Assembly (NCBI GenBank): GCA_029263055.1
Contig: JAJCYG010000036.1
Location: forward strand, 6,708-70,707
Origin: Actinomycetes bacterium
GTDB taxonomy: Bacteria; Auribacterota; JAJCYG01
Direction: 5' to 3'
DNA length: 64,000 nt
Shown here: positions 1 to 64,000 of the stretch, in pieces
How positions within the stretch are numbered: the first letter of the stretch is position 1
How the letters are laid out: the number at the start of each line of letters is the position of its first letter
Translations under genes and position numbers: made by a program
The notes under the pieces: model-generated
Told to the model about the DNA's origin: nothing
What the model saw: only the letters and a program-made list of their open reading frames with translations
Database searches by the model: none

Positions 1-423
1 TTTTTCTTTTAATAGGTGTGCTGCTTGGCTATGATGAACATTCATCATTGTGCTGGCATGTTTAGGGATTTTAACATTCATTTCATTCATTAGGTAAAGA
101 AGGCCTAAATCGTGAATAATGAGAGCATCTGGCTTGAGTTCTTCTAAGTATAAAAGGTATTCTTTTAGAGAAGCAATTTCTAAAGACGTTAGAAGGCTGT
201 TAAGAGTGATATAGGCTTTGACATTATGTTGATGAGCATATTCAATGGCTTTAGCTAAATCTTCATCTTTAAAATTAAGCCAATCACCATGCTGTCTCAT
301 TGCATATCGTTTACTACTAAGATAAACCGCATCGGCTCCAGCCCGAATAACAGCTTCCAAAGCCTCTTGAGAACCTGCTGGGGCTAAAAGTTCAATTCTT
401 TTGTTTTTATTGATCTTATGCAT
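1..423 (-). CDS. Peptidase U32 family protein, N-terminal 141 aa only (gene continues beyond window start)
   Basis: Absent from the ORF track because there is no stop codon inside the window. The minus-strand frame from ATG 423..421 translates without stops to MHKINKNKRIELLAPAGSQEALEAVIRAGADAVYLSSKRYAMRQHGDW...NVKAYITLNSLL...DALIIHDLG. The LLAPAG, GADAVY and AYITxN blocks are typical of the U32 (PrtC/YdcP/UbiU-UbiV-like) family. The ATG overlaps the stop of the upstream MqnA/D-like gene (TAATG). Confidence 0.7.
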   Translation of the reverse strand, partial: MHKINKNKRIELLAPAGSQEALEAVIRAGADAVYLSSKRYAMRQHGDWLNFKDEDLAKAIEYAHQHNVKAYITLNSLLTSLEIASLKEYLLYLEELKPDALIIHDLGLLYLMNEMNVKIPKHASTMMNVHHSQAAHLLKEK

Positions 424-1282
424 ATTCAACATCTCTTTCTTTTTGAGAAAAGACAATGTCTTGTTGAGGAACGTAATCGATTAATTTTCTCTGATAAGCT
501 CGTAGATAAAGTGTTTTTAGACCTAGAAGTACATCCTCGGGCATAGATAAGGTGTCTTCATTGGCAAACATTTTGACAAAATCATTTCGAACAATGCTTT
601 TTGGACCTCGTCCAAAATGACTTGCGAATTTTAATGCTTTAACAGGATGTTTCAATGCATAAACCATGCTTGCTTGAACCATCTCTTGAATTTGTTTTAT
701 TTTTTCTTCACCTAAGTCTCTTCGAACAACATTGAGACCAACAGGAAGGGGAAGGTGGGTCTCTTGATACCACTTGTTCCCTAAGCAGCAAACTTTATCT
801 ATTGTGCGTTGCGTATAATTTAAAAGTTCTTCATGAATTAAAACTCCCGCATCGACTTCTTCTGATTCAATAGCATCAGCAATAGCATCAAAGGGAAGGT
901 TGACTACTTCAAAATCTTGGTAAAAGTATCTTAATAAAAAATAACCTGTTGTGCTGCAACCAGGAACGCCTACTTTCTTTCCTGCTAGAGAGGTGATTTT
1001 TTTCCCTTTTTTACAACCTAGTACAGGTCCGTATCCTCGACCGACACTGGCTCCTGAAGACAAAATCGCATAATCCTTATCTATCTTTGGATAAAAAATA
1101 GATGAAATCGCGCAGACATCAAATATGCCCATGAGCGCCATTTCATTTAAATCGCGGATATGACCCTGGTAAAACTTAAATGAGTATTCTTTCGAAAGGG
1201 CTATCTTGTTTTTTTCTAAAGCATAATAGTGAAAGGCATCATCGGGATCAGGTGTGTAACCTATTCTTAGAAGCGTTTTCAT
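416..1282 (-). CDS. MqnA/MqnD-family protein (futalosine-route menaquinone biosynthesis family, periplasmic-binding-protein-like fold)
   Basis: 288 aa. The N-terminal LRIGYTPDPDDAFHYYAL and the SSGASVGRGYGPV block resemble the xSPxxNDxFxFYAL and PSGASxGDGYGPV signatures of MqnA (chorismate dehydratase) and MqnD. It is coupled on both sides, sharing a start/stop nucleotide with each neighbour. Confidence 0.55.
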   Translation of the reverse strand: MKTLLRIGYTPDPDDAFHYYALEKNKIALSKEYSFKFYQGHIRDLNEMALMGIFDVCAISSIFYPKIDKDYAILSSGASVGRGYGPVLGCKKGKKITSLAGKKVGVPGCSTTGYFLLRYFYQDFEVVNLPFDAIADAIESEEVDAGVLIHEELLNYTQRTIDKVCCLGNKWYQETHLPLPVGLNVVRRDLGEEKIKQIQEMVQASMVYALKHPVKALKFASHFGRGPKSIVRNDFVKMFANEDTLSMPEDVLLGLKTLYLRAYQRKLIDYVPQQDIVFSQKERDVEYA

Positions 1283-2364
1283 TAATAAATTCCTCCCTCA
1301 ACTTTAAGTGTTAAATTATTTAAAGGCTGTGGATCTGCAATCCCATCCCATAAGCAACCTAATGCGATTGATTCTTCATTTATGGCATTTCGAATGCCTG
1401 TATCTCGTTCTAAAACATTTGGAAGAAAAACACTTTCATCTAATCGGTGAAATAAAACCTGGCCACGTTGATTGGGTTCAATAGGAGTCTTCAATCTTTC
1501 ATTTAAAGGAATGGATTTATCTAAGGAAATTAATTCAATTTGTAGTCGTTCTGAATGTGAATAATAGATGATTTGAGACGGCTCTTCTTTTAAGTCTTTT
1601 AAGCCGTGACAAACGCCAAAGAGACTGTTTCCGTAACCTGGAATAAGCACGGCATTAGGAAAGGAGTTCTTTATTTTTTTTATGGCCTCTTTTGAAATGG
1701 ACATGCCTCCAATATAAATACCTTTAATTTTTTCTCGGATGGTCTTATTTAATAGACTACTAATTGATTCTAAGACAATTGGAGTTGTAAATAAGTTCTC
1801 TATAAGTTGAGTGTTTAAAATCCTTATGGCTTGGCTTGTTACGTGATTCATGTATCGGTTTCGGGCAATAGACTTTGGGGCAAGCTTTCGATACCAGCGT
1901 GGGTCAAAGTCGATTGAAAAGGGGTCTGCACCACTTAATTTTTGTGCAATAGCATGTGAAGCTTTACCAATAACATGTGGCCCTCCGGGACCGATCCAGA
2001 GCCATCTTCCTTTGCCCGAAAACCCAAGATGTTGGGCTACTTGAGTAAAGGGATGAACGAAAATCTCTTCAAATTCATCTTTAAAGTAAGCGGTTGTTTT
2101 TGGAGTTCCTATTGTGCCACCTGTTTCGCAGAAAATTAGAGGCCGTTTTTCTTTTAAAAACTTTATAGGAATAAATTCTTCTATGGGTCTATTTGTTAAA
2201 TCGTCTAATTCCATTGACCCAAGTTTATATAGATCTTTTTTTTGTTGAATTTGATCGCGAACAGAAAAACCAAGTTTTTTCTCTTTTTTAAGCCAATAAG
2301 CACTCCCATGATTAGGATCAAAATGTAAATTGATAATAGTTTGAAGTCTAGAGAGAGATGTCAT
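1282..2364 (-). CDS. Small adenylate-forming enzyme (PaaK / coenzyme F390 synthetase / LuxE acyl-protein-synthetase-like)
   Basis: 360 aa. FCETGGTIGTPK matches the (S/T)SGTTGxPK phosphate-binding loop of small ANL-type adenylating enzymes. There are no TM segments. It overlaps the upstream MMPL gene by 17 nt. Confidence 0.5.
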   Translation of the reverse strand: MTSLSRLQTIINLHFDPNHGSAYWLKKEKKLGFSVRDQIQQKKDLYKLGSMELDDLTNRPIEEFIPIKFLKEKRPLIFCETGGTIGTPKTTAYFKDEFEEIFVHPFTQVAQHLGFSGKGRWLWIGPGGPHVIGKASHAIAQKLSGADPFSIDFDPRWYRKLAPKSIARNRYMNHVTSQAIRILNTQLIENLFTTPIVLESISSLLNKTIREKIKGIYIGGMSISKEAIKKIKNSFPNAVLIPGYGNSLFGVCHGLKDLKEEPSQIIYYSHSERLQIELISLDKSIPLNERLKTPIEPNQRGQVLFHRLDESVFLPNVLERDTGIRNAINEESIALGCLWDGIADPQPLNNLTLKVEGGIY

Positions 2365-4558
2365 TGTTTGGCTCCATTTTTGGTAAGAATTGAACTAAAG
2401 CGGGTAACATAAAAAGATCACATAAATAAGCGCTAAAAATAGCAATCATAGAGAGAATGCTGAATTGAATAATTGGAATAAAGTTGGATATTAAAAGAGA
2501 TGAAAACCCTAGACAAACAACAATAGATGTTAATCCAATAGCAGGGCCAATTTCTTTGACTGCTTCAGCCATGTTCTTTTTATTTTTATAGGTATAGAGA
2601 AGAAAAATGGTGTCATCCACAATAACGCCAATAAGAACAGCAGCGACAAAGACATTGATGTTGTTTATAGAGATGTTTAGTAAGGACATGATTCCGGCTG
2701 TAATGATAATGGGAAAAATGTTAGCGATCATAGAGATGAAGGCAATTTTAATTGATTTAAAAAGGATTAAAAAGCAGAGCGAAATAAGAAGAATTAAGAG
2801 AATAAACGTTTTGACCTGATTAGCTAAAAGTTGGGTTTGAGATTCAAGGATCAGAGGAATAATGCCTGTTATAGAGATTCTTACGTTTTCAGTTGAGATA
2901 TCTCTCCAAATGGTCTCAATGTTTTTCTTTATTTCAGGAAACCGTTTATCAGAGAAGTTTTTGAATCTTAGAGTCATTCTTGATGTCTCTTCTGACTCTG
3001 TTAAGAATATTGTTTTTGCTTGAGGAGAGCGTTGTTCGATTTTTCTCAAGGCTTTAATGAGTAAAGGATGGTTGTTATGGTTTTTATTAAGGCCTCCTCG
3101 ATGCATTTTTTTGAGTGCCTCATCCAGTGGATCAAAGATAGAGTTAATCTTAGTTAGTTCAGGGATTGTTTGCAGTCTTTGTTCAAAGGAGTATATTTTA
3201 TTTAATGAGTCTTTATTTGTTAAAGGTTGTTTGTCTAAAGATTGGAGAAGCAATTGAACCGTCAAAGTGCCTGTTAAGTTTTTTTCGGTTGATTGATAGG
3301 ACTTAATCAAAGGAGAATCTTGTTTAAAAAAGAATAATGCATCAGAATTAATTTTAAGTTTATTTAATTGAAAACCTAAGAAAAGTGTTATTAAACAAAA
3401 AAGAACAAGAATTAAGAGTGCTACTGGCTTTGACTGTTTTTGAAATCCCTTAATTTTAAATGTGAACGCTTGGATTGAGTGAAAATTTCCGTTGAGTAGA
3501 TGGTATAGGCTTGGAATAAAGAAATAGGCTGAGACAAAAGCTAAAAAAATTCCTATAGGAGCAATCCATCCAATGAGTGAAATAGCTTGCTGAGGAGAGA
3601 ATAAAAAAGCGGTTGTTCCCAGAGCAGTGGTAAAGGAAGCCATTAAACCTGGTGTAAAGGTCTCTTTATAAGCTTTTTTAAATGGGTGTGAAGCATGTTT
3701 ATTTAAGGCTATTTTATAAAAAAGGTGTATGGATAGGGTTGTCACAATACAGAACAAAAGAGGAAAAATTATTAACGAAGCTAAGGTAATAGAGACTTTA
3801 AATAGAGGGAATAAACAGAGTGTTGTTAAAACACTAAAGAGAGTTCCCATAGAGACGCAAAAGGCTATTTTAAAGCTTTTGAAGTAGAACATAAGTATTA
3901 GAAAAGAGAGAATGAGAAGCAATGGCAATATTTTAGTCAGGTCTTTTTTTAGAGAAGTCGCTAAAAATTTTGAAAAATAAATGGGCCCAGTTGTGTCAAA
4001 AGAGATATTGAGTTGTTTAAAGCGAAAGTTTAGGTCTTCATAAATGGTTTGATTTTTATTTTTTGAAGACGATTGAGCAAAAACAATAAGTGCTGATGTT
4101 TGTTTGTCCTTGGAGAGTACTAATTGGGACCATCCCTGGTGTTGGGATAGAGTTTGGATAAAGGTGTTTAGCTTAGAAAGGTGAATCGAAGGATTGGTAT
4201 AAAGTTCATTATAATTAAGGTTGTTTTCTTCTAAAAAGAGACTAATAGGATCAATAAAGTCTTCTACATTGGGATCTTTGGTCAATAGTTCTAAGAATTC
4301 AACATAATCTTTTAATAAAGAGTCATTGAGAATAGCTTGAGTATTAAAAGAAAATTGAAGGTATTCATCGTTTTTAAAGTGATGTGTGAGTTTTTGATAG
4401 CTTTGGTATAGAGGATCTTCTTTGTTTATCCAATCGTGAATATTGTTCTCTAGATGTGCTTTTGGTAATAAGAATAAAGTCCCTGTCATTAAGAGAAGAA
4501 CAATACCTGTTATAAATGGAGAGCGCTTTAAAATAAAGTCAGGAAGTCTCTTCTTCAT
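2348..4558 (-). CDS. MMPL/RND-superfamily exporter (two 6-TM bundles separated by large extracytoplasmic loops)
   Basis: 736 aa. There is an N-terminal TM helix, a roughly 190-aa soluble loop, a cluster of about 5 TM helices, a second roughly 200-aa loop and a C-terminal cluster of about 5 TM helices. This is the topology of MMPL / predicted RND-superfamily lipid exporters. The start overlaps the stop of the reductase gene by 1 nt. Confidence 0.6.
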   Translation of the reverse strand: MKKRLPDFILKRSPFITGIVLLLMTGTLFLLPKAHLENNIHDWINKEDPLYQSYQKLTHHFKNDEYLQFSFNTQAILNDSLLKDYVEFLELLTKDPNVEDFIDPISLFLEENNLNYNELYTNPSIHLSKLNTFIQTLSQHQGWSQLVLSKDKQTSALIVFAQSSSKNKNQTIYEDLNFRFKQLNISFDTTGPIYFSKFLATSLKKDLTKILPLLLILSFLILMFYFKSFKIAFCVSMGTLFSVLTTLCLFPLFKVSITLASLIIFPLLFCIVTTLSIHLFYKIALNKHASHPFKKAYKETFTPGLMASFTTALGTTAFLFSPQQAISLIGWIAPIGIFLAFVSAYFFIPSLYHLLNGNFHSIQAFTFKIKGFQKQSKPVALLILVLFCLITLFLGFQLNKLKINSDALFFFKQDSPLIKSYQSTEKNLTGTLTVQLLLQSLDKQPLTNKDSLNKIYSFEQRLQTIPELTKINSIFDPLDEALKKMHRGGLNKNHNNHPLLIKALRKIEQRSPQAKTIFLTESEETSRMTLRFKNFSDKRFPEIKKNIETIWRDISTENVRISITGIIPLILESQTQLLANQVKTFILLILLISLCFLILFKSIKIAFISMIANIFPIIITAGIMSLLNISINNINVFVAAVLIGVIVDDTIFLLYTYKNKKNMAEAVKEIGPAIGLTSIVVCLGFSSLLISNFIPIIQFSILSMIAIFSAYLCDLFMLPALVQFLPKMEPNNDISL

Positions 4559-6138
4559 TATTCCTCTACGAGCTCCTCTATGAGTCGATCGTCTAGTTGC
4601 TTGAAGTATTCACTAAAGATAAACCCCAGTTTTAAGCCTTGTGACTGGTCTCCTAAAATTTTGAGTTTTCCTTGAAAAAAGGCTTCTCTAGGATTGAGTT
4701 TGCCATGGACCATTTCTTGAAAAACTGATTCTTCAATCTCATATCCAAAATCAAAAGAAGTTTCATTTTTTATTTCTAATTTTTTAAGGTGCCCTAAATT
4801 AAATTCCAAAAGTTCTTCAGTTGTGGAATCTCCTTTAATTCGAAAGAGGACCTTTGATTGAATAAAGTCAGCTCTCTTAAGTAGGCTCGTACCAAAATCT
4901 TGATTGGCAAAGTGGTGTAAGTATTTTTTAGAGTCATTAATATTGAGAGAGTCTAGAGCTGATGAGTGAAGTGAGAAACGTTTTTTGTTTTGTTTAAAAA
5001 AGTTAAGTTCATTTAAATAACTAAGTGCAATTGTATCGAGATTTGTCTTTTGTTCAAAAGGTCTAAGTATTGATTGTTCTTGATTCAGAAGCGTTAATGA
5101 AGGAGAAGAAAAAAGGTATGCTTCGTAAGCTTTTGTTGCGCGTTTAAATCTTTGCTCAAGAGGAGATCTTATTTTATTAGCGAGCTCTTCTTTAGATGTT
5201 AGGGCCACTCCGGAGAGGTTAAGAACTCGACAAAAAGCATCTCGAATAGCACTGAGTTTAAACTCTTTAGAAGCAATAACTGAAATGGTTTTTGATTTTA
5301 TCTCTTTTTGTTCTATTTGATTTAAAACAACATGGGCTAACGTTTGAATAGGAATCAAATTGAGAGAAATGGCTGGGTTCATCACAACCCTTAGAGGGAT
5401 ATGTACTTTATTGTCTGTTAGTTGGATCTCGTATTGGGAGTGAAGTTTTTGAGTTTTTTTTAAGTCGTGTAAACAGCATCGTTTAATAAAGTGGAGGGCT
5501 TTTAAAAAGGTATATAGGGTGGTTGCTGATTGGGTTTCTCCGATTACTGTTCCACCGATAACAATGCTAGGACGGTAGATAATTATGGGTTCAGTTGCCT
5601 TTTTTGTTTTTTCTTTTAAGAAGAGTTCTGCCTTAAATTTAGATTTTTCATATGCATTTTTAAAAGATTGTCCTATGTCGAGATCTTTTGAAGTAAAAGG
5701 CCCCGAATGGTTTCCCGCGACAAAGGCAGTGCTGATATGATGAAACGCTTTGCTTTTTAAATATTGATGGAGTTCATAAGCGTGACAAACACTCAAAAAA
5801 TTATTTTGGTGGAGCTCATTGGCGTAAATATCGTCAAAACAGGTCATGCCTGCAGAGTGAATAAAGTGATCAATATTATTTTTGAGATAATCTAGATGAT
5901 TCTGCTTGAGTCCAAATCGAGGAAGGGAGATGTCCCCCTCATACACAAATAGTTGCTCTTTTATTTGACTCGATGTGAGCTGTGTAAAAGGCTGCAGCAG
6001 CTGATGTAGACGTTCTTTTAATTTGCCTTCTTTTTTTCGGACGAGAGTGTGAACTCGATATCCTTTATTAAGAAGGCCTGCTAAAAGATGTTTGCCGATA
6101 TAGCCTGTAGCCCCAGTTAAAAATATGTTTTTTACCAT
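4558..6138 (-). CDS. NAD(P)-dependent thioester/fatty-acyl reductase (NAD_binding_4 type) fused to a C-terminal SCP2 lipid-carrier domain
   Basis: The N-terminal IFLTGATGYIGKHLL Rossmann motif and YRPSIVIGG are as in male-sterility/thioester-reductase domains. The C-terminal HGKLNPREAFFQGKLKILGDQSQGLKLGFIF matches the SCP2 sterol-carrier signature. 526 aa. Confidence 0.6.
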   Translation of the reverse strand: MVKNIFLTGATGYIGKHLLAGLLNKGYRVHTLVRKKEGKLKERLHQLLQPFTQLTSSQIKEQLFVYEGDISLPRFGLKQNHLDYLKNNIDHFIHSAGMTCFDDIYANELHQNNFLSVCHAYELHQYLKSKAFHHISTAFVAGNHSGPFTSKDLDIGQSFKNAYEKSKFKAELFLKEKTKKATEPIIIYRPSIVIGGTVIGETQSATTLYTFLKALHFIKRCCLHDLKKTQKLHSQYEIQLTDNKVHIPLRVVMNPAISLNLIPIQTLAHVVLNQIEQKEIKSKTISVIASKEFKLSAIRDAFCRVLNLSGVALTSKEELANKIRSPLEQRFKRATKAYEAYLFSSPSLTLLNQEQSILRPFEQKTNLDTIALSYLNELNFFKQNKKRFSLHSSALDSLNINDSKKYLHHFANQDFGTSLLKRADFIQSKVLFRIKGDSTTEELLEFNLGHLKKLEIKNETSFDFGYEIEESVFQEMVHGKLNPREAFFQGKLKILGDQSQGLKLGFIFSEYFKQLDDRLIEELVEE

Positions 6139-6257
6139 GAATGAAAGAACCTATTATTTATGTTTTGGTTATGTTAAAGGATGGACTTAAATCTTAGATT
6201 AAAAGAGGATTAACTTTTTTTAATAATAGAGGCTGTTGTTATTTTTTTTCTTGTTCT

Positions 6258-6542
6258 TTACCAGGTGTTTTGGCAGGAATTACAAAACCATTCAGGGTAG
6301 CAGTCGTGAATAATGCACCCTCCGAGTCTAACTTTTCCTTTTTCAGCTTTTTTGAGTAGCTCGGGTCCAGGAAAACCATACACAATAGGGATGGTGTTTT
6401 TGTTTGAGTGGCACTGTCTGCAAAAGTCTCCTGGATCTTCTAAAGTTGCGTTATGAGGTTGTTTGCCATCACTCCATGACGGAGTGGGTGTCACAAGGAA
6501 CAAAATCAAAAAGAGTGGATAGAGTTTGATGAGTTGTTTCAT
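6258..6542 (-). CDS. Small secreted Cys-rich protein with a CXXCH motif (possible mono-haem c-type cytochrome or zinc-ribbon protein)
   Basis: 94 aa. Signal peptide MKQLIKLYPLFLILFLVTPTPSWS. Six Cys residues, including CRQCH (a haem c-binding-type motif) and CNSC. It is the last gene of the co-directional minus-strand gene string that begins with the two-component system. Confidence 0.45.
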   Translation of the reverse strand: MKQLIKLYPLFLILFLVTPTPSWSDGKQPHNATLEDPGDFCRQCHSNKNTIPIVYGFPGPELLKKAEKGKVRLGGCIIHDCYPEWFCNSCQNTW

Positions 6543-6585
6543 TTTACCTCAATTAATTTGACGTAAAAAAGAAGTCGATATTCCT

Positions 6586-7506
6586 CTATTTTATTCTATT
6601 AATGACAGCGTTATAGAGGAGACGTCCCTTATAGTCGATAAATTCCGCTCGCATCTGATCTTTGTTTATTGTTAGACCTAAAAATCCACAGATTCCTTGA
6701 GAAAATAAAGCCTCATCTTTGCCTGTTTCTCTTGTTTTGCAGCCTGTCCCTGAAACAAGATAATCAATCGTGCCATGTGGATTGAGGTGTTGGAGGTTGT
6801 GCTCATGGCCACAGAGGTATGCTTGAACAGAATATTTTTCTAATATCGGTTTTACATGTTTGATTAACTCTTCTGATTTTTTATATCTTGGACCTGCAGA
6901 ATAAACTGGATGATGGCCAATAACAATGTTCCATTGAGCCTTTGATTCAGAAAGTGTTTTTTCAAGCCATTTAAGTTGTCGGCCAATCTCTTGATTCTTT
7001 AAATTCTGTTCAAATTTTTTAATGGTGTAATAAAAAAGGATAAAAGGGTTGGTATCTAAAAAGATAAACCGCACTGAGTTTTGAGCATCTATTTGTTTAT
7101 CAATAAAGTAATAACGAGCCGGTAGATTCCATCGATTGCTTATCTTTGAGTAGTCAATTTGAGCTTGGAGATTGCCTGAATAATCATGGTTGCCTAATGA
7201 AGCATACCAAGGAACCATTAAAGATGGGGCAGTATAGACATCTTCAAAAGCATTGTCCCATTTGGGATCTTCAGTACTTTTAACTCCATCTGTATAAAAG
7301 TTATCACCTGTTGTGAGAATGAAATTAGACTGATATTTTTTTGCATAACGGCCCATTTGTTTAGCCACAGATCGTTGGAGGTAAGAGCCTCTTTTTCCCC
7401 AATCACCTAAGGCGATAAAATTAAGATTAGGCTCAGAAATTTGTGGCTGATAGGGTGCTTCAAAACTTAAATATTTTTCAGTAAATAAAACAAATAGACA
7501 TGACAA
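6586..7506 (-). CDS. Purple acid phosphatase-type calcineurin-like metallophosphoesterase
   Basis: GDWG, GDNFY, GNHDY and GHEH metal-ligand motifs occur in the canonical PAP order. There is an N-terminal hydrophobic signal/anchor. Confidence 0.8.
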   Translation of the reverse strand: MSCLFVLFTEKYLSFEAPYQPQISEPNLNFIALGDWGKRGSYLQRSVAKQMGRYAKKYQSNFILTTGDNFYTDGVKSTEDPKWDNAFEDVYTAPSLMVPWYASLGNHDYSGNLQAQIDYSKISNRWNLPARYYFIDKQIDAQNSVRFIFLDTNPFILFYYTIKKFEQNLKNQEIGRQLKWLEKTLSESKAQWNIVIGHHPVYSAGPRYKKSEELIKHVKPILEKYSVQAYLCGHEHNLQHLNPHGTIDYLVSGTGCKTRETGKDEALFSQGICGFLGLTINKDQMRAEFIDYKGRLLYNAVINRIK

Positions 7507-7562
7507 AATAACGAGGCAACATGTGGCAATAATAAAGAATGGCTTTGGCCTATGAGACTTTT

Positions 7563-8132
7563 TCAGTGGAGAGTGTCCTTAAGTTCATTTATTGAAACAA
7601 AAGCAGAAATCATTAATAAAACAGAACCTATGGCTTCGGTTGCCTCTTCTAAATAGTCCTCTATAGGATCAATGATGCTTCTATCTATTGAAACGCTAGA
7701 GTGTAAGGCGCCATGATCTAGAGAGTACCCTAACACCCATAGAAAAAAGGTGGTAGACCAAAGAAGTAAGAGTGTGGGTTGTTGTTTAAGAGCAGCGATG
7801 ATCAATGAGCGCTTTGGATAAGCCCAGAAAATCGCAATTAATATTAAAGTGTAATAGGGGACACTAGAAAAAGGATCCCAATTAAATTCAACGCCATGCC
7901 AGTCCCTAACAGATAAAGCCACTAAAATAGTTCCAAACCAGATAGAAAAAAGGTGTTTGTTTATCCTGTAGTTTAAAAAGCAAAAGAGTGTGCCAATAAC
8001 AAGAGAAGCAAGAGAAAGTATTTCCCAAAAATTTTTATCAAGTCCTAATTGATCTGAAGGAAAATAGAGGGCAAAAAGAATAAGGGTTATAGAAAAAAAA
8101 CCAAGTATGCTTTTAAAGAGAGCCTTCTTCAT
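7563..8132 (-). CDS. Integral membrane protein, unknown function (5-6 TM)
   Basis: 189 aa, strongly hydrophobic with multiple predicted TM helices. It lies 13 nt downstream of the ArnT-like gene on the same strand. Confidence 0.5.
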   Translation of the reverse strand: MKKALFKSILGFFSITLILFALYFPSDQLGLDKNFWEILSLASLVIGTLFCFLNYRINKHLFSIWFGTILVALSVRDWHGVEFNWDPFSSVPYYTLILIAIFWAYPKRSLIIAALKQQPTLLLLWSTTFFLWVLGYSLDHGALHSSVSIDRSIIDPIEDYLEEATEAIGSVLLMISAFVSINELKDTLH

Positions 8133-8145
8133 GTCTTAATCACCT

Positions 8146-9579
8146 TCAGTTATTGATAGCAGTGACAACATGGTACGTGTCGCTTCCAATTTTCTGAGTC
8201 ATTCGAATTGTGATCTCTTCTTTAAAAGTATCTTCCATTTTAGGCTTTTGAATTAAAGCCACATTATTTGGATTTGACTTTAAAAATTGGATGAGTCTAT
8301 TGCTATCGTCTATCTTTTTTATAACATGGTCTCCTCCTAAATAATAGAGAAAAGATTCTTTGAAAAATTGATAGCTCGCACATTCTCCATTATTCTGTAC
8401 CAAGGGCTTGATTTGATTGCAAAGGGATCGAGCTGATTTGTATTTGTCTAAAACCGGATAAAAAACGAGCAGTACAAGAGTATAAATCGATGTAGCCACT
8501 ATTAGAATGACATAAAAAGCGCGCTTTATTTTAGCTTTAGAGACTAGTTGTGAAAAGTATTGGCTTAAGAAGAGTGCAAAAGCAGGAAATAGCGGAAGAA
8601 GGTAAAGACTCCGTTTTGAGTCTGAAAGAGTAAAGAAAATAAAAACAAGGCTAAACCAGACAATGAGAAATTTATGAGAAGGCGTTAACTTTTCTTTTGC
8701 TCGGCGTAATTGAATAATGGCTAAAGGAAGAAAAAAGATCCAAGGCATTGCATCGACGGGGAAGTTAATAAAATAATAGTAAAAGGGACGTATGTGCCCT
8801 GATGGGGCTATATAGCGAAAAAAATTGTGAACAATAAAATGTTGATAAAGGTATTCAGAACCTGCTTGCTCGTAGGCAAGCCAAACCCAAACCCCTATTG
8901 TAGAGACAAGGATTAAGAGTCCTAACGGAATCCACATCTTTAATAAAAAACTGAGCTGACGTTGCCACAGAAGAAAGAAAAAGATGATGCCGCATGGAAT
9001 AAGAATGCCAATAGGGCCCTTTGTTAAAAACCCCCCCGCCAAGGTTAGGTAAAAGACAAACCATAGACACGCTTCTTTATCATCAGAATATTTTGGCTTT
9101 GAGGTATACACAGTCCAAAAGAGAGCTAAAGATGAAAGAATAAAAAAAGCGAGAAGCATATCGAGCTGACCCCATGATGCTTGCCACCAGAAGCGATAGG
9201 TGGTGGCTAAAATCAGCATGGCGATCAATCCGGTTTTTAAATCAAACATCTCTTTGCCTAAGTGAATAAGAATTAAGAGCGCCAAAACAGCTGCTATGGC
9301 TGAAGGAATGCGTGCTGTAAAAGCATTAGTTTCCCCTTTAAAAAAAAGTTTGGATGCTGCAACCGTGACCCAAACATAAGCAGGAGGTTTGTCAGTATAG
9401 ATTTCTCCGTTTAAGTGAGGAACCGTGTAGTTTTCTGTCTGTATCATTTCCCGGGCAACTTGGGCAAACCGCGGTTCGTCTGGATTCCAAAGGTCGCGAG
9501 TACTAATCCCTACGAGAAGGACAAAGCTAAAAAAGACCAAAAAGAGGCTGGCCCAACGTTTAGTGATTGTTATATCCAT
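8146..9579 (-). CDS. ArnT/PMT-family (GT39/GT83) polyprenyl-phosphate-sugar-dependent glycosyltransferase, probably modifying lipid A or core
   Basis: The N-terminal DEPRFAQVAREM...PHLNGEIYTDKPPAYVWV is the signature of 4-amino-4-deoxy-L-arabinose transferase / protein-O-mannosyltransferase-family enzymes. At least 10 TM helices. 477 aa. Confidence 0.75.
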   Translation of the reverse strand: MDITITKRWASLFLVFFSFVLLVGISTRDLWNPDEPRFAQVAREMIQTENYTVPHLNGEIYTDKPPAYVWVTVAASKLFFKGETNAFTARIPSAIAAVLALLILIHLGKEMFDLKTGLIAMLILATTYRFWWQASWGQLDMLLAFFILSSLALFWTVYTSKPKYSDDKEACLWFVFYLTLAGGFLTKGPIGILIPCGIIFFFLLWQRQLSFLLKMWIPLGLLILVSTIGVWVWLAYEQAGSEYLYQHFIVHNFFRYIAPSGHIRPFYYYFINFPVDAMPWIFFLPLAIIQLRRAKEKLTPSHKFLIVWFSLVFIFFTLSDSKRSLYLLPLFPAFALFLSQYFSQLVSKAKIKRAFYVILIVATSIYTLVLLVFYPVLDKYKSARSLCNQIKPLVQNNGECASYQFFKESFLYYLGGDHVIKKIDDSNRLIQFLKSNPNNVALIQKPKMEDTFKEEITIRMTQKIGSDTYHVVTAINN

Positions 9580-9664
9580 GAGGGATAAGATCTCTTATTC
9601 TTTTTCATGTTTAGATAAAGTCTAACTTCTATAGTTAAATGGAAGATGAACAGAAAATTAAAAT

Positions 9665-11107
9665 TTATTCATCTTTGGCTGGAAAGGTTAGGTTAAAGAC
9701 GGTTCCTTTGCCTTCTGTGCTCTCTACAGAAATTGTTCCGTTATGAGAGAGCACAATGGATTGAACTAACGAAAGCCCTAGGCCATAGCCTTTGCTGTTT
9801 CTCGATTTGTCTGTCCGGTAGAAGCGATTAAAAAGGTGTGGGAGATCTGTTGTAGAGATTCCTTTGCCATTGTCTTTGATTGTCACAGAGATCGTGCCAT
9901 TATTTCGTTTAGCTTCAACTTCAATGAGGTCTGCCTTAGCATGCTTGGCAGCATTAGATGTGAGGTTATAAAGAGCCTGGTTTAGAAGTCTATAATTACC
10001 TTGGATAGTTAATGGGATTTGTCTGTCTGTTTTTGTTTCTACTTTTGTGGATTGGTTTTCTGCCTCTAAAAGTATCTGAGTCTGTTCTTGAACTTCTTCA
10101 ATTAATTGAGTGAGATTAAATGTTTCTGTCTCCTGAGGTTTGTTTTTTCTGGCATCAAGCTTAGCAAGCAGGAGTAGGTTTTTAATAATTGCGATGAGGT
10201 GGTTGACTTCGTTTAGACTTTCTGTGAGAAGTAATTGGTATTCACTCGACGTTCTTTCTCGGGTTAGTGCCACCTCTATAGATCCTTTTAAGGCTGTTAA
10301 TGGTGTATTTAGTTCATGTGACGCAGCAGCGCTAAACTGTTTTTCTCGTTCAAAGGAGGTCTCTAGTCTAAATAGCATTTGTTTTAAGGACTCAGTTAGT
10401 TTTTGAATTTCAATAGGCCCTTTTTGAGGGAGGTCAATTGATTGAAAATTCTCTGCTTCTTTAATTTTTTCTGCTTCTTGTACGATTTTGTCTAGAGGCT
10501 TTAGTCCTTGTTTAGAAATAAAGTAAATAATGATAGAGGACAAAATTGAAATAATAGGTATCCAGACCAGTAAAGTGGCTAAAAATCGTTTTGTGGCCCA
10601 ATAAACATTTTTTAATGATTTTGCAATGATGATGTGATAAATCTGTCCCTCTTTGTCTCGGTAAAGATAATGGAGTTGTATAAGAGGTGTCTCTTTATTG
10701 ATGGCATCTGCTTTAAATGAAGTCGTATTGACTTTTAAGCCAGTATTAAAAATAGGCATCCTCTTGTTTCGTGCATTGGGAGATCTGAAAAGTTTTGTGT
10801 GGCCTTGCCTTTGAATCCAAACCAGTTCATTGATTCCTTCAAGATCTTCTTCTAGGTCGACTTCTTCTTCGGTATGACCTAGTTCTTTAGCTAGCTTAAA
10901 CTCATCATTGTCTTCATCAATAATTCGAGTGAGTAGTTTGACTTGATTGGTTAGGTTCTTTTTTACTTCTAAGTCTGTTACTTTTTTATAAGAATAAAAA
11001 AGAACAGCAACAGTCGTAATCATGGCACCGACAAGAATCAATGAGTTGAATAAGGTTAAACGTGTTTTAAAAGAGCTAAACAGATTCAGTTTTTTCTTTA
11101 AGGACAT
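9665..11107 (-). CDS. Two-component sensor histidine kinase (PmrB/BasS-like genomic position)
   Basis: H-box SHELNTPLTAL. HATPase_c block GYGLGLSLVQSIVLSHNGTISVESTEGKGTVFNLTFP. Two TM helices flank a periplasmic domain. I chose the start at the internal MSLKKK (ATG 11107), which leaves a 28-nt gap after the regulator gene. The track ORF extends to 11212. Confidence 0.8.
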   Translation of the reverse strand: MSLKKKLNLFSSFKTRLTLFNSLILVGAMITTVAVLFYSYKKVTDLEVKKNLTNQVKLLTRIIDEDNDEFKLAKELGHTEEEVDLEEDLEGINELVWIQRQGHTKLFRSPNARNKRMPIFNTGLKVNTTSFKADAINKETPLIQLHYLYRDKEGQIYHIIIAKSLKNVYWATKRFLATLLVWIPIISILSSIIIYFISKQGLKPLDKIVQEAEKIKEAENFQSIDLPQKGPIEIQKLTESLKQMLFRLETSFEREKQFSAAASHELNTPLTALKGSIEVALTRERTSSEYQLLLTESLNEVNHLIAIIKNLLLLAKLDARKNKPQETETFNLTQLIEEVQEQTQILLEAENQSTKVETKTDRQIPLTIQGNYRLLNQALYNLTSNAAKHAKADLIEVEAKRNNGTISVTIKDNGKGISTTDLPHLFNRFYRTDKSRNSKGYGLGLSLVQSIVLSHNGTISVESTEGKGTVFNLTFPAKDE

Positions 11108-11759
11108 AGCCTCTACCTCTAAGTGTGTGAATAAATTTGTTTGGACTCTCTTGACTGATTTTATTGCGTAACCGATTAATGTAGACATCAATAATATTAG
11201 TCTCTGTATCAAAGTTTAATCCCCAAACATTTTCAGCAATCATGGTTCGAGTGAGAACTATGTTGGGATTGCGCATGAAATATTCTAAAAGAGTGTATTC
11301 TTTTGTTGTTAGTTCTATAAGCTTTTCATTACATTTTGCTTGGTGTTTCACAGTATCGAGTTCTATATTTTGGATTTGAATAAGGTGGGATGTTATTGAT
11401 GTTCCTCTGCGTAATAGGGCGCGAATACGTGCCAAAAGCTCGGCAAAGGAAAAGGGCTTGGTTAAGTAATCGTCTGCCCCTGCATTAAGACCTTTGATCT
11501 TGTCTTCAACTACATCCTTAGCTGTGAGCATTAGGATTGGAGTTGAAATATTGTTTCCTCGAATCTCTTGGCAGACTTGAAAGCCATCTTTAATAGGCAA
11601 AAGGATATCTAGGAGAATGAGGTCATATGGAGCGTTAATCGCGTAATCAATCCCATCTTGGCCGTTATTAACTACATCAACGATATAGCTCTCCTCTTCA
11701 AGTCCTTTTTTGATGAAACTAGAGACTTTGGGCTGATCTTCTATCACAAGAATTTTCAT
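11076..11759 (-). CDS. OmpR/PhoB-family response regulator (PmrA/BasR-like genomic position)
   Basis: MKILVIEDQPKV...DLILLDILLP...LMLTAKD...GADDYLTKPF is a receiver domain. The C-terminus is winged-helix (LTTKEYTLLEYFMRNPN...RLRNKI). I chose the start at MKILVIED (ATG 11759) by family convention. The track ORF starts at 11792. Confidence 0.85.
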   Translation of the reverse strand: MKILVIEDQPKVSSFIKKGLEEESYIVDVVNNGQDGIDYAINAPYDLILLDILLPIKDGFQVCQEIRGNNISTPILMLTAKDVVEDKIKGLNAGADDYLTKPFSFAELLARIRALLRRGTSITSHLIQIQNIELDTVKHQAKCNEKLIELTTKEYTLLEYFMRNPNIVLTRTMIAENVWGLNFDTETNIIDVYINRLRNKISQESPNKFIHTLRGRGYVLKEKTESV

Positions 11760-11796
11760 AGCGTGGTAGTTTAGCATACAATAGGGACTCATCCTT

Positions 11797-11830
11797 ACAG
11801 ATACTTAATATTATATTAATAAGTATCTGT
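11797..11830. promoter_or_regulatory. Imperfect palindrome ACAGATACTT-N14-AAGTATCTGT immediately upstream of the response-regulator gene; candidate operator
   Basis: Ten-bp perfect arms around an AT-rich spacer, lying in the 295-bp divergent intergenic region between the regulator gene and the PilZ-methyltransferase gene. Confidence 0.35.
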
Positions 11831-12087
11831 AAATAAATATTTTATGATTATTATATTTTGATTTGTCTCAATTTTTCTTCTATGAAGAGGTGCTCGAGAG
11901 AGGCTTAAATAAATTTTTGACCCAGATCTTGGGGTAAGGTTCTTCTGACGTGGGGCTTGCTACACAATATGCTTCAAGTTATCAAATTGAGGTTATTGAC
12001 ATAATTGTAAGTATTTACAAATTTGGAATAAGTTGATAGCCTAATCGAGTTCGTTTTCTTAACCCTTAAAAGAGAAGATAGGCAGTC

Positions 12088-13899
12088 ATGAAAAACCAGT
12101 CAAACACTGTCGACCGTCGTAAGTTTAATCGAACAGAAATAGCTCCTAAAGAGAGTTATTCTTTTCAGGCTTATTCTCTTAAACGAAACATGCCAGAACA
12201 GTTAATGGGTGAATTACTCGATTTTTCTCTTCAAGGTGCTGGCATAAAACTCCTTTCAGTTCAAAACCCTTTAAATAAAGGGGATTTTCTTTATGGAATC
12301 CAATTTGGCCGTCCTGATGGCGAAGAGGTTTCCAAAGCTGTGGGTGTGATTCGCTCAACCGACACTGTACTTGATGACAGTGGCCAACCTTTTTGGAGAG
12401 TTGGCGTCGAGCTTATCAATATCCCTGGCGAGCAAAAGAATGCTGTCTCCAATTCAGAATTTCCAGTTCGTCCTCAACGTTATGAAATTGACGCTGAATG
12501 CGAAGAGCTCACCGAAGTTGCTTTTCAAATAGATAACGAATCTCTTTTCGGAAAACTACACAATGTTTCTAAATTTGGTTTAGCGGTTAAGATTGGCCGA
12601 GAAGCGCCACTAAAATTAAACGTAGGTCGTTATTTAGAGGGTGTTGAAGTTAAAGTTGATGGCGAAATGGTTTTTACAGGGTTTTTAGTGATCCGTAATT
12701 TGCGCCAAACTCAAGACTTTACTCTGATCGGTTGTGAAGTAACAGGAAGTTTAATTGATGTGGATCAAATTTTAGAAAATCAGAAAATAGTTCATTACAA
12801 ATCAAGAGCCAAAGAAAAATGTCTTTCCTTAAGTGAAATCCAACGTATTCCAAATGATTTTAAGGCTCTCGTCGCTGATTTTCGTTATTGCTTAGATAAA
12901 TTTCATAACGAACTAGAGCGTCCCTACGCCAATGATTCTAAAGATAAAGTGGTCCGAGAAGTTTATCCTTTATTTAAATCTCTTGTAGATGAAGTTTATT
13001 CAAAGTTCCGTCGTTGCGTTGAAAATATTTCAGCAGAAGAACATGAATCGTACAAAAACTATTTTCAAAAACAATTGCACCCTCTTTTATTAACCGCCCC
13101 TTTTATTAAACACACCTATCAAAAGCCACTTGGTTATGCGGGTGACTATGACATGGTGCTTAAGGTGTTAGACAAAGAGATCGAAGGGTCGACCTTTCTT
13201 TCAAAACTGCTCAACATGTATTGTTGGAATATGAACGCGGCTGAAGCCCATCGAAATCGAATCACTTATTTAGTTGATTTGCTTCAAGAGGTTGTCAGTA
13301 CTAAAGAACATCGCGAGATCTTAGTGATTGGATCTGGGCCTGCTCGGGAAATTAAACTCTTTTTAAATAAGGCTCCAGCAGATGTTGATTGTACGTTTAC
13401 GCTGCTTGATTTTGATTCAAGAGCGCTCACTCATAGCCAAGAAGAATTGCTTTCTGAGGTGTTGAAAAATCGCTCAAACGTAAAAATCAAATTTATGAAC
13501 AAAAGTGTGCGCCAAATCATTAAGTCCAAGAGCTGTGATACTAATACTGGTAAGTATGATCTGGTTTACTGCGCGGGGCTATTTGATTATCTTTCAGATC
13601 CATTCTGCGTTAAGATGCTGGAAATAATGGGATTACATCTAAAACCTACAGGGCGTATGATTGCCACAAACGTGACAGAGCTCAATTATTACCGATACTT
13701 CATGGAATTCATGGGAGAGTGGTATTTGACACACCGGTCTCTCGATGCTATGTTGAACTTAGCGACTGGTTTACAGAAAAAACATGGGATGTTCGCAGAC
13801 TGTGAAGTGGATGCCACAGGGGTTAATGTATTCTTAAATGTTCAAAAAAGCAAAGAAAACACAGGCACAGCAGACTCCAGCCTTACAAAGTGCTTATAA
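12088..13899 (+). CDS. PilZ-like domain(s) fused to a class I SAM-dependent methyltransferase
   Basis: N-terminal RRKFNRTEI ... LLDFSLQGAGIK (RxxxR plus DxSxxG = PilZ c-di-GMP-binding signature). A second, degenerate copy follows (VRPQRYEI ... LHNVSKFGLAV). The C-terminal half has EILVIGSGPAREI (motif I) and LVYCAGLFDYLSDP, typical of SAM methyltransferases. Confidence 0.55.
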   Translation: MKNQSNTVDRRKFNRTEIAPKESYSFQAYSLKRNMPEQLMGELLDFSLQGAGIKLLSVQNPLNKGDFLYGIQFGRPDGEEVSKAVGVIRSTDTVLDDSGQPFWRVGVELINIPGEQKNAVSNSEFPVRPQRYEIDAECEELTEVAFQIDNESLFGKLHNVSKFGLAVKIGREAPLKLNVGRYLEGVEVKVDGEMVFTGFLVIRNLRQTQDFTLIGCEVTGSLIDVDQILENQKIVHYKSRAKEKCLSLSEIQRIPNDFKALVADFRYCLDKFHNELERPYANDSKDKVVREVYPLFKSLVDEVYSKFRRCVENISAEEHESYKNYFQKQLHPLLLTAPFIKHTYQKPLGYAGDYDMVLKVLDKEIEGSTFLSKLLNMYCWNMNAAEAHRNRITYLVDLLQEVVSTKEHREILVIGSGPAREIKLFLNKAPADVDCTFTLLDFDSRALTHSQEELLSEVLKNRSNVKIKFMNKSVRQIIKSKSCDTNTGKYDLVYCAGLFDYLSDPFCVKMLEIMGLHLKPTGRMIATNVTELNYYRYFMEFMGEWYLTHRSLDAMLNLATGLQKKHGMFADCEVDATGVNVFLNVQKSKENTGTADSSLTKCL

Positions 13900-16399
13900 A
13901 TCCTATATAGTCCAATCTAATATCAAACGTCTCCGGGTGGGTTGCTTGCTCGGTGGTACTTTAGTGCCTCTTGGTTCTCTTTTCGATTACTTCATTTATC
14001 CAGAGCTTTTTAAATCGTTTCTTCTTGTTAGGTTATTCTTTGGCCTACTCTACGGTTTGATCTACCTTGTTTCATTTACAGAATTCACTAGAAAGCATTC
14101 TGTTGGGATGATGCTTTTCTTAACAGAGTCCATTGCCATTCCTATTGTGATGATGATCTGTTTTACCGGTGGGTATCTCTCGCCTTATTATGCGGGCCTT
14201 AATCTTATTATTTTAGGCGTAGGGGTATTGTTTACTTGGATGATCTCTGAAGCTGTGATTGTTTGTCTCTTGATCTATCTAACTTATTTAATTCCTGTTC
14301 TATTATTAGATACAATTACCGACTACCACACTTTTTTTAATAACAATTATTTTATTTCCTTTACGATTATCATTGCTGTAGTGAGTAACTACTTTGCTTC
14401 AAAATTGCGCGAAAGTGATTTTGTGAGTCGTCACAAACTAGGGGCAGCGGTCAAGCAGTTGAATGAACTTGATAAAGCAAAAACCAGTTTTTTCTCAGGT
14501 ATCAGCCACGAATTAAGAACGCCTTTAACTTTGATCTTAGCTCCTATTGAAAATTTATTAAAACAATCTAAATTAAACAAAGAAACCAGAGGTCGTTTAG
14601 AAATATGCCATAGCAATGCGCTCCGTCTTTTAAAATTAATTAACAATTTATTGGATGTGGTTCGCATTAACACAGGGCGAATGGAGTTGCGCTATTCTAA
14701 TAAAGACGTGACAAAATTGTTAAAACAAGTTGTGGTCAATGTTTCATCAATGGCTGAGAAGAAAAATATTAAAATAGAGTTTGTCTCTAAAGGAAATGGG
14801 TTCACCTTTTTTTGGGATGAAGATCAGCTGGAAAAAGTGATTGTGAATTTAATTTATAACTCTTTAAAATTTACCCCTGAACAAGGAACCATTAAGGTGG
14901 GGTGTAAAGATAAAGGGGATGAGGTTGTTATTTCTATTAAAGATAGCGGAATTGGTATTCCAGAAGATCAAGTGGGAAGAGTATTTGACACCTTTTATCA
15001 GGTCGACTCAGGGAGCAAGCGAAGTTATGAGGGGAGTGGAATGGGACTTTCTTTATGCCGTCAAATCGTGGAATTGCATGGAGGCAAGATTTGGGCTGAA
15101 AGCAAACTAGGCGAAGGAACAAAAATGATTTTCACCCTTCCTAAGAAATTGGAGGTAAATGCTTCGAAGATAAAGACTGAAATCAAGGACGAAGATTGGA
15201 CCAAGCAAGTTAGTAAAGAAGCTATTTATGAAAAAGGTGAAGTCGGTATTTTAGATAGTGAAGATAAAAAGAGGGCTGCAGAGCCTGATCAAACAAATCA
15301 TGACGGATCAGGAACCGTTTTAGTGGTTGAAGATAATCATGATATGCGTGAGTTTGTCTGTCTTGAAATGGCCAATACATACACTGTTTTGAGTGCTATG
15401 AATGGGCAAGAAGGTTTAGAAATTGCAGAGAAAGAAAGTCCTGATTTGATTATTAGCGATGTGATGATGCCGGTGATGGATGGTTATGAGTTGTGCCGTC
15501 ATTTAAAAGCAGGTGAAAAGACCAAACAAATCCCAGTGCTCATGCTCACAGCTAAAACAGAACTCGACATGCGCCTCTCAGGGTATGAACAGGGTGCTGA
15601 TGATTATGTGGCTAAGCCATTTAATTTAGAAGAGCTTATGGCTAAAGCTAAAGCTTTAATCCAAGGGCGTCGACTCGAGCGTGAGATGGAAGTTTACCGT
15701 CGCCTTGCCTCTGTTGGAGAGTTGGCAGCAGGTGTGGCCCATGAAATTAATAACGCGCTCAATGTGGCTGTATTAGCAAACTCTCGATTGAAAAAATTGG
15801 TCACTAATCAAGCTGGAGGTGAGCAGTTACAGGTTGAAACGTTTTTAAAGGAATCAGGCAAAGGAATAGACCTCTTAAACGAAGGGATTGGTCGTGCACA
15901 TGGTGTGGTAAAAAGTCTCTTAACTTTTTCACAAAAAAATTCAGAAGGATTTAAAAAACAAAATATTCAAGAAGGTTTGAATTCTACTTTAACCATGCTT
16001 GAGAGTGATCTCAAAATAAAAGCAAAAGTAGTTAAAGTTTATTCTAAAGAAAATGAAGCTTATTGTGATTTAAATCAGCTGAATCAAGTCTTTCTCAATA
16101 TTTTGAAAAACTCAATTGAAGCGATTACTGAAAATGGGATAATTACTCTTAAGACGTGGGTGGATGAAGAAAATTATTTTGTGTCGATTAAAGACAATGG
16201 ACATGGTATTGCCAAAGAAGAGGTTGGCCGAATTTTTGATCCTTTTTTTACAACAAAGCCAGTGGGTCAGGGAACAGGATTAGGTTTGAGTGTGAGCTAC
16301 AATATTATGCAGGAGCATGGTGGTTCACTTATTTGCAAAAGCGAACCCGACCAAGGGGCCGAGTTCATTCTTTCGCTTCCAATCTCGTTAACTAAATAA
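13838..16399 (+). CDS. Hybrid sensor kinase with unusual HK-REC-HK architecture (6-7 TM sensor, HisKA/HATPase, receiver, second HisKA-like/HATPase)
   Basis: Six to seven N-terminal TM helices. First H-box SHELRTPLTLI plus GSGMGLSLCRQIVELHGGKIW. Receiver VLVVEDNHDMREF...LIISDVMMPVMDG...DDYVAKPF. Second H-box AAGVAHEINNALNV plus GTGLGLSVSYNIMQEHGGSL. The start is uncertain: the track ORF overlaps the upstream gene by 62 nt. Confidence 0.8.
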   Translation: MFKKAKKTQAQQTPALQSAYKSYIVQSNIKRLRVGCLLGGTLVPLGSLFDYFIYPELFKSFLLVRLFFGLLYGLIYLVSFTEFTRKHSVGMMLFLTESIAIPIVMMICFTGGYLSPYYAGLNLIILGVGVLFTWMISEAVIVCLLIYLTYLIPVLLLDTITDYHTFFNNNYFISFTIIIAVVSNYFASKLRESDFVSRHKLGAAVKQLNELDKAKTSFFSGISHELRTPLTLILAPIENLLKQSKLNKETRGRLEICHSNALRLLKLINNLLDVVRINTGRMELRYSNKDVTKLLKQVVVNVSSMAEKKNIKIEFVSKGNGFTFFWDEDQLEKVIVNLIYNSLKFTPEQGTIKVGCKDKGDEVVISIKDSGIGIPEDQVGRVFDTFYQVDSGSKRSYEGSGMGLSLCRQIVELHGGKIWAESKLGEGTKMIFTLPKKLEVNASKIKTEIKDEDWTKQVSKEAIYEKGEVGILDSEDKKRAAEPDQTNHDGSGTVLVVEDNHDMREFVCLEMANTYTVLSAMNGQEGLEIAEKESPDLIISDVMMPVMDGYELCRHLKAGEKTKQIPVLMLTAKTELDMRLSGYEQGADDYVAKPFNLEELMAKAKALIQGRRLEREMEVYRRLASVGELAAGVAHEINNALNVAVLANSRLKKLVTNQAGGEQLQVETFLKESGKGIDLLNEGIGRAHGVVKSLLTFSQKNSEGFKKQNIQEGLNSTLTMLESDLKIKAKVVKVYSKENEAYCDLNQLNQVFLNILKNSIEAITENGIITLKTWVDEENYFVSIKDNGHGIAKEEVGRIFDPFFTTKPVGQGTGLGLSVSYNIMQEHGGSLICKSEPDQGAEFILSLPISLTK

Positions 16400-16408
16400 T
16401 CTCTTTAA

Positions 16409-16822
16409 TTATTCTTTTTTCCAAACTAAACCAACAACAGCACCGAGTAATAGATACTCGATAAAACTACCCGCACCCCAGTAGATCGCTAGCATTTTAG
16501 GCATAGGTAAAACAGCATACCAACCTAATGCCATCATTGGAGCAAGCATCATTCCTATCAGTGCTCCGAATCGTAATCCTTGGCTTAAGCCACTTTTGCC
16601 CTCTTCATAGCCTTTGGAATAAATACAGACAAAAAATGGTGCAAAGATTAAGTAGCCAAGCCACATCATCCACATCATGCTTTCCATCTCTGCTTTAGAG
16701 CGCCAAAGAGCTGCGGTCTCTTCGTAGATGCCGCTTAAGCAAAGACCATGGATAACAAACTCAACAGCAAACATTGCAATAAAAACAGCAATGCTCGCGA
16801 GCAGACAGTATTTATGTTTCAT
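16409..16822 (-). CDS. Small integral membrane protein (4 TM), unknown function
   Basis: 137 aa, hydrophobic, Met/Trp-rich. Confidence 0.5.
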   Translation of the reverse strand: MKHKYCLLASIAVFIAMFAVEFVIHGLCLSGIYEETAALWRSKAEMESMMWMMWLGYLIFAPFFVCIYSKGYEEGKSGLSQGLRFGALIGMMLAPMMALGWYAVLPMPKMLAIYWGAGSFIEYLLLGAVVGLVWKKE

Positions 16823-16939
16823 GAAAGAACCTCCATATAGTGTTGATGATACAAAAGTATACTATATGTAGTAGGGCTTGAGGGGTTTTGTTAAACTTTG
16901 TTCTGTAAGCTCTTCTTACTTAGTTAATTGTAATTAAGC

Positions 16940-17467
16940 TTATTTTGTTCGAGTTAGTTCGATAACAGTTGCATTTGCTCGCTTTCCTTCTTCATAATAA
17001 GCCCATTCATGCTTGATGTTCTTATTATCTTTTAAGGTAATGCTAAGGCTATGCATATGAGGTTCTTTAATCAAGTTGCGTGGATTAAGCCGTGAGTAAT
17101 CAAGAACAATTTTATTTGGTTCTGATTTTTTTAGCGTCATGATCGGTTGATTGCCTAAAGCGCAATAGTGAGTCATGATGAGCTCTCCATTGCGATCATG
17201 GTAAATAGAAACCATTTCTTGTGGCGTGCCTGGAAAGAGTGTTTCAACGATGGCGCTATCATTAGAGGTAAGTCTATACTCGGCAGTGATGGGTTGTTTT
17301 TTTTCTGTATCAGGCATAGGCATCTCGCCTTTCCAACTCCCTTTTAACATTTTGAGTTGTTCAAATTCTTTTGAACCGGTATAGGGTTCTTTGGGATGCC
17401 CTTTTTGTGCTAAGGCGGGTAGAGCTATTAATAACAGTAAAACTAAAGTGCTCATAAGTATTTTCAT
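16940..17467 (-). CDS. Secreted protein of unknown function
   Basis: 175 aa with signal peptide MKILMSTLVLLLLIALPALA. Its stop overlaps the start of the upstream transporter gene (ATGA), so the two are co-transcribed. Confidence 0.5.
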   Translation of the reverse strand: MKILMSTLVLLLLIALPALAQKGHPKEPYTGSKEFEQLKMLKGSWKGEMPMPDTEKKQPITAEYRLTSNDSAIVETLFPGTPQEMVSIYHDRNGELIMTHYCALGNQPIMTLKKSEPNKIVLDYSRLNPRNLIKEPHMHSLSITLKDNKNIKHEWAYYEEGKRANATVIELTRTK

Positions 17468-19446
17468 TTATTCTCCTTAAGAGTTTCTTGATGGGTCAGC
17501 AAAGTTGAAATCCTAATTGGAAGCACAACCATTTGTTGGCCTTCAAATTGAAGTCTGCGTTGTAGTTCAAATGAGGTGTTGTTATGTAGTATTCGTGTGA
17601 ATTGACTTTCTTGGTCAAAAATAAGTTGCCCACCAAAGAAAACACCTAAAGGAAATTCTTTAGCCACTTCCAAGCAGAGCTGCTCTAATTCAGGAAGGGG
17701 GTCTGTTCCTAATTTATAACGATATTCAGCATAATAACCTAAATCATTACAATATTTCACATATCTCTTTAAGCTTTCAGCTGTTGATTTTTGAAGATTG
17801 TGAACTTCTTTAACACCTTTGAATTGACCATAATCTAAAATCCCTGTGCTAATAAAAACAAAGTTTCTAAAATTACGTCCAAATAAGCGAATGATGTTCC
17901 AAATACAGTGAATCCCCATCCCGTCAAATTCTTTGACCATGATAATGGCTGTTGGTTTTTTAGGCTCTGGTTTTGACGTATCTTCTTGGCCATGCGTTAA
18001 AGGAGTGAGGTCGGTTACTTCTTTTAAACGGTGAATGACTTGAGAGACCCGGTTATAATGGCGTTTGATTTTAAGACAAATCCAAATGATGCCTGCGTTG
18101 ATAACAAGAGAAATCCAACCGCCATCGTAAAAGCGTGTCACAAAAATAACAACCAATGTTCCGCCAGTAATTAAAACACCGCAGTTGTTAATTAAAAATT
18201 TAACCCAAACTTTAAAACCTCTGTTGAGTCGTCTTCCCCAATGCACAGACATGCCTAGTGTGAATAAGAAAAAGGTGACAAACACATTGATACTATAAAG
18301 GATGACAAGGGTTTTTATTTTTGCACCAGTTAGAAAAATAATGGCAATAGCGGCAATCCCCATAAAAATAACACCATTACCCACAACCAATCGATCGCTC
18401 ATATTGACAAATCGACGAGGAAGCCAGCCATCTAAAGCCATGTTAGCCATGACACGAGGGCCTCCAACATAACCCGTTTGAGCCGCAACAAAGAGAAGGG
18501 CTCCTTCTGAGAGAATCGTGATAAAAACAATGCCGACTCCGATAGGTAGCCCATTTATTTCCCAGCTTCCCCATGCTCTTTGTAGGAGGGTGGCGTTCAT
18601 GGTTTTTCCTGGTTCTTCAACCAAGTCAAACAACATGTAGTTCACAAACAAACCTCCAGCAATAACAGCTAAAGAGATACCAGCATAGAGCAATGTTTTT
18701 TTAGCGGTTTGGGCTTTAGGTTCTTTTAAGATATCAGTGGAATTGCTAACCGCTTCAATCCCGGTAAAGGTACCGGCGCCTAAACTATAAGCTTTAAATA
18801 GGATTAGAAGGAGTGCTAGTAAACTCCCTGTTTCAATGGCGCTTGAAAATTCTTTTTTTGAACCTGTTATCATTTCAGGTAAATGTTCGGCTTGGGTGAC
18901 AATACCATAGACAACAAGTAAAAAGTGGGAAATGATAAAAATAAGAAAAATAGGGAGTAGGGCGATAATCGATTCTTTAACGCCTCTTAGATTAATCAAA
19001 ATCATGAGGGCAATAATGAACGCAATTGTGATCATTTTATAGGACTGAAATTCTATGGGCAAAAGACTAAAGAGCGCTTCAACGCCGCTTGTGATTGAGA
19101 TGGCAACGGTTAGAACGTAATCAACTAATAAGGCGCTTCCTGAAACCAATCCTGCTTTGGCTCCGAGTAGTTTTGAGGCAACAAGGTAGCCTCCTCCGCG
19201 ATTGGGAAAGAGCTCAACCCCTTGAGAGTAACTGGCTGTAAGAATAAAAATAGTAAAGAACATCATGAGCATTAAAGGAAAGGCTAAATAGTGGTGTTCG
19301 CCTAGCGCGATGAAAGCTTGCGCCGGGCCGTAGCAAGAGGAACTTAATCCATCAGATCCTAATCCAACCCAAGCTAAAACAGCACCAAGACTGATGCTTT
19401 TAAAGAGTTGAGGATCAAGTAAGTTATTTTTCTTTTTTTTGCTCAT
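17464..19446 (-). CDS. APC-superfamily transporter with a roughly 200-aa C-terminal cytoplasmic domain (amino-acid permease-like; a KimA-type K+ importer is possible)
   Basis: 660 aa. About 12 TM helices in the first 450 aa with APC-like glycine-rich segments, then a soluble C-terminal domain. The gene is divergent from the K+ channel gene. Confidence 0.6.
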   Translation of the reverse strand: MSKKKKNNLLDPQLFKSISLGAVLAWVGLGSDGLSSSCYGPAQAFIALGEHHYLAFPLMLMMFFTIFILTASYSQGVELFPNRGGGYLVASKLLGAKAGLVSGSALLVDYVLTVAISITSGVEALFSLLPIEFQSYKMITIAFIIALMILINLRGVKESIIALLPIFLIFIISHFLLVVYGIVTQAEHLPEMITGSKKEFSSAIETGSLLALLLILFKAYSLGAGTFTGIEAVSNSTDILKEPKAQTAKKTLLYAGISLAVIAGGLFVNYMLFDLVEEPGKTMNATLLQRAWGSWEINGLPIGVGIVFITILSEGALLFVAAQTGYVGGPRVMANMALDGWLPRRFVNMSDRLVVGNGVIFMGIAAIAIIFLTGAKIKTLVILYSINVFVTFFLFTLGMSVHWGRRLNRGFKVWVKFLINNCGVLITGGTLVVIFVTRFYDGGWISLVINAGIIWICLKIKRHYNRVSQVIHRLKEVTDLTPLTHGQEDTSKPEPKKPTAIIMVKEFDGMGIHCIWNIIRLFGRNFRNFVFISTGILDYGQFKGVKEVHNLQKSTAESLKRYVKYCNDLGYYAEYRYKLGTDPLPELEQLCLEVAKEFPLGVFFGGQLIFDQESQFTRILHNNTSFELQRRLQFEGQQMVVLPIRISTLLTHQETLKENK

Positions 19447-19559
19447 TAGCTGAAAATTTTATGCTTTTTGTCTCTGTGGCACAACTAAATAGTGATCTTT
19501 ATCATAGTATGCTAAAATAAAGGTATGAATGATCTCAACTCATTAAAAGCCATAGCCTT

Positions 19560-21251
19560 ATGAACTTTTTAGTTACTGAGGTTCTTTTGTTGCTGAGGAA
19601 TAAGTCAAGTCGCCGAAATTTATTAATTATTTTTTGGTTTCTCTTAGCTTTATTTACATTAATTTTTGTTTATACAATCGCCTTTCATTTTTTAATGGAA
19701 AGAGAGGGGAAAGAGTATTCTTTAATCACAGGTCTTTATTGGACTTTGACTGTGATGACCACATTAGGTTTTGGAGATATTACTTTTCATTCTGATTTAG
19801 GACGACTTTTTTCTATTTGTGTTTTGATGTCTGGTGTTTTTTCTCTTCTTGTGATTCTTCCTTTTATTTTTATTGAATTTTTTTATGAGCCTTGGATGCG
19901 TGCCCATACAGCGGCTCGTGTACCAAGGGGGCTGTCCGAAGAATATAAAAACCATATTATTTTAACTCATTACGATATCGTGACTAAAGCTTTGATTAAT
20001 CGATTAAATCAGTATAAGTATCCTTACATTTTGATTGTTGAAGATCTCACATTTGCGTTAAACCTTTATGATGAAGGTGTAAATGTGATGCTTGGAGATT
20101 TAAATGATCCTGAAACATATAAAAAAGCCAGGGTGAATAGAGCGGTCTTAGTTGCTTCTACTTGTCGTACATCGTCTAATGTGGCAGTCTGTTTTGCCGT
20201 GCGAACATTAAATAACATGGTGCCAATTATTACCACTTCAGAAGATACTTCGTCTAGAGAAGTTCTAAAGCTTGCAGGTAGTACGCGCACACTTTTGTTA
20301 GATGACATGATGGGCCAAATTTTAGCTCGTCGAACAAATGGTGGGGATGCAATGTCGCATTTAGTAGGGGACTTTGATTCTGTTCGAATCGCTGAAGCCA
20401 CTCCAGCTAGTGTGATGATTGGAAAGAAAATCCGTGAATTGGGTTTAAGAGAAAAAGTAGGGGTGACTGTTTTAGGTGTTTGGGAACGAGGGAAGTATAA
20501 AATTCCTGGGCCAGAGACTTTAATTAAAGAAGGGACTATTTTACTTTTAGCAGGTACAGCAGAGCAGTTGAAAAATTATGACGTTCTATTTTGTATTTAT
20601 AACGTTGCTATGGGTCCTGTTGTGATTATTGGGAGTGAGCGAGTGGGGCAAGCTACAGCGGCTGCATTAAAATCAAGAGACCTTGATTATCGAATTATTG
20701 AAAGAGATCCTGCTAAGGTGGTTGATCCTGAAAAAACAATCATTGGAGAGGCAACAGATATAGATGTGTTAAAAAAGGCGGGTGTGATGGAAGCACCCGC
20801 AGTTGTGATTACCTCAAAAAATTCAGATGTTAACCTTTACCTCACTATTTTAATTCGTCATCTGCAATCAGAGTTGCAAATTGTGAGTCGTGCTGGAACA
20901 GAGGGAAATGTGACGGCAATGCATGAGGCGGGTACTGACTTTGTGATGTCTTATGCGGCTATGGGGGCCAACACCATTATGAATTATCTCAAAAAAGGAG
21001 ATATTTTAATGGTTGCCGAAGGACTTGATTTGTTTAAAGTAAAAGTCCCTTCTTCATTAGTGAATAAAACAATTCAAGAATCTAATATTAAAGAGATGTC
21101 GGGTTGTAATGTGGTTGTGATCAATAACAATGGCTCGTCTATTGTTTTGCCTAAAGCAAACGAACGAATTCCTGAAGATTCAGAAATTATCCTCATTGGA
21201 AATGAAGAATCTGAAACTCGTTTTCTAGAAATGTTTGGAAAGTTTAAATAA
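19560..21251 (+). CDS. Potassium channel with two RCK/TrkA gating domains (Kch/MthK-like)
   Basis: Two TM helices plus a pore helix with selectivity-filter-like TTLGFGDITF. This is followed by TrkA_N-like Rossmann segments (VVIIGSERVGQATAAAL) and a TrkA_C-like C-terminus. Confidence 0.75.
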   Translation: MNFLVTEVLLLLRNKSSRRNLLIIFWFLLALFTLIFVYTIAFHFLMEREGKEYSLITGLYWTLTVMTTLGFGDITFHSDLGRLFSICVLMSGVFSLLVILPFIFIEFFYEPWMRAHTAARVPRGLSEEYKNHIILTHYDIVTKALINRLNQYKYPYILIVEDLTFALNLYDEGVNVMLGDLNDPETYKKARVNRAVLVASTCRTSSNVAVCFAVRTLNNMVPIITTSEDTSSREVLKLAGSTRTLLLDDMMGQILARRTNGGDAMSHLVGDFDSVRIAEATPASVMIGKKIRELGLREKVGVTVLGVWERGKYKIPGPETLIKEGTILLLAGTAEQLKNYDVLFCIYNVAMGPVVIIGSERVGQATAAALKSRDLDYRIIERDPAKVVDPEKTIIGEATDIDVLKKAGVMEAPAVVITSKNSDVNLYLTILIRHLQSELQIVSRAGTEGNVTAMHEAGTDFVMSYAAMGANTIMNYLKKGDILMVAEGLDLFKVKVPSSLVNKTIQESNIKEMSGCNVVVINNNGSSIVLPKANERIPEDSEIILIGNEESETRFLEMFGKFK

Positions 21252-21256
21252 ACTTT

Positions 21257-21802
21257 TTATTTTTTTTGTCCTGTCTGCTTCTCTTTAAAATCTAAAGCTC
21301 CAGAATTAATACAGTAACGTAACCCTGTTGGTTTGGGTCCGTCAGGAAATACATGGCCTAAGTGCGAGTCACAGCGAGCGCAAAGTACTTCGGTTCGACT
21401 CATAAACAGACTGCTATCTTCTTCAGTGGCAACATTGGCTTCTGAGACAGGTTGCCAATAACTTGGCCATCCTGTTCTAGAATCAAACTTTGACTCAGAG
21501 TTAAAAAGATCTAAGCCACAAGCTACGCATTGGTAAACACCTTCTTTTTTATTGTCGTGGTACTTACCGGTAAAAGCCCGCTCCGTTCCTTTTTGTCGTG
21601 TAATATAATATTGTTCTTCTGTGAGTTGCTTTTTCCATTCTTCTTCAGATTTAATAACTTTATCCATTTTAATCTCCTTACCACTTGAAGTAACAAAAGA
21701 GTTTGATTTTGATTGGTTTTGTGACCAAATAAAGTTAGCGCTTATTAAGATAAGAACGACGATAAAAATACTTCTATAAGTAGTGTTTGATTTCATTTTC
21801 AT
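21257..21802 (-). CDS. msrB: Peptide-methionine (R)-S-oxide reductase MsrB, secreted/periplasmic
   Basis: CVACGLDLF...[10 protein letters not shown]...[30 protein letters not shown] is a SelR/MsrB domain with two CxxC pairs. N-terminal signal peptide. The start is assigned to MKMKSN (21802). The track ORF starts at 21838. Confidence 0.85.
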
Positions 21803-22055
21803 ATTCCGGAAAATAGGTTGATATAATGGACAAGTCAAATTGACTCATGATTGCTTCTTTAGATTCACGCTCTAAAAGAAACTCAAAAGAGGCTTTAAGG
21901 CAGTCCTCTTTGCTTGTCTTGCCTTGAGTTAATGATTGGTAGAGAGCTTCGTTTACATGAACAGTATGTTTTGTTGAAGAATCCCCTTCTTTAACTGTCA
22001 CACAAAACTGATTTGGCTTTGAGTTGGACTGCTTTATGACTGAAATAGTAGCCAT
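21774..22055 (-). CDS. Hypothetical 93-aa protein
   Basis: ORF with no recognisable motifs. Its 3' end overlaps the msrB start and promoter region, so it may or may not be a real gene. Confidence 0.35.
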
Positions 22056-22065
22056 TTTATAGTCA

Positions 22066-22094
22066 TTGCTCCTTAATTGTTATTGTACTATAAT
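22066..22094 (+). promoter_or_regulatory. Putative sigma70 promoter for dcd (-35 TTGCTC, 17-nt spacer, -10 TATAAT)
   Basis: TTGCTC at 22066-22071 and a perfect TATAAT at 22089-22094, about 50 nt upstream of the dcd ATG. Confidence 0.3.
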
Positions 22095-22144
22095 ACGACT
22101 CTTATAAGTGATTGAAAAGAACCCCTTTAAGTTGAGGATGTGCC

Positions 22145-22693
22145 ATGATTTTGTCAGATCAAACCCTAAAGCAGTACCTTGAAGAAGGCAAACTTAAGAT
22201 CGATCCTATTGAAGATAATTCTGTTCAGCCTGCTTCTGTGGATTGCACATTAGGTTCGCATTTTTTAGTGATCGATGAAAACAGCATGGGTTTGCTTACA
22301 ATGGATGATGAAATCAAGTACCGCACAATTGAAGCTGATAGTATTACCTTGCCACCCCATTCTTTTATTTTAGCTACAACCCGAGAAGAGGTTGAACTGC
22401 CTGATGATTTAACAGCATTTGTAGAAGGGCGCAGTTCTATTGGTCGCATGGGATTGTTTATTCAAAACGCGGGTTGGGTTGACCCTGGTTTTAAAGGGCG
22501 TATTACTTTAGAACTTTATAATGCAAATTCTCTTCCTATTAAGCTTGAAGCTGGTCGTCGTATTTGCCAGCTTGTTTTTTGTAAAATGAGTAGCCGTGCT
22601 TCTAAACCTTATCAAGGTAAGTATCAAGGTCAAACAACCACTGTTGGAAGCCGTGTTTTTAAAGATGTGGATAAGGGTGCTTCTGCGGTTTAA
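22145..22693 (+). CDS. dcd: dCTP deaminase
   Basis: 182 aa. MILSDQTLKQYLEEGKLKIDP...VDCTLG...GRSSIGRMGL...DPGFKGRITLELYN is the dCTP deaminase/dUTPase-fold signature. Confidence 0.85.
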   Translation: MILSDQTLKQYLEEGKLKIDPIEDNSVQPASVDCTLGSHFLVIDENSMGLLTMDDEIKYRTIEADSITLPPHSFILATTREEVELPDDLTAFVEGRSSIGRMGLFIQNAGWVDPGFKGRITLELYNANSLPIKLEAGRRICQLVFCKMSSRASKPYQGKYQGQTTTVGSRVFKDVDKGASAV

Positions 22694-24888
22694 GCTGCTT
22701 CTTCTTTGGCTGAAGCTAAGGGGAGTGTGAAGTAAAAAATAGTGCCTTTACCCATTTTGCTTTCTGCCCAAATTTTTCCACCATGGCGAACAATAATGCG
22801 TTGCACAATAGCCAGACCTGCTCCGGTTCCTTTAAAGTTTTGCTTGTCGTGGAGTCGTTGAAAAACAGTGAATAGTTTGTTGATTTCTTTCATGTTAAAA
22901 CCAACCCCATTATCTTGAATGTAAAAGGTTAGTTTTCCTTTCTTTTCAATGGCGCCAATTTCGATTATAGATAGTTCTTGGTTCTTAGTGAATTTAATGG
23001 CATTGCCCATTAGATTGCTTATGACTTGACGAATCATGACTTCATCTCCTAAAACATGTGGAAGAGGAGAAGCTATTTTTAAAAGACAGACTCTATCTGG
23101 TTCTAAAAGTTTAAAGTCTTCAAAGACTTCTTTGCACATTGACTCAATATTAAAATCATTCGTAAGAATTTCTTTTCGACTTAATTGGGAATAGACCATG
23201 AGGTCTTCAATAAGGTCTCCCATTTGCTGAGTGTGATCTTGGATGTGGTTTAGATAGCTTTTGCCTTCTTTATCGAGCTTGTCGTGATGTGTCTCTGATA
23301 AAAGTTTGCTAAAACCACCAATTAACGTTAGAGGAGTTCTTAATTCATGAGAAATGGAATAAGAAAAAGCTTCTAATTCTTGAACCAAATCCTTTAGTTC
23401 TTCTGTTCGCTGTTCAACTCTTTTTTCTAGATCAAAGTTAAGGTGTTGGATTTTCTGTTCGGCTTTCTTCTGTTCTGTGATGTCGAGAATAAAACAAGCG
23501 CACTCATTTTGTGATTCTGGCAAAAGAGCTGCTCCAATCAAGATAGGCACTCTTGAGCCATCCTTGTAGAAGTATTCTTTTTCATAAGGAGTGGCTGTCC
23601 CTTTCATCTTAAGTTCTTGGACAGCAAACTCATCTTTTGGCTGCCATTCTTCGGGTGTGAGTTTTGTCCATTTACAAGGCATATCTTTTTCTGTAAGGCC
23701 GAGCATTTGTAGAAAAGCGTCATTGCCTTCGATTATGTTTCCATTAAAGTTGGCAATTGTGATTCCAATTATTTTTGAATTAAAGAGAAGGTTCATTCGT
23801 TCTTCAATTTTTTTGCGTGCCTCTTGTTCTTTTTTGATCTCACTTAAATCTCGAACTAAACAAATAATCCCTAAAAATTCATTTTTTTTGTCCTTCATTG
23901 AGTTGGCCGAAATACTGGCATAAATCTCTTTACCTTTATCTGTTGTGATATCTATTTCAGCTTGTTTGACGGGTGTGTCATGGTCGATTAGATTATTCCA
24001 CTGGTTTTGAGAAATGATTTGAGGTGCGATGCAATGAATCGATTTTCCGATGAGATCTTTTTCTTTTATTTCAAATAGAGTGCATGCTGTTTCATTAACA
24101 ACTCGAATGGCTCCATCTCTATCTAAAACTAAGAGAGCGTCACCTAAGTGATCCATTACCTCATTGATGCTGTAAGTAGAGGGGATATCTTGTAAATGAA
24201 AACGTCTTACAGTAAAGGCTGCAAGGAGTGCAAAGATAGAAATAGGAAGAAATCCCACAGGATAAATTGGGATGCCAAATTTAACTAAGTAATCAACAGC
24301 ACCTAGTAGAGCAATGAGAAAGGCAATTAAAAACAGAGTGACTCGATGATGGTGGCGAGAGTGGGTAGGGGTTATTTTGTAAGCATTCCAATAATGCTTA
24401 ATGCTTAAAACCATGAGTGTGAAAAAGAAAGCCAAAAAAGGAAGGCTGAGCAATCCGTATTGTGGGTAATAACCCCAGTTAAAGAGTTGGACATGTGTAA
24501 TAAATTGATTTGTAAATAATGCTGCTCCAGAAAATCCTGTGGCCATTAACATAATGCTCCAAAACCGAATTTTATAATGGGAGCTTAATTGTAAAATTGA
24601 GAGCGCAAATAAATAGATACTAACAGGAAGAAAGGGGACACCTATATAGGCAAGTTTAGACCAAGAAAGAGCCACTTCAGGAAGTTCTGCACAATACATC
24701 ATTGAAAAACAAAAGAGCCAAATAGATAGGGTTGAAGTGAGAAAAAAGAATTTGAGACTGACTTGAGAGGCTTTTTCTCGCACTAAAACAACGGAGCCAA
24801 GTGCTGTGAGAAGGACTGCGGTCAAAAACAGTGGGACCGCATGTGGGTTAAACGTATAATTTATAAAATGAAAAAACTCTCTCCACAT
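22690..24888 (-). CDS. Sensor histidine kinase with a 7-TM sensor region and PAS domains
   Basis: About 7 N-terminal TM helices and two PAS-like segments. H-box SHELRTPLTLIGGF. HATPase_c GTGAGLAIVQRIIVRHGGKIWAESKMGKGTIFYFTLP. Convergent with dcd, overlapping by 4 nt. Confidence 0.8.
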   Translation of the reverse strand: MWREFFHFINYTFNPHAVPLFLTAVLLTALGSVVLVREKASQVSLKFFFLTSTLSIWLFCFSMMYCAELPEVALSWSKLAYIGVPFLPVSIYLFALSILQLSSHYKIRFWSIMLMATGFSGAALFTNQFITHVQLFNWGYYPQYGLLSLPFLAFFFTLMVLSIKHYWNAYKITPTHSRHHHRVTLFLIAFLIALLGAVDYLVKFGIPIYPVGFLPISIFALLAAFTVRRFHLQDIPSTYSINEVMDHLGDALLVLDRDGAIRVVNETACTLFEIKEKDLIGKSIHCIAPQIISQNQWNNLIDHDTPVKQAEIDITTDKGKEIYASISANSMKDKKNEFLGIICLVRDLSEIKKEQEARKKIEERMNLLFNSKIIGITIANFNGNIIEGNDAFLQMLGLTEKDMPCKWTKLTPEEWQPKDEFAVQELKMKGTATPYEKEYFYKDGSRVPILIGAALLPESQNECACFILDITEQKKAEQKIQHLNFDLEKRVEQRTEELKDLVQELEAFSYSISHELRTPLTLIGGFSKLLSETHHDKLDKEGKSYLNHIQDHTQQMGDLIEDLMVYSQLSRKEILTNDFNIESMCKEVFEDFKLLEPDRVCLLKIASPLPHVLGDEVMIRQVISNLMGNAIKFTKNQELSIIEIGAIEKKGKLTFYIQDNGVGFNMKEINKLFTVFQRLHDKQNFKGTGAGLAIVQRIIVRHGGKIWAESKMGKGTIFYFTLPLASAKEEAA

Positions 24889-24940
24889 GAATCTAGACGC
24901 CTTTCATGTGACTTTACGCCTAGTGTTATTATACCATTTT

Positions 24941-25642
24941 TTAGTCTGTCTTGACCGACGCTGTGGGTTGAGAGTCTGCTCGGTTTGCCAGGGTTCTATA
25001 GACATGTGCGTAAGCTGTTATCGATAGCGGTATTGTGACTGCGAGTCCAATAATTAAGGCTAGGGCCCCTAATAAATTGACTCCAACTAAGACTAAGAAA
25101 AAGCAAAAAAGTTTCCATTTTGCTCCTTGGGTAATCTTGCCGCTATATTTGATTGCTTCGATGGGTCCCATGTTTTTATCGATAATGGCATAAGACCAAA
25201 AGATATATTTAAGAGCCCAAATAATTCCAGGAACAATCAGTAAAATAAGCCCACCAATAAAAATTAAAGCATAGAGAATATTTGAAGCGATATATTTTAA
25301 GAAGAGTGGAAAACAGGTGAAGAGATCTTTAATAGAGGTCTCTTTCTTGTCAATTAGGCTTAATGGGATGCGGATAAGTCCCATTGCATTGACTGTTTTG
25401 ACCACAGCTCCTGCAATCATAATGACAAAAGAAAACCCCATGAGCCCAAAGACAAGAAATTGTATTTCTTGAAATGCAGGAATAATAATTGTGGGAACAG
25501 ACGCTGTTAATTGAAAGGCAATATCAATGGCAAACATAAGGAGAAACGCCCCAATAAAAAGCCAAAACCGTGGTTTGAGTGTTTGCCAACCATCTGAAAG
25601 AGCTTGTTTGATTGAAAAGGGTGAGGCATTTGTTTCGTTCAT
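24941..25642 (-). CDS. Integral membrane protein (DUF975-like), unknown function
   Basis: 233 aa, 5-6 TM helices. Confidence 0.5.
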   Translation of the reverse strand: MNETNASPFSIKQALSDGWQTLKPRFWLFIGAFLLMFAIDIAFQLTASVPTIIIPAFQEIQFLVFGLMGFSFVIMIAGAVVKTVNAMGLIRIPLSLIDKKETSIKDLFTCFPLFLKYIASNILYALIFIGGLILLIVPGIIWALKYIFWSYAIIDKNMGPIEAIKYSGKITQGAKWKLFCFFLVLVGVNLLGALALIIGLAVTIPLSITAYAHVYRTLANRADSQPTASVKTD

Positions 25643-25732
25643 TAAGATTTCTCCTTAAGTCCAAAAGTTGATTTATCTTATCAAAATTACAAATAGTTTT
25701 CATTTAATATTCTTTTTTACTAAGCTCATAAG

Positions 25733-27025
25733 ATGTCTTTATTTCGAGCCCTCAAATACAAAAATTACCGCCTTTTTTTTATTGGCCAGTCCATCTCCTT
25801 AGTGGGAACGTGGATGCAGCATCTTGCCATGGCATGGTTGGTCTACCGGATTACTGGATCTGCTTTTTGGTTAGGGGTTGTTGGTTTTGCAGGGCATATT
25901 CCTAACTTATTATTTGCGCCAGTTGCAGGGGTATTGGCTGATCGTTGGAATCGAGTCAAAATCCTTCATCTTACCCAAGCCCTTTCACTTTGGCAGGCAG
26001 CTATTTTAGCGTTACTCACTTTAGGGGGTGTTGTTGAGTTGTGGCATGTGATTGCTTTAGCCGCTATATTGGGGCTGATCAATGCGGTTGATATTCCCAC
26101 GCGCCAATCTTTTTTTGTTGAATTAATTGATAACAAAAATGACATTGGCAATGCCATTGCTTTAAATTCATCCATGTTTAACTTTGCCCGTCTTTTAGGC
26201 CCTGCATTAGCTGGAATATTGATTGCTTTTTATGGAGAGGGGGTTTGTTTTTTAGTTAACGTTTTTACCTTTATTCCCATTATGGTTGCTCTCTTTTTAA
26301 TGAAGCTAAGCAAGCGAAAAAAGAGCCGAAAAGATGTTGCGGTGTGGAATGGTTTAAAAGAAGGGATTGCTTATATCCGAAAGTTTTCTCCCATTCAAGA
26401 AATGTTATTGCTGATGGGTTTTATCGGTCTATTTGGAATGCCCTTTACTATTTTACTACCGGTATTTGCCTCTGAAATTTTAAACGGAGGTTCTGAAACC
26501 TATGGAATGTTAGCGGCCTCAATGGGGTGTGGGGCATTAGCAGGTGCTTTATCGATGGCATCTAAGAAAAACGTTTTAGGTTTTGAAAAGATCATTGCCT
26601 TTTCAGCTGCTCTCTTTTGTATGGGAGTGATTGTCTTTTCTCAAATGAATGGACTGATCTCATCACTTGTTGTTTTGTTTATTATTGGCTTTGGTTTGAT
26701 GATGCAAATGGCTTCAACCAACACTGTTCTCCAAACCATTGTGGATGATGACAAGCGCGGAAGAGTGATGAGTTTTTACTCTATTTCAATTATAGGAACA
26801 GCCCCTTTTGGAAATCTAATGGTGGGAGCTCTGGCTAGCAGATTGGGTGTTTCGTTTGCATTGGTAGTGTGTGGCATTGTTTGTTCACTGGGCGTGCTAT
26901 TTTTTGCACGCCAGCTAAGCGCGATCCGAAAAAGAATGCAGCCTCACTATGTGCGAATGGGGATTTTACCTGAAGTAGCCAGCGCCCTTGACCAGGCTAC
27001 CAGCCTTCAAAACGCAGAAGACTAA
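25733..27025 (+). CDS. MFS transporter (EntS/YbdA-like family)
   Basis: YRLFFIGQSISLVGTWMQHLAMAWLVYRITGS...LFAPVAGVLADRWNR is the MFS signature. 12 TM helices. 430 aa. Confidence 0.8.
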   Translation: MSLFRALKYKNYRLFFIGQSISLVGTWMQHLAMAWLVYRITGSAFWLGVVGFAGHIPNLLFAPVAGVLADRWNRVKILHLTQALSLWQAAILALLTLGGVVELWHVIALAAILGLINAVDIPTRQSFFVELIDNKNDIGNAIALNSSMFNFARLLGPALAGILIAFYGEGVCFLVNVFTFIPIMVALFLMKLSKRKKSRKDVAVWNGLKEGIAYIRKFSPIQEMLLLMGFIGLFGMPFTILLPVFASEILNGGSETYGMLAASMGCGALAGALSMASKKNVLGFEKIIAFSAALFCMGVIVFSQMNGLISSLVVLFIIGFGLMMQMASTNTVLQTIVDDDKRGRVMSFYSISIIGTAPFGNLMVGALASRLGVSFALVVCGIVCSLGVLFFARQLSAIRKRMQPHYVRMGILPEVASALDQATSLQNAED

Positions 27026-27066
27026 ACGTTGACATCGGGGTCAGGCACCACCGTCAACGTTTTTAC
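27024..27066 (+). terminator. Hairpin element A (stem AAACGTTGAC/GTCAACGTTT, 19-nt GC-rich loop) followed by a T-run; probable intrinsic terminator of the MFS gene
   Basis: aaacgttgac-atcggggtcaggcaccacc-gtcaacgttttt starts 1 nt after the MFS stop codon. Confidence 0.5.
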
Positions 27067-27118
27067 TCAAATAAAGACAATTATTGTATAATTGAATAAC
27101 CAAATAACGGAGGTTGAT

Positions 27119-27310
27119 ATGTCTCTAATCAAAACAAAAGTGTGGCCCCCTTTTCAAATTGCTGTTTTAAAAACAGTCTGCTTAATTTTTGGTTTGATTG
27201 TGGGTGCTTATTACGCAGATGTGATTAAAGATTATTTATGGATTTTAGCGGGTATTGGCGTGGTTTGCTGGATTGAAGTCTTTTATTTTTACTATTTGAA
27301 AAAGGACTAA
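27119..27310 (+). CDS. 63-aa two-TM membrane protein
   Basis: ATG at 27119 preceded by a perfect SD (aacGGAGGttgatATG). MSLIKTKVWPPFQIAVLKTVCLIFGLIVGAYY...LWILAGIGVVCWIEVFYFYYLKKD has two hydrophobic helices. The track start at 27092 is a TTG. Confidence 0.45.
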   Translation: MSLIKTKVWPPFQIAVLKTVCLIFGLIVGAYYADVIKDYLWILAGIGVVCWIEVFYFYYLKKD

Positions 27311-27347
27311 ACGTTGACGATGGTGCCTGACCCCGGTGTCAACGTTT
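27309..27347. repeat. Hairpin element B, the inverted copy of element A (same 10-bp stem, loop is the reverse complement of loop A at 17 of 19 positions)
   Basis: aaacgttgac-gatggtgcctgaccccggt-gtcaacgttt lies immediately after the small ORF stop. Together with element A it flanks the 63-aa ORF. Confidence 0.45.
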
Positions 27348-27360
27348 TGAATTAAAGTTT

Positions 27361-27840
27361 ATGAACTATTATGAAGAAGTAAAACCTTTAGTTGAAAAAT
27401 TAAAGAATCGAATTCCTGCGCCACCATTGGTACCCAGTCGTGCTTGGGATCCAGATCTTTCTAAGCAGATCAAAGGTTTAGATGTGAAAGAGACCATTCG
27501 CGCCTCACTTTTTTTATGGAATGATGATCTAGATAAAGCACACAAATTAGCCCAAGACATAACAAACTCAACCGGCAGTTTAATCCACGGCATTATGCAT
27601 CGCCGCCAACCTGATTATACTAATAGCAAATATTGGTATCGCCAAGTGGGCTCACATCCTATCTTCATTAATCTGATCCAAGAATTCCCAGGCTGGGAAC
27701 CGTTCACCTTTGTCGACCAATGCGAACTCACCGAACAAAACAACGATACCAAAATCCAAAACGACCTAGAAACCGTCCAATCCCGCGAACTAGAACTTCT
27801 CACACACTATTGTCTAGAACTAGAAGGTCTAGCGACCTAA
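27361..27840 (+). CDS. Hypothetical cytoplasmic protein (159 aa)
   Basis: ORF with good coding periodicity and a terminator downstream. No family recognised. Confidence 0.5.
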   Translation: MNYYEEVKPLVEKLKNRIPAPPLVPSRAWDPDLSKQIKGLDVKETIRASLFLWNDDLDKAHKLAQDITNSTGSLIHGIMHRRQPDYTNSKYWYRQVGSHPIFINLIQEFPGWEPFTFVDQCELTEQNNDTKIQNDLETVQSRELELLTHYCLELEGLAT

Positions 27841-27891
27841 TCTTACAGAATGTGATCTGTAACTATATTCGTAAGAATAGGTTATAAAGCA

Positions 27892-27937
27892 GACTAAATG
27901 AGTCCAAATTAAAAGTGGACTCATTTAGTCGTCTTTT
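27892..27937 (+). terminator. Rho-independent terminator (15-bp perfect stem GACTAAATGAGTCCA/TGGACTCATTTAGTC, 9-nt loop, then a T-run); possibly also the Rrf2 operator
   Basis: Perfect inverted repeat followed by gtctttt. It ends 30 nt before the Rrf2 gene start. Confidence 0.55.
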
Positions 27938-27962
27938 ATAAAATAAAGATAGAGGGAATAGG

Positions 27963-28412
27963 ATGAAATTTACAACTAAAACAGAATATGGGCTTATTTG
28001 TTTGGTCTACTTGGCGCAGCATCAAGGTGGCAAACCTTTGACTGCTAAAGAGATTGTGGCTGATGAGAGCTATTCGATCGCATTTATTGAAAAGATTTTG
28101 CAAGCATTGCGTAAAGCAGCGTTGGTTGAAGCTCATCATGGCGTGCAAGGGGGCTACACATTAGCTAAGCCACCTTCTGAAATTACGTTTAAAGCGATTG
28201 TTGAAGCTTTAGAAGGAAGCACATTTGAAGTTTTTTGTGAGCCAGAAAATCGAGAAAAAATTGTTTGCACACACCTTTCTTCTTGTGGGGTGAAAACGAT
28301 TTGGCAACAGACAAAGCAGGTGTTGGACAACTTTTTTGATTCAGTTACGTTAGAAAGTTTGATGAAGAGTTCGCCAACAGTGATGTTGCATAATAAAGAA
28401 AAGGCGAGTTAA
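27963..28412 (+). CDS. Rrf2-family transcriptional regulator (IscR/SufR-like, three-Cys cluster ligands)
   Basis: [18 protein letters not shown]...[42 protein letters not shown] is the Rrf2 w[20 protein letters not shown] supplies the Cys ligands. It lies directly upstream of sufB. Confidence 0.85.
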
Positions 28413-28416
28413 GGCT

Positions 28417-29877
28417 ATGAGTAAAGAACAAACAAAAACATTAGACGATTTAGTCAATCGCGAGTATAAGTACGGTTTTAAAACTGATATTGAAACGGGC
28501 AAGCAGATTAAAGGTTTGTCTGAAGAGACAGTGCGCGCGATTTCTGCGTATAAAAATGAGCCGGAGTGGTTGTTGGAATACCGATTAGATGCGTACCACA
28601 AATGGCTTAAAATGAAAGAACCTAAGTGGTCGAGTGTTCACTATCCTGAGATTAACTATAAAGATTTGATTTACTATTCAGAGCCAAAACAAAAAACAGA
28701 CGCTGAAAAGCCTAAAAGTTTAGATGAAATCGATCCAGAACTTCGCCGCACATTTGAAAAATTAGGGATTTCTACTGCAGAGCAAAAGCGTTTGAGTGGT
28801 GTGGCTGTGGATGCGGTGTTTGATTCTGTTTCTGTGGGAACCTCTTTTAAAGAAAAACTCGAAAAGATAGGGATTATTTTCTGTGCTTTTTCTGAGGCCG
28901 TTCAAACTCATCCTGAATTGGTTCGAAAGTATATGAGTTCAGTGGTCCCGTCCAACGACAATTTTTATGCGGCTCTCAACTCTGCTGTTTTTACTGATGG
29001 TTCGTTTTGCTTCATTCCAAAAAATACAAAGTGCCCAATGGAGTTGTCGACTTACTTTCGAATTAACACAGAAGGTACGGGGCAGTTTGAACGGACTTTG
29101 ATTGTTTGCGAAGAAAATAGCACGGTCAGTTATTTGGAAGGGTGTACAGCCCCTCGATTTGACACCAACCAATTGCATGCTGCGGTGGTTGAATTAGTTG
29201 CTCTAGAAAATGCAGAGATTCGTTACTCCACAGTTCAAAACTGGTATGCCGGAGATCCTAAAACAGGCAAGGGTGGGATCTACAACTTTGTGACCAAACG
29301 TGGGGAGTGTCGCGGAAACAATTCTAAAATTTCATGGACCCAAGTTGAAACAGGTTCAGCCATTACTTGGAAATATCCTAGCTGTATTTTAATGGGAGAC
29401 AACTCCGTCGGTGAATTTTACTCGGTGGCATTAACCACAGGATATCAACAAGCCGATACAGGAACCAAAATGATTCATTTGGGTAGCAACACCAAGAGCA
29501 CGATTATTGCCAAGGGGATTGCAGCTGGTAAAGCTGAGAACAACTACCGTGGTTTGGTGCAAGTGGGCAAGAAAGCAAAGAATGTGCGTAATTTTACACA
29601 ATGTGATTCTTTATTAATTGGTCCGGCATGTGGAGCGCATACCTACCCGCATATTGATGTGCAAAATCCAACCGCTCAATTAGAACATGAAGCCTCGGTT
29701 TCGCGGGTGAGTGATGAGCAGTTGTTTTACTTTTTATCTCGTGGGATTAATGCAGAAGATGCCATGGGGATTATTATCCGTGGTTTTTGTAAAGATGTGT
29801 TCAAGCATTTGCCGTTTGAGTTTGCTGTAGAGGCGAACCAATTGTTAGGCCTTAAACTTGAAGGAACAGTTGGTTAA
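28417..29877 (+). CDS. sufB: Fe-S cluster assembly scaffold SufB
   Basis: 486 aa. [26 protein letters not shown] and the C-terminal [25 protein letters not shown] are characteristic of SufB. Confidence 0.9.
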
Positions 29878-29905
29878 CGCCAAAGACTTTGTAAAGGAGA
29901 GAAAG

Positions 29906-30676
29906 ATGTTATCGATTAAAAATTTACATGCCAATATAGACAACACAGAAATCTTGCAAGGGATTAACTTGGAGATTAAAAAAGGTGAAGTTCATGCCAT
30001 TATGGGACCCAACGGTTCGGGTAAGAGCACTTTGGCTAAAATTTTAGCTGGAGACCCTAAGTATGCAGTCACTGAGGGAGAAGTTCTTTATAACGGAAAA
30101 AACCTTTTTGATTTAGCTCCTGAAGAGCGCGCTCAACAAGGGGTTTTTATGGCGTTTCAATATCCAGTGGAAGTGCCAGGTGTGAAGAATGAACCTTTCT
30201 TGCGGATGGCTTACAACGCTAAGCTTAAAGCAGAAGGCAAAGATGAATTAGATCCGATTGAGTTTGAATCTGTGGTTAAAGAAAAGTTAAAAATTGTAGA
30301 AATGTCTGAAGATTTTCTTAAACGAAATGTGAACCATGGTTTTTCGGGTGGAGAAAAGAAACGAAACGAAATTTTGCAAATGGCTGTACTTGAGCCTAAG
30401 CTAGGTCTGTTAGATGAAACCGATTCAGGTTTAGATGTCGATGCATTGCGTATTGTTGCCTCAGGTATCAATCGTTTAAAACGAGATGACAATGCGTTTG
30501 TGTTGGTGACCCACTACCAACGTATTTTAAATTATGTGGTTCCTGATTTTGTGCATGTTCTTTATAAAGGAAAGATTGTTCGTTCTGGCGGTAAAGAGTT
30601 AGCTCTTGAAGTTGAAGAGAACGGATATGACACCATTATTAAAGAGCAGTGCAAAGTGGTGACAGGGGGTGCCTGA
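29906..30676 (+). CDS. sufC: Fe-S cluster assembly ATPase SufC
   Basis: Walker A GPNGSGKST. ABC signature FSGGEKKRNEILQ. Start at MLSIKNLH, with an SD AAGGAG upstream. Confidence 0.9.
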   Translation: MLSIKNLHANIDNTEILQGINLEIKKGEVHAIMGPNGSGKSTLAKILAGDPKYAVTEGEVLYNGKNLFDLAPEERAQQGVFMAFQYPVEVPGVKNEPFLRMAYNAKLKAEGKDELDPIEFESVVKEKLKIVEMSEDFLKRNVNHGFSGGEKKRNEILQMAVLEPKLGLLDETDSGLDVDALRIVASGINRLKRDDNAFVLVTHYQRILNYVVPDFVHVLYKGKIVRSGGKELALEVEENGYDTIIKEQCKVVTGGA

Positions 30677-32028
30677 TGAGCGACGCGATCAAAACTCCTT
30701 ATCAAGTCTCTTTAGAAGAGGACTATGAACATCAGTCTGTCGATGTCAATGAATGGTTGAAGCAAACACGTGCCACTGCTTTTGAACGTTTCCACGAATT
30801 AGACTTCCCCACTAAAAAAGATGAAGCGTGGAAATACGCTAATTTAAATCCTCTATTAAAAACCTCTTTTTCTACAGCCACTAAAAAAGAGCAAATAGAG
30901 ATTGAGCCTCAAGCCATTGAGTCTCATTTTTTAACTAAAGGGTCTCACCGTTTGACTTTTATTAATGGGATCTCTTCGCCTCAGTTTTCCTCTGCAGATA
31001 ATTTGCCTGAAGGGGTGAAACTACAATCTTTAGCTGAAGCGCTTGTGGAACAGCCTGAATGGGTTCAAGCTGAACTTAAGAGTGGTTTAAAAGAAGAGTT
31101 AAATCCTTTTGCCTCAATCAATACCTTTAGCTTTCAAGAAGGTGTTTGTTTGACGATTGCTGATGATGTTGTTGTTGATCTGCCAATTCATTTGCTTTTT
31201 GCGGGTGTGGGCAAGGATCAGTCTTTGGCTAATTACCCTCGAGTGATTCTTTCAATAGGTAATGGAGCGAAGGTAAACCTTTTGTTTGATTCTATTGGTA
31301 TCACTGCTTCTTCCCGTTTTTCTAATAGTTTGCTTGATTTGCACTTAGGGCGTAATTCACGTCTGGATTTTGTGCTGTTGCAACGCGAAGAGGCAAAAGC
31401 TTTTCAGTTTTTTACAACGCGCGCACGTTTGCAAGAAGGGGCTACTTTGGACTATGTGGGCTATTCTCGTGGTGGCGAAATCTTGCGCAATGAAGCGGTC
31501 ATTGATTTTGAGGGAGAAAATGCTTTTGCTGATCTGCGCTTTCTTTCGGTCTTGTCTGAAAAGACAAAATTTTACAATCATATAGTGATGAATCATAAAG
31601 TGCCAGGGTGTACGAGCCGGCAATTAAGTAAAAATATTTTAGCGGATAAAGCACAAACAGAATTTAATAGTTTGGTTTCAGTTTTTCGCGATGCCCAAAA
31701 ATCAGATACAGATCAGCTTAATCGAAATTTGTTGTTGTCTGATTCAGCTCGCGCATATTCACGCCCTCAATTAAAGATTGATGCTGATGATGTGCAGTGC
31801 GCACATGGAGCCGCAACAGGTCATTTGGTTGGAGACGAACTTTTTTACCTTCGAAGCCGCGGCATTGATAAAAAACTAGCCAGTTTTTTATTAACCTATA
31901 GCTTTGCTGATGAAGTCTTAAATTCGATTCCTTTTCCTGAATTGCGTTACTTTCTTGAAAATGAAGTGCATCATGAATTAGATTCTATTTTAGAAAAAGT
32001 GCAGCCAGAAAATATTGGAGTGGTTTAA
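30676..32028 (+). CDS. sufD: Fe-S cluster assembly protein SufD
   Basis: The SufB/SufD beta-helix family C-terminus has ...DADDVQCAHGAATGHLVGDELFYLRSRGI. The ATG overlaps the sufC stop (TGATG). Confidence 0.85.
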   Translation: MSDAIKTPYQVSLEEDYEHQSVDVNEWLKQTRATAFERFHELDFPTKKDEAWKYANLNPLLKTSFSTATKKEQIEIEPQAIESHFLTKGSHRLTFINGISSPQFSSADNLPEGVKLQSLAEALVEQPEWVQAELKSGLKEELNPFASINTFSFQEGVCLTIADDVVVDLPIHLLFAGVGKDQSLANYPRVILSIGNGAKVNLLFDSIGITASSRFSNSLLDLHLGRNSRLDFVLLQREEAKAFQFFTTRARLQEGATLDYVGYSRGGEILRNEAVIDFEGENAFADLRFLSVLSEKTKFYNHIVMNHKVPGCTSRQLSKNILADKAQTEFNSLVSVFRDAQKSDTDQLNRNLLLSDSARAYSRPQLKIDADDVQCAHGAATGHLVGDELFYLRSRGIDKKLASFLLTYSFADEVLNSIPFPELRYFLENEVHHELDSILEKVQPENIGVV

Positions 32029-33264
32029 GTGAGTACAAAGACAGAAATTATCAATATTGAGCAAATCCGAAAAGACTTTCCGATTCTGAGCACTCAGATG
32101 AATGGAAAACCGCTTGTTTATTTGGATAATGCAGCAAGCACGCAAAAGCCTCAATCTGTGATTGATCGTCTTACAAAGTTTTACCGTGATGAATATGCAA
32201 CGGTGAGTCGGGGTGTGTATGCGTTAAGCCAGCAAGCCACGATTGAGTGTATGCAAGTGCGTGAAAAATGTGCGCAATTACTTAATGCCGCTAAATCAGA
32301 AGAGATCGTCTTTGTTCGAGGCGCTACCGAAGGAATTAACTTAATTGCTTCAGCCTATGGTGAAAAATTTTTAAAGCCAGGCGATGAAGTGATTGTGAGT
32401 AATATTGAACACCATGCTAATTTTGTGCCGTGGCAACAACTCTGCAAGAAAGTAGGGGCTGCGTTTAAAGTGATTCCTGTTAATGATGCAGGGGAGCTTC
32501 TTTTAGATGAATACAAACAGCTCTTAACGGATAAAACAAAAATTGTGGCAGTGGGCCAAGTTTCTAATGCATTGGGCACCATTAACCCTATTAAAGAAAT
32601 CGTTGCTTTAGCTCATGGAGTGGGAGCTATTACGGTGATTGATGGGGCCCAAGGTGTCCCTCATTTAAAGACTGATGTGCAAGATATTGACGCTGACTTT
32701 TACGTTTTTTCAGGTCACAAAATATTTGCTCCAACAGGAATTGGTGTTGTTTACGGTAAAGAAAAGCTTTTAGAGGCAATGGATCCGTACCAATATGGTG
32801 GAGAAATGGTTCAAAGTGTTTCAATCGAAGAGACTACTTTTGCTCAAGTCCCACAAAAATTTGAAGCAGGAACCACTGCTTTTGCGCAGATCATTGGCTT
32901 AGGTGCCGCATTAGATTATGTAAACAAGATTGGTTTGGATAACATTGCTGCATATGAACATGAGCTCTTACTTGAAGCAACCAAAAAGCTAGAAGCGGTT
33001 GAAGGTCTTCGCATTATTGGGACGGCTGTTAACAAAGCTTCAGTGATTTCATTTGAATTGAAAGATATTCATCCTCATGATATTGGAACGATCGTTGACC
33101 AAGAAGGGGTGGCCATCCGAACAGGCCATCACTGTGCTCAACCCACCATGCAACGTTTTGGCGTGCCTGCCACAGCCCGTGCCTCATTTTGCTTTTACAA
33201 CACAAAAGAAGAGATTGATGCGTTGGTTGCTGCTATCGAAAAAGTAAAACAGGTTTTTTCATGA
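32029..33264 (+). CDS. sufS: Cysteine desulfurase SufS (PLP-dependent, class V aminotransferase fold)
   Basis: GTG start directly after the sufD stop. ...LVYLDNAASTQKP...SGHKIFAPTGIGVVYGK (PLP-Lys region)...RTGHHCAQP (active-site Cys loop). Confidence 0.9.
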   Translation: MSTKTEIINIEQIRKDFPILSTQMNGKPLVYLDNAASTQKPQSVIDRLTKFYRDEYATVSRGVYALSQQATIECMQVREKCAQLLNAAKSEEIVFVRGATEGINLIASAYGEKFLKPGDEVIVSNIEHHANFVPWQQLCKKVGAAFKVIPVNDAGELLLDEYKQLLTDKTKIVAVGQVSNALGTINPIKEIVALAHGVGAITVIDGAQGVPHLKTDVQDIDADFYVFSGHKIFAPTGIGVVYGKEKLLEAMDPYQYGGEMVQSVSIEETTFAQVPQKFEAGTTAFAQIIGLGAALDYVNKIGLDNIAAYEHELLLEATKKLEAVEGLRIIGTAVNKASVISFELKDIHPHDIGTIVDQEGVAIRTGHHCAQPTMQRFGVPATARASFCFYNTKEEIDALVAAIEKVKQVFS

Positions 33265-33710
33265 TTCCTGACGCACCCGAACCCAAACTTAGTTCTCTGT
33301 ATCAAGAAGTTATTTTAGAGCACAACCGAAAACCACGTAACTACAAAGAAATCGCTGATGCTAAAAACTACGCACATGGTGTGAATCCGTTATGTGGAGA
33401 TGACTACCATCTCTATTTAGTTTTAGATGATCAAGGTGTGGTACAAGACGTCGGTTTTACAGGAAGTGGTTGTGCGATCTCCAAATCAAGTGCCTCAATC
33501 ATGACCACTATGGTCAAAGGTAAAAAAGTAGAAGAGTGTCAAACCCTTCTAAAATCATTCTTAGAAATGATGACCCAAGACGAAGTTTCTGCAGAGTCTA
33601 AAGAAAACATTGGCCGTCTCTCTATGTTCGGCGGCGTCAAAGAATTCCCCATCCGCGTCAAATGCGCCACCCTTATCTGGCATGCTCTTGCCGATGCTTT
33701 AAAAGGTTAG
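33261..33710 (+). CDS. sufU: SufU/IscU-like zinc-dependent sulfur-transfer protein
   Basis: NPLCGDDYHLYLVLDD...GFTGSGCAISKSSASIMT carries the SufU Cys ligands. 149 aa. Overlaps sufS by 4 nt. Confidence 0.85.
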   Translation: MIPDAPEPKLSSLYQEVILEHNRKPRNYKEIADAKNYAHGVNPLCGDDYHLYLVLDDQGVVQDVGFTGSGCAISKSSASIMTTMVKGKKVEECQTLLKSFLEMMTQDEVSAESKENIGRLSMFGGVKEFPIRVKCATLIWHALADALKG

Positions 33711-33777
33711 ATCCTTTACTTTGTCCTGAATGGCTCGCATTACTTATTTAAAATGGTTCTTGGTGTTTATTTGAGTG

Positions 33778-33806
33778 TTGACAAAAGGCATACATTGTAT
33801 TAATAT
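33778..33806 (+). promoter_or_regulatory. Sigma70-like promoter (-35 TTGACA, 17-nt spacer, -10 TAATAT) ending 6 nt before the brnT ATG, giving a predicted leaderless transcript
   Basis: TTGACA at 33778-33783. TAATAT at 33801-33806. The brnT ATG is at 33813. Confidence 0.4.
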
Positions 33807-33812
33807 GAAGTT

Positions 33813-34109
33813 ATGCTTATCTACTCTTGGAATATTGAAAAGAATAAACAATTAAAGAAAGAGAGAGGTGTTTCTTTCGAAGAGGTGGTTTGCCGTTTAG
33901 AGGAGGGAGATGGGTTGGATGTTGTGACTCATCCGAATCAAACAAAGTATAAAGGGCAAAAAATGTTGATTGTTCGGATAAGTGATTATGTTTATTTGGT
34001 TCCTTTTGTAGAAAATAAGGGAGAACGGTTTTTAAAGACAATTATACCTAGCAGAAAAGCGACAAAGATGTTCATAAAGGACGGTGAAGAAAATGACAAA
34101 GCTAACTAA
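33813..34109 (+). CDS. brnT: BrnT-family type II toxin (DUF497 ribonuclease)
   Basis: MLIYSWNIEKNKQLKKERGVSFEEVV... follows the BrnT consensus (WDxxKxxxNxxKHGVSFEEA). 98 aa. Confidence 0.8.
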   Translation: MLIYSWNIEKNKQLKKERGVSFEEVVCRLEEGDGLDVVTHPNQTKYKGQKMLIVRISDYVYLVPFVENKGERFLKTIIPSRKATKMFIKDGEENDKAN

Positions 34110-34371
34110 AGAAGAAAAAGAATTGTTAGAGTCTTTTGAGAGTGGAGAATGGAAGTCTGTTAAGAATAAAAAAGAGCAGTTGAAAAAATATGCTGAAATT
34201 GCTCGGGCAACACTTCAAAAAGATAAGAGAATTAACATTCGTCTTACCACGAAAGATCTGTCTGATATTAAAGTCAGGGCAATGGAAGAGGGGCTTCCTT
34301 ATCAGACGTTGATTTCTAGTGTGATTCATAAGTATGTGAATGGACGTTTGGTTGATAAAAAAGCCTCTTAG
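34084..34371 (+). CDS. brnA: BrnA antitoxin (ribbon-helix-helix)
   Basis: ...KRINIRLTTKDLSDIKVRAMEEGLPYQTLISSVIHKYVNGRL is the BrnA C-terminal signature. It overlaps brnT. The start is GTG 34084 or ATG 34093. Confidence 0.8.
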   Translation: MKKMTKLTKEEKELLESFESGEWKSVKNKKEQLKKYAEIARATLQKDKRINIRLTTKDLSDIKVRAMEEGLPYQTLISSVIHKYVNGRLVDKKAS

Positions 34372-34376
34372 AAAAA

Positions 34377-35339
34377 TTAGTGTGATTTTTTTCTGAAGGG
34401 GAGAAGGCCGAAAAGAGCTGAGCCTAGAAGGAAAAGTGTGGCTGGTTCTGGGACAGGTTCTGAAGCTTCTCCTAAAAGAGCTAATTGTCCTGGATTTGAT
34501 AATCCTGTTACCACGTTTTCTATGTTTGAGTTTAAGCCGTCAAAATCTGCACGCCTAATACTCTTTGCTGCGCCGTCATCAGTATAATAAATTTTTCCAG
34601 CTGTGATATCTAAGTCAATCCCATAGGGAATGCCTAATCCTGTTGTTATGACACTTTCTATATTTGAATTTAAGCCATTCATATTTGCGCGGCTAATATC
34701 GCCACTTCCTGAATAATAGACCTTTCCAGCATCGACGTCTAATGTCACATCATAAAGGCTAGCTACTCCTGTGACAACGTCTTCTACGTTTGATCCATCT
34801 AAATTTGCACGTTGTACCTTATCTGTAGTAATATCTGCCCAATATATTTTTCCATTGGTTGAGTCTACATCAATTCCATATGCCCCTGATAACCCGCCAA
34901 TGCCTAAATCTTCAACATTCGATCCATCTAAATTTGCTCGTTTGATAAAGTTGTTTCCAAAATCTGTAAAGTACATTTTTCCACCTGCTACATCTAAGTC
35001 TAAGCCCCAGGTGTTGGAGAGTCCTGCTGCTGCGGTTACTAATGTTTCAACATTATTACCATCAAAATCAGCTCGTTGGATTAAATCTGTTCCATAATCA
35101 GCCCAGTAGACTTTTGAGTTGACGGAATCAACTGCTATAGCGAATGGGTTTGATAATCCAGTTACAATGTCAGTGACATTAGATCCATCTTTATCACCAC
35201 TGGTTATTTTGCCTGTGGCCCATTCAGCCCAAAACATTTCAGCAGCTTTTGCTTGATGGGTGAATCCGAATATAAAAAGAAGGATAAGGCAGGAAATTGT
35301 AATAAATGATACATGTCTCAAATGTTTGATTTGTTTCAA
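34377..35339 (-). CDS. Secreted YWTD (LDL-receptor class B)-type beta-propeller repeat protein with a PEP-CTERM sorting signal
   Basis: Signal peptide. Five to six repeats of the form KVYWADYGTDLIQRADFDGNNVE or KIYWADITTDKVQRANLDGSNVE. C-terminus ...VPEPATLFLLGSALFGLLPFRKKSH (PEP motif, TM helix, basic tail). Confidence 0.7.
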   Translation of the reverse strand: MKQIKHLRHVSFITISCLILLFIFGFTHQAKAAEMFWAEWATGKITSGDKDGSNVTDIVTGLSNPFAIAVDSVNSKVYWADYGTDLIQRADFDGNNVETLVTAAAGLSNTWGLDLDVAGGKMYFTDFGNNFIKRANLDGSNVEDLGIGGLSGAYGIDVDSTNGKIYWADITTDKVQRANLDGSNVEDVVTGVASLYDVTLDVDAGKVYYSGSGDISRANMNGLNSNIESVITTGLGIPYGIDLDITAGKIYYTDDGAAKSIRRADFDGLNSNIENVVTGLSNPGQLALLGEASEPVPEPATLFLLGSALFGLLPFRKKSH

Positions 35340-35430
35340 AACATCCTCACTTTGTATAACTTAAATATACCACATTTCTGAGGGTTTATAAAGGGCTTGG
35401 ACCGAACGTTACAGTGAGTCATAAAAGGTG

Positions 35431-37170
35431 TTATTTCAGCTTTTTTCTGAAGGGGAGGAGGCCGAAAAGAGCTGAGCCTAGAAGGAAAAGTGTGGCTGGT
35501 TCTGGGTTGACACCGACTCCAAATGGAGATAAAGAAGCACTGGCAAAGGATGCTGTGAGTGTGTTGCCCACAGTGTCTCGGCTAAGAATCGTTCCTTGTT
35601 CAAGTGTGACCCCACCAATCAAATGGAAAATTTGAAGTTGTTCTTCAGTATAACCAAGTGCGCCGATTTGGGCATCAAAGTCTGCTTGTTCATAACTTAA
35701 GACAAGCGTCATTCCGTTTCCTGCAGTGAATGTGGCTGTGGAAGCAATTTCAAAAATCGATGTGCTGATTAAAGCTCCTACCGCATCATCGCTAAGAAAG
35801 GAATCAATTACACCTTGATCCACAACAAGGGTTTTAGTGGTGTCTCCATTAGCAGTGACAGTGCCAAACTGAACCGTGTCATCTCCAACTAAATCGACTA
35901 AAACATCAGTCCCTATGAGAGTGTTATTAAATGTGAGGAGGCCTGTTTCAGCATAAACATCATTTCCTTTATCAAATGTGTCGACAAAGTTTGTCCAGGT
36001 AATAACCCAGTTGCCTGTATCATTGAGGGCCACTTTAGGACGTGGCAAGTTTTGTGAAAAGTCACTACGCGTATCATGAGTTGTTGTATCAATGGAGAAT
36101 TGTCCTCCGTTGGCTGTTCCGCTAGAATCAAATGAGCGAGCGTAAACCGTGTCTGTTGTGGCCCCGTCATATCGGTTCCAAGTGACGATAAAGTTACCAC
36201 TTGAATCAATAGCAATATCAGGATGTTCATTGTTTGAAAGAGCAAGGTCATTGACTTGGAAGTCTGCTCCTAATGCGTTCCCAGAACTATCGAATCGACG
36301 AGCTTTGATGTTTCCATCTGTTGCTGCCCAAACCGCAATAAAGTTTCCTGCATCATCCATTGCGACTTGTGGATCGCCTGTAGATGAATTTGTTCCTGTT
36401 GAAGAGTTGATTTGAAATTGAGATTTGCCATTAATGATGGTGTTACTTGAGTTATATAAAGAACCAAAGAGTGTGCCGCTAGATGACCAAAGAGCTAACG
36501 CGTTTCCGTTTGCAGCAAGCGTAATATCATTAGAGAAAAAGTTAGCAGATAAATCTGCTCCTGTAGCAGCAGTAATTCTACTCCCAACAGCTGTACCAGA
36601 AGAATTATAGCGTTGAAAATTATGGATCGCACCACTGTGCACCATCCAGCTAACGATTGAGTCACCTGAATCATTAATCGCAACAGAAGGAGCGCTTTGA
36701 GCACCAGCTCCGCCATGGACTGTGACTTCAGTTCCGGGTAGTCCTGTACCAAAAGAGCCTAAATTTCTAAAAAGATCTGTTCCTGAAGCAAAAGGGTTAA
36801 TTGATATTCCAACAATATAATTTCCTGAAGCATTCATGGCTGTGCTAGAGGTTGAATAATTATAGTTTGAAAGATGAGGACCTTTTAAAGAGACTTCTGT
36901 GCCATCGACTGCTGTTGTGTTTGCATTAAAGCGTCGTGAATAAATTTGTGCAGTTGGACTTCCGGTTCCTAGACTGGGTACGTCAAAGTTAGAATCATCA
37001 TTCCACGAAATAAGAAATTGCCCACTCGAATCAATGCCAACTTCAGGACGGTATTGGTTAAAGGCATCAATGGTGTTTACTTTAAATGCTGCTGAAAAGG
37101 ATAGAGAAGGAAAGAGGACTCCTAGAACAAAACTTCCAAAAACCACTGCTGAAAAATTCTTAGATAACAA
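35431..37170 (-). CDS. Large secreted repeat protein (DSSGNF-x-V-x-W-type propeller-like repeats) with a PEP-CTERM sorting signal
   Basis: Signal peptide. Recurrent blocks IDSSGQFLISW, INDSGDSIVSW, MDDAGNFIAVW, IDSSGNFIVTW, LNDTGNWVITW. C-terminus NPEPATLFLLGSALFGLLPFRKKLK. Confidence 0.65.
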   Translation of the reverse strand: MLSKNFSAVVFGSFVLGVLFPSLSFSAAFKVNTIDAFNQYRPEVGIDSSGQFLISWNDDSNFDVPSLGTGSPTAQIYSRRFNANTTAVDGTEVSLKGPHLSNYNYSTSSTAMNASGNYIVGISINPFASGTDLFRNLGSFGTGLPGTEVTVHGGAGAQSAPSVAINDSGDSIVSWMVHSGAIHNFQRYNSSGTAVGSRITAATGADLSANFFSNDITLAANGNALALWSSSGTLFGSLYNSSNTIINGKSQFQINSSTGTNSSTGDPQVAMDDAGNFIAVWAATDGNIKARRFDSSGNALGADFQVNDLALSNNEHPDIAIDSSGNFIVTWNRYDGATTDTVYARSFDSSGTANGGQFSIDTTTHDTRSDFSQNLPRPKVALNDTGNWVITWTNFVDTFDKGNDVYAETGLLTFNNTLIGTDVLVDLVGDDTVQFGTVTANGDTTKTLVVDQGVIDSFLSDDAVGALISTSIFEIASTATFTAGNGMTLVLSYEQADFDAQIGALGYTEEQLQIFHLIGGVTLEQGTILSRDTVGNTLTASFASASLSPFGVGVNPEPATLFLLGSALFGLLPFRKKLK

Positions 37171-37203
37171 TATGATTTACAACTCCTTCTTATATAAATA
37201 AAT

Positions 37204-37223
37204 ATACATTAATATTAATGTAT
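37204..37223. promoter_or_regulatory. Perfect 20-bp palindrome ATACATTAATATTAATGTAT in a divergent promoter region; candidate transcription-factor operator
   Basis: Exact reverse-complement symmetry. It lies 34 nt upstream of the PEP-CTERM gene start and 91 nt upstream of the citrate synthase ATG. Confidence 0.4.
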
Positions 37224-37314
37224 TGTCAATTTGGTTTATAGGCCTGATGCTTAGAGGTTGCCAAGCTGAGGGGTTTGTGGCACAATTTTGGGCTCTAGAT
37301 GAGGGAATATAGGT

Positions 37315-38622
37315 ATGTTGGAGGAATTGGTGGGCGAGTCGACAAGTGTGAATCTAAATGGGAAAGTAGTTGAGCTACCTGTAGTTACAGGAAGCGAAGG
37401 AGAGAAAGGGCTTGATGTTTCTCAACTTCGTAAAGAGAGCGGCTATATTACCCTAGACCCTGCCTATGGGAATACAGGGGCCTGCGAAAGTTCGATCTGC
37501 TTTATTGATGGGGAAAAGGGAATCTTGCGTTACTGGGGAATCCCAATTGAGCAGCTCGCAGAAAAATCTAGTTTTATTGAAACAACTTATCTTTTACTTT
37601 ATGGCAAATTACCTAGCCAACAAGAACTGACTCAACTGAGTCAACGAATTTCAAAGAATTTAACCATTCCTGATTTAGTTAAAAAACTTTATTCAAATTT
37701 TTCAGATGAAACTCATCCTATGGCTTTGCTTTCTGCGGTTGTTAGTGCGTTGTCAGGCTATGATAAAAAACAATCTTCATTAGAACAATCAGAAGTAGAT
37801 ATTGATGAAACGTCCATTCGATTGATTGGTCAGTTTCCTGCGATTGCTGCTGCGATCTATCGTAAAAAAATTGGCAAAGAATTTATTGAGCCAGATCCCA
37901 AAGCAACCTATACAGAAAATTTAGTTCGCATGATGTTTGGTGAAACTGATTTAGAAAAACAAATCACACCTGAAGCGATTGAAGCTTTAGATATGTTGTT
38001 GATTCTCCACGCTGATCACGAACAAAACTGCTCTACTTCAGCGGTACAATTGGTTGGAAGCAGCCGCACGAATTTGTATGCTTCGATTGCTGCTGGCATT
38101 GCGGCGTTGTGGGGGCCTTGGCACGGTGGAGCTAATCAAGATGTAATGGTAATGCTGCAAAAGATTAAAGATTCAGGTGGCGATGTTCAAAAATATGTTG
38201 AGATTGCTAAAGACAAAAATTCTAAGGTTCGTCTTTCTGGTTTTGGCCACCGTGTGTACAAAACATTTGATCCACGTGCTAAAGTGATTAAATCAGTCTG
38301 TGACAAAGTGCTTGAAAAGATGGGGGTCAATAATCCTTTACTTGAGATTGCTAAAGAATTAGAACAAACCGCACTTCAAGATGAATACTTTATTCAGCGT
38401 AAGCTCTACCCTAATGTTGATTTTTACAGTGGGATTATTTATAAAGCGATTGGCATTCCGACAGATATGTTTACTGTGATGTTTGCTATGGGACGCTTGC
38501 CGGGTTGGATTGCGCATTGGAAAGAAATGCTCACCAGCAAGCCATCTCGTATTGGTCGCCCACGTCAAATTTATGTGGGACCAACTAAAACAGATTACAC
38601 GCCTGTAGACCAAAGAAGTTAG
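37315..38622 (+). CDS. gltA: Citrate synthase
   Basis: GFGHRVYKTFDPRA (catalytic His region), LHADHEQNCSTS, and the N-terminal ...LDPAYGNTGACESSICFIDGEKGILRYWGIPIEQLAE. Confidence 0.9.
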   Translation: MLEELVGESTSVNLNGKVVELPVVTGSEGEKGLDVSQLRKESGYITLDPAYGNTGACESSICFIDGEKGILRYWGIPIEQLAEKSSFIETTYLLLYGKLPSQQELTQLSQRISKNLTIPDLVKKLYSNFSDETHPMALLSAVVSALSGYDKKQSSLEQSEVDIDETSIRLIGQFPAIAAAIYRKKIGKEFIEPDPKATYTENLVRMMFGETDLEKQITPEAIEALDMLLILHADHEQNCSTSAVQLVGSSRTNLYASIAAGIAALWGPWHGGANQDVMVMLQKIKDSGGDVQKYVEIAKDKNSKVRLSGFGHRVYKTFDPRAKVIKSVCDKVLEKMGVNNPLLEIAKELEQTALQDEYFIQRKLYPNVDFYSGIIYKAIGIPTDMFTVMFAMGRLPGWIAHWKEMLTSKPSRIGRPRQIYVGPTKTDYTPVDQRS

Positions 38623-38638
38623 TTGTTGAGATGTTGTT

Positions 38639-39121
38639 ATGAAAAATTTATTTTTATTTTTGTTTGTTCTTTCCTTTTTGTCTTCGGCGGCTTCTTTAGC
38701 CTATTCTCAAGACCAAGTTTCTAGTGAAGATGCTAAAACCCTTGAGAAAATGGAGTGGATCATTGAGACTCCTGAAGAAGTTGTGAATTTGTGCAATCGT
38801 TTTATGGACGCGATCTACTTAGGGGAAGTGAATGAAGCGTTTGAACTTTTAGAGCCTTACTTCCCTAATTCCGAAGAGAGTTTTCCCGTTCTTAAGGAAA
38901 AAACATGGAAGAAACTCCGTTATGTTGATTTAAAGATCGGTCGGATGCTCGGCTATGATCTAGTTCGTCAAGATGTGCATGGAGGCCGTATTGGCCGGTT
39001 TGTTTATGTGACCCGTTATGATGACTATATGTTTCAGTGGACTTTTATCATGATGAAACCTGATAAGACCTGGAAAGTGAAATCTGTTTCTTGGGATGAA
39101 AAAATTAAAGAGATTTTCTAG
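38639..39121 (+). CDS. Secreted protein of unknown function (160 aa)
   Basis: Signal peptide MKNLFLFLFVLSFLSSAASLAYS. No known motif. Confidence 0.5.
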   Translation: MKNLFLFLFVLSFLSSAASLAYSQDQVSSEDAKTLEKMEWIIETPEEVVNLCNRFMDAIYLGEVNEAFELLEPYFPNSEESFPVLKEKTWKKLRYVDLKIGRMLGYDLVRQDVHGGRIGRFVYVTRYDDYMFQWTFIMMKPDKTWKVKSVSWDEKIKEIF

Positions 39122-39755
39122 TCTATTTTTTCTTCTTTCAAGTCTGGCTTGGGGTGAAAATCAAATGACCATTGTTGCCTTAGGTGATTCCATTACAGCA
39201 GGGACCCCTGCTTTTTTATCTCCCGTAGAATCTCCCCCTAATGGTTTTGGTAATGAGAAAAGCCAATATGGTTATTGGGTTATGCAGCAGCACCCGCAAT
39301 GGACCCTCTTAAATCGAGGTGTGGGTGGAGAGCGTTCAGATGAAATATTAAAGCGCTTTGATCGAGATGTGTTGCAAGTTAAACCCAAAGTCGTGATTGT
39401 TTTAGCCGGAGTGAATGATCTTTATCAAGGTTATGAGCCTGAGTGGGTGATCAAAAACTTAGAGAAAATCTACGCTAAAGCTGAAGCAGAGCAGATAAAA
39501 GTTTTAGCCTGCACCATTCTTCCTTATAATGGTTCGAGTCTTGAAGTACAAGAAGGAATGAACCAGATCAACCAGTGGATTCAATCTTATGCAGAAGAAA
39601 CAGGATTTGGTTTCTGCGACACGCACACATTGATGGCCCATCCTAATAATCCAAATGATTTGGTTAGTGAAGTCGATGGCATTCACCCTGATGTAGAGGG
39701 ACACAAACGATTAGGTTTGGGTATTGCTCAAGCATTAGAGAAACTGATTCAGTAA
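39096..39755 (+). CDS. SGNH/GDSL-family hydrolase (arylesterase / lysophospholipase-like), secreted
   Basis: IVALGDSITAG (GDS(I/L) block I with the catalytic Ser), GVNDL (block III), and the C-terminal DGIHP (Asp-His). Signal peptide. Confidence 0.7.
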   Translation: MKKLKRFSSLFFLLSSLAWGENQMTIVALGDSITAGTPAFLSPVESPPNGFGNEKSQYGYWVMQQHPQWTLLNRGVGGERSDEILKRFDRDVLQVKPKVVIVLAGVNDLYQGYEPEWVIKNLEKIYAKAEAEQIKVLACTILPYNGSSLEVQEGMNQINQWIQSYAEETGFGFCDTHTLMAHPNNPNDLVSEVDGIHPDVEGHKRLGLGIAQALEKLIQ

Positions 39756-40489
39756 TGGATATTCAACTTAAGCGACTCTCTTTTCAATATCATCCTAAAG
39801 GAGCTCATATTCTCAAAGATGTGAGTCTCAAAATAAAGTTTGGTGAATCCTTAGCCATTATTGGGCCGAGCGGAACCGGCAAAAGCACGCTTCTTAAAAT
39901 GATCAATGGTTTACTCCTTCCTCAAAAGGGGAGTGTTCTCTTAAACAAAGAACCTTTGCATCTGTCTCAAATCCATGCACTGCGACGAAGATTTGGTTAT
40001 GTGATGCAAGAGGCAGGACTCTTTCCTTTTTTAACGGTAGAAGAAAATATTACGTTTATGGCTCGCTTGGATGGGTGGGACCGCGAAGAGATAAAGAAGC
40101 GGCTTAATGAAGTGTTGGATTTGGTTGATCTTGCCGGGCGACCTCTTAGAAAAAGAATGCCTGATCAATTAAGTGGGGGGCAGCGCCAAAGAGTTTCAAT
40201 GGCGCGCGCGCTTTTTTATGATCCCCCTGTTCTTTTATTAGATGAGCCCTTTACCTATTTAGATTCTTTGGTGAGCGAAGAGCTGCTTCGTGAGTTTTTA
40301 AAAGTTAAAGAGCAATTGAACAAAACAATTATTTTAGTGACGCATGATTTAAGGCGAGCTTGCCGCTTGGCTGATCGTATTTGCCTGCTTTCAAATGGTG
40401 TGATTGAGCAAGACACTTCAGTGCAAAAATTTTTAACTTCACCTAAGTCACATCTAGCGAAGCTATTTGTGCAGACATTGGAAAAATGA
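39755..40489 (+). CDS. ABC transporter ATP-binding protein (osmoprotectant/choline-type, no CBS domains)
   Basis: Walker A GPSGTGKST. Signature LSGGQRQRVSMARAL. Walker B LLLDEPF. Confidence 0.8.
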   Translation: MDIQLKRLSFQYHPKGAHILKDVSLKIKFGESLAIIGPSGTGKSTLLKMINGLLLPQKGSVLLNKEPLHLSQIHALRRRFGYVMQEAGLFPFLTVEENITFMARLDGWDREEIKKRLNEVLDLVDLAGRPLRKRMPDQLSGGQRQRVSMARALFYDPPVLLLDEPFTYLDSLVSEELLREFLKVKEQLNKTIILVTHDLRRACRLADRICLLSNGVIEQDTSVQKFLTSPKSHLAKLFVQTLEK

Positions 40490-42021
40490 AAAGACTTTTA
40501 ATTTTTATTTTATTCTCTTTTGTTTTTCTTCTTCCAAATGCATGGGCTAAGGAGCCTATTCGTATAGGAAGCAAGCATTTTACAGAGAATTATCTTTTAG
40601 CTGAAATGATGTCACAGCTTTTAGAAGCACGAGGCTATTCTGTTGAAAGAGTGCAAGGATTGGGTGGCACCATGGTCTGTTTTGAAGCACTTCGTAATGG
40701 AGAGTTAGATGTTTATCCAGAATATACAGGAACTCTTTTAAAACAGATCCTTAAAATTAAGAATGAAAATAAGATGAGCTCTGTTTTAAAGGAGCGATAT
40801 GATTTAGAAATTCTCCCTGCTTTTGGATTTAATAATTCTTATGCGATTGCTTTAAACGAAGACTTGGCTGAAGAAAAGGGTTTAAAGAAAATCTCTGATT
40901 TGAAATATCAGTATAAGTTAAAAGGAGGGCTTTCATATGAGTTTCTCCGACGAGAAGATGGTTGGGAAGACTTGGCTGCAGCCTACAGGTTGAGTAACCG
41001 TGTTATGGGGATGGAACATGGTTTAGCTTATGAGGCGCTAAGACATGACCAAACCAACTTTACAGATGCTTACACCACTGATGCTAAAATTGAGCGATAT
41101 AATTTAAGGCTCTTAGAAGATGATCTGAACTTTTTCCCTATCTATAAAGCCGTTCCTTTTGTTCAATCAAACCTTCCTGAAAAAGTAAAATCGATCTTAT
41201 CTCTTTTTGAGAATCAAATCGATGAAGCCACTATGACTCGATTGAATGCTCAGGTAGAGATTAATAAATTTTCGTTTGCAGAAGTGGCGCGTACCTTTTT
41301 AAAAGAAAAGGGTTGGATTAAAAAGAAACTGATTCCAGTGAAACTAAGTGCTCAAAGTCCGATTGTTGTCGCGCCACAAGCAGAAAAAAAGAATAAGGCA
41401 AATGTTTCGCTTCTTAAAGAGTTGTCACAAAATTGTTTTGAACATCTTTTTATGGTTTTGGTGGCACTTTCTTTGGGAGTCGTGGTTGCCATTCCAATTG
41501 GAGTGCTTGCTTACCGAAATGAACAATGGGCTCACTTTATTCTTCCTTTAACAGGATTGCTGCAAACCATTCCTAGTATTGCTTTGTTGGCTTTAATGAT
41601 TCCACTCTTTGGTATTGGAATGTTACCTGCGATTGTGGCGCTCTTTCTTTATAGCTTGCTCCCGATTGTTCGCAATACCTATGTGGGGTTGAATGGAATT
41701 GAAGCGGTCTATAGAGATACAGCCCGTGCGTTAGGAATGACGCCTAAACAACGGTTATGGGAAGTGGAGCTGCGTTTAGCTTATCCTACTTTGCTAGCAG
41801 GAATCAAAACAGCCGCAATCATCAATATAGGCACAGCTACCTTAGCAGCATTTATTGGAGCAGGGGGCTTGGGTGAACCGATTGTGACGGGATTGGCATT
41901 AAACAATCACCAGCTTATCTTACAAGGCGCCATTCCAGCAGCAGTGCTTGCTATTGGAGTGGAGTTGCTTTTTCGATTATTTGATCCAAAAAAACAACTT
42001 AGTCTTGAACAGTCACTTTAA
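40486..42021 (+). CDS. Fused substrate-binding (N-terminal) and permease (C-terminal) subunit of a glycine-betaine/choline-type ABC transporter
   Basis: Signal peptide plus an OpuAC/OpuBC-like binding domain (residues about 25-290). This is followed by 5-6 TM helices with the ABC permease EAA-like loop ...ARALGMTPKQRLWEVELRLA. Confidence 0.75.
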   Translation: MKRLLIFILFSFVFLLPNAWAKEPIRIGSKHFTENYLLAEMMSQLLEARGYSVERVQGLGGTMVCFEALRNGELDVYPEYTGTLLKQILKIKNENKMSSVLKERYDLEILPAFGFNNSYAIALNEDLAEEKGLKKISDLKYQYKLKGGLSYEFLRREDGWEDLAAAYRLSNRVMGMEHGLAYEALRHDQTNFTDAYTTDAKIERYNLRLLEDDLNFFPIYKAVPFVQSNLPEKVKSILSLFENQIDEATMTRLNAQVEINKFSFAEVARTFLKEKGWIKKKLIPVKLSAQSPIVVAPQAEKKNKANVSLLKELSQNCFEHLFMVLVALSLGVVVAIPIGVLAYRNEQWAHFILPLTGLLQTIPSIALLALMIPLFGIGMLPAIVALFLYSLLPIVRNTYVGLNGIEAVYRDTARALGMTPKQRLWEVELRLAYPTLLAGIKTAAIINIGTATLAAFIGAGGLGEPIVTGLALNNHQLILQGAIPAAVLAIGVELLFRLFDPKKQLSLEQSL

Positions 42022-42568
42022 TCATTTGGATTGTTTCTAAAGGCTTATCACTACCATCGCGTTGTGCTTTAGAAATAGCGTGAACCACATCCATCCCTTT
42101 AGTCACTTCACCAAAAATAGCATGACGGTTGTCTAACCAAGGAGTGGCTGCCACTGTGATAAAGAATTGGCTTCCGTTTGTGTTAGGCCCTGAATTGGCC
42201 ATGGAAAGCATTCCTTCTTTGCTATGTTTGAGGTTGGCTCCAAATTCATCTTCAAATTGATAGCCAGGGCCACCTGTGCCTGTTCCGGTAGGATCGCCTG
42301 TTTGAACCATAAAGTCTGGAATCACGCGGTGAAAGATAATCCCATCATAAAAACCTTTTTTAGTTAGAGTGACAAAGTTCTCAACGGTTTTAGGGGCATC
42401 TTTAGCAAAAAGTTCAATTTCAATGTTTCCAAGTGTTGTTTCAATTGTAGCTGTCATTTTTTCCTCTTTCTGAATAGGTGTTACCACAGAAGTGGTCGCT
42501 TGTTCTTTGGGAATGCATCCGAGAATAAATAATAAAAAAGCGAATATATAAAATTTCTTCTTGATCAT
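41999..42568 (-). CDS. Cyclophilin-type peptidyl-prolyl cis-trans isomerase, lipoprotein
   Basis: FHRVIPDFMVQTGDPTGTGTGGPGY...MLSMANSGPNTNGSQFFIT is a cyclophilin fold. The N-terminus has lipobox LFILGC. Confidence 0.85.
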   Translation of the reverse strand: MIKKKFYIFAFLLFILGCIPKEQATTSVVTPIQKEEKMTATIETTLGNIEIELFAKDAPKTVENFVTLTKKGFYDGIIFHRVIPDFMVQTGDPTGTGTGGPGYQFEDEFGANLKHSKEGMLSMANSGPNTNGSQFFITVAATPWLDNRHAIFGEVTKGMDVVHAISKAQRDGSDKPLETIQMIKVTVQD

Positions 42569-42626
42569 GATGGGGATAATGTAGCTTAATTAAGCTTCAA
42601 ATTAAAGAAAAAAATAGGTTTAGTTG

Positions 42627-42688
42627 CGTCATCCTGAGCAAAGCGAAGGATCTTGGATAGATTCTTCGGCTTCGCCTCAGAATGACGA
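42627..42688. repeat. Dispersed palindromic repeat: two inverted arms of GCGTCATCCTGAGCAAAGCGAAGGATCTT (arm 2 is CGTCATTCTGAGGCGAAGCCGAAGAATCT on the opposite strand)
   Basis: Arm 1 at 42627-42653. Inverted arm 2 at 42659-42688. Intergenic, between the cyclophilin and EVE genes. A third arm occurs at 54463-54492. Confidence 0.5.
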
Positions 42689-42718
42689 ATAAAAAGAAGA
42701 TAGCTAATGAGGTTTGGT

Positions 42719-43174
42719 ATGAATTATTGGTTAATGAAAAGTGAGCCGGCTGTCTATTCAATAGACCATCTTAAGAAGGAAAAGGTCACTTATTGGGATG
42801 GGGTGCGCAATTACCAGGCCCGTAATTTTATGCGGGATAAGATGAAAAAAGGGGATAAAGTCTTCTTTTATCATAGTAATGCAGAGCCACCTGGAATAGC
42901 AGGAATTGCAGAAGTTGAAAAAGAAGGGTATCCAGATCCGTCACAATTTGATAAAAAAAGTAAATACTTTGATCCAAAAAGTAAAAAAGAAAACCCTACC
43001 TGGATATTAGTCGATATAAAATATGTAAAGAAGTTTAAAGATTTGCTCTCTTTGGATCTGTTGCGATCTGTGAGTGGTTTAGATGAGATGTTGCTTTTAA
43101 AGAAAGGTCAGCGTTTGTCTATTCAGCCTGTGAGTAAAGAAGAGTGGAACGTTATTCAAAAAATTGCGGAGTAA
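42719..43174 (+). CDS. EVE (PUA-like) domain protein
   Basis: MNYWLMKSEPAVYSIDHLKKEK...WDGVRNYQARNFMRDKMKKGDKVFFYHSN matches the EVE/DUF55 N-terminus. GAGG lies 6 nt upstream of this ATG. Confidence 0.75.
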   Translation: MNYWLMKSEPAVYSIDHLKKEKVTYWDGVRNYQARNFMRDKMKKGDKVFFYHSNAEPPGIAGIAEVEKEGYPDPSQFDKKSKYFDPKSKKENPTWILVDIKYVKKFKDLLSLDLLRSVSGLDEMLLLKKGQRLSIQPVSKEEWNVIQKIAE

Positions 43175-43175
43175 A

Positions 43176-44009
43176 ATGCATAAAGATTCAAAAAAATTAC
43201 CTCATTTGATAAAGCTGCTTGATGATGATTCTGAGTTAGTTCAAAAAGCAATTGCTAAAGAACTGGCTGAGTATGGTCCTTGGCTTAATGCTGAGCTCTC
43301 TCTCTTAGATCAGCCATTAAGTGACAAACAAAAAAAGAGTGTGACCAACTTATTAAAAATACATAACCATATTCTTTTACAAGAAGAGTGGAAGAATTGG
43401 GATGAAATTTTTAATGAAAAAGAAAAGCTTGAAAGAGCGATGTCTTTGCTAGCCCAGTTTCAAAATGGGGTGACCTACCCGCGCTCCTTAAAACAAATTT
43501 TAGATACATTGGCCGAAGAGTTTATCTCAACACGTTCTGTGATTGACCCGTTTGAATTAGCTAACTTTTTGTTCATAGAAAAGGGGCTTAAAGGGGCAGA
43601 AAAAGACTATTATGACCCTTTAAATAGTAATTTGGTTTATGTGATCGAAAATAAAAGGGGTATTCCTATTAGCCTCGCTGTTATTTATATGCTGGTAGGC
43701 GATCGGGTTGGCTTGAACATTGAAGGTTGTAACTTTCCGGGCCATTTTTTAGCACGCGTTGAAGGAAAAGATGGTTATATTCTTGTTGACTGCTTTAATC
43801 AGGGACAGCTCTTGCATGAAAAAGTAATCACCAAAGTAGATGTGCAGCACTCTGAATCAACACGAGAAATTATACACACCCCAGCTACAGCCAATGTGAT
43901 TATGCGCCGATTTTTGCGCAACTTAATTGAAGCATATAAGCGAGAAGAAGATTTAGATACATGTGAAGTCTTTTTTGAACTTTATCATTCGATTGAAGAA
44001 GAGGATTAG
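43176..44009 (+). CDS. Transglutaminase-like / SirB1-family protein
   Basis: GIPISLAVIYMLVGDRVGLNIEGCNFPGHFLARVEGKDGYILVDCFNQGQLL is a transglutaminase-like core with a Cys. The start is taken at ATG 43176. The track start at 43164 is a TTG. Confidence 0.5.
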   Translation: MHKDSKKLPHLIKLLDDDSELVQKAIAKELAEYGPWLNAELSLLDQPLSDKQKKSVTNLLKIHNHILLQEEWKNWDEIFNEKEKLERAMSLLAQFQNGVTYPRSLKQILDTLAEEFISTRSVIDPFELANFLFIEKGLKGAEKDYYDPLNSNLVYVIENKRGIPISLAVIYMLVGDRVGLNIEGCNFPGHFLARVEGKDGYILVDCFNQGQLLHEKVITKVDVQHSESTREIIHTPATANVIMRRFLRNLIEAYKREEDLDTCEVFFELYHSIEEED

Positions 44010-44012
44010 GAA

Positions 44013-44366
44013 ATGGTTCAGTTTTTTGGTTATGACAAATGTGGGACATGCCGCAAAGCAAAAAAAGTTTTAGATGGTAAGAAAGTAAAGTATCAAGACA
44101 TTGATATAACTGAAAAACCACCCACTAAAAAATTACTTCAAACCATCTTAAAATCAGGCGAGTATTCGATTTCAGACCTATTTAATAAATCAGGTTTGCT
44201 TTACCGAGAATTTAAAATGAAAGATAAGATTAAAGTCTTAAAACAGACTGAGCTGGTTGATCTTTTAGCTAAGCATGGCAAGTTAGTGAAGCGTCCGATT
44301 ATTACCAATGGTAAAGAAGCGACTGTTGGTTTTGACGAAACCCGTATTAAGAAGCTGTGGCTGTAA
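44013..44366 (+). CDS. ArsC/Spx-family protein (YffB-like)
   Basis: MVQFFGYDKCGTCRKAKKVL... has the CxxC redox motif at the N-terminus. 117 aa. GAGGA lies 7 nt upstream. Confidence 0.75.
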   Translation: MVQFFGYDKCGTCRKAKKVLDGKKVKYQDIDITEKPPTKKLLQTILKSGEYSISDLFNKSGLLYREFKMKDKIKVLKQTELVDLLAKHGKLVKRPIITNGKEATVGFDETRIKKLWL

Positions 44367-44683
44367 TGGAGCCTTCCATTTCAGAAGTGACTATTGAAGA
44401 AGCTAAAAAGAAGTGGGAAGAAAAGACTGCTACGTTTTTAGATATTAGAGATCCTCAATCTTACGAAATTGCCCACATCCCTGAAGCCCACCATGTTGAT
44501 GAACAAAAAGCTAAAGAGATTATTAGTGAGTGGGATAAAAGCCAAGAGCTCATTGTTTATTGCTACCATGGCAATACAAGCTATGGCGTGGCGGGTTACT
44601 TTATTGAAAACGGTTTTATAAACGTTTCAAGCATGAGTGGCGGGTTTGAAGTTTGGAAAATTAGTTCCCCAATTACCCAATAA
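44366..44683 (+). CDS. Single-domain rhodanese (sulfurtransferase)
   Basis: Active-site loop IVYCYHGNTS. 105-108 aa. ATG at 44366 overlaps the ArsC stop (TAATG). The track ORF begins at GTG 44357. Confidence 0.8.
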   Translation: MEPSISEVTIEEAKKKWEEKTATFLDIRDPQSYEIAHIPEAHHVDEQKAKEIISEWDKSQELIVYCYHGNTSYGVAGYFIENGFINVSSMSGGFEVWKISSPITQ

Positions 44684-44689
44684 ATAAAT

Positions 44690-45034
44690 TTATACTGTGA
44701 CTGATTCTGTTGGCGGAAACGTAGTTGTTTCTAATTCTGATTTGTATGGGAATTGGTTTGGGGAAGAAGTTTGGTAGGCATTGAGTTCAATGTCTTCCGC
44801 AGGGCCTTCTTTTAAAAATTTGTGAACAATGTAGACAAACATTGCTTTTTTCAACACATCGATTTCTTCTAAATCCCATTGTCCGATCAAGGTGTCTGAA
44901 ATACGGATGTTGTAATCAATCTCTTCAGAGGTTTCTTGGTTTTTAAATTTGTAAGTAAAGCGTTCAAAACCTGGTTTGTAAGGATGTTGAATTAGTTCTA
45001 AATAGTTAAATTGGGCACTCATGTTTGTCTCCAT
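44690..45034 (-). CDS. Hypothetical acidic 114-aa protein
   Basis: ORF only. Convergent with the rhodanese gene. Confidence 0.4.
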   Translation of the reverse strand: METNMSAQFNYLELIQHPYKPGFERFTYKFKNQETSEEIDYNIRISDTLIGQWDLEEIDVLKKAMFVYIVHKFLKEGPAEDIELNAYQTSSPNQFPYKSELETTTFPPTESVTV

Positions 45035-45093
45035 CTAAATCAAAAGTAATAGTTTAAGATCAGTATCTTACCATACTTATTCATAGAAGAAAA

Positions 45094-46374
45094 ATGCTTA
45101 AACTCAGGTCAAGATTTGTGTATCATAGCCAAATGACTAAAGGGATTCTCTCTTATCAGGATGTGCGCCAGCAAACAGTGGCACTCTGTGCTTCGCTTAA
45201 AACAGAAGATTTTTGTGCTCAAAGTATGCCTGATGTCAGTCCCACTAAATGGCATTTAGCCCACACCACTTGGTTTTTTGAAACCTTTATTTTATCTAAA
45301 GCAATGGCACGTTACCGCTCTTACAATGACTGCTTTAAATATCTTTTTAATTCTTATTATAATGGAATTGGAGAGCAGTTTCCTCGTGAAAGCCGCGGTC
45401 TTTTGTCGCGTCCAACCGTTGAAGAGGTGCTTGATTATCGTAAAAAGATTGATCAGCAAATGGTTGCACTTCTACGTAATAAGAAACAGAAAGAGAAGTG
45501 GAATTATTTTGTGCAATTAGGATTGCATCATGAGCAGCAGCATCAAGAATTAATCATAACGGATATTAAGCATGTTTTTTCTTTAAATCCACTCCAACCT
45601 GTTTACAAAAAGAAGGCCCCAAAAAGAAATGTTTCTGTAGGAAAAATGAACTGGGTTCGTTTTAATGAAGAAGAAACATTATTGGGGCATGAGGGTGTGG
45701 GGTTTCATTTTGATAATGAAGGGCCTTTGCATCGTGCGACGTTAATCCCTTTTCAGATTGCGAATCGCTTGGTTACTAATGGAGAATACCTTAAGTTTAT
45801 CGAGGCAGGTGGTTACAAAAAGTCTCAGTATTGGCTTTCTAAAGGTTGGGAAGTGGTGCAAAGAGAAAAGTGGAATGCTCCTCTTTATTGGAAAAAAGAG
45901 GGGAAAGAGTGGTTTGTGATGACGCTGACAGGCATTAAAAAAGTAAATACAAGTGAGCCAGTCTGCCATGTCAGTTATTATGAAGCCGATGCGTTTGCCA
46001 GTTGGATGAATGCGCGATTGCCTTCTGAAGCAGAGTGGGAGCGTGCTTCGCAAGAGGTTTCGCTAAAAGGAAATTTTGTGCAGAAAAAAAGTTTTCATCC
46101 TCAACCCGTTGAAAAAAAGAATCAACAGGTTTTGGATCAACTTTTTGGAGATGTGTGGGAGTGGACACGTTCGCCTTATGTTCCTTATCCTGGTTATGTG
46201 GCTTCTAAAACAGCTGTTGGAGAATACAATGGCAAGTTTATGTGTAACCAAATGGTGTTGCGCGGTGGATCGTGTGCAACCTCTCAAGATCACATCCGTT
46301 CAACATACCGAAACTTTTTTTATCCAGAAGATCGCTGGCAGTTTAGCGGGATTCGATTGGCAAAGGACTTATGA
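45094..46374 (+). CDS. egtB: Ergothioneine biosynthesis sulfoxide synthase EgtB (DinB_2 plus FGE-sulfatase domains)
   Basis: The N-terminal WHLAHTTWFFETF has DinB/EgtB iron-ligand His residues. The C-terminal GDVWEWTRSPY...LRGGSCATSQDHIRSTYRNFFYPEDRWQFSGIRLAKD is an FGE-sulfatase fold. 426 aa. Confidence 0.8.
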   Translation: MLKLRSRFVYHSQMTKGILSYQDVRQQTVALCASLKTEDFCAQSMPDVSPTKWHLAHTTWFFETFILSKAMARYRSYNDCFKYLFNSYYNGIGEQFPRESRGLLSRPTVEEVLDYRKKIDQQMVALLRNKKQKEKWNYFVQLGLHHEQQHQELIITDIKHVFSLNPLQPVYKKKAPKRNVSVGKMNWVRFNEEETLLGHEGVGFHFDNEGPLHRATLIPFQIANRLVTNGEYLKFIEAGGYKKSQYWLSKGWEVVQREKWNAPLYWKKEGKEWFVMTLTGIKKVNTSEPVCHVSYYEADAFASWMNARLPSEAEWERASQEVSLKGNFVQKKSFHPQPVEKKNQQVLDQLFGDVWEWTRSPYVPYPGYVASKTAVGEYNGKFMCNQMVLRGGSCATSQDHIRSTYRNFFYPEDRWQFSGIRLAKDL

Positions 46375-47291
46375 GTTTTAAAGAAGATGTGGTTACAGGA
46401 TTAGAAAAAGAGCGAAAAGAATTATCGCCCAAATATTTCTATGATCAAAAAGGGTCGCAGCTGTTTGACCAGATTTGCGATTTAGAAGAGTATTATGTCA
46501 CTCGAACTGAATTGGAGATTATGGAGCAGAGTCTTCCTGAGATTGTTGATTTTTTAGGGGAAGAGAGCTTGTTGATTGAGTATGGTAGCGGAAGTAGTGT
46601 AAAAACACGGATGCTGCTCGATGAACTGAAAAAACCTGCTGCTTATATCCCGGTTGATATTTCTCATAAACATTTACAGCAGACAGCTGAAACATTGTCT
46701 CAGAGCTATCCTGATTTAGAGGTGAACCCGGTTGCAGCTGATTTTACCAAGCCATTTTCATTGCCTGAATGTTCTCAAGCCCACGCCAAAAAAGTGATCT
46801 ACTTTCCTGGGTCAACGATAGGCAATTTTAGCCCGACTCAAGCAGAAACAATTCTAAAAGAGATGGCTCATTTGTGTGAGCCTGAAGGAGATCTTTTGAT
46901 CGGCGTTGACTTAAAAAAAGACCGGTCTATTTTAGAATCTGCCTACAATGATTCAAAAGGGGTGACTGAAGCATTTAATCTAAATCTTTTAGAGCGGATC
47001 AATAATGAATTAGGGGCTAACTTTCAATTAGATCAATTTCAGCATCAAGCCATTTATAATGAAAAACAGTGCCGCATTGAAATGCACTTAGTGAGCCAAA
47101 AAGAGCAGGAAGTCTTGATTGAAGAGACACTGATTCGATTTGAACAAAATGAAACTATTTGTACGGAGCATTCATACAAATACTCCATTGAAGAGTTTGA
47201 GCAACTAGCGCAAAAAGCATCCTTTCAATTAAAGAAAGTCTGGACCGATGCCAACCAGCTTTTTAGCCTCCAATATTTGAGCCTAACATGA
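46371..47291 (+). CDS. egtD: L-histidine N-alpha-methyltransferase EgtD
   Basis: KYFYDQKGSQLFDQICDLEEYYVTRTELEIM...LIEYGSGSSVKTRMLLDEL...YIPVDIS is the EgtD signature. The ATG overlaps the egtB stop (ATGA). Confidence 0.85.
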   Translation: MSFKEDVVTGLEKERKELSPKYFYDQKGSQLFDQICDLEEYYVTRTELEIMEQSLPEIVDFLGEESLLIEYGSGSSVKTRMLLDELKKPAAYIPVDISHKHLQQTAETLSQSYPDLEVNPVAADFTKPFSLPECSQAHAKKVIYFPGSTIGNFSPTQAETILKEMAHLCEPEGDLLIGVDLKKDRSILESAYNDSKGVTEAFNLNLLERINNELGANFQLDQFQHQAIYNEKQCRIEMHLVSQKEQEVLIEETLIRFEQNETICTEHSYKYSIEEFEQLAQKASFQLKKVWTDANQLFSLQYLSLT

Positions 47292-47410
47292 AAAAAGCCC
47301 TCCTCCTTTTAGCGCTGCTTTTTTTAACGGGCTGCGCTTCTAGTTTAACCAATCAAGATGACAATTTTGAGGTCCGTGAAGAGGGCGCCGGGTTCTTTTT
47401 TGGCTTCTAG
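47288..47410 (+). CDS. Putative 40-aa lipoprotein, translationally coupled to egtD (below the ORF-track size cutoff)
   Basis: ATGAAAAAAGCC... encodes MKKALLLLALLFLTGCASSLTNQDDNFEVREEGAGFFFGF. It has the lipobox LTGC. The ATG overlaps the egtD stop (ATGA). Confidence 0.35.
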   Translation: MKKALLLLALLFLTGCASSLTNQDDNFEVREEGAGFFFGF

Positions 47411-47581
47411 TCTGACAAATTTGTACATCCTCTTGCAGAAATGTTCCTAACCTAAAATTCCAACATAGATTGTAAGTCACTCAATATAAGCTAATTATAA
47501 CCTTATCTATTTAAACTCTTTTCCTCTCAAATGGCTCTTTTTGCGGTATGGAAGTTGCATATTAATGGGGTAGGGGGAAAT

Positions 47582-48721
47582 ATGGAACAAAATTTAAAAT
47601 GCTTAGTTGTGGATGATGAAAAGAGCAACTTAGATGCATTTTTGACTGTTTTTGGAGATGACTTTGATTTGGTGCCAGCCCTGAGTGGACGTGAAGCACT
47701 CACTATTTTAGATGAAGATCAATCGATTGCTGTGGTGGTTTCAGATCAACGCATGGATGAAATGACAGGTGTGGAATTGCTTGAAGAGGTAAAGAAAAAA
47801 TACCCTGAAATTGTGCGCATTGTTTTAACGGGATACAGTGATTACCAGGTTTCGATTGATGCGATTAATAAGGGGGATGTTTTTCGTTATCTGCATAAGC
47901 CAATTGATATGGACGAAACAACCAATGCCATTGAAGAAGGTCTTAAAAAATATAAAAAATCAGTTGAAGAAAAAAAGAGCATTGAAGATACCAAAGAACA
48001 AATCCGAAAACGTTTTTTAGAAATTAATGAATCGCTTGGGGCTGGCATTGCCCATTACGTGAACAATGGACTTGTTCCGGCTAAAACGTTCTTAACATTT
48101 CTTCCAGAAAAAGCAAAAGAACTTAAAGAAGGAAATTACGACTCAACCTATTTTGAAAACTTTTTAGAAGAAGCGGTTAAAAACATTGAAGGGATTGAAG
48201 GTTTAACTGAGTCGTTGTTATGGGCGCACAATGCGCAAATAGAAGGTTTTGAGAGTGTGCCTGTTTCAGATGTTTTTGACTTAGAAGCCTCTGAATTTAA
48301 GGATCTTTTATCAAAAAAGAATTTAAAAATTAATAGTGAAATGGAAAGAGATCTTCCTTCTCTTTTTGTCGATAAAATAAAAGTAAAAGAGATGTTTGTG
48401 CTTTTATTAAAATTTTGTGCAGTAGCCTCTTCAGAAGGACAATCCATTGAAATAAGAGCGTCAAAAACCACAGATCAACCGGATGTTTCTTCCGTCCGTT
48501 TTGAAATCGGCTATCATGGAAAGGGGTATGCCCCTAAAGACATTCCTCGTATTTTTGACCCTTTTTACAAGTTTGACGAACAGCTCAATACCGAGGTCAA
48601 AGGGCTCGAACTAACCAACTGCTATATCACCTCGCTCAAACATGGTTTTGAGCTTAAAGTCGAGAGTGACCCGGGTAAAGAGACTGCTTTTATCGTGGAT
48701 CTCCCGTTTCTTGTCTCTTAA
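47582..48721 (+). CDS. Response-regulator receiver fused to a histidine-kinase-like module (REC-HisKA-like-HATPase)
   Basis: Receiver CLVVDDEKSNL...VVVSDQRMDEMTG...IVLTGYSD...K. Then GAGIAHYVNNGL (H-box-like) and a C-terminal HATPase-like GxG region. Start at MEQNLK (47582), with GGGGGA upstream. Confidence 0.65.
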   Translation: MEQNLKCLVVDDEKSNLDAFLTVFGDDFDLVPALSGREALTILDEDQSIAVVVSDQRMDEMTGVELLEEVKKKYPEIVRIVLTGYSDYQVSIDAINKGDVFRYLHKPIDMDETTNAIEEGLKKYKKSVEEKKSIEDTKEQIRKRFLEINESLGAGIAHYVNNGLVPAKTFLTFLPEKAKELKEGNYDSTYFENFLEEAVKNIEGIEGLTESLLWAHNAQIEGFESVPVSDVFDLEASEFKDLLSKKNLKINSEMERDLPSLFVDKIKVKEMFVLLLKFCAVASSEGQSIEIRASKTTDQPDVSSVRFEIGYHGKGYAPKDIPRIFDPFYKFDEQLNTEVKGLELTNCYITSLKHGFELKVESDPGKETAFIVDLPFLVS

Positions 48722-48736
48722 GCCTCCTCTCTTTTC

Positions 48737-48764
48737 TTGACGTCTAACCCCTCTCTGCTATACA
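48737..48764 (+). promoter_or_regulatory. Putative sigma70 promoter (-35 TTGACG, 16-nt spacer, -10 TATACA) for the 48790-51523 operon
   Basis: Motifs lie 25-50 nt upstream of the ATG at 48790. Confidence 0.3.
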
Positions 48765-48789
48765 CTCTAAAGTTCTGAATGGGAAGGCT

Positions 48790-49827
48790 ATGAAGAAAAA
48801 AGTTTTTGCAATAATCCTGACTGTTTTGCTGGTGGGCGGGCTCTTGTCTCAGATCCAAATTAAAGATCTGGGGGAGTTTGTCCGGGGCTTTTCTATTGCT
48901 GGATTGATTTTGGCTTTTTTGTTTTATGCTATGAGCTATTTTTTCCGGGCTTTGCGCTGGCGCCAGCTTATCTATTCTAAGGCAATTGGGCTAGGCGAGC
49001 TGATGATGATTACTTCAGCCCATATTATGTTTAATAATTTGCTCCCTTCCCGGTCAGGAGAATTCTCCTATATTTATTTGCTTAAGAAGCGCCAAGGTAT
49101 TTCAGGGAGTGAAGGATTGGCTACATTAGTGGCAGCACGGTTTTATGATTTTGCAGTGTTGTCTTCTTTCTTTTTGATCTCAGCCTTCTTTTATATTGGT
49201 AGTTCTAACAAAATGAGTTTGGGTGAAATTGCTATTGGCGCTGTTTTTATTTTGAGCGTGGCAGTTTTAGCGATCTTCAACTTAGAAAAAATTATGGCTG
49301 TTATTTTGTCGGTGGTTCAAAGAATAGGGAAGAAGTTTCGTTTAACTGAAAAAAAATGGATGTCCTTTTTGGTTTCAAAAGGGAATGATGTGTTAGAGAG
49401 TTTTTCTGCCATTAAATCAAAGAAAAAGTTTTTACCTGTGGTCTCGATTTCGTTTCTTGCTTGGGGTTTTAAGTTTTTTGCTTATCTGATTATGTTGCGT
49501 GCCATGTTAGGTGTTGAAGGCGTTTATCCGACATTCTGGATGATTGTTTTGGGAACAACAGCCGCAGAATTGACCACTATTTTGCCTATTCATGGCATAG
49601 GGGGATTTGGCACCTATGAGTCAGCCTGGGCAGGGGCTTTTTACTTGCTCGGCTTTGCTAAAGAGTTGGCCATTAAGACGGCTTTTAGTTTTCATTTGCT
49701 GGCTTTGCTTTACTCTGTTATTTTAGGGGTGGTTTCACTCCTTTTACTTAACCTTAAAAAGGAAAATAAAACGAGTCAAAAAACCGAAAAATCTGATGTA
49801 GAAGGACACATTAAAGTTAATCATTAG
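48790..49827 (+). CDS. Flippase-like membrane protein (lysyl-PG synthase TM-region / UPF0104 family)
   Basis: 345 aa, about 8 TM helices. A conserved RALRWRQL loop follows TM2. It lies directly upstream of an ArnC-like GT2, a common pairing. Confidence 0.55.
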   Translation: MKKKVFAIILTVLLVGGLLSQIQIKDLGEFVRGFSIAGLILAFLFYAMSYFFRALRWRQLIYSKAIGLGELMMITSAHIMFNNLLPSRSGEFSYIYLLKKRQGISGSEGLATLVAARFYDFAVLSSFFLISAFFYIGSSNKMSLGEIAIGAVFILSVAVLAIFNLEKIMAVILSVVQRIGKKFRLTEKKWMSFLVSKGNDVLESFSAIKSKKKFLPVVSISFLAWGFKFFAYLIMLRAMLGVEGVYPTFWMIVLGTTAAELTTILPIHGIGGFGTYESAWAGAFYLLGFAKELAIKTAFSFHLLALLYSVILGVVSLLLLNLKKENKTSQKTEKSDVEGHIKVNH

Positions 49828-49835
49828 GAGCTATT

Positions 49836-50816
49836 ATGTATTTGTCAGTTGTTATTCCAATTAAAGATGAAGAAGAGAGCGTTAAAGAACTCTATACTGA
49901 ATTAGTAGGGGTTCTAAAAAATTTAAATAAGAACTATGAAATCATTATTACAGATGATGGTTCCTCTGACGGCACTTTTTCAGTCTTAAAAGAACTTCAA
50001 GCAAAAGATCCTCATTTAAAAGTGATTAGCTTTCGTAAAAACTTTGGTCAAACTGCGGCCATGGCTGCAGGGTTTGATTATGCGATTGGTGAAATCATTG
50101 TGACCATGGATGGGGACATGCAAAATGATCCCGCTGATATCCCGCGCCTCTTAGAAAAAATTGAAGAGGGGTATGACTTGGTCAGCGGCTGGCGTTATGA
50201 CCGCAAAGATAAATTTTGGACTCGTCGTTTTCCTTCTAAGGTAGCGAATTGGTTGATCTCTCGAATCACCGGTGTGAAGTTGCATGATTATGGTTGCTCG
50301 CTTAAAGCCTTTAAACATGAAGTGATTAAAAATATTGCCCTTTATGGTGAGTTGCACCGCTTTATTCCGGCTGTGGCTGCGTTGATGGGAGTGACCGAAG
50401 CCGAGCTTAAAGTGAACCACCGTTATCGCACCAAAGGAAAATCTAAATATGGATTATCCCGTATTGTGCGTGTGTTTCTTGATTTGATTACAGTTAAGTT
50501 TTTACTCAGCTATTCAACCAAGCCGATTCAAATTTTTGGATTCTTTGGTTTGATCAGTGGGTTTATTGGCTCTGCAGGGGTGGCCCTGGTGATTATTCAG
50601 CGTCAATTCTTTGGCATGAGTGCGGATCGCCCACTCTTGTTGCTGGCCATCTTAATGATTTTTACAGGCTTTCAATTTATTACCTTAGGGTTGATTGCTG
50701 AAATTCAAATCAGAACATATCACGAGTCTCAAGAAAAACCAATCTATGCGGTTAAAGAGGTGCTTGACTCACAATCTCCTGCTGAAAAACAAGAGGACAA
50801 TGAGGTTCTTATTTGA
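49836..50816 (+). CDS. GT2 polyprenyl-phosphate glycosyltransferase, ArnC/GtrB-like (undecaprenyl-phosphate sugar transferase)
   Basis: LSVVIPIKDEE...ITDDGSSDGT...DGDMQNDPADIPRLL...YDRKDKFWTRR...HDYGCSLKA, plus two C-terminal TM helices. Co-linear with ArnC. An SD AGGAG lies 6 nt upstream. Confidence 0.8.
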   Translation: MYLSVVIPIKDEEESVKELYTELVGVLKNLNKNYEIIITDDGSSDGTFSVLKELQAKDPHLKVISFRKNFGQTAAMAAGFDYAIGEIIVTMDGDMQNDPADIPRLLEKIEEGYDLVSGWRYDRKDKFWTRRFPSKVANWLISRITGVKLHDYGCSLKAFKHEVIKNIALYGELHRFIPAVAALMGVTEAELKVNHRYRTKGKSKYGLSRIVRVFLDLITVKFLLSYSTKPIQIFGFFGLISGFIGSAGVALVIIQRQFFGMSADRPLLLLAILMIFTGFQFITLGLIAEIQIRTYHESQEKPIYAVKEVLDSQSPAEKQEDNEVLI

Positions 50817-51523
50817 GCTACGCTTCATTCCCGGTAGTGGTGCTACCAACCTATAACGAGAAAGAAAATATTTCTCACATATTGCCTGAAATTTTAAAGC
50901 AAGATAAACGGATCCACGTCTTAGTTGTGGATGACCATTCCCCAGATAAAACCGCAGACGCAGTTAAAAAAATTCAAAAAAAATATTCTAAGCGTGTTCA
51001 CCTCATCTCTCGCAAAGGGAGAGGGCGTGGAGCAGCTGTGCTCAAAGGTTTTAAAGAAGCACTCAAATTAGGGGCCACCTCCATTTTTGAAATGGATGCC
51101 GACTTTTCGCATAATCCTAAAGACCTGCCTCGTTTTCTTAAAGAAATTGAAAAAGTAGATGTAGTGATTGGCTCTCGTTTTGTGAAGGGGGGCAAGATTG
51201 AACAGCGCGGTTGGCTGAGGAATGTGTTAAGCGATATTTTAAATGAAATGATTCGTTTGCTGCTCGGTTTGAAAATCCATGACACCTCTACAGGGTTTCG
51301 TCTTTTTCGATCTGATGTGATTAAAAAGATAAACACAAAGAAGATTGTTTCAAAAAACTACTCTCTTTGTCCTGAATTACTCTATCGCGCCACTCAATCA
51401 GGCTTTTCCCTCAAAGAGATTCCCATTGTCTTTGTGAACCGCTACGCAGGCAAAAGTAAGGCAAACCTTCACATTGCGATAGATTATTTCTTAACAATCT
51501 TCCGTATCCGCTTCTCTAAGTAA
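50813..51523 (+). CDS. GT2 polyprenol-monophosphate glycosyltransferase (Dpm1/Ppm1-like, soluble)
   Basis: VVVLPTYNEKENI...VVDDHSPDKT...EMDADFSHNPKDLPRFL. 236 aa. TTG start overlapping the upstream stop. Confidence 0.75.
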   Translation: MSYASFPVVVLPTYNEKENISHILPEILKQDKRIHVLVVDDHSPDKTADAVKKIQKKYSKRVHLISRKGRGRGAAVLKGFKEALKLGATSIFEMDADFSHNPKDLPRFLKEIEKVDVVIGSRFVKGGKIEQRGWLRNVLSDILNEMIRLLLGLKIHDTSTGFRLFRSDVIKKINTKKIVSKNYSLCPELLYRATQSGFSLKEIPIVFVNRYAGKSKANLHIAIDYFLTIFRIRFSK

Positions 51524-51532
51524 ATGTTGGTT

Positions 51533-52585
51533 TTATTTTAAAAGTTTCAATCTAGAGACATGTAGCACTTCTTCCACAGAAACATCTTCCATGGCATTTT
51601 GATTGTGGAAATCTTTGGCTTTGATGACCGTTGCTTTGGGGTTGTTGGGATCATTAACGATCGGGTCAGTCGGACCAAAGATGGCGATTTGATTTGAGGC
51701 CATGGTGGCGGCAATGTGCATAGGGCCTGAGTCAGCGCTGATAAAAAGATCAATGCGCGAAGTGAGTTCGGCAAACTGTTTTAAGTCGAGTGTGGGTGCT
51801 AAAAAAACATGATCGCTCTGTTTGATTTGTTGTTGAACAGATTCAGCGAGTTCTTTTTCGCCAGGGCCCCAGGTTAAAATAATATTGACGTTTTCTGTTT
51901 CAATCAACCCATCCGCTAGTGCGACAAACTTTTCAGTTTGCCATCGTTTGTGTGGTTTGCTGGCGCCTGGGTGAATAATCACATTTTTTGAAGTGGTTCC
52001 ATTTTTTTGGTTCATCTGAATTTCGTTTAGAAAAACAGAAATCTTTTCTTGGTCTTTTAAAGAAATATACATAGGTGTGGGGTCTGAGGCCACATTGGGA
52101 ACCCACTTTTGAATCAGAGCTTGATTGCGATCATATCGATTGAGGTCAGGGCTGGCTAAAGGGATTTTCATATTAGTGAAAAGCCAGCTCCATTCTTTGA
52201 CAAACTCGCGTCTAAAGCCGACACGGATTGGGGCTTTGCTTGCCCATCCAATCAAGCCTGTTTTAAAAATGCCATGAAAGTCGAGAACCAGGTCAAAGTC
52301 ATAAGATCTAAGTTGGGCTACAAATTTTTTCCACTCTTGATAAAATGCAGGCCAATTCTTTGGATTTTTACTGAGTTTGGTGAATGTTTTTCTTGGAAAA
52401 AGGATGACCTGGTCAATAGAGGGGTCCCCTTCTAAAACAGGGAGCGATTTCTCTTCAACGCACCACGCAATAAAGGCGCAAGGGTGGTGTTTGCGCAATA
52501 GTGAAACAGCGGAAACGGTTCTGGCCACGTCTCCTATAGCGCTTAAGCGTAGAACTAAGAGTTTGCTTTTAGGTTTAAGTTCCAT
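51533..52585 (-). CDS. GT9-family glycosyltransferase (ADP-heptose:LPS heptosyltransferase-like)
   Basis: The N-terminal LVLRLSAIGDVARTVSAV is typical of WaaC/WaaF/WaaQ. 350 aa. Confidence 0.75.
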   Translation of the reverse strand: MELKPKSKLLVLRLSAIGDVARTVSAVSLLRKHHPCAFIAWCVEEKSLPVLEGDPSIDQVILFPRKTFTKLSKNPKNWPAFYQEWKKFVAQLRSYDFDLVLDFHGIFKTGLIGWASKAPIRVGFRREFVKEWSWLFTNMKIPLASPDLNRYDRNQALIQKWVPNVASDPTPMYISLKDQEKISVFLNEIQMNQKNGTTSKNVIIHPGASKPHKRWQTEKFVALADGLIETENVNIILTWGPGEKELAESVQQQIKQSDHVFLAPTLDLKQFAELTSRIDLFISADSGPMHIAATMASNQIAIFGPTDPIVNDPNNPKATVIKAKDFHNQNAMEDVSVEEVLHVSRLKLLK

Positions 52586-52682
52586 AGTGATTTTTAATGA
52601 AAGATGCTATGATACCAGGTTTAAATAATCGATACTACTAGTTAATGCAAACAGGTTTAAAAGAATAATGCACTTTTAGGAG

Positions 52683-54497
52683 TTGGGCAAAGAAATGCAC
52701 GTCAAGGCGATTCCTCCTGAGTTTGATTTGATTAAGCAGGAGAACAAAACATTTATCTTAAGAAAAGACCTCGCAGCCCAGCTGCTTGATTTAGATGTGG
52801 GGAATCTTTGGGATTGGACAAACGATCCTGAAAAAGAGGTTCAGTACTATAAGGGGCGGATTCCGGCAGCCGCTGTGACGCTTCCTATTGAGGGTGGATT
52901 GCGTGTGGTTTTGCGCCGTTATCATCATGGTGGGGTTTTGGGGCATTTCCAAAAAGATCGTTATCTTTTTTCGTTCCCTCCTTTAAAAGAAATTGCAGCT
53001 TGTGCGTTTGCTCATGATCAAGGTGTGCCTGCGGTTGAAATTTTAGGTGCTGTTCAAGAAAGAGTGGGGCTGTTTAATCGAATCTACTTGATTACGAAGC
53101 ACCTCCCTGAAGGCTCTGATCTAGGCGAGTTTTTTCGTAAACAATATGAACGGGTTAATTGGCGAGAAAAACATCAAATTATTGAAGAGACAGGTAAGCT
53201 GATTCGTAAGATGCACAATGAAGGGCTTTTTCATTCTGATTTGCACTTAAAAAATATTTATATGTCTCAACAGAACGGGACTAAACAGTTTTATTTACTC
53301 GATTTTGACAAAGCACATGTGGTGCCAAACCTTTCTAAAGAGATGCGTTTAAAAAATCTATTGAGACTAGAACGCTACCTGGCTAAATACTTTTCTGAAA
53401 CCTCTATTTTTACTGCTTCTGATCGCATTCGGTTTTTACGTGCTTACTTTGGTTCAAATCAAGAAGCGCGTGAGTTTGTTGAGCGACATATAAAACAGTT
53501 TCAACGTCATGTTAAAACCCATCAACTTTTGTGGTGGAAAAAAGTAGGCGACCCCCATTGGTGGAGCTATATTTGTATAAGAGGGATGGTTGCTGTTTTA
53601 AACTTAGTTCCTGAACAGTTTTCGTACTCATGCTTTGTGCTTATCTCTAAGATAGCTTACCGAATAGTGCCTAAATTACGTCGACGGATTATGAATAATC
53701 TTAATCTTGTTTATAAAGAAACAATGTCACCCGAAGATAAAGAGCGTTTAGCAAAAAATATAGCAAAGCATCTTGCGTTCTCTTTTGCTGAGTTTACCCG
53801 TTCTTTTTCAATGTCGCGAAAAGATCTGCTTAAGGCTCGAGAAAAGTATGAATTTATTGGCAAAGAAAATGTAGAAGAAGGGCTTAGAAGAGGTAAAGGG
53901 ATTTTGTTTTTGGTTTCGCATCTGGGAAACTGGGAACGGCTTAATTTAGTGGAGTCGTGGTTTGATTTTAAATCTTATGCCTTGGCAAAGCAGATAAAAA
54001 ATAAGTGGTTTGATCAATGGGTGCTTGATATCCGTTCGCGGCTTGGGATTAATGTTTTAAAAGCAAATCGAATGAATCGTGAGATTTTACGCGTCTTAAA
54101 AGAAAATAATACCGTAGCTGTGCTGATTGATCAAAACCCTGGAGCGGGTCGGGGTGAAATGATTCCCTTTATGGGAGTTCCGGCACCGACTAACACCGCT
54201 CCTGCCTTTTTTGCGTTAAAATCAGGAGCAACGGTTTTGCCTGCTTTTTGTTTGCGTAAGAGCCCAGGAGTATTTAAGTTTATTATTGATCCTCCTGTTG
54301 AGTTGATCCAAAAAGAGACTTTTCGAGAATCTTTAACAGCGAATACGGAGCTCTTTGCCAAAAACTTAGAAGAGTATGTGCGTAAAGACCCCGAGCAATG
54401 GTTTTGGGTGCACAACCGTTGGAAAGTGAAAACCAAAAAAGTTAAGAATGACTCCAAAGAGACGCGTCATCCTGAGCGTAGCGAAGGATCTAGTTAA
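52683..54497 (+). CDS. Fusion of a Kdo/WaaP-family LPS kinase domain (N-terminal) and an LpxL/HtrB-family lipid A late acyltransferase domain (C-terminal)
   Basis: Residues about 1-270 have LFHSDLHLKNIYM...YLLDFDKAH (kinase catalytic and metal-binding loops). Residues about 300-590 have FLVSHLGNWER and the C-terminal DPEQWFWVHNRWK, as in lipid A lauroyl/myristoyl acyltransferases. The last 9 codons (TRHPERSEGSS) are encoded by a copy of the dispersed palindromic repeat. Confidence 0.7.
   Translation: MGKEMHVKAIPPEFDLIKQENKTFILRKDLAAQLLDLDVGNLWDWTNDPEKEVQYYKGRIPAAAVTLPIEGGLRVVLRRYHHGGVLGHFQKDRYLFSFPPLKEIAACAFAHDQGVPAVEILGAVQERVGLFNRIYLITKHLPEGSDLGEFFRKQYERVNWREKHQIIEETGKLIRKMHNEGLFHSDLHLKNIYMSQQNGTKQFYLLDFDKAHVVPNLSKEMRLKNLLRLERYLAKYFSETSIFTASDRIRFLRAYFGSNQEAREFVERHIKQFQRHVKTHQLLWWKKVGDPHWWSYICIRGMVAVLNLVPEQFSYSCFVLISKIAYRIVPKLRRRIMNNLNLVYKETMSPEDKERLAKNIAKHLAFSFAEFTRSFSMSRKDLLKAREKYEFIGKENVEEGLRRGKGILFLVSHLGNWERLNLVESWFDFKSYALAKQIKNKWFDQWVLDIRSRLGINVLKANRMNREILRVLKENNTVAVLIDQNPGAGRGEMIPFMGVPAPTNTAPAFFALKSGATVLPAFCLRKSPGVFKFIIDPPVELIQKETFRESLTANTELFAKNLEEYVRKDPEQWFWVHNRWKVKTKKVKNDSKETRHPERSEGSS
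54463..54492 (+). repeat. Third arm of the dispersed palindromic repeat (CGCGTCATCCTGAGCGTAGCGAAGGATCTA), inside the 3' end of the kinase-acyltransferase CDS
   Basis: 28 of 30 nt are identical to arm 1 at 42627. It supplies the stop-proximal codons of one gene and the SD region of the next. Confidence 0.5.
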
Positions 54498-54498
54498 T

Positions 54499-55506
54499 AT
54501 GAAAATACTTGTCCGCATGACCAACTGGGTAGGGGACTGTTTGATTGCCACACCTGCTTTGCGTCAAATCAGAGCGCTTTATCCTGAGGCTCAAATAGAT
54601 GTACTGGTGCATCAAAAAGCCGTTTCGATTTTTGACAATAATCCCCATATCAATAAGGTGATTGGATTTCATTTTTCAAAAGGACTTAAAGGAATTAAGC
54701 AACGCTTTGATTTGGCTTATTCATTAAAAGAAGAAGCTTATGACAAAGCGTATATTTTTCCTCGTTCTTGGGATAGTCTGTTGCTCCCTTTTTTAGCAAG
54801 AATTCCTGAACGAATTGGCTATGCCAATCAAGGTAGAGAAATGTTGCTGACTCAATCCAAAAAAAGAGTTCAGTCGGTTCGTCAAGGACATCAAGCAGGC
54901 TATTATTGGAATTTAGTGACAGGAACGTCTGCGATTCCTAAAGAAGAGATTAAAGCAGACTTTGTTTTGGATATATCCGCAGAAGAATGGGCTAAGGAAA
55001 CATTTAAAGAAAGCTTTTCAGGAAAAAAAGTGATTGGGATTGCGCCAGGGGCGACTTTTGGTTCAGCAAAAATGTGGCTGCCTGAGCGGTTTGGTGCCGT
55101 GGCTAAAGAATTATTGCGGGATCCGAATATGGCCGTGGTCTTTTTTGGAGGCCCTAAAGAAGCTGGTTGGATTAATGCTTTAGCTGATAAAATACCTCAT
55201 GTGGTTTCGTTTGCTGGTAAGACTCAGTTGCAAGAATTAGCTGCTTTAATGAAAGCGTGCAATGTGGTGTTGACCAATGACAGTGGGCCTATGCATGTGG
55301 CAGCAGCGGTAAAAGTTCCTTTAGTTGTTTTGTTTGGCTCGACTAATTATGAAAACACCGCTCCAATGGGTGGACATACATTGATTCATAAACGTGTAGC
55401 TTGCAGCCCTTGTTTGTTAAGGCATTGTCCTATTGACCATCGGTGCATGAAACAGATTGAAGTTAATGAGGTTGTTGAGGCTTTACAGGAGAAAGTAGCA
55501 TCATGA
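54499..55506 (+). CDS. GT9-family glycosyltransferase (heptosyltransferase II / WaaF-like)
   Basis: MKILVRMTNWVGDCLIATPALRQI... and the C-terminal ...LVVLFGSTN...LIHKRVACSPC. Start at 54499; AAGGA upstream lies within the repeat. Confidence 0.75.
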   Translation: MKILVRMTNWVGDCLIATPALRQIRALYPEAQIDVLVHQKAVSIFDNNPHINKVIGFHFSKGLKGIKQRFDLAYSLKEEAYDKAYIFPRSWDSLLLPFLARIPERIGYANQGREMLLTQSKKRVQSVRQGHQAGYYWNLVTGTSAIPKEEIKADFVLDISAEEWAKETFKESFSGKKVIGIAPGATFGSAKMWLPERFGAVAKELLRDPNMAVVFFGGPKEAGWINALADKIPHVVSFAGKTQLQELAALMKACNVVLTNDSGPMHVAAAVKVPLVVLFGSTNYENTAPMGGHTLIHKRVACSPCLLRHCPIDHRCMKQIEVNEVVEALQEKVAS

Positions 55507-56693
55507 AGATTGCCATTGTGATTAAAGACTGTGCGTTTGCAAAAGGGGGAGCTGAACGGTATGCTTCGCGGTTGTTGTGGCGTTTGTCTGAATCAACCAC
55601 GCATGACGTGCACCTTTTTTCTCATTCGTGGGATGCTAAGTTAGAAGAGCGGATTCAATGCCATTTTGTTTCTTATACACATAAGCCTGGTTTTTTAAAA
55701 CAGATCAGCTTTGCTAAAAATGTAACCAAACAACTTGAGAAATATAACTTTGATTTGGTTTTAGGGCTGACTCAGTTTTTACCTATGGATATTTTTAGAA
55801 CCGGAGGTGGGTTCTTTTTATCTTATATAGAGCATCGTTTTACTGATTTAAGAACACGTTTCTTAAAGCGATGGACCCCAAAAGCAGCAGCCATGATTCG
55901 ATTAGAAGAAAAAATTGTGCATTCGCCTAAGACGTATTCTTTTATGGCTAACTCACATATGTGTCGTGATGAACTTGTGAATCGCTACAAGGTCAATTCT
56001 GATCGCATTCATGTGATTTACAATGGAGTGAATCACAAACAGTTTAATACGGTTCATATGCGTCGGCATCGTCAGGCGATTCGCAAGCAATATGGTATTT
56101 CAGAAGAAGAGGTCTTAATTTTATTTGTGGGTAATGGGTTTAGCCGAAAAAATTTAGACACTGTGATTCAGATGGCTAGTAAATTAGGTGAAGATCTAAA
56201 TCGTTTTCGATTTGCAGTTTTAGGTAAAGGGCGTATTGGTCTTTACCGAAGAAAAGCCAAAGAGTTAGGGGTTGAGTCTCAATTTCTTTTTGTTGGTCCC
56301 CAAGAAAATGTGCATGAGTGGTATTTGGCTTCTGATGTGTTGATGCACCCTGCCATTTATGATCCTTGTTCCAATGCTTGTTTAGAAGCGCTCTCATGTG
56401 GTTTGCCTGTGCTCACCACAAAAACCAATGGAGCTTCTCACTGGATTGAAAATGGAACCAATGGATATGTGATTGAGGATCCGCGCGATGCGGTTGCTTT
56501 TGCTGAAAAGGCAAAAATATTTTTAGACACGGTACGAAAAGAACGGATGCGTCATGACGCCCCAGGAACCGTGGTTTCTTTAACTGATGAAAACCATGAT
56601 GCTGCCTTGATTGAACTGCTTGAAAAAACATATCAACTCAAACAAAAAGTTGAACATTTAAAAGTAGAGTCTCCTTTTTATGCCAAGCATTGA
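55503..56693 (+). CDS. GT4-family glycosyltransferase (WaaG/RfaG-like)
   Basis: C-terminal E-x7-E region ...PCSNACLEALSCGLPVLTT. Confidence 0.7.
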   Translation: MKIAIVIKDCAFAKGGAERYASRLLWRLSESTTHDVHLFSHSWDAKLEERIQCHFVSYTHKPGFLKQISFAKNVTKQLEKYNFDLVLGLTQFLPMDIFRTGGGFFLSYIEHRFTDLRTRFLKRWTPKAAAMIRLEEKIVHSPKTYSFMANSHMCRDELVNRYKVNSDRIHVIYNGVNHKQFNTVHMRRHRQAIRKQYGISEEEVLILFVGNGFSRKNLDTVIQMASKLGEDLNRFRFAVLGKGRIGLYRRKAKELGVESQFLFVGPQENVHEWYLASDVLMHPAIYDPCSNACLEALSCGLPVLTTKTNGASHWIENGTNGYVIEDPRDAVAFAEKAKIFLDTVRKERMRHDAPGTVVSLTDENHDAALIELLEKTYQLKQKVEHLKVESPFYAKH

Positions 56694-57513
56694 AATCTTT
56701 CAACCTTACAAGCAAGCCTTTCTAGAAAAAGACCTAGAAACCTTTGAACAAGTCATGGCTCTTGTTAGTGATCAAACCTTTAAAGAAAATAAACACCGCA
56801 GTGTGGTTAAGTTTTCTCTTTGGTATGAAGACAAAGAGAGTGCTTTCTTTTGCAAACGCCATTTCAAACCAGAAAACAAAGACAAGTGGAAAGATCTCTT
56901 AGCCTTTAAATGGTCTCCATCCGACGGAAAACAAGAATTAGATAACATTAAATTAGTGACTGAACTAGGTATTCCAACCATGACCCCTGTTGCATGGGGA
57001 GAAGAAGAAGGCTCTTCTTTTAATCGAAAATCATTTTTAGTTACAGAGAGTTTAGGTGAGCTAGAACGCTTAGAAGATTATCTCGTGCGTAAATACGGCA
57101 AAGAATTAAATGCTCAAGAACGAAAAGAAAAACAAGCCTTAATCCAAAAAGTAGCAGAGATGGCAAAAAAGTTTCACGGTGCCAACCTCTGCCATCGCGA
57201 TTTTTACTGCGGCCACTTTCTAGTTAAAGAACAAAAAAACGATTTACCGATTCTTTACTTAATTGATTTGCAACGTGTGCGTAAGTATTGTTATTTAAGA
57301 CGCCGCTGGAAAACCAAAGACTTAGCCGCCTTAAACTTTACCGCCTTTCCCGAAGCCATCTCAAAAACCGACCGCCTTCGATTCTTCTACACCTATTTAA
57401 ACGTAATGAAACTAACCCGCTCCCACAAACGCTGGATTAACCAAATCCTCACCCGCACCCAAAAAATGGACCGCCACACCTCCAAAAAACGCCAAAAGTA
57501 CCTAAATTCTTAG
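56680..57513 (+). CDS. Kdo/WaaP-family lipopolysaccharide kinase (InaA/KdkA/WaaY-like)
   Basis: LCHRDFYCGHFLV...ILYLIDLQRVRK. 277 aa. Confidence 0.7.
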   Translation: MPSIEIFQPYKQAFLEKDLETFEQVMALVSDQTFKENKHRSVVKFSLWYEDKESAFFCKRHFKPENKDKWKDLLAFKWSPSDGKQELDNIKLVTELGIPTMTPVAWGEEEGSSFNRKSFLVTESLGELERLEDYLVRKYGKELNAQERKEKQALIQKVAEMAKKFHGANLCHRDFYCGHFLVKEQKNDLPILYLIDLQRVRKYCYLRRRWKTKDLAALNFTAFPEAISKTDRLRFFYTYLNVMKLTRSHKRWINQILTRTQKMDRHTSKKRQKYLNS

Positions 57514-57642
57514 GTGAGATGTATTGAGAGAAAACAGGTGTTTCTGTATCTTTTTGCACTCTAATAACTTAGGACTTTACCGTGGTGATTTTGAGGTAAT
57601 TGCGGTATGCTAGTACGCTTGAAACCTGAAGGATGAGGGATT

Positions 57643-58338
57643 ATGACATTAACTTTAGAAACAGAAGAAGAGACCAAAATGAAAGATAAAGTGGTTACCA
57701 GTTGGAGTCATCTTTATAAGCGCCGTAGAGAGATCTATAAAGCATATCCTGATTTTTGGAAAATCAAGGTTAAGAAGAAAATCGTTAACATTATTTATGA
57801 AACGATTGAAGAGTATAAGCAAGATGATGTGAGTAAGATCTGTGCTTTAGATGTGGGGTCGAATGACCGCGTCATGGGCGAAAAGATCAAGAAAAAGTAC
57901 CCTCAGTTTAATTATGAGAGCATGGACATTGATCAAGAGCAACATCATGATTACTATGACTTGGATAAGATTGATAAAAAATTTGATTTGGTTCTTTCTT
58001 TTGAAGTGATTGAGCACATTGTGTTTGATGAAGGGATTGAAATGCTCCAAAAGGTTTATGATTTGCTTAAGCCGGGTGGGAAGCTGATTGTTTCAACACC
58101 TAATGTGTTTCATCCTAACCGCTACTGGGAATATTCTCATAAAGTTTCTTACCGATATGATGAGCTCGGGGGAATTTTGCTTTCGCTCGGTTTTAAGATC
58201 AACCACATTTATCGTATTTATAATGATGCTTACTTCAAGCGTCTTTTTAGATTGTGGTTTGCAGCACCGCTGCATCAATATCTCTGTGTTGATTTTGCCA
58301 AGTCGATTCTTGTGGTGGCTGAAAAACCAGCTGATTAA
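57643..58338 (+). CDS. Class I SAM-dependent methyltransferase
   Basis: ALDVGSNDRVMG (motif I) ... LLKPGGKLIVSTPN. Confidence 0.7.
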   Translation: MTLTLETEEETKMKDKVVTSWSHLYKRRREIYKAYPDFWKIKVKKKIVNIIYETIEEYKQDDVSKICALDVGSNDRVMGEKIKKKYPQFNYESMDIDQEQHHDYYDLDKIDKKFDLVLSFEVIEHIVFDEGIEMLQKVYDLLKPGGKLIVSTPNVFHPNRYWEYSHKVSYRYDELGGILLSLGFKINHIYRIYNDAYFKRLFRLWFAAPLHQYLCVDFAKSILVVAEKPAD

Positions 58339-59328
58339 ATGAAAATTTGTTTTCTCATCCAGCGCTTTGATAAGCCTAGCAGTCGTTATCGCGTTCTTCA
58401 ATTTCTTCCAGAGCTTGAAGCTGCTGGTTTTGATGTTGAAGTAATGGAAACCTCTGGAAAGTTTTGGCAACGACTTAAAGTTTTAAAAAAAGCGCAACAA
58501 TTCCCTCTCGTGTTTATTCAAAAAAAATTATTCCATGCTTTTGAGTTGAAATGGCTCAAGGCAAAAGGGGCGCAGCTCTTTTATGATTTTGACGATGCGA
58601 TTATGTTTCGGCATAAACCTGTTCCTGGAAGTTATTCTGCAACGCGCCATAAAGAATTTGTTTCTATGGTCAATGCCTGTCAAAAAGTTTTTGCGGGTAA
58701 TCATTTCTTAGAAGAAAAAGTTAAAGAGCTTTCAGGCGATGCTGTTTATTTGCCTACAGTGGTTGATTTGGATCAACATCGGATGAAGACAAATTGGGGT
58801 GACTTGCAGTCTATTACACTCGGATGGTTGGGAAGCCCTTCTACATTAATTTATTTAGATCAAATACTACCTGCTCTAACCGAGTTGTCTAAAAAATACC
58901 TACAGATTGAATTAAAAGTTGTTTCAAGTGCTTTTCCTGAAGTGAATGGTTTGCCGTTGATTAAAAAAGAGTGGTCTAAAGAAGAGGAAGAAGCTGATCT
59001 GCATTCGTTTGACATTGGGCTTGCCCCTTTAAATAATGATCCCTGGTGTGAGGGGAAATGCGGATTGAAGTTGTTGCAGTATATGGCGTGTGGATTGCCT
59101 ACAGTGAGTTCTCCTTTTGGAGGCCAACGCGATATCATTGAAGATGGAAAAAATGGGTTTTCAGCTAAGACGCTTGATGAGTGGCAAGAGAAGTGTGCAA
59201 CATTGATTGAAGATGTGGCTAAGAGAGAATCACTCGGTCGTGAGGCAAGAAAAACAGTTGAAGAAAAATTTTCAAAAAAGCAAGCAAGTCAAAAATTAAT
59301 TCAGGTGTTAAATGAAGTCAAAAATTGA
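58339..59328 (+). CDS. GT4-family glycosyltransferase (C-terminal GT-B domain recognisable)
   Basis: LGWLGSPST...KLLQYMACGLPTVSSPFGGQRDIIEDGKNGF. Confidence 0.65.
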   Translation: MKICFLIQRFDKPSSRYRVLQFLPELEAAGFDVEVMETSGKFWQRLKVLKKAQQFPLVFIQKKLFHAFELKWLKAKGAQLFYDFDDAIMFRHKPVPGSYSATRHKEFVSMVNACQKVFAGNHFLEEKVKELSGDAVYLPTVVDLDQHRMKTNWGDLQSITLGWLGSPSTLIYLDQILPALTELSKKYLQIELKVVSSAFPEVNGLPLIKKEWSKEEEEADLHSFDIGLAPLNNDPWCEGKCGLKLLQYMACGLPTVSSPFGGQRDIIEDGKNGFSAKTLDEWQEKCATLIEDVAKRESLGREARKTVEEKFSKKQASQKLIQVLNEVKN

Positions 59329-60292
59329 TGTGAGCATTTGTATTGTTAATTGGAATGCTGGAGATTTTTTGGGTCGATGCTTAAAGTCTATCCAAGAGAC
59401 AACGGCGAATCTTTCTTGCGAAACGCTTGTGGTGGATAATGCTTCATCAGATGGTTCCCAAATTGGCATTGCAGAAAAATATCGCAATGTCACGCTCATT
59501 GAAAATAAAGATAACCGTGGGTTTGCCACAGCAAACAATCAAGCGTTAGACATTTCAAAAGGGGAGTGGGTCTTTTTTCTTAATCCTGATACAGAGTTGT
59601 TGCCGCATTGTTTAGATGATTTGCTTCTGTATTTAAAAGAACATTCTAGTGTGGGGATTGTTGCCCCAAAGTTGCTTAATTCAGATGGATCAATACAGCG
59701 TTCTGTGCGCCGCTTTCCTAATTTTAAAACAGCCTTTTACCGTTATACGTTTTTAAAAAAACTAGGTCTGTTTAAAAAGGATGAATTGCTGAATAAAATG
59801 AAGGGGTTTGATTTTTCTAAAGAGCAGTCTGTGGAACAACCTGCGGGAGCCGCTCTTTTTATGCGCAAAGATCTTTTGGATAAAGTGGGCTGGATGGATC
59901 CCGAGTTCTTTCTCTTTTATGAAGAGGTTGATCTTTGCTATCGAGTAAAAAATAGAGGCTATGAGATTACTTATTATCCTAAAGCAGAAGCAATACACCA
60001 TAGTGGAAAGTCGCGGCAGAAAAATAGAAAGAATATCTTTTTGCCCACTGTAAAGAGCCTTTTTCACTATTTTAATAAAAATGTAGGCATTAAACAGACT
60101 CGTCGTTTTAAGTGGGTCTTTAAACCCTTATTTATTCTTTCAACCATTTGGGATGTGTTGGAAGAAGCGCTCTCTTATCTTGTTTACCGAATCAAAAAAG
60201 ATGAGTATAGAGCAAATCGTAAAAAACAACTTTTTTCATTAAAAGCAGAATTCTTAAAAAAAGATCTGTTTGAATTTTTATTTAAGGCCTAA
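59312..60292 (+). CDS. GT2-family glycosyltransferase (paralog of 61515..62459)
   Basis: VSICIVNWNAGDFL...VVDNASSDGS...NRGFATANNQAL...FFLNPDTEL. Confidence 0.75.
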   Translation: MKSKIDVSICIVNWNAGDFLGRCLKSIQETTANLSCETLVVDNASSDGSQIGIAEKYRNVTLIENKDNRGFATANNQALDISKGEWVFFLNPDTELLPHCLDDLLLYLKEHSSVGIVAPKLLNSDGSIQRSVRRFPNFKTAFYRYTFLKKLGLFKKDELLNKMKGFDFSKEQSVEQPAGAALFMRKDLLDKVGWMDPEFFLFYEEVDLCYRVKNRGYEITYYPKAEAIHHSGKSRQKNRKNIFLPTVKSLFHYFNKNVGIKQTRRFKWVFKPLFILSTIWDVLEEALSYLVYRIKKDEYRANRKKQLFSLKAEFLKKDLFEFLFKA

Positions 60293-60294
60293 TT

Positions 60295-61539
60295 ATGCGT
60301 CTTTTTCATAAAATTTATATGAGTCTATTTTTTCTAGCTCTCACCGCTCTTTTGTTAAGAGGGAAGGCGTTAAAATGGTCTGTGGGCTCTATTGATATTA
60401 GTTGTTCTTCTGTTAAAAATATCCTCTTTGTTTTATTGGGACTCGGCCTTGTGTTTTTTATCACATCAAAAATGTGGCAAAAGATTAACTGGAAATCACC
60501 TCTTTTGATTTGCAGTGGTCTGGCTTTATCTATATCGGTTTTCTTCTCTGAAAACATTGGAGAGAGTGGGGCTACATTGGGTGTGGTTGCTTGTTATGTG
60601 GGATTCTACTTTATAGTACGGGGCATTCTCCAAACAAAGCAGCATTTGATTTGGTTGATTGCTCTGTGGAGCGTGCTCTCGGTTTTTGTTTGTTTCTTTA
60701 ATATCGGCTATTTTTCATATGTGGCTCTGAATTCGCCCGTGGTCCCCATCTTAGAAGACTTTCCTTTTTGGCCTGGTAAAAATATGCAGGGTATCTTCTT
60801 GGTTTTAAACGCTTCCTTAGCACTGGGGATATTATTAGAAGCAAAAGATCTTAAGAAATCGATTCGATTGTGGGCCTTTTTTGTTCTCTTAGTCAATTTA
60901 GCTGCACTGACCATTACATTTTCTCGAGGAGCCTGGGTAGCTATGGTGGCGGTCTTTGTGGTGCTTATTTTTCACCGCCCTAAAATATTTGCTCCTTTAT
61001 TTGGAATTGGAATCGTGTTGTTTTTGTTCTTTGCTCCTTATGGTTTAAAAGGGCGATTGACTTCTATTGTTGATCTTAAAGAACACAATATTCAAGAGCG
61101 TTTTAATATTTGGCAAAGTGGCTGGGATATGGTTCAAGACCATCCGTTTACCGGCGTTGGTTTGGGTAATTTTTACGAGCAGTATGTGAACAAGTATAAA
61201 ATGGATGGTATTCGATTAGAATGGGCAGGGGAACATGCTCATAATCTTTTCTTACATGTGCTTGCTGAGATGGGGCCTTTAGGGCTCATTGTTTTGCTTT
61301 GGTTGTTTCTTCGATTCTTTATTCAAGGGTGTCGTAACTATGCTCAACAAGAAGACCTCACTTTAAAGGCAATTATTTTTGGAGCCAAGCTTGCTTGTGT
61401 TGGCTTCTTTGTTTATTCATGGGTTGATTCCACATTTAATGGAAATTTTTCTCATACATCAATGTTTCACGTAAATTTATGTTTTATGATTATTCTTGCA
61501 CTTATGGTATTTAAATGGCCGAAATCTCAATCATCATAG
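60295..61539 (+). CDS. O-antigen ligase-family (Wzy_C / WaaL-like) membrane protein
   Basis: About 10-12 TM helices with the FSRGAWVAMV loop motif and a periplasmic loop ...GVGLGNFYEQY...HAHNLFLHVLAEMG. Confidence 0.7.
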   Translation: MRLFHKIYMSLFFLALTALLLRGKALKWSVGSIDISCSSVKNILFVLLGLGLVFFITSKMWQKINWKSPLLICSGLALSISVFFSENIGESGATLGVVACYVGFYFIVRGILQTKQHLIWLIALWSVLSVFVCFFNIGYFSYVALNSPVVPILEDFPFWPGKNMQGIFLVLNASLALGILLEAKDLKKSIRLWAFFVLLVNLAALTITFSRGAWVAMVAVFVVLIFHRPKIFAPLFGIGIVLFLFFAPYGLKGRLTSIVDLKEHNIQERFNIWQSGWDMVQDHPFTGVGLGNFYEQYVNKYKMDGIRLEWAGEHAHNLFLHVLAEMGPLGLIVLLWLFLRFFIQGCRNYAQQEDLTLKAIIFGAKLACVGFFVYSWVDSTFNGNFSHTSMFHVNLCFMIILALMVFKWPKSQSS

Positions 61540-62459
61540 TTAACTGGAACACCGTTCAGTTGCTGCAGAAATCTCTTCAATCGATAGAGGGTTTGAAGAG
61601 CTCTCTATCGATTGAAACGATTGTGGTTGATAATGGTTCTTCTGATGAAAGTGTGGCTTTGGTTAAAGAAAAGTTTCCAAAAGTTCTCCTTATAGCCAAT
61701 TCAAAAAATGAGGGATTTGCTACAGCCGTTAATCAAGGACTTCAGAAAAGCCAAGGGCAATCCATTTTATTGCTTAATAGTGATGCGCAATTAGTTGAAG
61801 GAACCTTGGAAAAATTAAAGAAAGTTTTAGATTCAGAGCCTAAAATAGGGATGGTTGGAGCTGATTTAGTTTATGAAGATGGCCGTCATCAAAATTCAAT
61901 CGATCATTTTCCCAACTTGGCAACAGAGCTCTTTAATAAAAGTGTGCTGAAACTCTTTTTTTCTAAGTGGTATCCTGGCAAACGTTCAGGTTTTGATCAG
62001 CCGATTAAAGTCCCTTCGTTGATAGGGGCAGGTCTCTTTCTTAAAAGAAAAATGGTTGAAGAGATAGGTCTCTTGGATGAAGGTTATTTTTTCTTTTTAG
62101 AAGAGACAGACTGGTGTTATCGAATGAGACAGCAGGGATGGACGTCATTCTTTGTTCCTGAAGCTAAAATTATTCATCTTCAAGGGCAAAGTGCTAAAAA
62201 GCATCCGTGGCGTTCACGTGTTGAATTTTATCGTTCACGTTATCGTTTCTTTAGAAAGAACTATGGTTTCTTTTCATATTTGATTTTGCTTGTTGGATTG
62301 AATATTCGTATTTTGTTGGAGCTTCTATTTACAGGATTAGTTGTGTTACTTTCATTAGGGTTTTGGCGTGATGGTCGAAAACGATTTTCACGTTATGCTG
62401 CTTTATTGGGTTGGCATCTTATGGGGTGCCCAAAAAAGATGGGGCTTTCGGTTTTGTGA
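61515..62459 (+). CDS. GT2-family glycosyltransferase (paralog of 59312..60292)
   Basis: ISIIIVNWNTVQLL...VVDNGSSDES...NEGFATAVNQGL...LLLNSDAQL. Confidence 0.75.
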   Translation: MAEISIIIVNWNTVQLLQKSLQSIEGLKSSLSIETIVVDNGSSDESVALVKEKFPKVLLIANSKNEGFATAVNQGLQKSQGQSILLLNSDAQLVEGTLEKLKKVLDSEPKIGMVGADLVYEDGRHQNSIDHFPNLATELFNKSVLKLFFSKWYPGKRSGFDQPIKVPSLIGAGLFLKRKMVEEIGLLDEGYFFFLEETDWCYRMRQQGWTSFFVPEAKIIHLQGQSAKKHPWRSRVEFYRSRYRFFRKNYGFFSYLILLVGLNIRILLELLFTGLVVLLSLGFWRDGRKRFSRYAALLGWHLMGCPKKMGLSVL

Positions 62460-64000
62460 TGAAAAATGAAACAGTAGAGATTAATACAAAAGGGGTTTTG
62501 TGGCATACCACAGAAGAGTATCGTTTTTTAATCGATGCTCTAGATGGAACCTTGGCTCAAGTTGAGAAAAAAGATGTGGTGAAGAGTTCTTCTATTCGTC
62601 GTGTGGTTACAGTTAAGATCCCTCGAGAAAACGACGAATTTGAAATTTTTGTCAAACACCATCGTCTGCCTTGGAAAGAGGCGCTAAAAGATTTGCTCCA
62701 TATATCAAAGGCTAGGAATGAGTGGAAGTTTACGCATCAAATATCAGACCTTCAAATTAAGACTGTTGTCCCTCTAGCGATGGGTGAAAAGAGAAAATAT
62801 GGTCTTTTGCGTGAAAGTTATTTTATTTCAAAACGTATTCCTAAATGTGAGACTTTGCATGAATTTGTGATGAAGGAATCTGAAAAAAAACATGATTTAT
62901 CTTTTATAAAATGGAAAAGAAAACTGATCAAAGATTTGGCTATAATGCTTTCTGATATCCATAAAAAAGGAATTGAGCACAGAGATTTGCATGCAGGTAA
63001 TATCTTAATTGAATGGATAAATGATAAAGAATATAAATTAAGACTTTTAGATTTAGATCGAGCCCATATTTATCCGAAGCTTTCATTTAAAAAGAGAATG
63101 GTTGAGCTGACTCTTTTTAATATGTTTTTTACGCTATTTATTAGTCGAACAGATCGTCTTCGGTTTTTTAAAGAGTACTATCGACAGGATCCAAATCCTT
63201 GGCGTGGGTATCAAAGAGGGGCTCGTCAAGTTGAGGCAAAAACATTTAAAATGGTAAACAAGCTTTACCGCCGACGAGATAGAATGTGCCTTCGTCGAAA
63301 TAAGTATTTTTCTCGATTTTTAGTTGGGTCTATTTCAGGTTATTGCCGAAAAGAACCTGCTCAAACAGCGTTACTCGATCTTTTGAAACACCCTGAAGAT
63401 CTTTTAGACCCTATTCATTCAGAGCCGATTAAAAAGGCGAGTGAGAAATCAGTTCGTAAGTATCCACTTAAATTAAAAGATAAAACTTTGGATGTGGTCA
63501 TTAAGAGTTATCAAACAGCAGATCGGTTTGGTCGATTTAAAGATCTTTTTAGAAATTCTCGAGCCAAGCGAAGTTGGATTGCCGCCAATGCGCTTTATCA
63601 AAGAAAAATTCCAACTTCTTTTCCGCTTGCTTGTTTTACAGAAAACCGGTGGAGCTTTTCTAAAAAAAGTTATTTTATTTCAGAGTTTATCCCAACAGCA
63701 TCGGTTTTAGTTCTTTATTTCAATAACCGATTTAAAGGACCTTTAAGTAAAGAAGAGCGCTTTATCAAAAAAAGACTTTTAACTCAATTTGCGCGCTTTG
63801 TGCGCCACATTCATGAACTGTGGATCTATCATGGAGATTTAAAAGCGAGCAATATCCTAATTGAAGAAACATCACCGGGAGAGTTTCAATTCTATCTCAT
63901 TGATTTAGATCATGTAAAAATCTGCTGCACCATTAATCGTTTTCAACGCTATCGTAATTTAATGCAGGTCAATAAGTCCTTTTTAGACCGCTCAGCCCTT
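62459..64000 (+). CDS. Tandem Kdo/WaaP-family LPS kinase protein, partial (more than 513 aa; runs off window end)
   Basis: Absent from the track because it has no stop. ATG at 62459 overlaps the upstream stop (TGATG). The frame stays open to 64000. Domain 1 has IEHRDLHAGNILIEW...LRLLDLDRAHI. Domain 2 has IYHGDLKASNILIEE...FYLIDLDHVKI. Confidence 0.65.
   Translation, partial: MKNETVEINTKGVLWHTTEEYRFLIDALDGTLAQVEKKDVVKSSSIRRVVTVKIPRENDEFEIFVKHHRLPWKEALKDLLHISKARNEWKFTHQISDLQIKTVVPLAMGEKRKYGLLRESYFISKRIPKCETLHEFVMKESEKKHDLSFIKWKRKLIKDLAIMLSDIHKKGIEHRDLHAGNILIEWINDKEYKLRLLDLDRAHIYPKLSFKKRMVELTLFNMFFTLFISRTDRLRFFKEYYRQDPNPWRGYQRGARQVEAKTFKMVNKLYRRRDRMCLRRNKYFSRFLVGSISGYCRKEPAQTALLDLLKHPEDLLDPIHSEPIKKASEKSVRKYPLKLKDKTLDVVIKSYQTADRFGRFKDLFRNSRAKRSWIAANALYQRKIPTSFPLACFTENRWSFSKKSYFISEFIPTASVLVLYFNNRFKGPLSKEERFIKKRLLTQFARFVRHIHELWIYHGDLKASNILIEETSPGEFQFYLIDLDHVKICCTINRFQRYRNLMQVNKSFLDRSAL

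Follow-up and report, generated by a model that had tools for sequence, protein, structure and literature searches.

PhcB is the signal synthase of Ralstonia quorum sensing, and PhcS is the receptor kinase for 3-OH-MAME or 3-OH-PAME in Ralstonia and Cupriavidus. The Ralstonia genes lie in the order phcB-phcS-phcR (PMC8578825). A second point of comparison is LvrA from pathogenic Leptospira, an 832-aa kinase with the layout PAS-DHp-CA-REC-DHp-CA that was published in 2018 (PMC5863495). LvrA is the only studied protein with the HK-REC-HK layout. Its partner LvrB is a Rec-HK for which a heptad preference and an activation mechanism have been described (PMC13269768). In the classical hybrid kinases ArcB, BarA, TorS, and RcsC, the tethered receiver is followed by an HPt domain.

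We analyzed a stretch of 64,000 nucleotides of contig JAJCYG010000036.1 (the window). It contains a sensor kinase gene that shares its first 62 nt with the end of an upstream methyltransferase gene of the PhcB family (Table 1). The HK-REC-HK layout was already known from LvrA (2018, PMC5863495); the genomic context is the new element and the most informative feature, and it had been missed in a first-pass annotation made from the same DNA.

Table 1. Features of the kinase locus and its likely partner (window coordinates; aa, protein coordinates)
Feature	Position	Strand	Basis
PilZ-fused PhcB-family SAM methyltransferase, 603 aa, putative signal synthase	12088..13899	+	Pfam, BLASTP, motifs
N-terminal canonical PilZ, methyltransferase aa 9-120	12112..12447	+	Pfam E=7e-8; RRKFNR (RxxxR), DFSLQG (DxSxxG)
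Second PilZ-like region, methyltransferase aa ~130-235, RPxRY + NxSxxG	12475..12792	+	alignment with plain PhcB-like proteins
PhcB-homologous region, methyltransferase aa 177-582	12616..13833	+	BLASTP to Ralstonia PhcB aa 44-456
Sensor kinase gene, MASE8-DHp-CA-REC-DHp-CA, 853 aa	13838..16399	+	ORF, Pfam domains, NCBIfam LvrA model, AlphaFold2
MASE8 six-TM membrane sensor, aa 33-190	13934..14407	+	helices pLDDT >90, PF20968, PhcS BLASTP, motifs
DHp1 (HisKA), aa 214-280, H224 codon 14507-14509, SHELRTPL	14477..14677	+	Pfam E=2e-16
CA1 ATP-binding domain, aa 327-437, N/G1/F/G2 intact	14816..15148	+	HATPase_c E=7e-33
Charged, flexible tether joining kinase 1 to receiver, aa 438-492	15149..15313	+	low pLDDT 42-63
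Receiver, aa 493-596, D541 codon 15458-15460	15314..15625	+	Response_reg E=1.5e-28
αS helix running into DHp2, aa 597-698, H635 codon 15740-15742, AHEINNAL	15626..15931	+	helix, spacer, HisKA-like 22.2 bits
CA2 ATP-binding domain, aa 744-849, N/G1/F/G2 intact	16067..16384	+	HATPase_c E=1.4e-24
PhcR/LvrB-type Rec-HK, 396 aa, unlinked, likely downstream partner	47531..48721	+	45% identity to L006 Rec-HK

Two transmitter modules in one kinase

The kinase gene is one unbroken ORF that starts with ATG, and its phosphoacceptors are, from N- to C-terminus, H224 (DHp1), D541 (REC), and H635 (DHp2). In Pfam, the first module consists of HisKA (214-280) and HATPase_c (327-437), the receiver is Response_reg (494-604), and the second module has HATPase_c (744-849) preceded by a HisKA-like region (627-702) that by itself reaches 22.2 bits, slightly below the cutoff of 26.9. 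These domains, together with complete N, G1, F, and G2 boxes in both modules, agree with the first-pass annotation, which had read HK, REC, and HK in a single ORF with both kinases complete. The H-boxes SHELRTPL (aa 223-230, nt 14504-14527) and AHEINNAL (aa 634-641, nt 15737-15760) are each present with their HATPase_c domain, the receiver keeps its acidic and Lys positions (E498/D499, D541, T571, and K593), and the second G2 box, flagged there for closer alignment, is intact (GTGLGLS at 812-818).

The architecture had also been called rare, a description that does not hold: the HK-REC-HK core occurs in at least 120 protein clusters (90% identity) from many phyla, and among the matches listed the lowest still has E~1e-144. 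Full-length homologues with the same domain order are found in several phyla. All 120 listed family members retain H224, D541, and H635, CA1 residues N337/N341, D369/G371/G373, and G399/G401/G403, and REC residues D499, D541, and K593, with T571 being Thr or Ser; CA2 residues N754/N758, D786/G788/G790, and G814/G816 are kept in 119-120 of the 120.

The DHp-CA-REC-DHp-CA order is identical to that of LvrA, with closely similar phosphoacceptor positions (H218/D524/H616 in LvrA vs H224/D541/H635 here), and the NCBIfam LvrA model spans aa 202-848 as a single alignment. LvrA, a cytoplasmic protein, senses through a PAS domain, whereas this kinase has a six-TM MASE8 sensor; the cited papers describe no methyltransferase associated with lvrAB. 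An assignment as LvrA orthologue was rejected, with a score of 346.8 bits (NF047465) that lies far below the family cutoff of 1200.

The sensor has six TM helices with an N-in/C-in topology according to hydropathy, the positive-inside rule, and AlphaFold2 (pLDDT >90 there), not the seven counted initially, and it matched neither HisKA_7TM nor any other 7TM family. Precomputed Pfam assignments place PF20968 (MASE8) on this exact protein and its relatives; a direct match is weak (E=0.04, 14.5 bits, under the threshold of 26.2). A BLASTP alignment of 172 aa with the sensor domain of Ralstonia PhcS shows 31% identity (E=3e-12). Both proteins carry the same intramembrane motif, YYAGLNL (aa 117-123 here), and a similar one, (F/L)DYxxYP, at collinear positions; R65, Y117, and G120 are invariant in the kinase family.

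The AlphaFold2 model has a mean pLDDT of 83.4; it is a monomer, whereas the mechanism proposed below needs a dimer. TM6 and DHp1 are predicted to form one continuous helix (163-242), and the TM-to-H224 spacer across the family is 34, 41, 48, or 55 residues, in steps of 7. REC α5/αS and DHp2 likewise form one continuous predicted helix (597-659), with a D541-to-H635 spacer quantised at 94, 115, 119, or 122 residues, of which 94, 115, and 122 are set apart by 21 and 7. Between H224 and D541, the family shows a continuous range of distances, 307 to 364. Quantised spacing thus coincides with the expected rigid coupling, and continuous spacing with the expected tether.

The two halves of the transmitter resemble different known proteins. 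HK1 and the receiver align unbroken to classical hybrid kinases, including ArcB, BarA, and RcsC as well as TorS (204-626), CckA (217-608), and HrmK (199-601). The remaining half (aa ~493-853) has the REC-αS-DHp-CA order of LvrB (PDB 8vc9, 9qqw, 9qr2). LvrB ranks first among the PDB structures matched by fold (E=6e-20 over ~395 columns) and also aligns by sequence (8vc9, E=5e-22), at an identity of only ~24%. The continuous helix from REC α5 to DHp and the heptad-quantised spacer also correspond to what is reported for Rec-HKs. On sequence and fold comparison, the REC-HK2 half is an LvrB-type Rec-controlled histidine kinase, fused here behind its presumed activating kinase rather than encoded as a separate protein. 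CA2 is PhcS/ZraS/AtoS-like (ZraS 9jfj, E=9e-29). The Ralstonia PhcS core matches HK2 with E=3e-30 and HK1 with E=4e-13. In 118 of the 120 listed members, HK2 is closer than HK1 to a PhcS core (136 vs 61 bits). An E-x-x-T/N phosphatase motif directly follows the His in both DHps (HELRT, HEINN).

A Phc-type gene neighborhood

The upstream methyltransferase is 31% identical to Ralstonia insidiosa PhcB over 427 aa (E=1.7e-56) and matches a Paraburkholderia PhcB-like protein (E=7e-50, BLASTP), with Methyltransf_12 at aa 412-523 (Pfam). Homologues of its aa ~190-603 carry the JGI name [quoted passage not shown], i.e. PhcB, and it shares with the PhcB family the motifs LHPLLL, KPLGYAGDY, AHRNR, GxGPAxEI, VYCAGLFDYLSD, EWYLxxR, and TGVNVF. 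The Ralstonia synthase differs in lacking the N-terminal canonical PilZ domain, whose c-di-GMP-binding motifs RxxxR and DxSxxG are conserved in close PilZ-bearing relatives. Plain PhcB-like proteins carry a degenerate version of the second PilZ-like region N-terminally, among them a 487-aa protein of comparison locus L015 with a "PilZ (faint)" match on record.

Like PhcS, the kinase is encoded directly after a PhcB-family gene, combines a homologous MASE8 sensor with a homologous kinase core (HK2), and has a phospho-His at a similar distance from the N-terminus (H230 in PhcS vs H224). PhcS is a 442-aa protein with a single transmitter, whereas here an additional HisKA-type kinase and receiver (aa ~200-600) lie between the sensor and the PhcS-like core.

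The third Phc component has its counterpart in a Rec-HK gene 31 kb from the kinase gene. Its product matches Ralstonia PhcR over its full length (E=1e-19), and it is 45% identical, also over its full length, to the Rec-HK encoded directly after the orthologous kinase in locus L006. Pfam finds REC and a weak HATPase_c. REC D72 and H175 (AHYVNNGL) are kept; the alignment shows degeneration at the Asn of the N-box, the Asp of G1, and the glycines of G2, giving a pseudokinase CA domain. Its REC is 40% identical to PhcQ and belongs to the PhcQ/PhcR type (35-40% identity), unlike the internal receiver of the kinase.

A PhcR-type Rec-HK gene lies directly downstream of the kinase in nine of nine comparison loci outside the window; in related loci it encodes ~380-400 aa, as lvrB follows lvrA. 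The PhcB-like gene adjoins the MASE8-type kinase in eight of eight loci from several phyla, and the GAF-type relative has no such neighbor. Other neighbors differ between loci: L015 has fatty-acid synthesis genes and L012 a FadL-type channel.

The order of PhcB-like synthase, MASE8 receptor kinase, and PhcR-like REC-HK thus matches the Ralstonia phc operon in three homologous components. The differences are the extra kinase-receiver stage of the receptor, the displaced PhcR-like gene with its degenerate ATP site, and the host organisms, which are not Burkholderiaceae; neither a PhcQ-type REC-only gene nor a PhcA-type LysR regulator was seen here, and no terminal DNA-binding regulator was identified within the window. 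PhcB, PhcS, and PhcR are only 24-31% identical to their counterparts here, so the signal chemistry may differ.

Proposed signal flow

The overlapping PhcB-like gene and the PhcR-like partner tie the kinase to Phc-type quorum sensing, and we lean toward the view that it is the receptor of a PhcB/PhcS/PhcR-like cassette whose transmitter works as a two-tier kinase cascade in one polypeptide. We infer the following direction of phosphoryl flow. The MASE8 domain would detect a hydrophobic signal within the membrane that the upstream methyltransferase probably produces, and the rigid heptad-phased helix would convey it to kinase 1, leading to autophosphorylation on H224. Kinase 1 would then phosphorylate D541 of the tethered receiver, as classical hybrid kinases do; a His-to-Asp transfer within the molecule is what one would expect to come first. 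Phospho-D541 would zip αS into a coiled coil and free the second catalytic domain, a mechanism solved for LvrB. With a complete DHp-CA kinase in place of HPt, the next step can consume fresh ATP, which makes for a cascade with gain rather than a single-phosphoryl relay: kinase 2, the PhcS-like core, would autophosphorylate H635 with its own ATP and act as donor to a receiver of the PhcR/PhcQ type, for which the Rec-HK in the window is the most likely candidate. This last step differs from that of canonical members, given the 31-kb distance and the lost ATP residues. The intramolecular phosphorelay gate suggested in the first-pass annotation comes close to this view, REC-HK2 being an LvrB-type Rec-controlled kinase.

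The same kinase mechanism could operate without an autoinducer. The methyltransferase might modify an intracellular lipid, metabolite, or protein, and MASE8 might monitor the state of the membrane or envelope rather than cell density. An identity to PhcB of only ~31%, the varied neighbors of the cassette (the L015 fatty-acid genes and the L012 channel), and a PilZ fusion that suggests intracellular control all point this way, and we give the idea real, if minority, weight. Against it stand the PhcB-specific motifs throughout the catalytic region, the adjacent or overlapping synthase and receptor genes in phcB-phcS order at eight of eight loci, and the homology of the sensor to that of the 3-OH-MAME/PAME receptor.

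A branched flow, or dual output, seems to us fairly unlikely. In this arrangement, H224 of kinase 1 would phosphorylate an external PhcR/LvrB-type Rec-HK directly, besides or instead of its own receiver, and REC-HK2, no longer an obligatory intermediate, would serve as a parallel output or as a feedback/phosphatase arm. The D524A variant of LvrA, with a dead internal receiver, still transfers phosphoryl to LvrB and stimulates its autokinase activity, and the authors concluded that H218 of kinase 1 transfers directly to LvrB (PMC5863495). This result favors branched over strictly linear flow, and with the E-x-x-T/N motif in both DHps, either could act as a phosphatase too. However, PhcS is the known upstream kinase for receivers of the PhcQ/PhcR type, to which the external REC belongs, and it is HK2, not HK1, that the PhcS core resembles. 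HK1 and the internal REC moreover line up collinearly with classical hybrid kinases, whose substrate is the tethered receiver, and the quantised spacing between REC and H635 shows a mechanical coupling of the receiver to kinase 2.

Improbable in our view is a His-Asp-His-Asp phosphorelay in which an HPt-like DHp2 takes the phosphoryl group from D541 and CA2, instead of driving an autokinase, is a regulatory or phosphatase cofactor site. DHp2 does sit where ArcB, BarA, and TorS have HPt, and the Rec-HK in the window, which kept its His and lost its ATP site, shows that His-only use occurs in the system. The near-complete invariance of the CA2 ATP residues would nevertheless be unexpected if ATP-dependent autophosphorylation were dispensable, and LvrB, the homologue that has been solved, is a genuine Rec-activated autokinase (PMC13269768).

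A merger of two adjacent kinase genes by assembly error or frameshift is excluded by collinear full-length homologues on independent contigs from several phyla, and any artefactual fusion or decaying second module is vanishingly improbable given the uninterrupted ORF, more than 100 such homologues of the same length, the conserved, length-quantised helical REC-DHp2 junction, and the integrity of every catalytic motif.

In the two-tier cascade that we favor, signal production would depend on c-di-GMP through the PilZ domain of the synthase. The PhcB-like neighbor hints that Phc-type cell-to-cell signaling may be far more widespread than thought.

Domain architecture and membrane sensor of the double kinase

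The double kinase is encoded by a single uninterrupted reading frame, along which Pfam places a HisKA–HATPase_c module (HK1), a receiver (REC), and a second HATPase_c domain (HK2). The stretch preceding the latter (aa 627–702) is HisKA-like and scores 22.2 bits alone, against a Pfam cut-off of 26.9. Both H-boxes quoted in the first-pass annotation are found, SHELRTPL at aa 223–230 and AHEINNAL at aa 634–641. The N, G1, F, and G2 boxes of HK1 and HK2 are intact, as in active transmitters, and this includes the G2 box of the second module, which had been singled out for checking. The receiver contains E498/D499, D541, T571, and K593. With domains, H-boxes, and receiver residues all present, the original reading of a kinase, a receiver, and a second kinase in one ORF is therefore correct, apart from its count of transmembrane segments. 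Pfam gave no match in the kinase to a PAS domain or, after the receiver, to an HPt domain, where a DHp-CA unit is found instead.

In an alignment of 120 listed relatives, H224, D541, and H635 never vary (120/120), and in each kinase module the residues of the N, G1, and G2 boxes are kept in 119–120 of the 120. Such conservation of catalytic positions indicates that both kinase modules are under selection as enzymes. It also excludes a fusion or frameshift artifact, the relatives being collinear, and with it the merging of two adjacent genes that had been raised as a possible error. A recent tandem duplication of one kinase can be dismissed, because the DHp domains of HK1 and HK2 differ in type and only the CA domains can be aligned (34% over 114 aa).

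The first-pass annotation described a 7-TM sensor, but hydropathy reveals six hydrophobic segments within aa 33–190, and an AlphaFold2 model (73 homologs, mean pLDDT 83.4, >90 in the sensor region) contains six membrane helices. The N-terminus and the stretch past the last segment are Lys/Arg-rich, which fits an N-in/C-in topology. No Pfam match to HisKA_7TM (PF16927) or 7TMR-DISM was obtained in the kinase at E ≤ 1. A direct scan with MASE8 (PF20968) gave a weak match at aa 48–198 (14.5 bits, E = 0.04; gathering threshold 26.2 bits), and this family appears in the precomputed Pfam list for the identical protein (P0001) and in 73 of the 120 best relatives. Moreover, residues 5–176 of Ralstonia PhcS align with kinase residues 19–186 at 31% identity (E = 3e-12), and the motif YYAGLNL is identical in the two proteins. 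The actual 7TM kinase of the window is an unrelated HisKA_7TM protein encoded elsewhere.

Coordinates of kinase domains, window features, and features of comparison loci (aa, kinase residues; other positions are nucleotides of the window or of the named locus)
Feature	Location	Strand	Details
HisKA (HK1)	aa 214-280	+	Pfam, whole protein and four sub-fragments
HATPase_c (HK1)	aa 327-437	+	Pfam
Response_reg	aa 494-604	+	Pfam
HATPase_c (HK2)	aa 744-849	+	Pfam
MMPL-family transporter beside fatty acyl-CoA reductase-like protein	2348..6138	-	Reductase-like protein: NAD_binding_4, C-terminal SCP2 lipid-transfer domain
OmpR-type response regulator and HAMP sensor kinase	9665..11792	-	Regulator 11076..11792; divergent, upstream of cassette
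Synthase	12088..13899	+	603 aa
Second PilZ-like domain of synthase	12475..12792
Sigma-70-like site	13726..13754	+	In synthase 3' end; TTGACA-17-TATGTT, extended -10 TG; consensus match only
Double kinase	13838..16399	+	853 aa, ATG; ORF listing of window
Synthase-kinase overlap	13838..13899		62 nt
Gene after kinase	16409..16822	-
HisKA_7TM kinase	22690..24888	-	PAS domains, HisKA, HATPase_c
EgtB-like and EgtD-like genes	45094..47291	+	EgtB-like: DinB_2 + FGE-sulfatase; EgtD-like: Methyltransf_33, E=1.5e-112
Stand-alone Rec-HK	47531..48721	+	396 aa
Second MASE8-HK-REC-HK paralog	L006 5501-8041		846 aa
Genes after cassette (Nitrospiria)	L009 11990-16571		HisKA-only protein (493 aa), NtrC-type sigma-54 activator, REC-HD-GYP protein
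Plain PhcB-family protein	L011 6935-8341
FadL/Toluene_X outer-membrane channel (Prosthecobacter)	L012 5575-6861		Directly upstream of PhcB-like gene
Plain PhcB-family protein	L012 7001-8449
Fatty-acid genes flanking cassette	L015 1-2747 and 8884-9468		Ketoacyl synthase, FabA, FabH-like, ACP synthase
PilZ enzymes beside GAF-type kinase (Nitrospiraceae)	L016 1-2206		PilZ-acyl-CoA dehydrogenase (596 aa), PilZ-TENA/haem-oxygenase-like
Authentic Ralstonia PhcB	L018 4594-5991
phcBSRQ (Ralstonia insidiosa)	L018		PhcB 465 aa; PhcS 442 aa (MASE8-HisKA-HATPase); PhcR 368 aa (REC-HisKA-HATPase); PhcQ 340 aa

Relation to LvrA and coupling between modules

A search of 5.8 billion proteins, with matches listed down to E ~ 1e-144, returned at least 120 clusters that cover the HK-REC-HK core at 33–69% identity to the kinase. 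Among the 120 listed clusters, 73 have MASE8, and the others have GAF, HisKA_7TM, or other N-termini; the nearest named relatives among the matches listed are from Nitrospirota (~40% identity). An architecture with this many relatives, already published for LvrA, is not rare, contrary to what had been supposed.

The best NCBIfam model, hybrid_HK_LvrA (NF047465), aligns in one stretch, with kinase residues 202–848 matching 189–817 of 819 (346.8 bits, E = 2.3e-103; the curated cut-off of 1200 bits is not reached). LvrA consists of a PAS domain followed by DHp (206–270), CA (325–427), REC (478–583), DHp (604–670), and CA (720–823), with phospho-sites H218, D524, and H616 (PMC5863495). The kinase has the same DHp-CA-REC-DHp-CA order, with two H-box histidines and a receiver aspartate (H224, D541, H635), but LvrA is cytoplasmic with an N-terminal PAS domain, whereas the kinase has six TM helices and no PAS. 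By these alignments, the kinase is a non-orthologous example of the published LvrA layout. Its layout is therefore not new in itself; it is the genomic context that makes the kinase testable.

In the AlphaFold2 model, one continuous helix (163–242) extends from TM6 through H224, a second (597–659) extends from REC α5 through H635 in DHp2 α1, and the tether 438–492 is disordered. Family members have a TM-to-H224 distance of 34, 41, 48, or 55. The D541-to-H635 distance falls into two main classes 21 residues apart, 94 (n = 27) and 115 (n = 90), with 119 (n = 2) and 122 (n = 1) also present (steps of 21 and 7), and the H224-to-D541 distance is spread continuously over 307–364. Cryo-EM of LvrB revealed that Rec-controlled kinases have heptad-quantized connectors and that phosphorylation of the receiver makes the αS helices zip together as a coiled coil, freeing the catalytic domain (PMC13269768). 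For the REC-HK2 half, the best-ranking PDB fold is that of LvrB (E = 6e-20, about 395 aligned columns), and this half also matches the LvrB sequence (8vc9, E = 5e-22). By the model and the connector lengths, it resembles the Rec-HKs LvrB and PhcR in its continuous αS helix of heptad-constrained length. As a natural fusion, the kinase would bring the Rec-controlled-kinase mechanism solved for LvrB and the activating kinase together for study in one protein.

Putative synthase, Rec-HK, and gene neighborhood

The putative synthase gene overlaps the kinase gene and encodes PilZ and class I methyltransferase domains. Homologs of ~470–490 aa match aa ~190–603 (E ~ 1e-60) and bear the JGI name 'extracellular factor 3-hydroxypalmitic acid methyl ester biosynthesis protein', that is, PhcB. 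Ralstonia PhcB is 31% identical to the synthase over 427 aa (E = 1.7e-56), and the two have in common the motifs KPLGYAGDY, AHRNR, GxGPAxEI, VYCAGLFDYLSD, and TGVNVF. Homology of the catalytic region, together with the family and SAM-binding motifs, assigns the synthase to the PhcB family. Its PilZ domain (Pfam E = 7e-8) contains RxxxR (RRKFNR) and DxSxxG (DFSLQG) motifs that are kept in close relatives, and is a putative c-di-GMP receptor. The second PilZ-like region has an apparent N-terminal counterpart, degenerate and without the c-di-GMP motifs, in plain PhcB-family proteins (those of L011, L012, and Ralstonia). We found no mention of a PilZ-like fold in PhcB in the literature consulted.

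The PhcS kinase core matches HK2 with E = 3e-30 and HK1 with E = 4e-13 (CA only), and it is closer to HK2 in 118 of the 120 family members. A Paraburkholderia plasmid locus served as an intermediate and was verified as true PhcS family (120/120 relatives with MASE8). Full-length matches of Ralstonia PhcR to the stand-alone Rec-HKs range from E = 1e-19 to 8e-37. Among NCBIfam models, none for PhcB, PhcS, PhcR, or PhcQ matched, only generic ones. Compared with PhcS (KEGG K19621-type, MASE8 plus a single DHp-CA, ~440 aa), the kinase contains one more HisKA kinase and a receiver, placed after the sensor and ahead of the PhcS-like core. An origin by fusion of PhcS to PhcR was rejected as stated: the internal receiver has no BLAST match to the PhcR/PhcQ type (E ≤ 1e-3), and it is HK2 rather than HK1 that forms the PhcS-like core. 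The better description is that a hybrid-type HK1-REC unit stands between a sensor and a core that are both PhcS-like.

We compared loci containing related kinases. A PhcB-like gene, which may or may not carry PilZ, adjoins a MASE8 double kinase that is immediately followed by a Rec-HK; this trio is present in the kinase-reached loci L006 (69% ortholog), L008, L009/L010 (Nitrospiria), L014 (Myxococcales), and L015, as well as in L012 (Prosthecobacter) and L013, reached via plain PhcB-like genes. L016 (GAF-type relative) has the Rec-HK and no methyltransferase, and L017 (HisKA_7TM-type relative) a divergent PilZ-methyltransferase only. The Rec-HK lies directly downstream of the HK-REC-HK gene in 9/9 related loci, whatever the sensor, and a PhcB-like gene accompanies the MASE8 kinase in 8/8, a small sample in which two loci were selected through the synthase. 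Set against the MASE8 loci, L016 and L017 indicate that the Rec-HK pairs with any sensor and the PhcB-like gene with MASE8. By this comparison, the cassette of PilZ-PhcB-like synthase, MASE8 double kinase, and PhcR-like Rec-HK is conserved well outside Burkholderiaceae. Set beside the phcBSRQ order of synthase, receptor kinase, and REC-HK, the window has adjacent and overlapping synthase and receptor genes, with the REC-HK 31 kb away, though adjacent in all nine related loci; the kinase is followed by a gene on the other strand. The window yielded no PhcQ-like REC-only gene.

The length of the synthase–kinase overlap is the same in L006 and 4–8 nt in more distant loci, with the exception of L014, in which the overlap of the called genes reaches ~100 nt. 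Kinase residues 15–33 align with the PhcS N-terminus, which supports ATG 13838 as the true start. The window has one MASE8-HK-REC-HK copy and the L006 contig two, the second being 51% identical to the kinase and immediately upstream of the synthase gene. Given the enzymes encoded in L016, genes for PilZ-gated enzymes seem to be recurrent neighbors of these kinases. The outer-membrane channel of L012 and the fatty-acid genes of L015 fit a fatty-acid-derived signal. The genes that follow the L009 cassette are candidate outputs to transcription and c-di-GMP turnover; tblastn of the window with the HTH_17-REC, NtrC-type, and REC-HD-GYP neighbors of related loci as candidate terminal regulators gave generic REC similarity only.

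The stand-alone Rec-HK is 45% identical to the cassette Rec-HK of L006. Each of the two still has Asp D72 in the receiver and His H175 in the H-box (AHYVNNGL) but lacks the N-box Asn for Mg-ATP, the Asp of G1, and the glycines of G2, whereas L008 and L009 carry canonical copies. Because of these losses, the stand-alone Rec-HK is probably not an autokinase, and instead of acting as a kinase it may serve in His-phosphotransfer or as a phosphatase. Immediately upstream lie EgtB-like and EgtD-like genes, the latter encoding a histidine-specific methyltransferase, a pair of the ergothioneine biosynthesis type.

The OmpR-type regulator/HAMP kinase pair is also found near the L006 cassette (48–65% identity). 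As listed (TTG at 11212), the HAMP kinase ORF overlaps the regulator by 137 nt; its true start is probably an internal Met (MSLKKK...), because the homolog alignment begins near 11077. A tie between the lipid-related genes ~6–10 kb from the cassette and the putative fatty-acid-derived signal is speculative. The sigma-70-like site, which precedes the kinase start by ~85 nt, might permit synthase-independent kinase expression; the promoter and terminator scan gave consensus-level matches only. GC content is ~34–41% around the cassette locus, and no rRNA or other Rfam family was matched in the 64-kb window.

Proposed signaling mechanism and its implications

We consider a MASE8-triggered two-tier kinase cascade, with each tier using its own ATP, to be the most likely mechanism, and hold it with moderate confidence. 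The trigger would be a hydrophobic signal that is probably made by the neighboring PhcB-family enzyme and acts on MASE8 in the membrane; in response, kinase 1 would autophosphorylate on H224 and phosphorylate the tethered D541. Phospho-REC would then activate kinase 2 via αS, H635 would be phosphorylated from a second ATP, and the phosphoryl group would be passed to a PhcR/PhcQ-type receiver. We argue for this pairing of kinases and receivers from homology: HK1 together with REC gives a single unbroken alignment to TorS, CckA, and HrmK, HK2 resembles PhcS, and the external REC resembles PhcQ/PhcR. The intramolecular gate suggested by the first-pass annotation is thus broadly right, with LvrB already its structural paradigm; the steps of phosphoryl flow, the ligand, and the c-di-GMP gating are what we infer.

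The main counter-evidence to a linear cascade is that LvrA_D524A still activated LvrB, the transfer being assigned by the authors to H218 (PMC5863495). We therefore retain a branched model of phosphoryl flow, which we regard as rather unlikely. The two-tier cascade would differ from an HPt relay (His-Asp-His-Asp) in spending ATP at each tier, and re-investment of ATP at the second tier could give gain, thresholding, or an AND-gate beyond the classical relay.

To our knowledge, studies of Phc-type quorum sensing, with its PhcB-made fatty-acid methyl ester sensed by a MASE8 kinase, have so far been confined to Ralstonia and Cupriavidus. No description of the cassette was found in the searchable literature, most subscription journals lying outside that search. 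For Phc outside Burkholderiaceae, a Phc–Lvr link, MASE8 ligands, and dual or tandem histidine kinases, literature covering few subscription journals gave only a single sentence of the LvrB paper, in which PhcR is named as a Rec-HK (PMC13269768).

We tentatively propose, at somewhat less than even confidence, that Phc-type quorum sensing is ancient and widespread (Verrucomicrobiota, Nitrospirota, Myxococcota, and others), that its receptor in most of these lineages is, rather than PhcS-like, an LvrA-type double kinase adding ATP-driven amplification or gating, and that in some lineages, including this one, synthesis is under c-di-GMP control via the synthase-fused PilZ domain. A PilZ-gated autoinducer synthase, if true, would wire c-di-GMP directly into cell–cell signaling. 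From the cassette context, the orphan MASE8 domain gains a candidate ligand class, and Ralstonia-type methyl-ester quorum sensing is suggested in many environmental phyla. If the proposal is true, the Leptospira Lvr and Ralstonia Phc paradigms would be two branches of one signaling design.

Follow-up and report, generated by a model that had tools for sequence, protein, structure and literature searches.

A 64-kb stretch of DNA, analyzed here in full and referred to as the window, carries two adjacent minus-strand genes whose products end in PEP-CTERM tails, and no exosortase gene was found in the same stretch. This arrangement raises the question of what the two proteins are, how they came to carry their tails, and whether the tails have an enzyme to act on them. 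We consider it likely that both, designated P1 and P2, are Sec-exported surface or matrix proteins of a Gram-negative host and act as substrates for an exosortase whose gene lies outside the window. The finding is real yet ordinary, in that it adds two uncharacterized passengers to a very large predicted set of exosortase substrates, and it matters little alone.

Two tagged beta-propeller proteins

The two adjacent minus-strand genes described in the first-pass annotation were both recovered as open reading frames. P1 (34377..35339) encodes a predicted secreted YWTD six-bladed beta-propeller of 320 amino acids with a PEP-CTERM tail, while P2 (35431..37170) encodes 579 amino acids, in which a predicted secreted propeller of seven blades is followed by a pre-tail domain and then by a PEP-CTERM tail; in both cases the architecture was derived from the ORF, HMM searches and AF2 models. 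Both start codons are TTG, preceded by Shine-Dalgarno-like sequences (GAGGA for P1, AAGGAG for P2). Signal peptides were judged by sequence inspection and hydropathy, and at both N-termini a basic/polar n-region precedes an h-region of 15 residues with a hydropathy of 2.3-2.8, followed by a cleavage site of the small-x-small type. The putative signal peptide of P1 spans residues 1-32 (35244..35339, minus strand), with a basic n-region, the h-region VSFITISCLILLFIF and an AKA/A cleavage site; hydropathy is 2.81 over residues 10-24, and AF2 places a helix at residues 4-25. That of P2 spans residues 1 to ~28 (37087..37170, minus strand), with the h-region FSAVVFGSFVLGVLF (hydropathy 2.33) and cleavage predicted at SFS/A or SAA/F. 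It has no cysteine, which argues that P2 is not a lipoprotein.

The propeller of P1, delimited by its motifs and the AF2 model, covers residues 34-288 (34476..35240, minus strand), with the six blade motifs FWAE, YWAD, YFTD, YWAD, YYSG and YYTD. The YWTD assignment made for this protein at first pass is borne out by a PF00058 score of 80.9 bits against a threshold of 21, with four stretches passing individually, and by matches to the LRP4, LRP6 and LDLR propellers among PDB sequences (E ~1e-41 to 1e-13; 1e-41 to 1e-35 for the LRP6/LRP4 chains). The AF2 model (pLDDT 88.9, 24 strands), in which six four-stranded blades close into a single propeller, superposes on LRP4/LRP6 with an RMSD of 1.5-1.9 A over about 262 columns. 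P1 thus shares motif, blade number and fold with the YWTD/LDL-receptor class B propellers (LRP4, LRP6, LDLR, nidogen), at 25-30% identity, but differs from them in being a single bacterial propeller with no flanking EGF module and with a sorting tag directly at its end. The Pfam scan of P1 gave no EGF match, and the propeller ends at residue 288, with the tail beginning 7 residues later. Since the EGF module is lacking, P1 can be regarded as a YWTD propeller and not as an LDLR-family receptor.

YWTD repeats had been described as uncommon in bacteria, a view that is contradicted by the at least 2,603 matches returned by the P1 homologue search; among the matches listed, the closest was only 50% identical. 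Bacterial YWTD homologues end in various sorting or anchoring domains, T9SS and dockerin among them, and PEP-CTERM-like tails occur in 4 of the best 120. One homologue, P0050, has the same layout as P1, with VPEP following directly upon the propeller.

The propeller of P2 extends over residues ~28-412 (35935..37089, minus strand) and comprises seven blades of ~50 aa, as determined from the repeat positions and the AF2 model. The different, DSSGNF-type repeat reported earlier for this protein was confirmed, with a blade core motif of P-x-[VI]-A-x-D-x-x-G-N-F-[IV]-[IV]-x-W found in six regex copies and a degenerate seventh (residues 47, 113, 166, ~218, 272, 322 and 383). Structure prediction of the repeat regions, which had been proposed as a check, gave a six-bladed model for P1 and an all-beta one for the P2 propeller, the latter with pLDDT mostly 80-97. 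The best Foldseek matches of the P2 propeller were the seven-bladed lectins PHL and PLL of Photorhabdus and CV39L of Chromobacterium (E 1e-11 to 1e-9), with a TM score of 0.67-0.70 normalized to the target. The modeled likeness to these lectins, its best matches among solved structures, is at the level of the fold only, as identity is 11-15% and a profile of the repeat family found no sequence match among PDB chains at E <= 0.01.

Between the propeller and the tail of P2 lies a domain of ~140 aa (residues ~413-553; 35512..35934, minus strand), delimited by alignment, that ends in SPFGVGVN. A related organism has two PEP-CTERM proteins with this domain, at 42% and 29% identity, and an F-G-V-x-V-N-PEP junction is conserved in the alignment of all three. 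AF2 confidence for this domain was low. A protein identical to P2 is on record (P0129), and an ortholog, P0133, is 55% identical overall and has kept the PEP-CTERM tail.

A copied tail on an accessory island

P1 ends in ...EPVPEPATLFLLGSALFGLLPFRKKSH and P2 in ...GVNPEPATLFLLGSALFGLLPFRKKLK. Both tails lie at the extreme C-terminus and consist of VPEP or NPEP, then ATLFLLGSALFGLLPF, RKK, two residues and the stop; they are identical from PEP through RKK. The hydrophobic helix is 16 residues long, and AF2 predicts a helix at residues 299-310 of P1. The claim that both are textbook PEP-CTERM signals therefore stood as far as anatomy is concerned, and the profile search that had been suggested for the C-termini supported it for P1 and fell just short for P2. 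The P1 tail scores above both curated cut-offs (TIGR02595, 19.8 vs. 16; PF07589, 23.3 vs. 20.7), while the P2 tail falls 1.6 bits short of the first (14.4 vs. 16) and 2.3 bits short of the second (18.4 vs. 20.7). The P0133 tail passes TIGR02595 with 18.7. VPDSG-CTERM, another class of C-terminal tag, was rejected (13 vs. a cut-off of 25).

At the DNA level, a repeat search revealed that the two tails are encoded by copies of a 66-nt direct repeat, located at 34387..34452 in P1 (PEPATLFLLGSALFGLLPFRKK) and at 35441..35506 in P2, both on the minus strand. The copies are identical at 65 of 66 nt and their codons are atypical, while the P2 tail and that of its ortholog P0133 share 42 of 66 nt; the P1 and P2 tails are the only two visible within the 64 kb. 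Near-identity together with atypical codons points to a copied cassette or to gene conversion, and indicates that the tag of P1 is a DNA-level copy of that of its neighbor P2. This side result could be useful as a clean case of tag copying between unrelated neighboring genes of one small accessory island. The two repeats bracket exactly the stop codon, the intergenic spacer and the body of P1, as would be the case had a segment running from tail to tail recombined into the P2 tail. That the cassette serves as a portable recombination site nevertheless seems doubtful to us; if it did, the homology between sorting signals would allow exosortase substrates to be exchanged, or given new tags, as cassettes.

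A 35-nt core of the tail DNA had no matches in the collections of genome and metagenome contigs. At the protein level, a query made from both aligned tails returned nothing; since even P0129 was missed, that search was uninformative. A metagenome scan with the tail alignment yielded 13 loci, all from unrelated high-GC (50-64%) organisms with generic PEP-CTERM tails, and these were rejected as context. In protein sequence, 20 of 25 tail residues are identical between P2 and P0133, as compared with 55% identity overall, and this better conservation of the tail than of the body fits recognition by a conserved enzyme. Two proteins with the same type of tail are encoded on a contig of a related organism (L084).

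Together with a toxin-antitoxin pair, both genes make up a 3.5-kb accessory island (33705..37251), delimited by blastn and synteny, that lies between the suf-operon gene iscU/sufU and a citrate synthase gene. In both syntenic relatives, L082 and L098, NifU_N is followed directly by citrate synthase and the island is missing; blastn homology to L082 ends at position 33704 of the window and restarts at 37252, and the L082 spacer there is 119 bp. The pair consists of a BrnT-like toxin of 98 aa (33813..34109, plus strand; PF04365 BrnT_toxin 26.1 bits, below the cut-off of 34.5), for which an identical protein is present in a public collection, and a CopG/BrnA-like antitoxin (34084..34371, plus strand; PF12441 CopG_antitoxin 30.3 bits vs. 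a cut-off of 28), which is on record as a 92-aa version starting at 34093. The antitoxin gene is convergent with P1, their stop codons being 5 bp apart. Upstream of P2 lies a near-consensus, sigma-70-like promoter candidate (TTGACA-17-TATATT, 11/12; 37201..37229, minus strand), identified by consensus match only, and the spacer between P2 and P1 measures 91 bp with no terminator-like site inside. Judging from this layout, P2 and P1 are probably one transcription unit. An Rfam scan of the window detected no RNA family. For the flanking citrate synthase, the best of the matches listed from genome contigs was 58% identical and came from a Bdellovibrionota MAG.

Exosortase and cell envelope

Exosortases (EpsH/Xrt) have at least 8 TM segments. 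Ten ORFs of the window, including every one with at least 7 predicted TM segments, were scanned with NCBIfam and no exosortase was found, in agreement with the first-pass annotation; the remaining ORFs with 3-6 predicted TM segments are assigned to other Pfam families through their orthologues in the syntenic relative or were scanned separately. P1 and P2 are the only PEP-CTERM ORFs in the 64 kb. The earlier suggestion that the missing exosortase is unusual was not upheld, as the enzyme occurs once or twice per genome and its substrates are scattered (PMC1569441; PMC12188702). Genomes with the system have on average more than 10 PEP-CTERM substrates, with EpsH usually in an EPS locus (Haft 2006; PMC1569441), and in Nostoc punctiforme a single CrtB serves 35 PEP-CTERM proteins (PMC12188702). 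With one or two sortases and many dispersed substrates per genome, a 64-kb window lacking the enzyme is what one would expect.

The region is indeed rich in glycosyltransferases, as had been noted, but its proposed link to exopolysaccharide failed, because the genes belong to LPS core and lipid A biosynthesis judging from their family matches. These comprise a heptosyltransferase II (234 vs. a cut-off of 134.6), a heptosyltransferase I-like protein below its cut-off, Kdo kinases, a lipid A acyltransferase, a Wzy_C (O-antigen) ligase domain and weaker ArnC/ArnT-like matches. The reading as an EPS/exosortase locus was rejected. No family of the PEP-CTERM/XrtA system reached its cut-off; the XrtA-associated EPS families, whose genes include PrsK/PrsR, stp glycosyltransferases and an EpsI-type ligase, at best scored far below theirs (TIGR03088, 83.8 vs. 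409; TIGR04063, 51.7 vs. 442; TIGR03097, 56.3 vs. 188). Nor did PrsK appear among the best 25 families for any of the three histidine kinases scanned. The presence of LPS core and lipid A genes implies that the host has an outer membrane.

These observations are consistent with a route in which the N-terminal signal peptide would carry P1 and P2 across the inner membrane, where the PEP-CTERM helix and the RKK stop-transfer cluster would retain them. An exosortase would then recognize (V/N)PEP, cut off the tail and hand the protein on outward, to be either attached or released. The passengers would be non-catalytic beta-propellers, most likely ligand-binding, although what we say of binding is a guess. 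The pair resembles the described PEP-CTERM/exosortase system (TIGR02595, PF07589; PMC1569441) in its C-terminal PEP motif, helix and basic cluster, its signal peptides and Gram-negative host, and in poorly annotated passengers; its two tails are closer to each other than that of P2 is to the tail of P0133. It differs in that only two substrates are visible, in a window without the exosortase, and in that the NPEP variant of P2 scores just under the curated cut-offs.

Alternative readings and related families

Alternatively, the genome may have no exosortase at all. The tails would then either just anchor the proteins in the inner membrane, with the propellers exposed to the periplasm, or be left over from a system that has been lost. 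The empty window, and the location of the pair on a recently acquired island missing from two relatives, would fit such orphan tags. However, the window covers little of a bacterial genome, the tail is canonical and better conserved than the body relative to the 55%-identical ortholog of P2, and a related organism has at least two such tails, so that we regard this alternative as very unlikely. It is somewhat less improbable, though still unlikely, that the passengers are enzymes, P1 an SGL/lactonase-type hydrolase and P2 a sialidase-like glycosidase with matrix polysaccharide as its substrate. For P1, the enzyme families SGL (22.7 bits), Vgb_lyase and arylesterase match weakly and below cut-off, in contrast to its YWTD score and close superposition on LRP4/LRP6. 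Foldseek likewise returned sialidases for P2 at E ~1e-9 to 1e-10, but with TM scores of 0.32-0.55 and RMSDs of 8-18 A these matches are poorer than those to lectins, and the repeat family of P2 occurs typically in giant proteins, where it forms long, adhesin-like arrays with as many as 41 repeat matches.

P1 could also be an unexpressed by-product of recombination without a function, namely a propeller fragment joined to a copy of the P2 tail. It was not found in a collection of 15 billion proteins, whichever of three candidate starts was used, although all of its neighbors on the contig are there; the source annotation may lack a call for P1 or may have treated it as a pseudogene. The sole promoter match near P1 is weak (9/12), and the distance to its closest listed homologue points the same way. 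Against this stand an intact ORF with a complete signal peptide, six complete and confidently modeled blades and a Shine-Dalgarno sequence, as well as the recurrence of the propeller-VPEP layout in P0050, and we find a by-product highly improbable.

ScyF (NF035926), an NHL-repeat protein encoded in the scytonemin locus, and the flocculation protein PepA (NF033554) likewise combine a propeller or repeat passenger with a PEP-CTERM tag, and both have been linked experimentally to exosortase-dependent matrix functions (PMC12188702; PMC9850573). The matches of P1 to these models are weak and partial (25.7 vs. 350 and 30.6 vs. 80), and P1 is an ortholog of neither. The only curated model that touches the P2 repeat is NF053835 (PDIAV motif-containing lipoprotein; E 3.5e-8), with which it has the blade motif P-D-I-A-[VI]-D-x-x-G in common; P2 reaches 33.2 bits against a cut-off of 90 and differs in having no lipobox cysteine and a PEP-CTERM tail instead. 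A second side result that could be useful is the ~50-aa blade repeat itself, which is not covered by any Pfam model and has no solved structure, and which defines a very large family of about 24,000 cluster representatives, giant proteins included.

Two PEP-CTERM genes and their shared tail

The ORF listing bore out the two minus-strand genes named in the first-pass annotation, P1 (34377-35339, 320 aa) and P2 (35431-37170, 579 aa). Both begin with TTG, are preceded by Shine-Dalgarno-like sequences (GAGGA for P1, AAGGAG for P2) and encode a signal-peptide-like segment at the N-terminus. Upstream of P2 lies a near-consensus sigma-70-like promoter match (TTGACA-17-TATATT, 11/12). As no terminator-like site was found in the 91-bp P2-P1 spacer, a P2-P1 operon is plausible. 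A 15-billion-protein collection contained neither P1, with any of three possible start codons, nor a near-identical match to it, while P2, the neighboring toxin, antitoxin and citrate synthase and other genes of the same contig were all found. P1 may have been left uncalled in the source annotation.

Both C-termini read (V/N)PEP-ATLFLLGSALFGLLPF-RKK followed by two residues, and share the same 22 residues from PEP through RKK; no other ORFs in the 64 kb have PEP-CTERM-like tails. P1 exceeded both curated cut-offs (TIGR02595, 19.8 vs 16; PF07589, 23.3 vs 20.7), whereas P2 fell narrowly under them (14.4 and 18.4, respectively), a shortfall due to NPEP in place of the VPEP of P1. The only ortholog of P2, P0133, is encoded on a Logan contig and is 55% identical; it ends in NPEPATLLLLGSALMGLFRFRKKLF and passed TIGR02595 (18.7 vs 16). 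P2 and P0133 match at 20 of 25 tail residues, so that the tail is better conserved than the body, a pattern that fits recognition by a conserved partner. We filed both P1 and P2 as PEP-CTERM proteins, in agreement with the first-pass annotation. Their mechanism would be the standard one for such proteins, comprising Sec export, C-terminal anchoring and exosortase processing.

Passenger domains

That P1 is a YWTD (LDL-receptor class B) propeller, as had been proposed, was confirmed. PF00058 scored 80.9 bits, the motif occurs six times, and searches against PDB sequences returned the LRP6, LRP4 and LDLR propellers (E ~1e-41 to 1e-13). The AF2 model (24 strands, pLDDT 88.9) superposes on the LRP4/LRP6 propellers at 1.5-1.9 A over ~262 columns. 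P1 differs in that an EGF module is absent and the propeller leads directly into the tag. The accompanying claim that YWTD propellers are uncommon in bacteria did not hold, as we obtained at least 2,603 bacterial matches at E <= 1e-3. Most of those among the matches listed end in T9SS, dockerin or other C-terminal modules. PEP-CTERM-like tails were present in 4 of the best 120 of these at least 2,603 matches, one being P0050, a protein with the same propeller-then-VPEP layout as P1.

The repeat of P2 is indeed a different one, and a Pfam scan of P2 gave no match beyond the tag. Seven ~50-aa copies with the core P-x-[VI]-A-x-D-x-x-G-N-F-[IV]-[IV]-x-W occupy residues ~28-412 (35935-37089), for which AF2 gave a confident all-beta model; the model is poor over residues 413-555. 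The top solved Foldseek matches were the seven-bladed lectins PHL/PLL (Photorhabdus) and CV39L (TM 0.67-0.70 normalized to target, 11-15% identity), with sialidases matching less well, and the family profile had no match among PDB sequences. The only curated model touching the repeat was NF053835 ("PDIAV motif-containing lipoprotein"; 33 bits vs a cut-off of 90), but unlike that lipoprotein P2 has no lipobox. The blade-repeat family is very large: phmmer against 1.84 billion cluster representatives returned 24,019 proteins at E<=1e-3, of which 13,553 remained at E<=1e-10, and some of them are giant proteins reaching 7,923 aa and 41 matched stretches. It lies outside Pfam coverage, with no credible Pfam match on the blade repeat of P2 or of the compared proteins P0148, P0134 and P0326.

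Between propeller and tag, P2 carries a ~140-aa domain ending in F-G-V-G-V-N-PEP. This domain recurs in P0133 and in another PEP-CTERM propeller protein encoded on the same contig of a related organism (L084, 10773-12506, 577 aa), which is otherwise different, has the repeat DSSGN-x-x-ISYYD and shares with P2 the F-G-V-x-V-N-PEP junction. The shared domain and junction suggest a lineage-specific "domain + tag" module.

Tag copying and the island

The tails of P1 and P2 are also alike as DNA. The two 66-nt coding cassettes (34387-34452 in P1, 35441-35506 in P2) differ by one nucleotide (65/66 nt identical) and have unrelated flanks, while the tails of P2 and its ortholog agree at just 42 of 66 nt. 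Codons are the same in 20 of 22 positions (chance probability ~4e-8 by the codon usage of the window), and they are atypical: TTC is used in 3/3 cases, where the genome has 86% TTT, TTA and TTG do not occur, and the cassette also uses CTT/CTC/CTA, GGC and CCC, which like TTC are rare in this genome. Taken together, these features indicate a recent DNA copy of the tag, by gene conversion or cassette duplication. The direction was likely from P2 to P1, given that the ortholog keeps the junction and tail of P2, whereas the nearest P1 homologs (<=51% identical) mostly carry other tags among the matches listed. That tails resemble each other more strongly within a species is already known for the PEP-CTERM system (Haft et al., PMC1569441). 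The segment between the 66-nt direct repeats consists exactly of the stop codon of P2, the 91-bp spacer and the body of P1, a possible recombination footprint.

Comparison with syntenic relatives places the pair on an island (33705-37251), which, like the DNA-level copy, is new relative to the first-pass annotation. Relative to the 292-kb Logan contig L082 (70-83% nt identity) and to L098 (66-72%), in both of which citrate synthase directly follows iscU, the window has an additional BrnT-like toxin, a CopG/BrnA-like antitoxin, P1 and P2. P0133 occupies another neighborhood, on L084, a contig whose sample also yielded L098. The GC content of the island (0.39) matches that of the window (0.38), and neither an integrase nor flanking repeats were seen at the island. 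The toxin-antitoxin pair (33813-34371) was assigned by Pfam scan, the toxin scoring under its cut-off (26.1 vs 34.5); antitoxin and P1 are convergent, with stops 5 bp apart. The closest of the listed matches to the citrate synthase, 58% identical, is from a Bdellovibrionota MAG.

Exosortase and glycosyltransferase context

No exosortase-model match was obtained among 10 window ORFs scanned with NCBIfam, including every ORF with at least seven predicted TM segments, which agrees with the earlier report of none within the 64 kb. The scanned ORFs match ArnT-like, amino-acid permease, HAE3/RND, MFS, flippase-like, Wzy_C ligase and ABC permease families; of the ORFs with 3-6 predicted TM segments three remained, two encoding histidine kinases and one a K+ channel. 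A stretch of 64 kb covers little of a bacterial genome. Haft et al. (PMC1569441) give an average of more than 10 substrates per genome, with EpsH usually located in an EPS locus, and Nostoc punctiforme pairs a single CrtB with 35 PEP-CTERM proteins (PMC12188702); absence from such a window is the expected state. Thus, while the gene descriptions in the first-pass annotation stand, its reading of the missing exosortase as unusual does not.

Nor do the glycosyltransferases point to an exopolysaccharide locus. The region is rich in them, as noted, but the stretch at ~48.8-64 kb serves to make and modify LPS core and lipid A, and every score for PEP-CTERM/XrtA-system families in the scanned ORFs was far under cut-off. 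The stretch includes heptosyltransferase II (234 vs 134.6), a heptosyltransferase I-like protein, a Wzy_C ligase, an ArnC-like protein and two Kdo-kinase proteins. In one of the latter (52683-54497, 604 aa), a Kdo/WaaP-family LPS kinase domain (residues 74-255) and a lipid A biosynthesis acyltransferase domain (294-581) are fused in a single ORF; the other (62411-64000, cut by the window end) has a Kdo/WaaP-family kinase domain and a second, protein-kinase-like match. The ArnT-like protein lies elsewhere (~8.1-9.6 kb).

Two further segments are absent from L082: 38597-42012, with a 160-aa secreted protein, a GDSL lipase and a glycine-betaine-type ABC transporter, and 45010-47545, with the ergothioneine genes EgtB (576 vs 360) and EgtD (417 vs 291). 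A 603-aa protein (12088-13899) has a PilZ domain at its N-terminus and a class I methyltransferase domain at its C-terminus.

Follow-up and report, generated by a model that had tools for sequence, protein, structure and literature searches.

A KdkA-type sugar kinase and an LpxL-type lipid A acyltransferase joined in a single polypeptide

Here we show that a single protein, encoded on a 64,000-nucleotide stretch of DNA (hereafter called the window), combines a KdkA-type sugar kinase with an LpxL-type lipid A acyltransferase. An earlier note on this DNA had placed a Kdo-kinase-type and an LpxL-type domain in one polypeptide, and Pfam detects both of them: first Kdo (PF06293; residues 74-255 in a 604-residue numbering, E=1.1e-27, 97.3 bits against a cutoff of 21.3), and then Lip_A_acyltrans (PF03279; residues 294-581 in the same numbering, E=9.5e-45, 153.5 bits against a cutoff of 22.3). 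The analysis bears out both the reality and the conservation of the fusion, as well as the family and subfamily to which each half is assigned; the protein has intact catalytic motifs and a confident structural model. We consider it probable that selection has maintained the protein as a truly bifunctional enzyme, which phosphorylates Kdo on Kdo-lipid IVA and then carries out a secondary acylation.

The gene lies in a single unbroken open reading frame (ORF) at 52683-54497 on the plus strand, which amounts to 604 amino acids when counted from the TTG at which the ORF listing starts. The extent originally given, 52683-54497, is thus correct in that the frame is uninterrupted, but translation almost certainly begins at the ATG at 52695, judging from the sequence, because an AGGAG at 52678-52682 abuts the TTG at 52683 without a gap and because all homologues have the N-terminus MH.KA.P; on these grounds the TTG was ruled out as the start codon. 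The complete fused gene then spans 52695-54497 (+) and encodes 600 amino acids plus a stop, the length of a protein that is 100% identical to it (P0001). Unless stated otherwise, residues are numbered from this ATG.

In the reading that we favour, both domains would work at the cytoplasmic face of the inner membrane, where they would be held by a re-entrant helix-break-helix located between them. The KdkA-type domain would transfer a phosphate from ATP onto the (probably single) Kdo of Kdo-lipid IVA, after which the acyltransferase domain would move a secondary acyl chain from acyl-ACP, the acyltransferase of single-Kdo bacteria accepting only the phosphorylated intermediate. The fusion would hence join two consecutive, obligatorily ordered steps in one membrane-anchored polypeptide, which would give the two activities a fixed stoichiometry and a shared location and might allow direct hand-over between them. 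Experiments have shown that LpxL depends on the phosphorylation of Kdo by KdkA in V. cholerae, H. influenzae and B. pertussis (PMC3178793, citing Hankins & Trent 2009), and kdkA has been reported to be essential in B. pertussis (PMC10743493). Because both halves score below the NCBIfam equivalog cutoffs, the exact substrates are ones that we infer. The same applies to the identity of the phosphate acceptor (Kdo), to which step comes first, to where the acyl chain is placed and how long it is, and to any channelling.

The kinase domain comprises residues 1-280 (52695-53534, +), and its Pfam Kdo match corresponds to residues 70-251 (nucleotides 52902-53447). By HMM ranking, signature residues and a neighbour-joining (NJ) tree, this half is classed as KdkA-type and not WaaP-type. 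Firstly, the top-scoring kinase model is that of KdkA (PRK01723), with 91.6 bits, which is below its equivalog cutoff of 142, against 49.5 for the WaaP heptose(I) kinase model (PRK15123, cutoff 170). The kinase domains of the relatives score 93-101 bits against PRK01723, and the KdkA model outscores the WaaP model for the window protein and for P0002, P0004, P0017 and P0019; the distant fusion P0028 scores equally against both. Secondly, three signatures are common to the fused kinase and to KdkA-named proteins: R-x-Y-x-x-G-G in the beta3/Gly region (RRYHHGG, 52914-52934, +), the catalytic loop H-x-D-L-x-x-x-N (HSDLHLKN, 53232-53255, +), and the metal-binding motif D-F-D, equivalent to DFG (53301-53309, +). 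The latter two are invariant within the clade formed by the window protein and its three closest relatives. E. coli WaaP and WaaY differ at these signatures, WaaP types having a Lys and no GG in the first of them. Thirdly, the fused kinase falls in one clade with KdkA-named proteins (80% bootstrap), apart from the WaaP clade (92%), in an NJ tree whose internal nodes are weakly supported; the KdkA references of the tree and of the signature comparison bear automated, not experimental, names and do not include a biochemically characterised KdkA sequence. Furthermore, when a profile was built from these kinase domains, the proteins that it recovered included ones named 3-deoxy-D-manno-octulosonic acid kinase but not a single WaaP by name. 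Pfam Pkinase (PF00069) gives only a partial match (residues 131-223, from the same Pfam scan as the matches above) of 23.9 bits, under its cutoff of 31.7; the N-terminal half, for which a grouping with eukaryotic-like protein kinases had been the stated danger, therefore groups with the Kdo kinases.

Known KdkA proteins (PRK01723), which have been studied in H. influenzae, V. cholerae and B. pertussis, are stand-alone enzymes of about 240 amino acids, whereas the predicted kinase described here is covalently joined to an acyltransferase and has an additional N-terminal beta/alpha extension of about 50 residues, as well as a long C-terminal helix. WaaP (RfaP) shares the Pfam family and the fold, and among solved structures the one of WaaP with acyl-ACP (PDB 6DFL) comes closest to the N-terminal half (Foldseek E=3.3e-11). 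WaaP differs in having a Lys in beta3 and the motifs H-R-D-x-Y-x-x-H and D-L-x-R.

The fused gene is located within an LPS-core cluster of heptosyltransferase, WaaP and O-antigen-ligase genes and, as had been noted at the outset, sits between two GT9 genes (51533-52585, -, and 54448/54499-55506, +). The first, a divergently transcribed GT9 heptosyltransferase (PF01075), has heptosyltransferase I as its best match, with a TIGR02193 score of 151.1 that is under the cutoff of 185.3, and it occupies the same place in L006, L014 and L015. The second, which likely starts at the ATG at 54499 (MKILVRMTNWVGD), is a heptosyltransferase II (WaaF; TIGR02195 234 against a cutoff of 134.6). The same operon carries, 2 kb downstream of the fused gene, a separate WaaP-type LPS core heptose kinase (56680-57513, +; PRK15123 157.5, cutoff 170), which joins E. 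coli WaaP in the NJ tree with 92% bootstrap. Because this dedicated kinase is already present, the fused kinase is not redundant. A two-domain kinase begins at 62372. No waaA gene was found in the 64-kb window, and Rfam detected no rRNA, tRNA or other RNA in it. The host lineage is an uncultured bacterium with a GC content of about 40%.

This richness in LPS kinases raises the alternative that the fused kinase domain phosphorylates another position of the LPS, such as a heptose (like WaaP or WaaY) or another core sugar, and is merely co-localised with the acyltransferase, with no substrate passed between them. The Kdo/WaaP family holds several specificities, the kinase does not reach the KdkA equivalog cutoff, and LPS kinases recur in multiple forms: in addition to the two kinase genes just mentioned, there is a three-domain kinase (P0015), the first domain of which is nearer to the fused kinase than any other relative outside its clade, and L036 has a WaaP-type kinase in an lpxL-GT9-kinase operon. 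On the other hand, the signature residues and the tree placement are of the KdkA type, the operon already has its WaaP-type kinase, and the biochemical dependence cited above ties LpxL to the phosphate on Kdo and not to that on heptose. A protein in which the two domains are fused in the reverse order, LpxL before Kdo (P0019), also speaks against this alternative, since it directly follows kdsB-kdsA and lies near a waaA-type Kdo transferase. We therefore regard phosphorylation at another position as unlikely, and retain Kdo as the probable acceptor.

The two domains are connected by a long helix (residues 255-277; 53457-53525, +) that is gapless in all four clade members, followed by a hydrophobic helix-break-helix, PHWWSYICIRGMVAVLNLVPEQFSYSCFVLISKIAYRI (residues 287-324; 53553-53666, +), which corresponds to the N-terminal membrane anchor of LpxL/LpxM. 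In the AlphaFold (AF2) model of the protein (pLDDT 90.6, pTM 0.79), helices 287-304 and 307-324 are broken at VP, and the hydropathy of the segment is moderate (maximum KD19 1.45). The hydrophobic segment has an ATP-dependent kinase on one side and an acyl-ACP-dependent acyltransferase on the other, and therefore cannot cross the membrane once. Thus, a membrane-spanning linker was ruled out by hydropathy, by the helix-break-helix of the model and by the cytoplasmic cofactors that both domains need, and the anchor is predicted to be re-entrant (monotopic). The N-terminus of E. coli LpxM is cytoplasmic and re-entrant (PMC6133551), and a cytoplasmic fusion at the N-terminus is therefore topologically possible. 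The fusion in turn provides comparative evidence for a re-entrant (monotopic) anchor in the LpxL family, for which cysteine labelling has until now been available only for E. coli LpxM (PMC6133551).

The structural likeness to WaaP suggests another role for the N-terminal half. WaaP is stable only when tightly bound to acyl-ACP (PMC6147952), and the structure that best matches this half is that of WaaP crystallised with acyl-ACP (PMC6147952). Moreover, acyl-ACP is the donor of LpxL, and the C-terminal helices of the kinase half appear, as read from the sequence, to be rich in Arg and Lys, like the ACP-binding surface of WaaP. By analogy, the kinase-like domain might mainly be a module that docks acyl-ACP or stabilises the acyltransferase, with or without kinase activity. 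However, acyl-ACP binding has been demonstrated for WaaP only and not for KdkA-type proteins, and the kinase catalytic residues are all invariant, both across relatives with 52-61% identity and in the independent fusions, which indicates selection for phosphotransfer. A principal role in docking is thus improbable, and we continue to view the N-terminal half as a likely Kdo kinase.

The acyltransferase domain (residues 290-577; 53562-54425, +; PF03279, 153.5 bits) keeps the H-x4-E catalytic dyad and the fold of LpxM, which bears out the earlier assignment to the LpxL type. The dyad lies in HLGNWE (residues 409-414; 53919-53936, +), which is invariant in the clade and aligns with HFGTWE of A. 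baumannii LpxM (AbLpxM; PDB 5kn7; 5knk is its E127A variant). AbLpxM is matched both by sequence (E=5.6e-19) and by structure (Foldseek E=8.3e-16, TM(target) 0.73). Like LpxL and LpxM, the protein has the hydrophobic helix-break-helix ahead of the catalytic domain and the C-terminal motif PEQWxWxHxRW. The named motifs HSDLHLKN, DFD and HLGNWE and the terminal DPEQWFWVHNRWK are all found in the protein. It differs from LpxL and LpxM in that its anchor is internal and theirs is N-terminal, and in that it scores below all equivalog and subfamily cutoffs, including those of the LpxL models PRK08419 (158.6 bits, equivalog cutoff 248) and TIGR02207 (91.5 bits, cutoff 297.8). V. cholerae LpxL (Vc0213) needs the Kdo phosphate (PMC3178793).

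These low scores would also fit an acyltransferase whose substrate is not lipid A but another lipid: PatA-type phosphatidylinositol-mannoside and lysophospholipid acyltransferases are also members of the Lip_A_acyltrans family, and PatA structures and the 'lysophospholipid acyltransferase' model PRK08905 match as well. Such a substrate is nevertheless very improbable, given that LpxL and LpxM provide the top HMM and PDB matches and that the gene is fused to an LPS kinase within an LPS-core cluster.

Relatives of the window protein show that the fusion is not peculiar to one genome. The same fusion, with 52-61% identity, a gapless junction and identical synteny, is present in P0002 (two NCBI MAG assemblies), P0003 (Logan DRR538836/DRR538840) and P0004 (Logan SRR22387768), and the catalytic residues of both halves are invariant across the clade. 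A word-indexed homologue search returned only the four clade members, the alignment query included. No relative above 35% identity was found in a scan of JGI metagenomes, and a scan of genome contigs gave only distant LpxL genes (Elusimicrobia, Planctomycetia, Calditrichaceae and others). Outside the clade, P0017 and P0028 are further Kdo-to-LpxL fusions, with about 27% identity and another genomic context. Beyond the clade, a Kdo-kinase/LpxL fusion has thus arisen independently at least twice more, in two unrelated lineages, one of which has the domains in reverse order (P0019). The pairing is found in 4 of the best 150 of 18,735 matches (1.84 billion representatives searched); LpxL-LpxL tandems, LpxL-GT9, DUF374-LpxL and multi-Kdo-kinase proteins were also found, none of which pairs a kinase with an acyltransferase. 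As a point against our reading, kinase relatives that stand alone have only a loose link to lpxL in L016 (about 1.2 kb apart) and none in L043, L045 and L062. The lpxL-GT9-kinase operon of L036 was considered as an unfused ancestor and ruled out, its kinase being WaaP-type and not KdkA-type.

The explanation that a frameshift or a lost stop in assembly or sequencing joined two adjacent genes is effectively refuted: the window protein itself is on a single contig, and an A-rich run at the second junction of P0004 (LpxL/GT9) makes artefacts conceivable at that other junction, but the kinase-acyltransferase junction, at which a search for a frameshift or stop had been proposed and neither was seen, is in-frame and gapless in at least five independent assemblies of three other species-level relatives, about 16-29% of the linker columns are invariant, the model is confident through the linker, and the fusion recurs in other lineages, as the earlier note had suggested looking for.

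Fusing consecutive or related steps of the LPS pathway in one polypeptide is a feature of other multi-domain LPS enzymes, and HldE and ArnA are textbook bifunctional examples. The literature search for a described KdkA-LpxL fusion yielded no paper, and the fusion is not among the entries of a review of bifunctional kinases. The proposal that it is undescribed thus appears to stand, although public protein sets contain the fusion without a name for it, and other genomes have it too. It is a rare fusion and not a new kind of enzyme; the component enzymes and their dependency were already known, and the known pathway is unchanged by it. As a 'Rosetta-stone' fusion, it provides independent support for a rule that is known from experiments but has been little studied, namely that the LpxL of single-Kdo bacteria acts only once Kdo has been phosphorylated by KdkA, and it suggests that stand-alone KdkA and LpxL may physically interact in pathogens. 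A polypeptide with both activities would also be a handy reagent for the structure and enzymology of late lipid A synthesis and for lipid A engineering.

A bolder extension, which we judge quite unlikely, is that the protein is part of a physically coupled 'assembly line' for the inner core and lipid A, in which the kinase domain, besides phosphorylating Kdo, would hold acyl-ACP as WaaP does and so offer both donor and acceptor to the LpxL site. Heptosyltransferase II may belong to the same line in some lineages, being joined to the same polypeptide in the triple fusion P0004. If true, this would be the first evidence of channelling or of an obligate complex across core phosphorylation, late acylation and heptosylation, and would imply that KdkA and LpxL, where they are separate proteins, form a complex in pathogens such as V. 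cholerae, H. influenzae and Bordetella.

Finally, the protein ends in a lineage-specific disordered tail (residues 583-600; 54441-54494, +). A half-copy of a small repeat element, a second copy of which is found at 42628 in the window, is inserted at 54464-54492 (core 54466-54490) and gives rise to the final residues, about 17 in number, VKNDSKETRHPERSEGSS. This tail is missing from the relatives, and its residues 589-600 have a pLDDT below 50 in the AlphaFold model and are predicted to be disordered.

The fusion gene lies in a single open frame on the forward strand (52683-54497), which encodes 604 aa when counted from a TTG. Translation almost certainly begins instead with the ATG at 52695, because the AGGAG at 52678-52682 abuts the TTG and all homologues begin with MH.KA.P. 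The resulting 600-aa product is identical to database protein P0001, and its numbering is used here except for the two Pfam ranges, which follow the 604-aa frame. Pfam identified a Kdo/WaaP-family kinase (PF06293, residues 74-255; 97.3 bits, E=1.1e-27) and a lipid A biosynthesis acyltransferase (PF03279, residues 294-581; 153.5 bits, E=9.5e-45), with scores so far above the gathering cutoffs that chance resemblance is ruled out. The proposal of an earlier note that one polypeptide combines the two domains is thus borne out: each half has its Pfam match in one uninterrupted frame, and the quoted motifs were all found where expected.

The best NCBIfam model for the N-terminal half is the KdkA equivalog PRK01723, at 91.6 bits, which is below its curated cutoff of 142; WaaP reaches 49.5 bits and Bud32-type models at most 26 bits. 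KdkA also outranks WaaP in P0002 and P0004, members of the same fused clade (P0001-P0004), and in P0017 and P0019, fusions from outside it; the ranking is ambiguous in P0028, another outside fusion. A kinase-domain profile built from fused domains and stand-alone relatives retrieved 88 proteins, whose informative source names, besides generic InaA/Bud32/RdoA labels, were all "3-deoxy-D-manno-octulosonic acid kinase"; none of the 88 was named WaaP. We aligned the retrieved proteins with E. coli WaaP, E. coli WaaY and the window's other kinases. The KdkA-named proteins share with the fused domains an R-x-Y-x-x-G-G beta3 region (RRYHHGG in the fusion, LRHYHRGG and similar in the named proteins), the catalytic loop H-x-D-L-x-x-x-N and the D-F-D motif, whereas E. 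coli WaaP, the window kinase at 56680-57513 and a kinase on contig L036 carry H-R-D-x-Y-x-x-H and D-L-x-R motifs together with a beta3 Lys. When 272 columns were used for a neighbour-joining tree with 100 bootstraps, all fused kinase domains and their stand-alone relatives grouped at 80% bootstrap with the KdkA-named proteins, references whose names are automated and none of which is biochemically characterised, and WaaP formed a separate group (92%). Together with a Pfam Pkinase match below threshold, the tree and the signatures place the N-terminal half among Kdo kinases and not among eukaryotic-like protein kinases, as the earlier note had it.

The ACYLTRANSFERASE half of the fusion is best matched by LpxL-type models, PRK08419 (158.6 bits) being followed by other lauroyl-acyltransferase models and TIGR02207 (LpxL/LpxP) reaching 91.5 bits, every score being below its equivalog cutoff. 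Among solved structures it comes nearest to the LpxM of A. baumannii (5kn7, E=5.6e-19), whose HFGTWE aligns with the HLGNWE of the fusion; the deposited catalytic mutant 5knk carries an E-to-A change there. The HLGNWE dyad is invariant across the fused clade. No second LpxL homologue was found within the 64-kb window.

A functional dependence between the two activities is well established. According to a passage of PMC3178793 that cites Hankins & Trent 2009, a monofunctional Kdo transferase of V. cholerae supplies lipid IVA with a single Kdo, which KdkA then phosphorylates, and LpxL (Vc0213) performs secondary acylation only after the phosphorylation; the same passage reports this Kdo-phosphate requirement for the LpxL homologues of H. 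influenzae and B. pertussis. B. pertussis cannot do without kdkA unless it is given a bifunctional Kdo transferase from E. coli (PMC10743493). By analogy, the fused kinase would phosphorylate Kdo on the lipid IVA intermediate at the cytoplasmic face of the inner membrane, where the fused acyltransferase would next add a secondary acyl chain; two consecutive steps in one protein would be the simplest reading, and channelling between them is conceivable. This reading agrees with the flanking genes, which by NCBIfam encode a GT9 that resembles heptosyltransferase I but scores below cutoff, a WaaF equivalog (234 bits versus a cutoff of 134.6) and a separate WaaP-type kinase. The sub-threshold heptosyltransferase I could be of the OpsX/HptA kind, recognising Kdo-phosphate, a lead taken from bioRxiv 10.64898/2026.06.09.731171. 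That the fused kinase phosphorylates another acceptor is rather unlikely, its points of support being the score below the equivalog threshold and the abundance of LPS kinases at this locus. It is improbable that the kinase half serves as a scaffold or acyl-ACP-docking module, as a WaaP/acyl-ACP complex (PMC6147952) might suggest, since its catalytic residues are perfectly conserved, which points to an active kinase. An acyltransferase acceptor other than lipid A is very doubtful, as both the best matches and the gene context speak otherwise.

Among 5.8 billion clusters, a word-indexed search turned up the same build in only four proteins: P0001 from the window itself, P0002 (61% identical to it; two NCBI MAG assemblies), P0003 (61%; Logan assemblies of two DDBJ runs) and P0004 (52%; one Logan assembly). 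No gap interrupts their alignment from residue 1 until the acyltransferase domain ends. This holds for the inter-domain stretch too, where 29% of the columns are invariant over residues 253-286 and 16% over residues 287-324. All clade contigs share the order divergent GT9, fusion, GT9, GT4 and Kdo-family kinase, which continues on the longer ones with methyltransferase, GT1, GT2, Wzy_C ligase, GT2 and a two-domain Kdo kinase. A frameshift in a single assembly cannot account for a gapless junction and a gene order that recur in all clade contigs, so that an artefact, including the frameshift or stop between the halves that the earlier note had considered, is effectively excluded.

Two further features concern the ends of these genes. 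A REP/MITE-like small element has a full intergenic hairpin copy at 42627-42687 (arms CGTCATCCTGAG / CTCAGAATGACG), and a half copy, GTCATCCTGAGCGTAGCGAAGGATC, is inserted at 54464-54492, past the LpxL domain and ahead of the ATG with which the downstream GT9 starts; the fusion protein has thereby gained about 17 disordered residues, and the ATGA stop/start overlap of its relatives is lost. P0004 (L008 441-3182, Logan SRR22387768) is a 913-aa triple fusion of Kdo kinase, LpxL and heptosyltransferase II on one 5-kb contig, with its second junction in an A-rich run and the usual ATGA overlap absent; a genuine fusion and a homopolymer error are both possible.

The combination of Kdo kinase and LpxL is rare yet recurrent. 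When 1.84 billion representatives were searched exhaustively with HMMER, 18,735 matched at E<=0.001, and among the best 150 of these, both domains were present only in P0002, P0017, P0028 and P0019. P0017 and P0028 have the order Kdo kinase-LpxL at about 27% identity, in a neighbourhood unlike that of the window, between ybeY and a pseudouridine synthase gene. In P0019 the LpxL domain comes first and the Kdo kinase second, so that at least one fusion event must have been independent; the differing genomic context and tree position of P0017 and P0028 suggest a third. The P0019 locus (L010 573-8448, GCA_016213885.1) is the strongest contextual link of this fused kinase type to Kdo: kdsB, kdsA and the fusion gene form an operon in which the last part of kdsA overlaps the fusion gene. 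Both kdsB and kdsA belong to the CMP-Kdo pathway, and 3 kb downstream there is a waaA-type Kdo transferase. Most other matches of about 600 aa among the best 150 of the 18,735 are LpxL-LpxL tandems. The LpxL-family fusions noted (P0009-P0011, P0018, P0024, P0025, P0076, P0145, P0154; P0014; P0117/P0006; P0144; P0050; P0099) comprise, besides this commonest type, LpxL-GT9, LpxL-Elm1-like, DUF374-LpxL, LpxL-HAD phosphatase and DUF362-ferredoxin-LpxL. A JGI metagenome scan gave no relative above 35% identity. Our full-text literature search found no description of a KdkA-LpxL fusion, and the fused proteins stand unnamed in public collections. The novelty lies in the domain architecture, since each domain is well known by itself and so is the functional dependence between the two; the fusion is a Rosetta-stone confirmation of the known KdkA-LpxL coupling and potentially useful as a reagent.

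The fusion also bears on membrane topology. An AlphaFold2 model (68-sequence alignment) has a mean pLDDT of 90.6 and a pTM of 0.79, which suggests, without proving it, that the domains hold a defined mutual orientation. Foldseek matched its C-terminal half to LpxM and PatA and its N-terminal half to WaaP, then Bud32/PRPK, and no solved chain spanned both. In the model, the two domains are separated by a long helix (255-277) and then a helix-break-helix (287-304/307-324, break at V-P), which aligns with the beginning of the Pfam acyltransferase model and whose 19-residue hydropathy peaks at only 1.45. The DPHWWSYI...NLVPEQ of the fusion resembles the N-terminus of E. coli LpxL, HPRYWLTW...QLPYP (PMC6133551). 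Cysteine accessibility showed E. coli LpxM to have a cytoplasmic N-terminus and a re-entrant hydrophobic segment, and the same topology was proposed for LpxL and LpxP (PMC6133551). From established enzymology, we infer that the ATP-dependent kinase before this segment and the acyl-ACP-dependent transferase after it are both cytoplasmic, so the fusion is feasible only with a re-entrant anchor. It therefore offers independent comparative support for a re-entrant (monotopic) topology of LpxL-family enzymes.

Other multidomain kinases were observed. A two-domain Kdo-family kinase of about 560 aa, whose first domain groups with WaaP, is the last gene of the LPS cluster in the window (62372-64000, running past its end) and on contigs L006, L007 and L014. 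A related 854-aa protein, P0015 (L012), has three kinase domains, the first of which is KdkA-like and, among relatives outside the clade, stands nearest to the fused kinase; its gene, like the fusion, is divergent from a GT9 gene.

Elsewhere in the window, Rfam gave no hit at gathering score over the 64 kb, whether to tRNA, rRNA, riboswitch or any other family, and the large ORFs at 12088-13899, 17464-19446 and 35431-37170 had no NCBIfam or Pfam match. Adjacent genes at 45094-47291 encode DinB_2 plus FGE-sulfatase and Methyltransf_33 (376 bits), which we take to be an EgtB-type domain set and an EgtD-type histidine methyltransferase; this suggests ergothioneine biosynthesis. Finally, an ArnT-like lipid IVA aminoarabinosyltransferase homologue at 8146-9579 (under cutoff, at 166.6 bits) and, directly upstream of the core cluster, a conserved LPG_synthase_TM gene with two GT2 genes (48790-51523) hint at additional lipid A/core modification.
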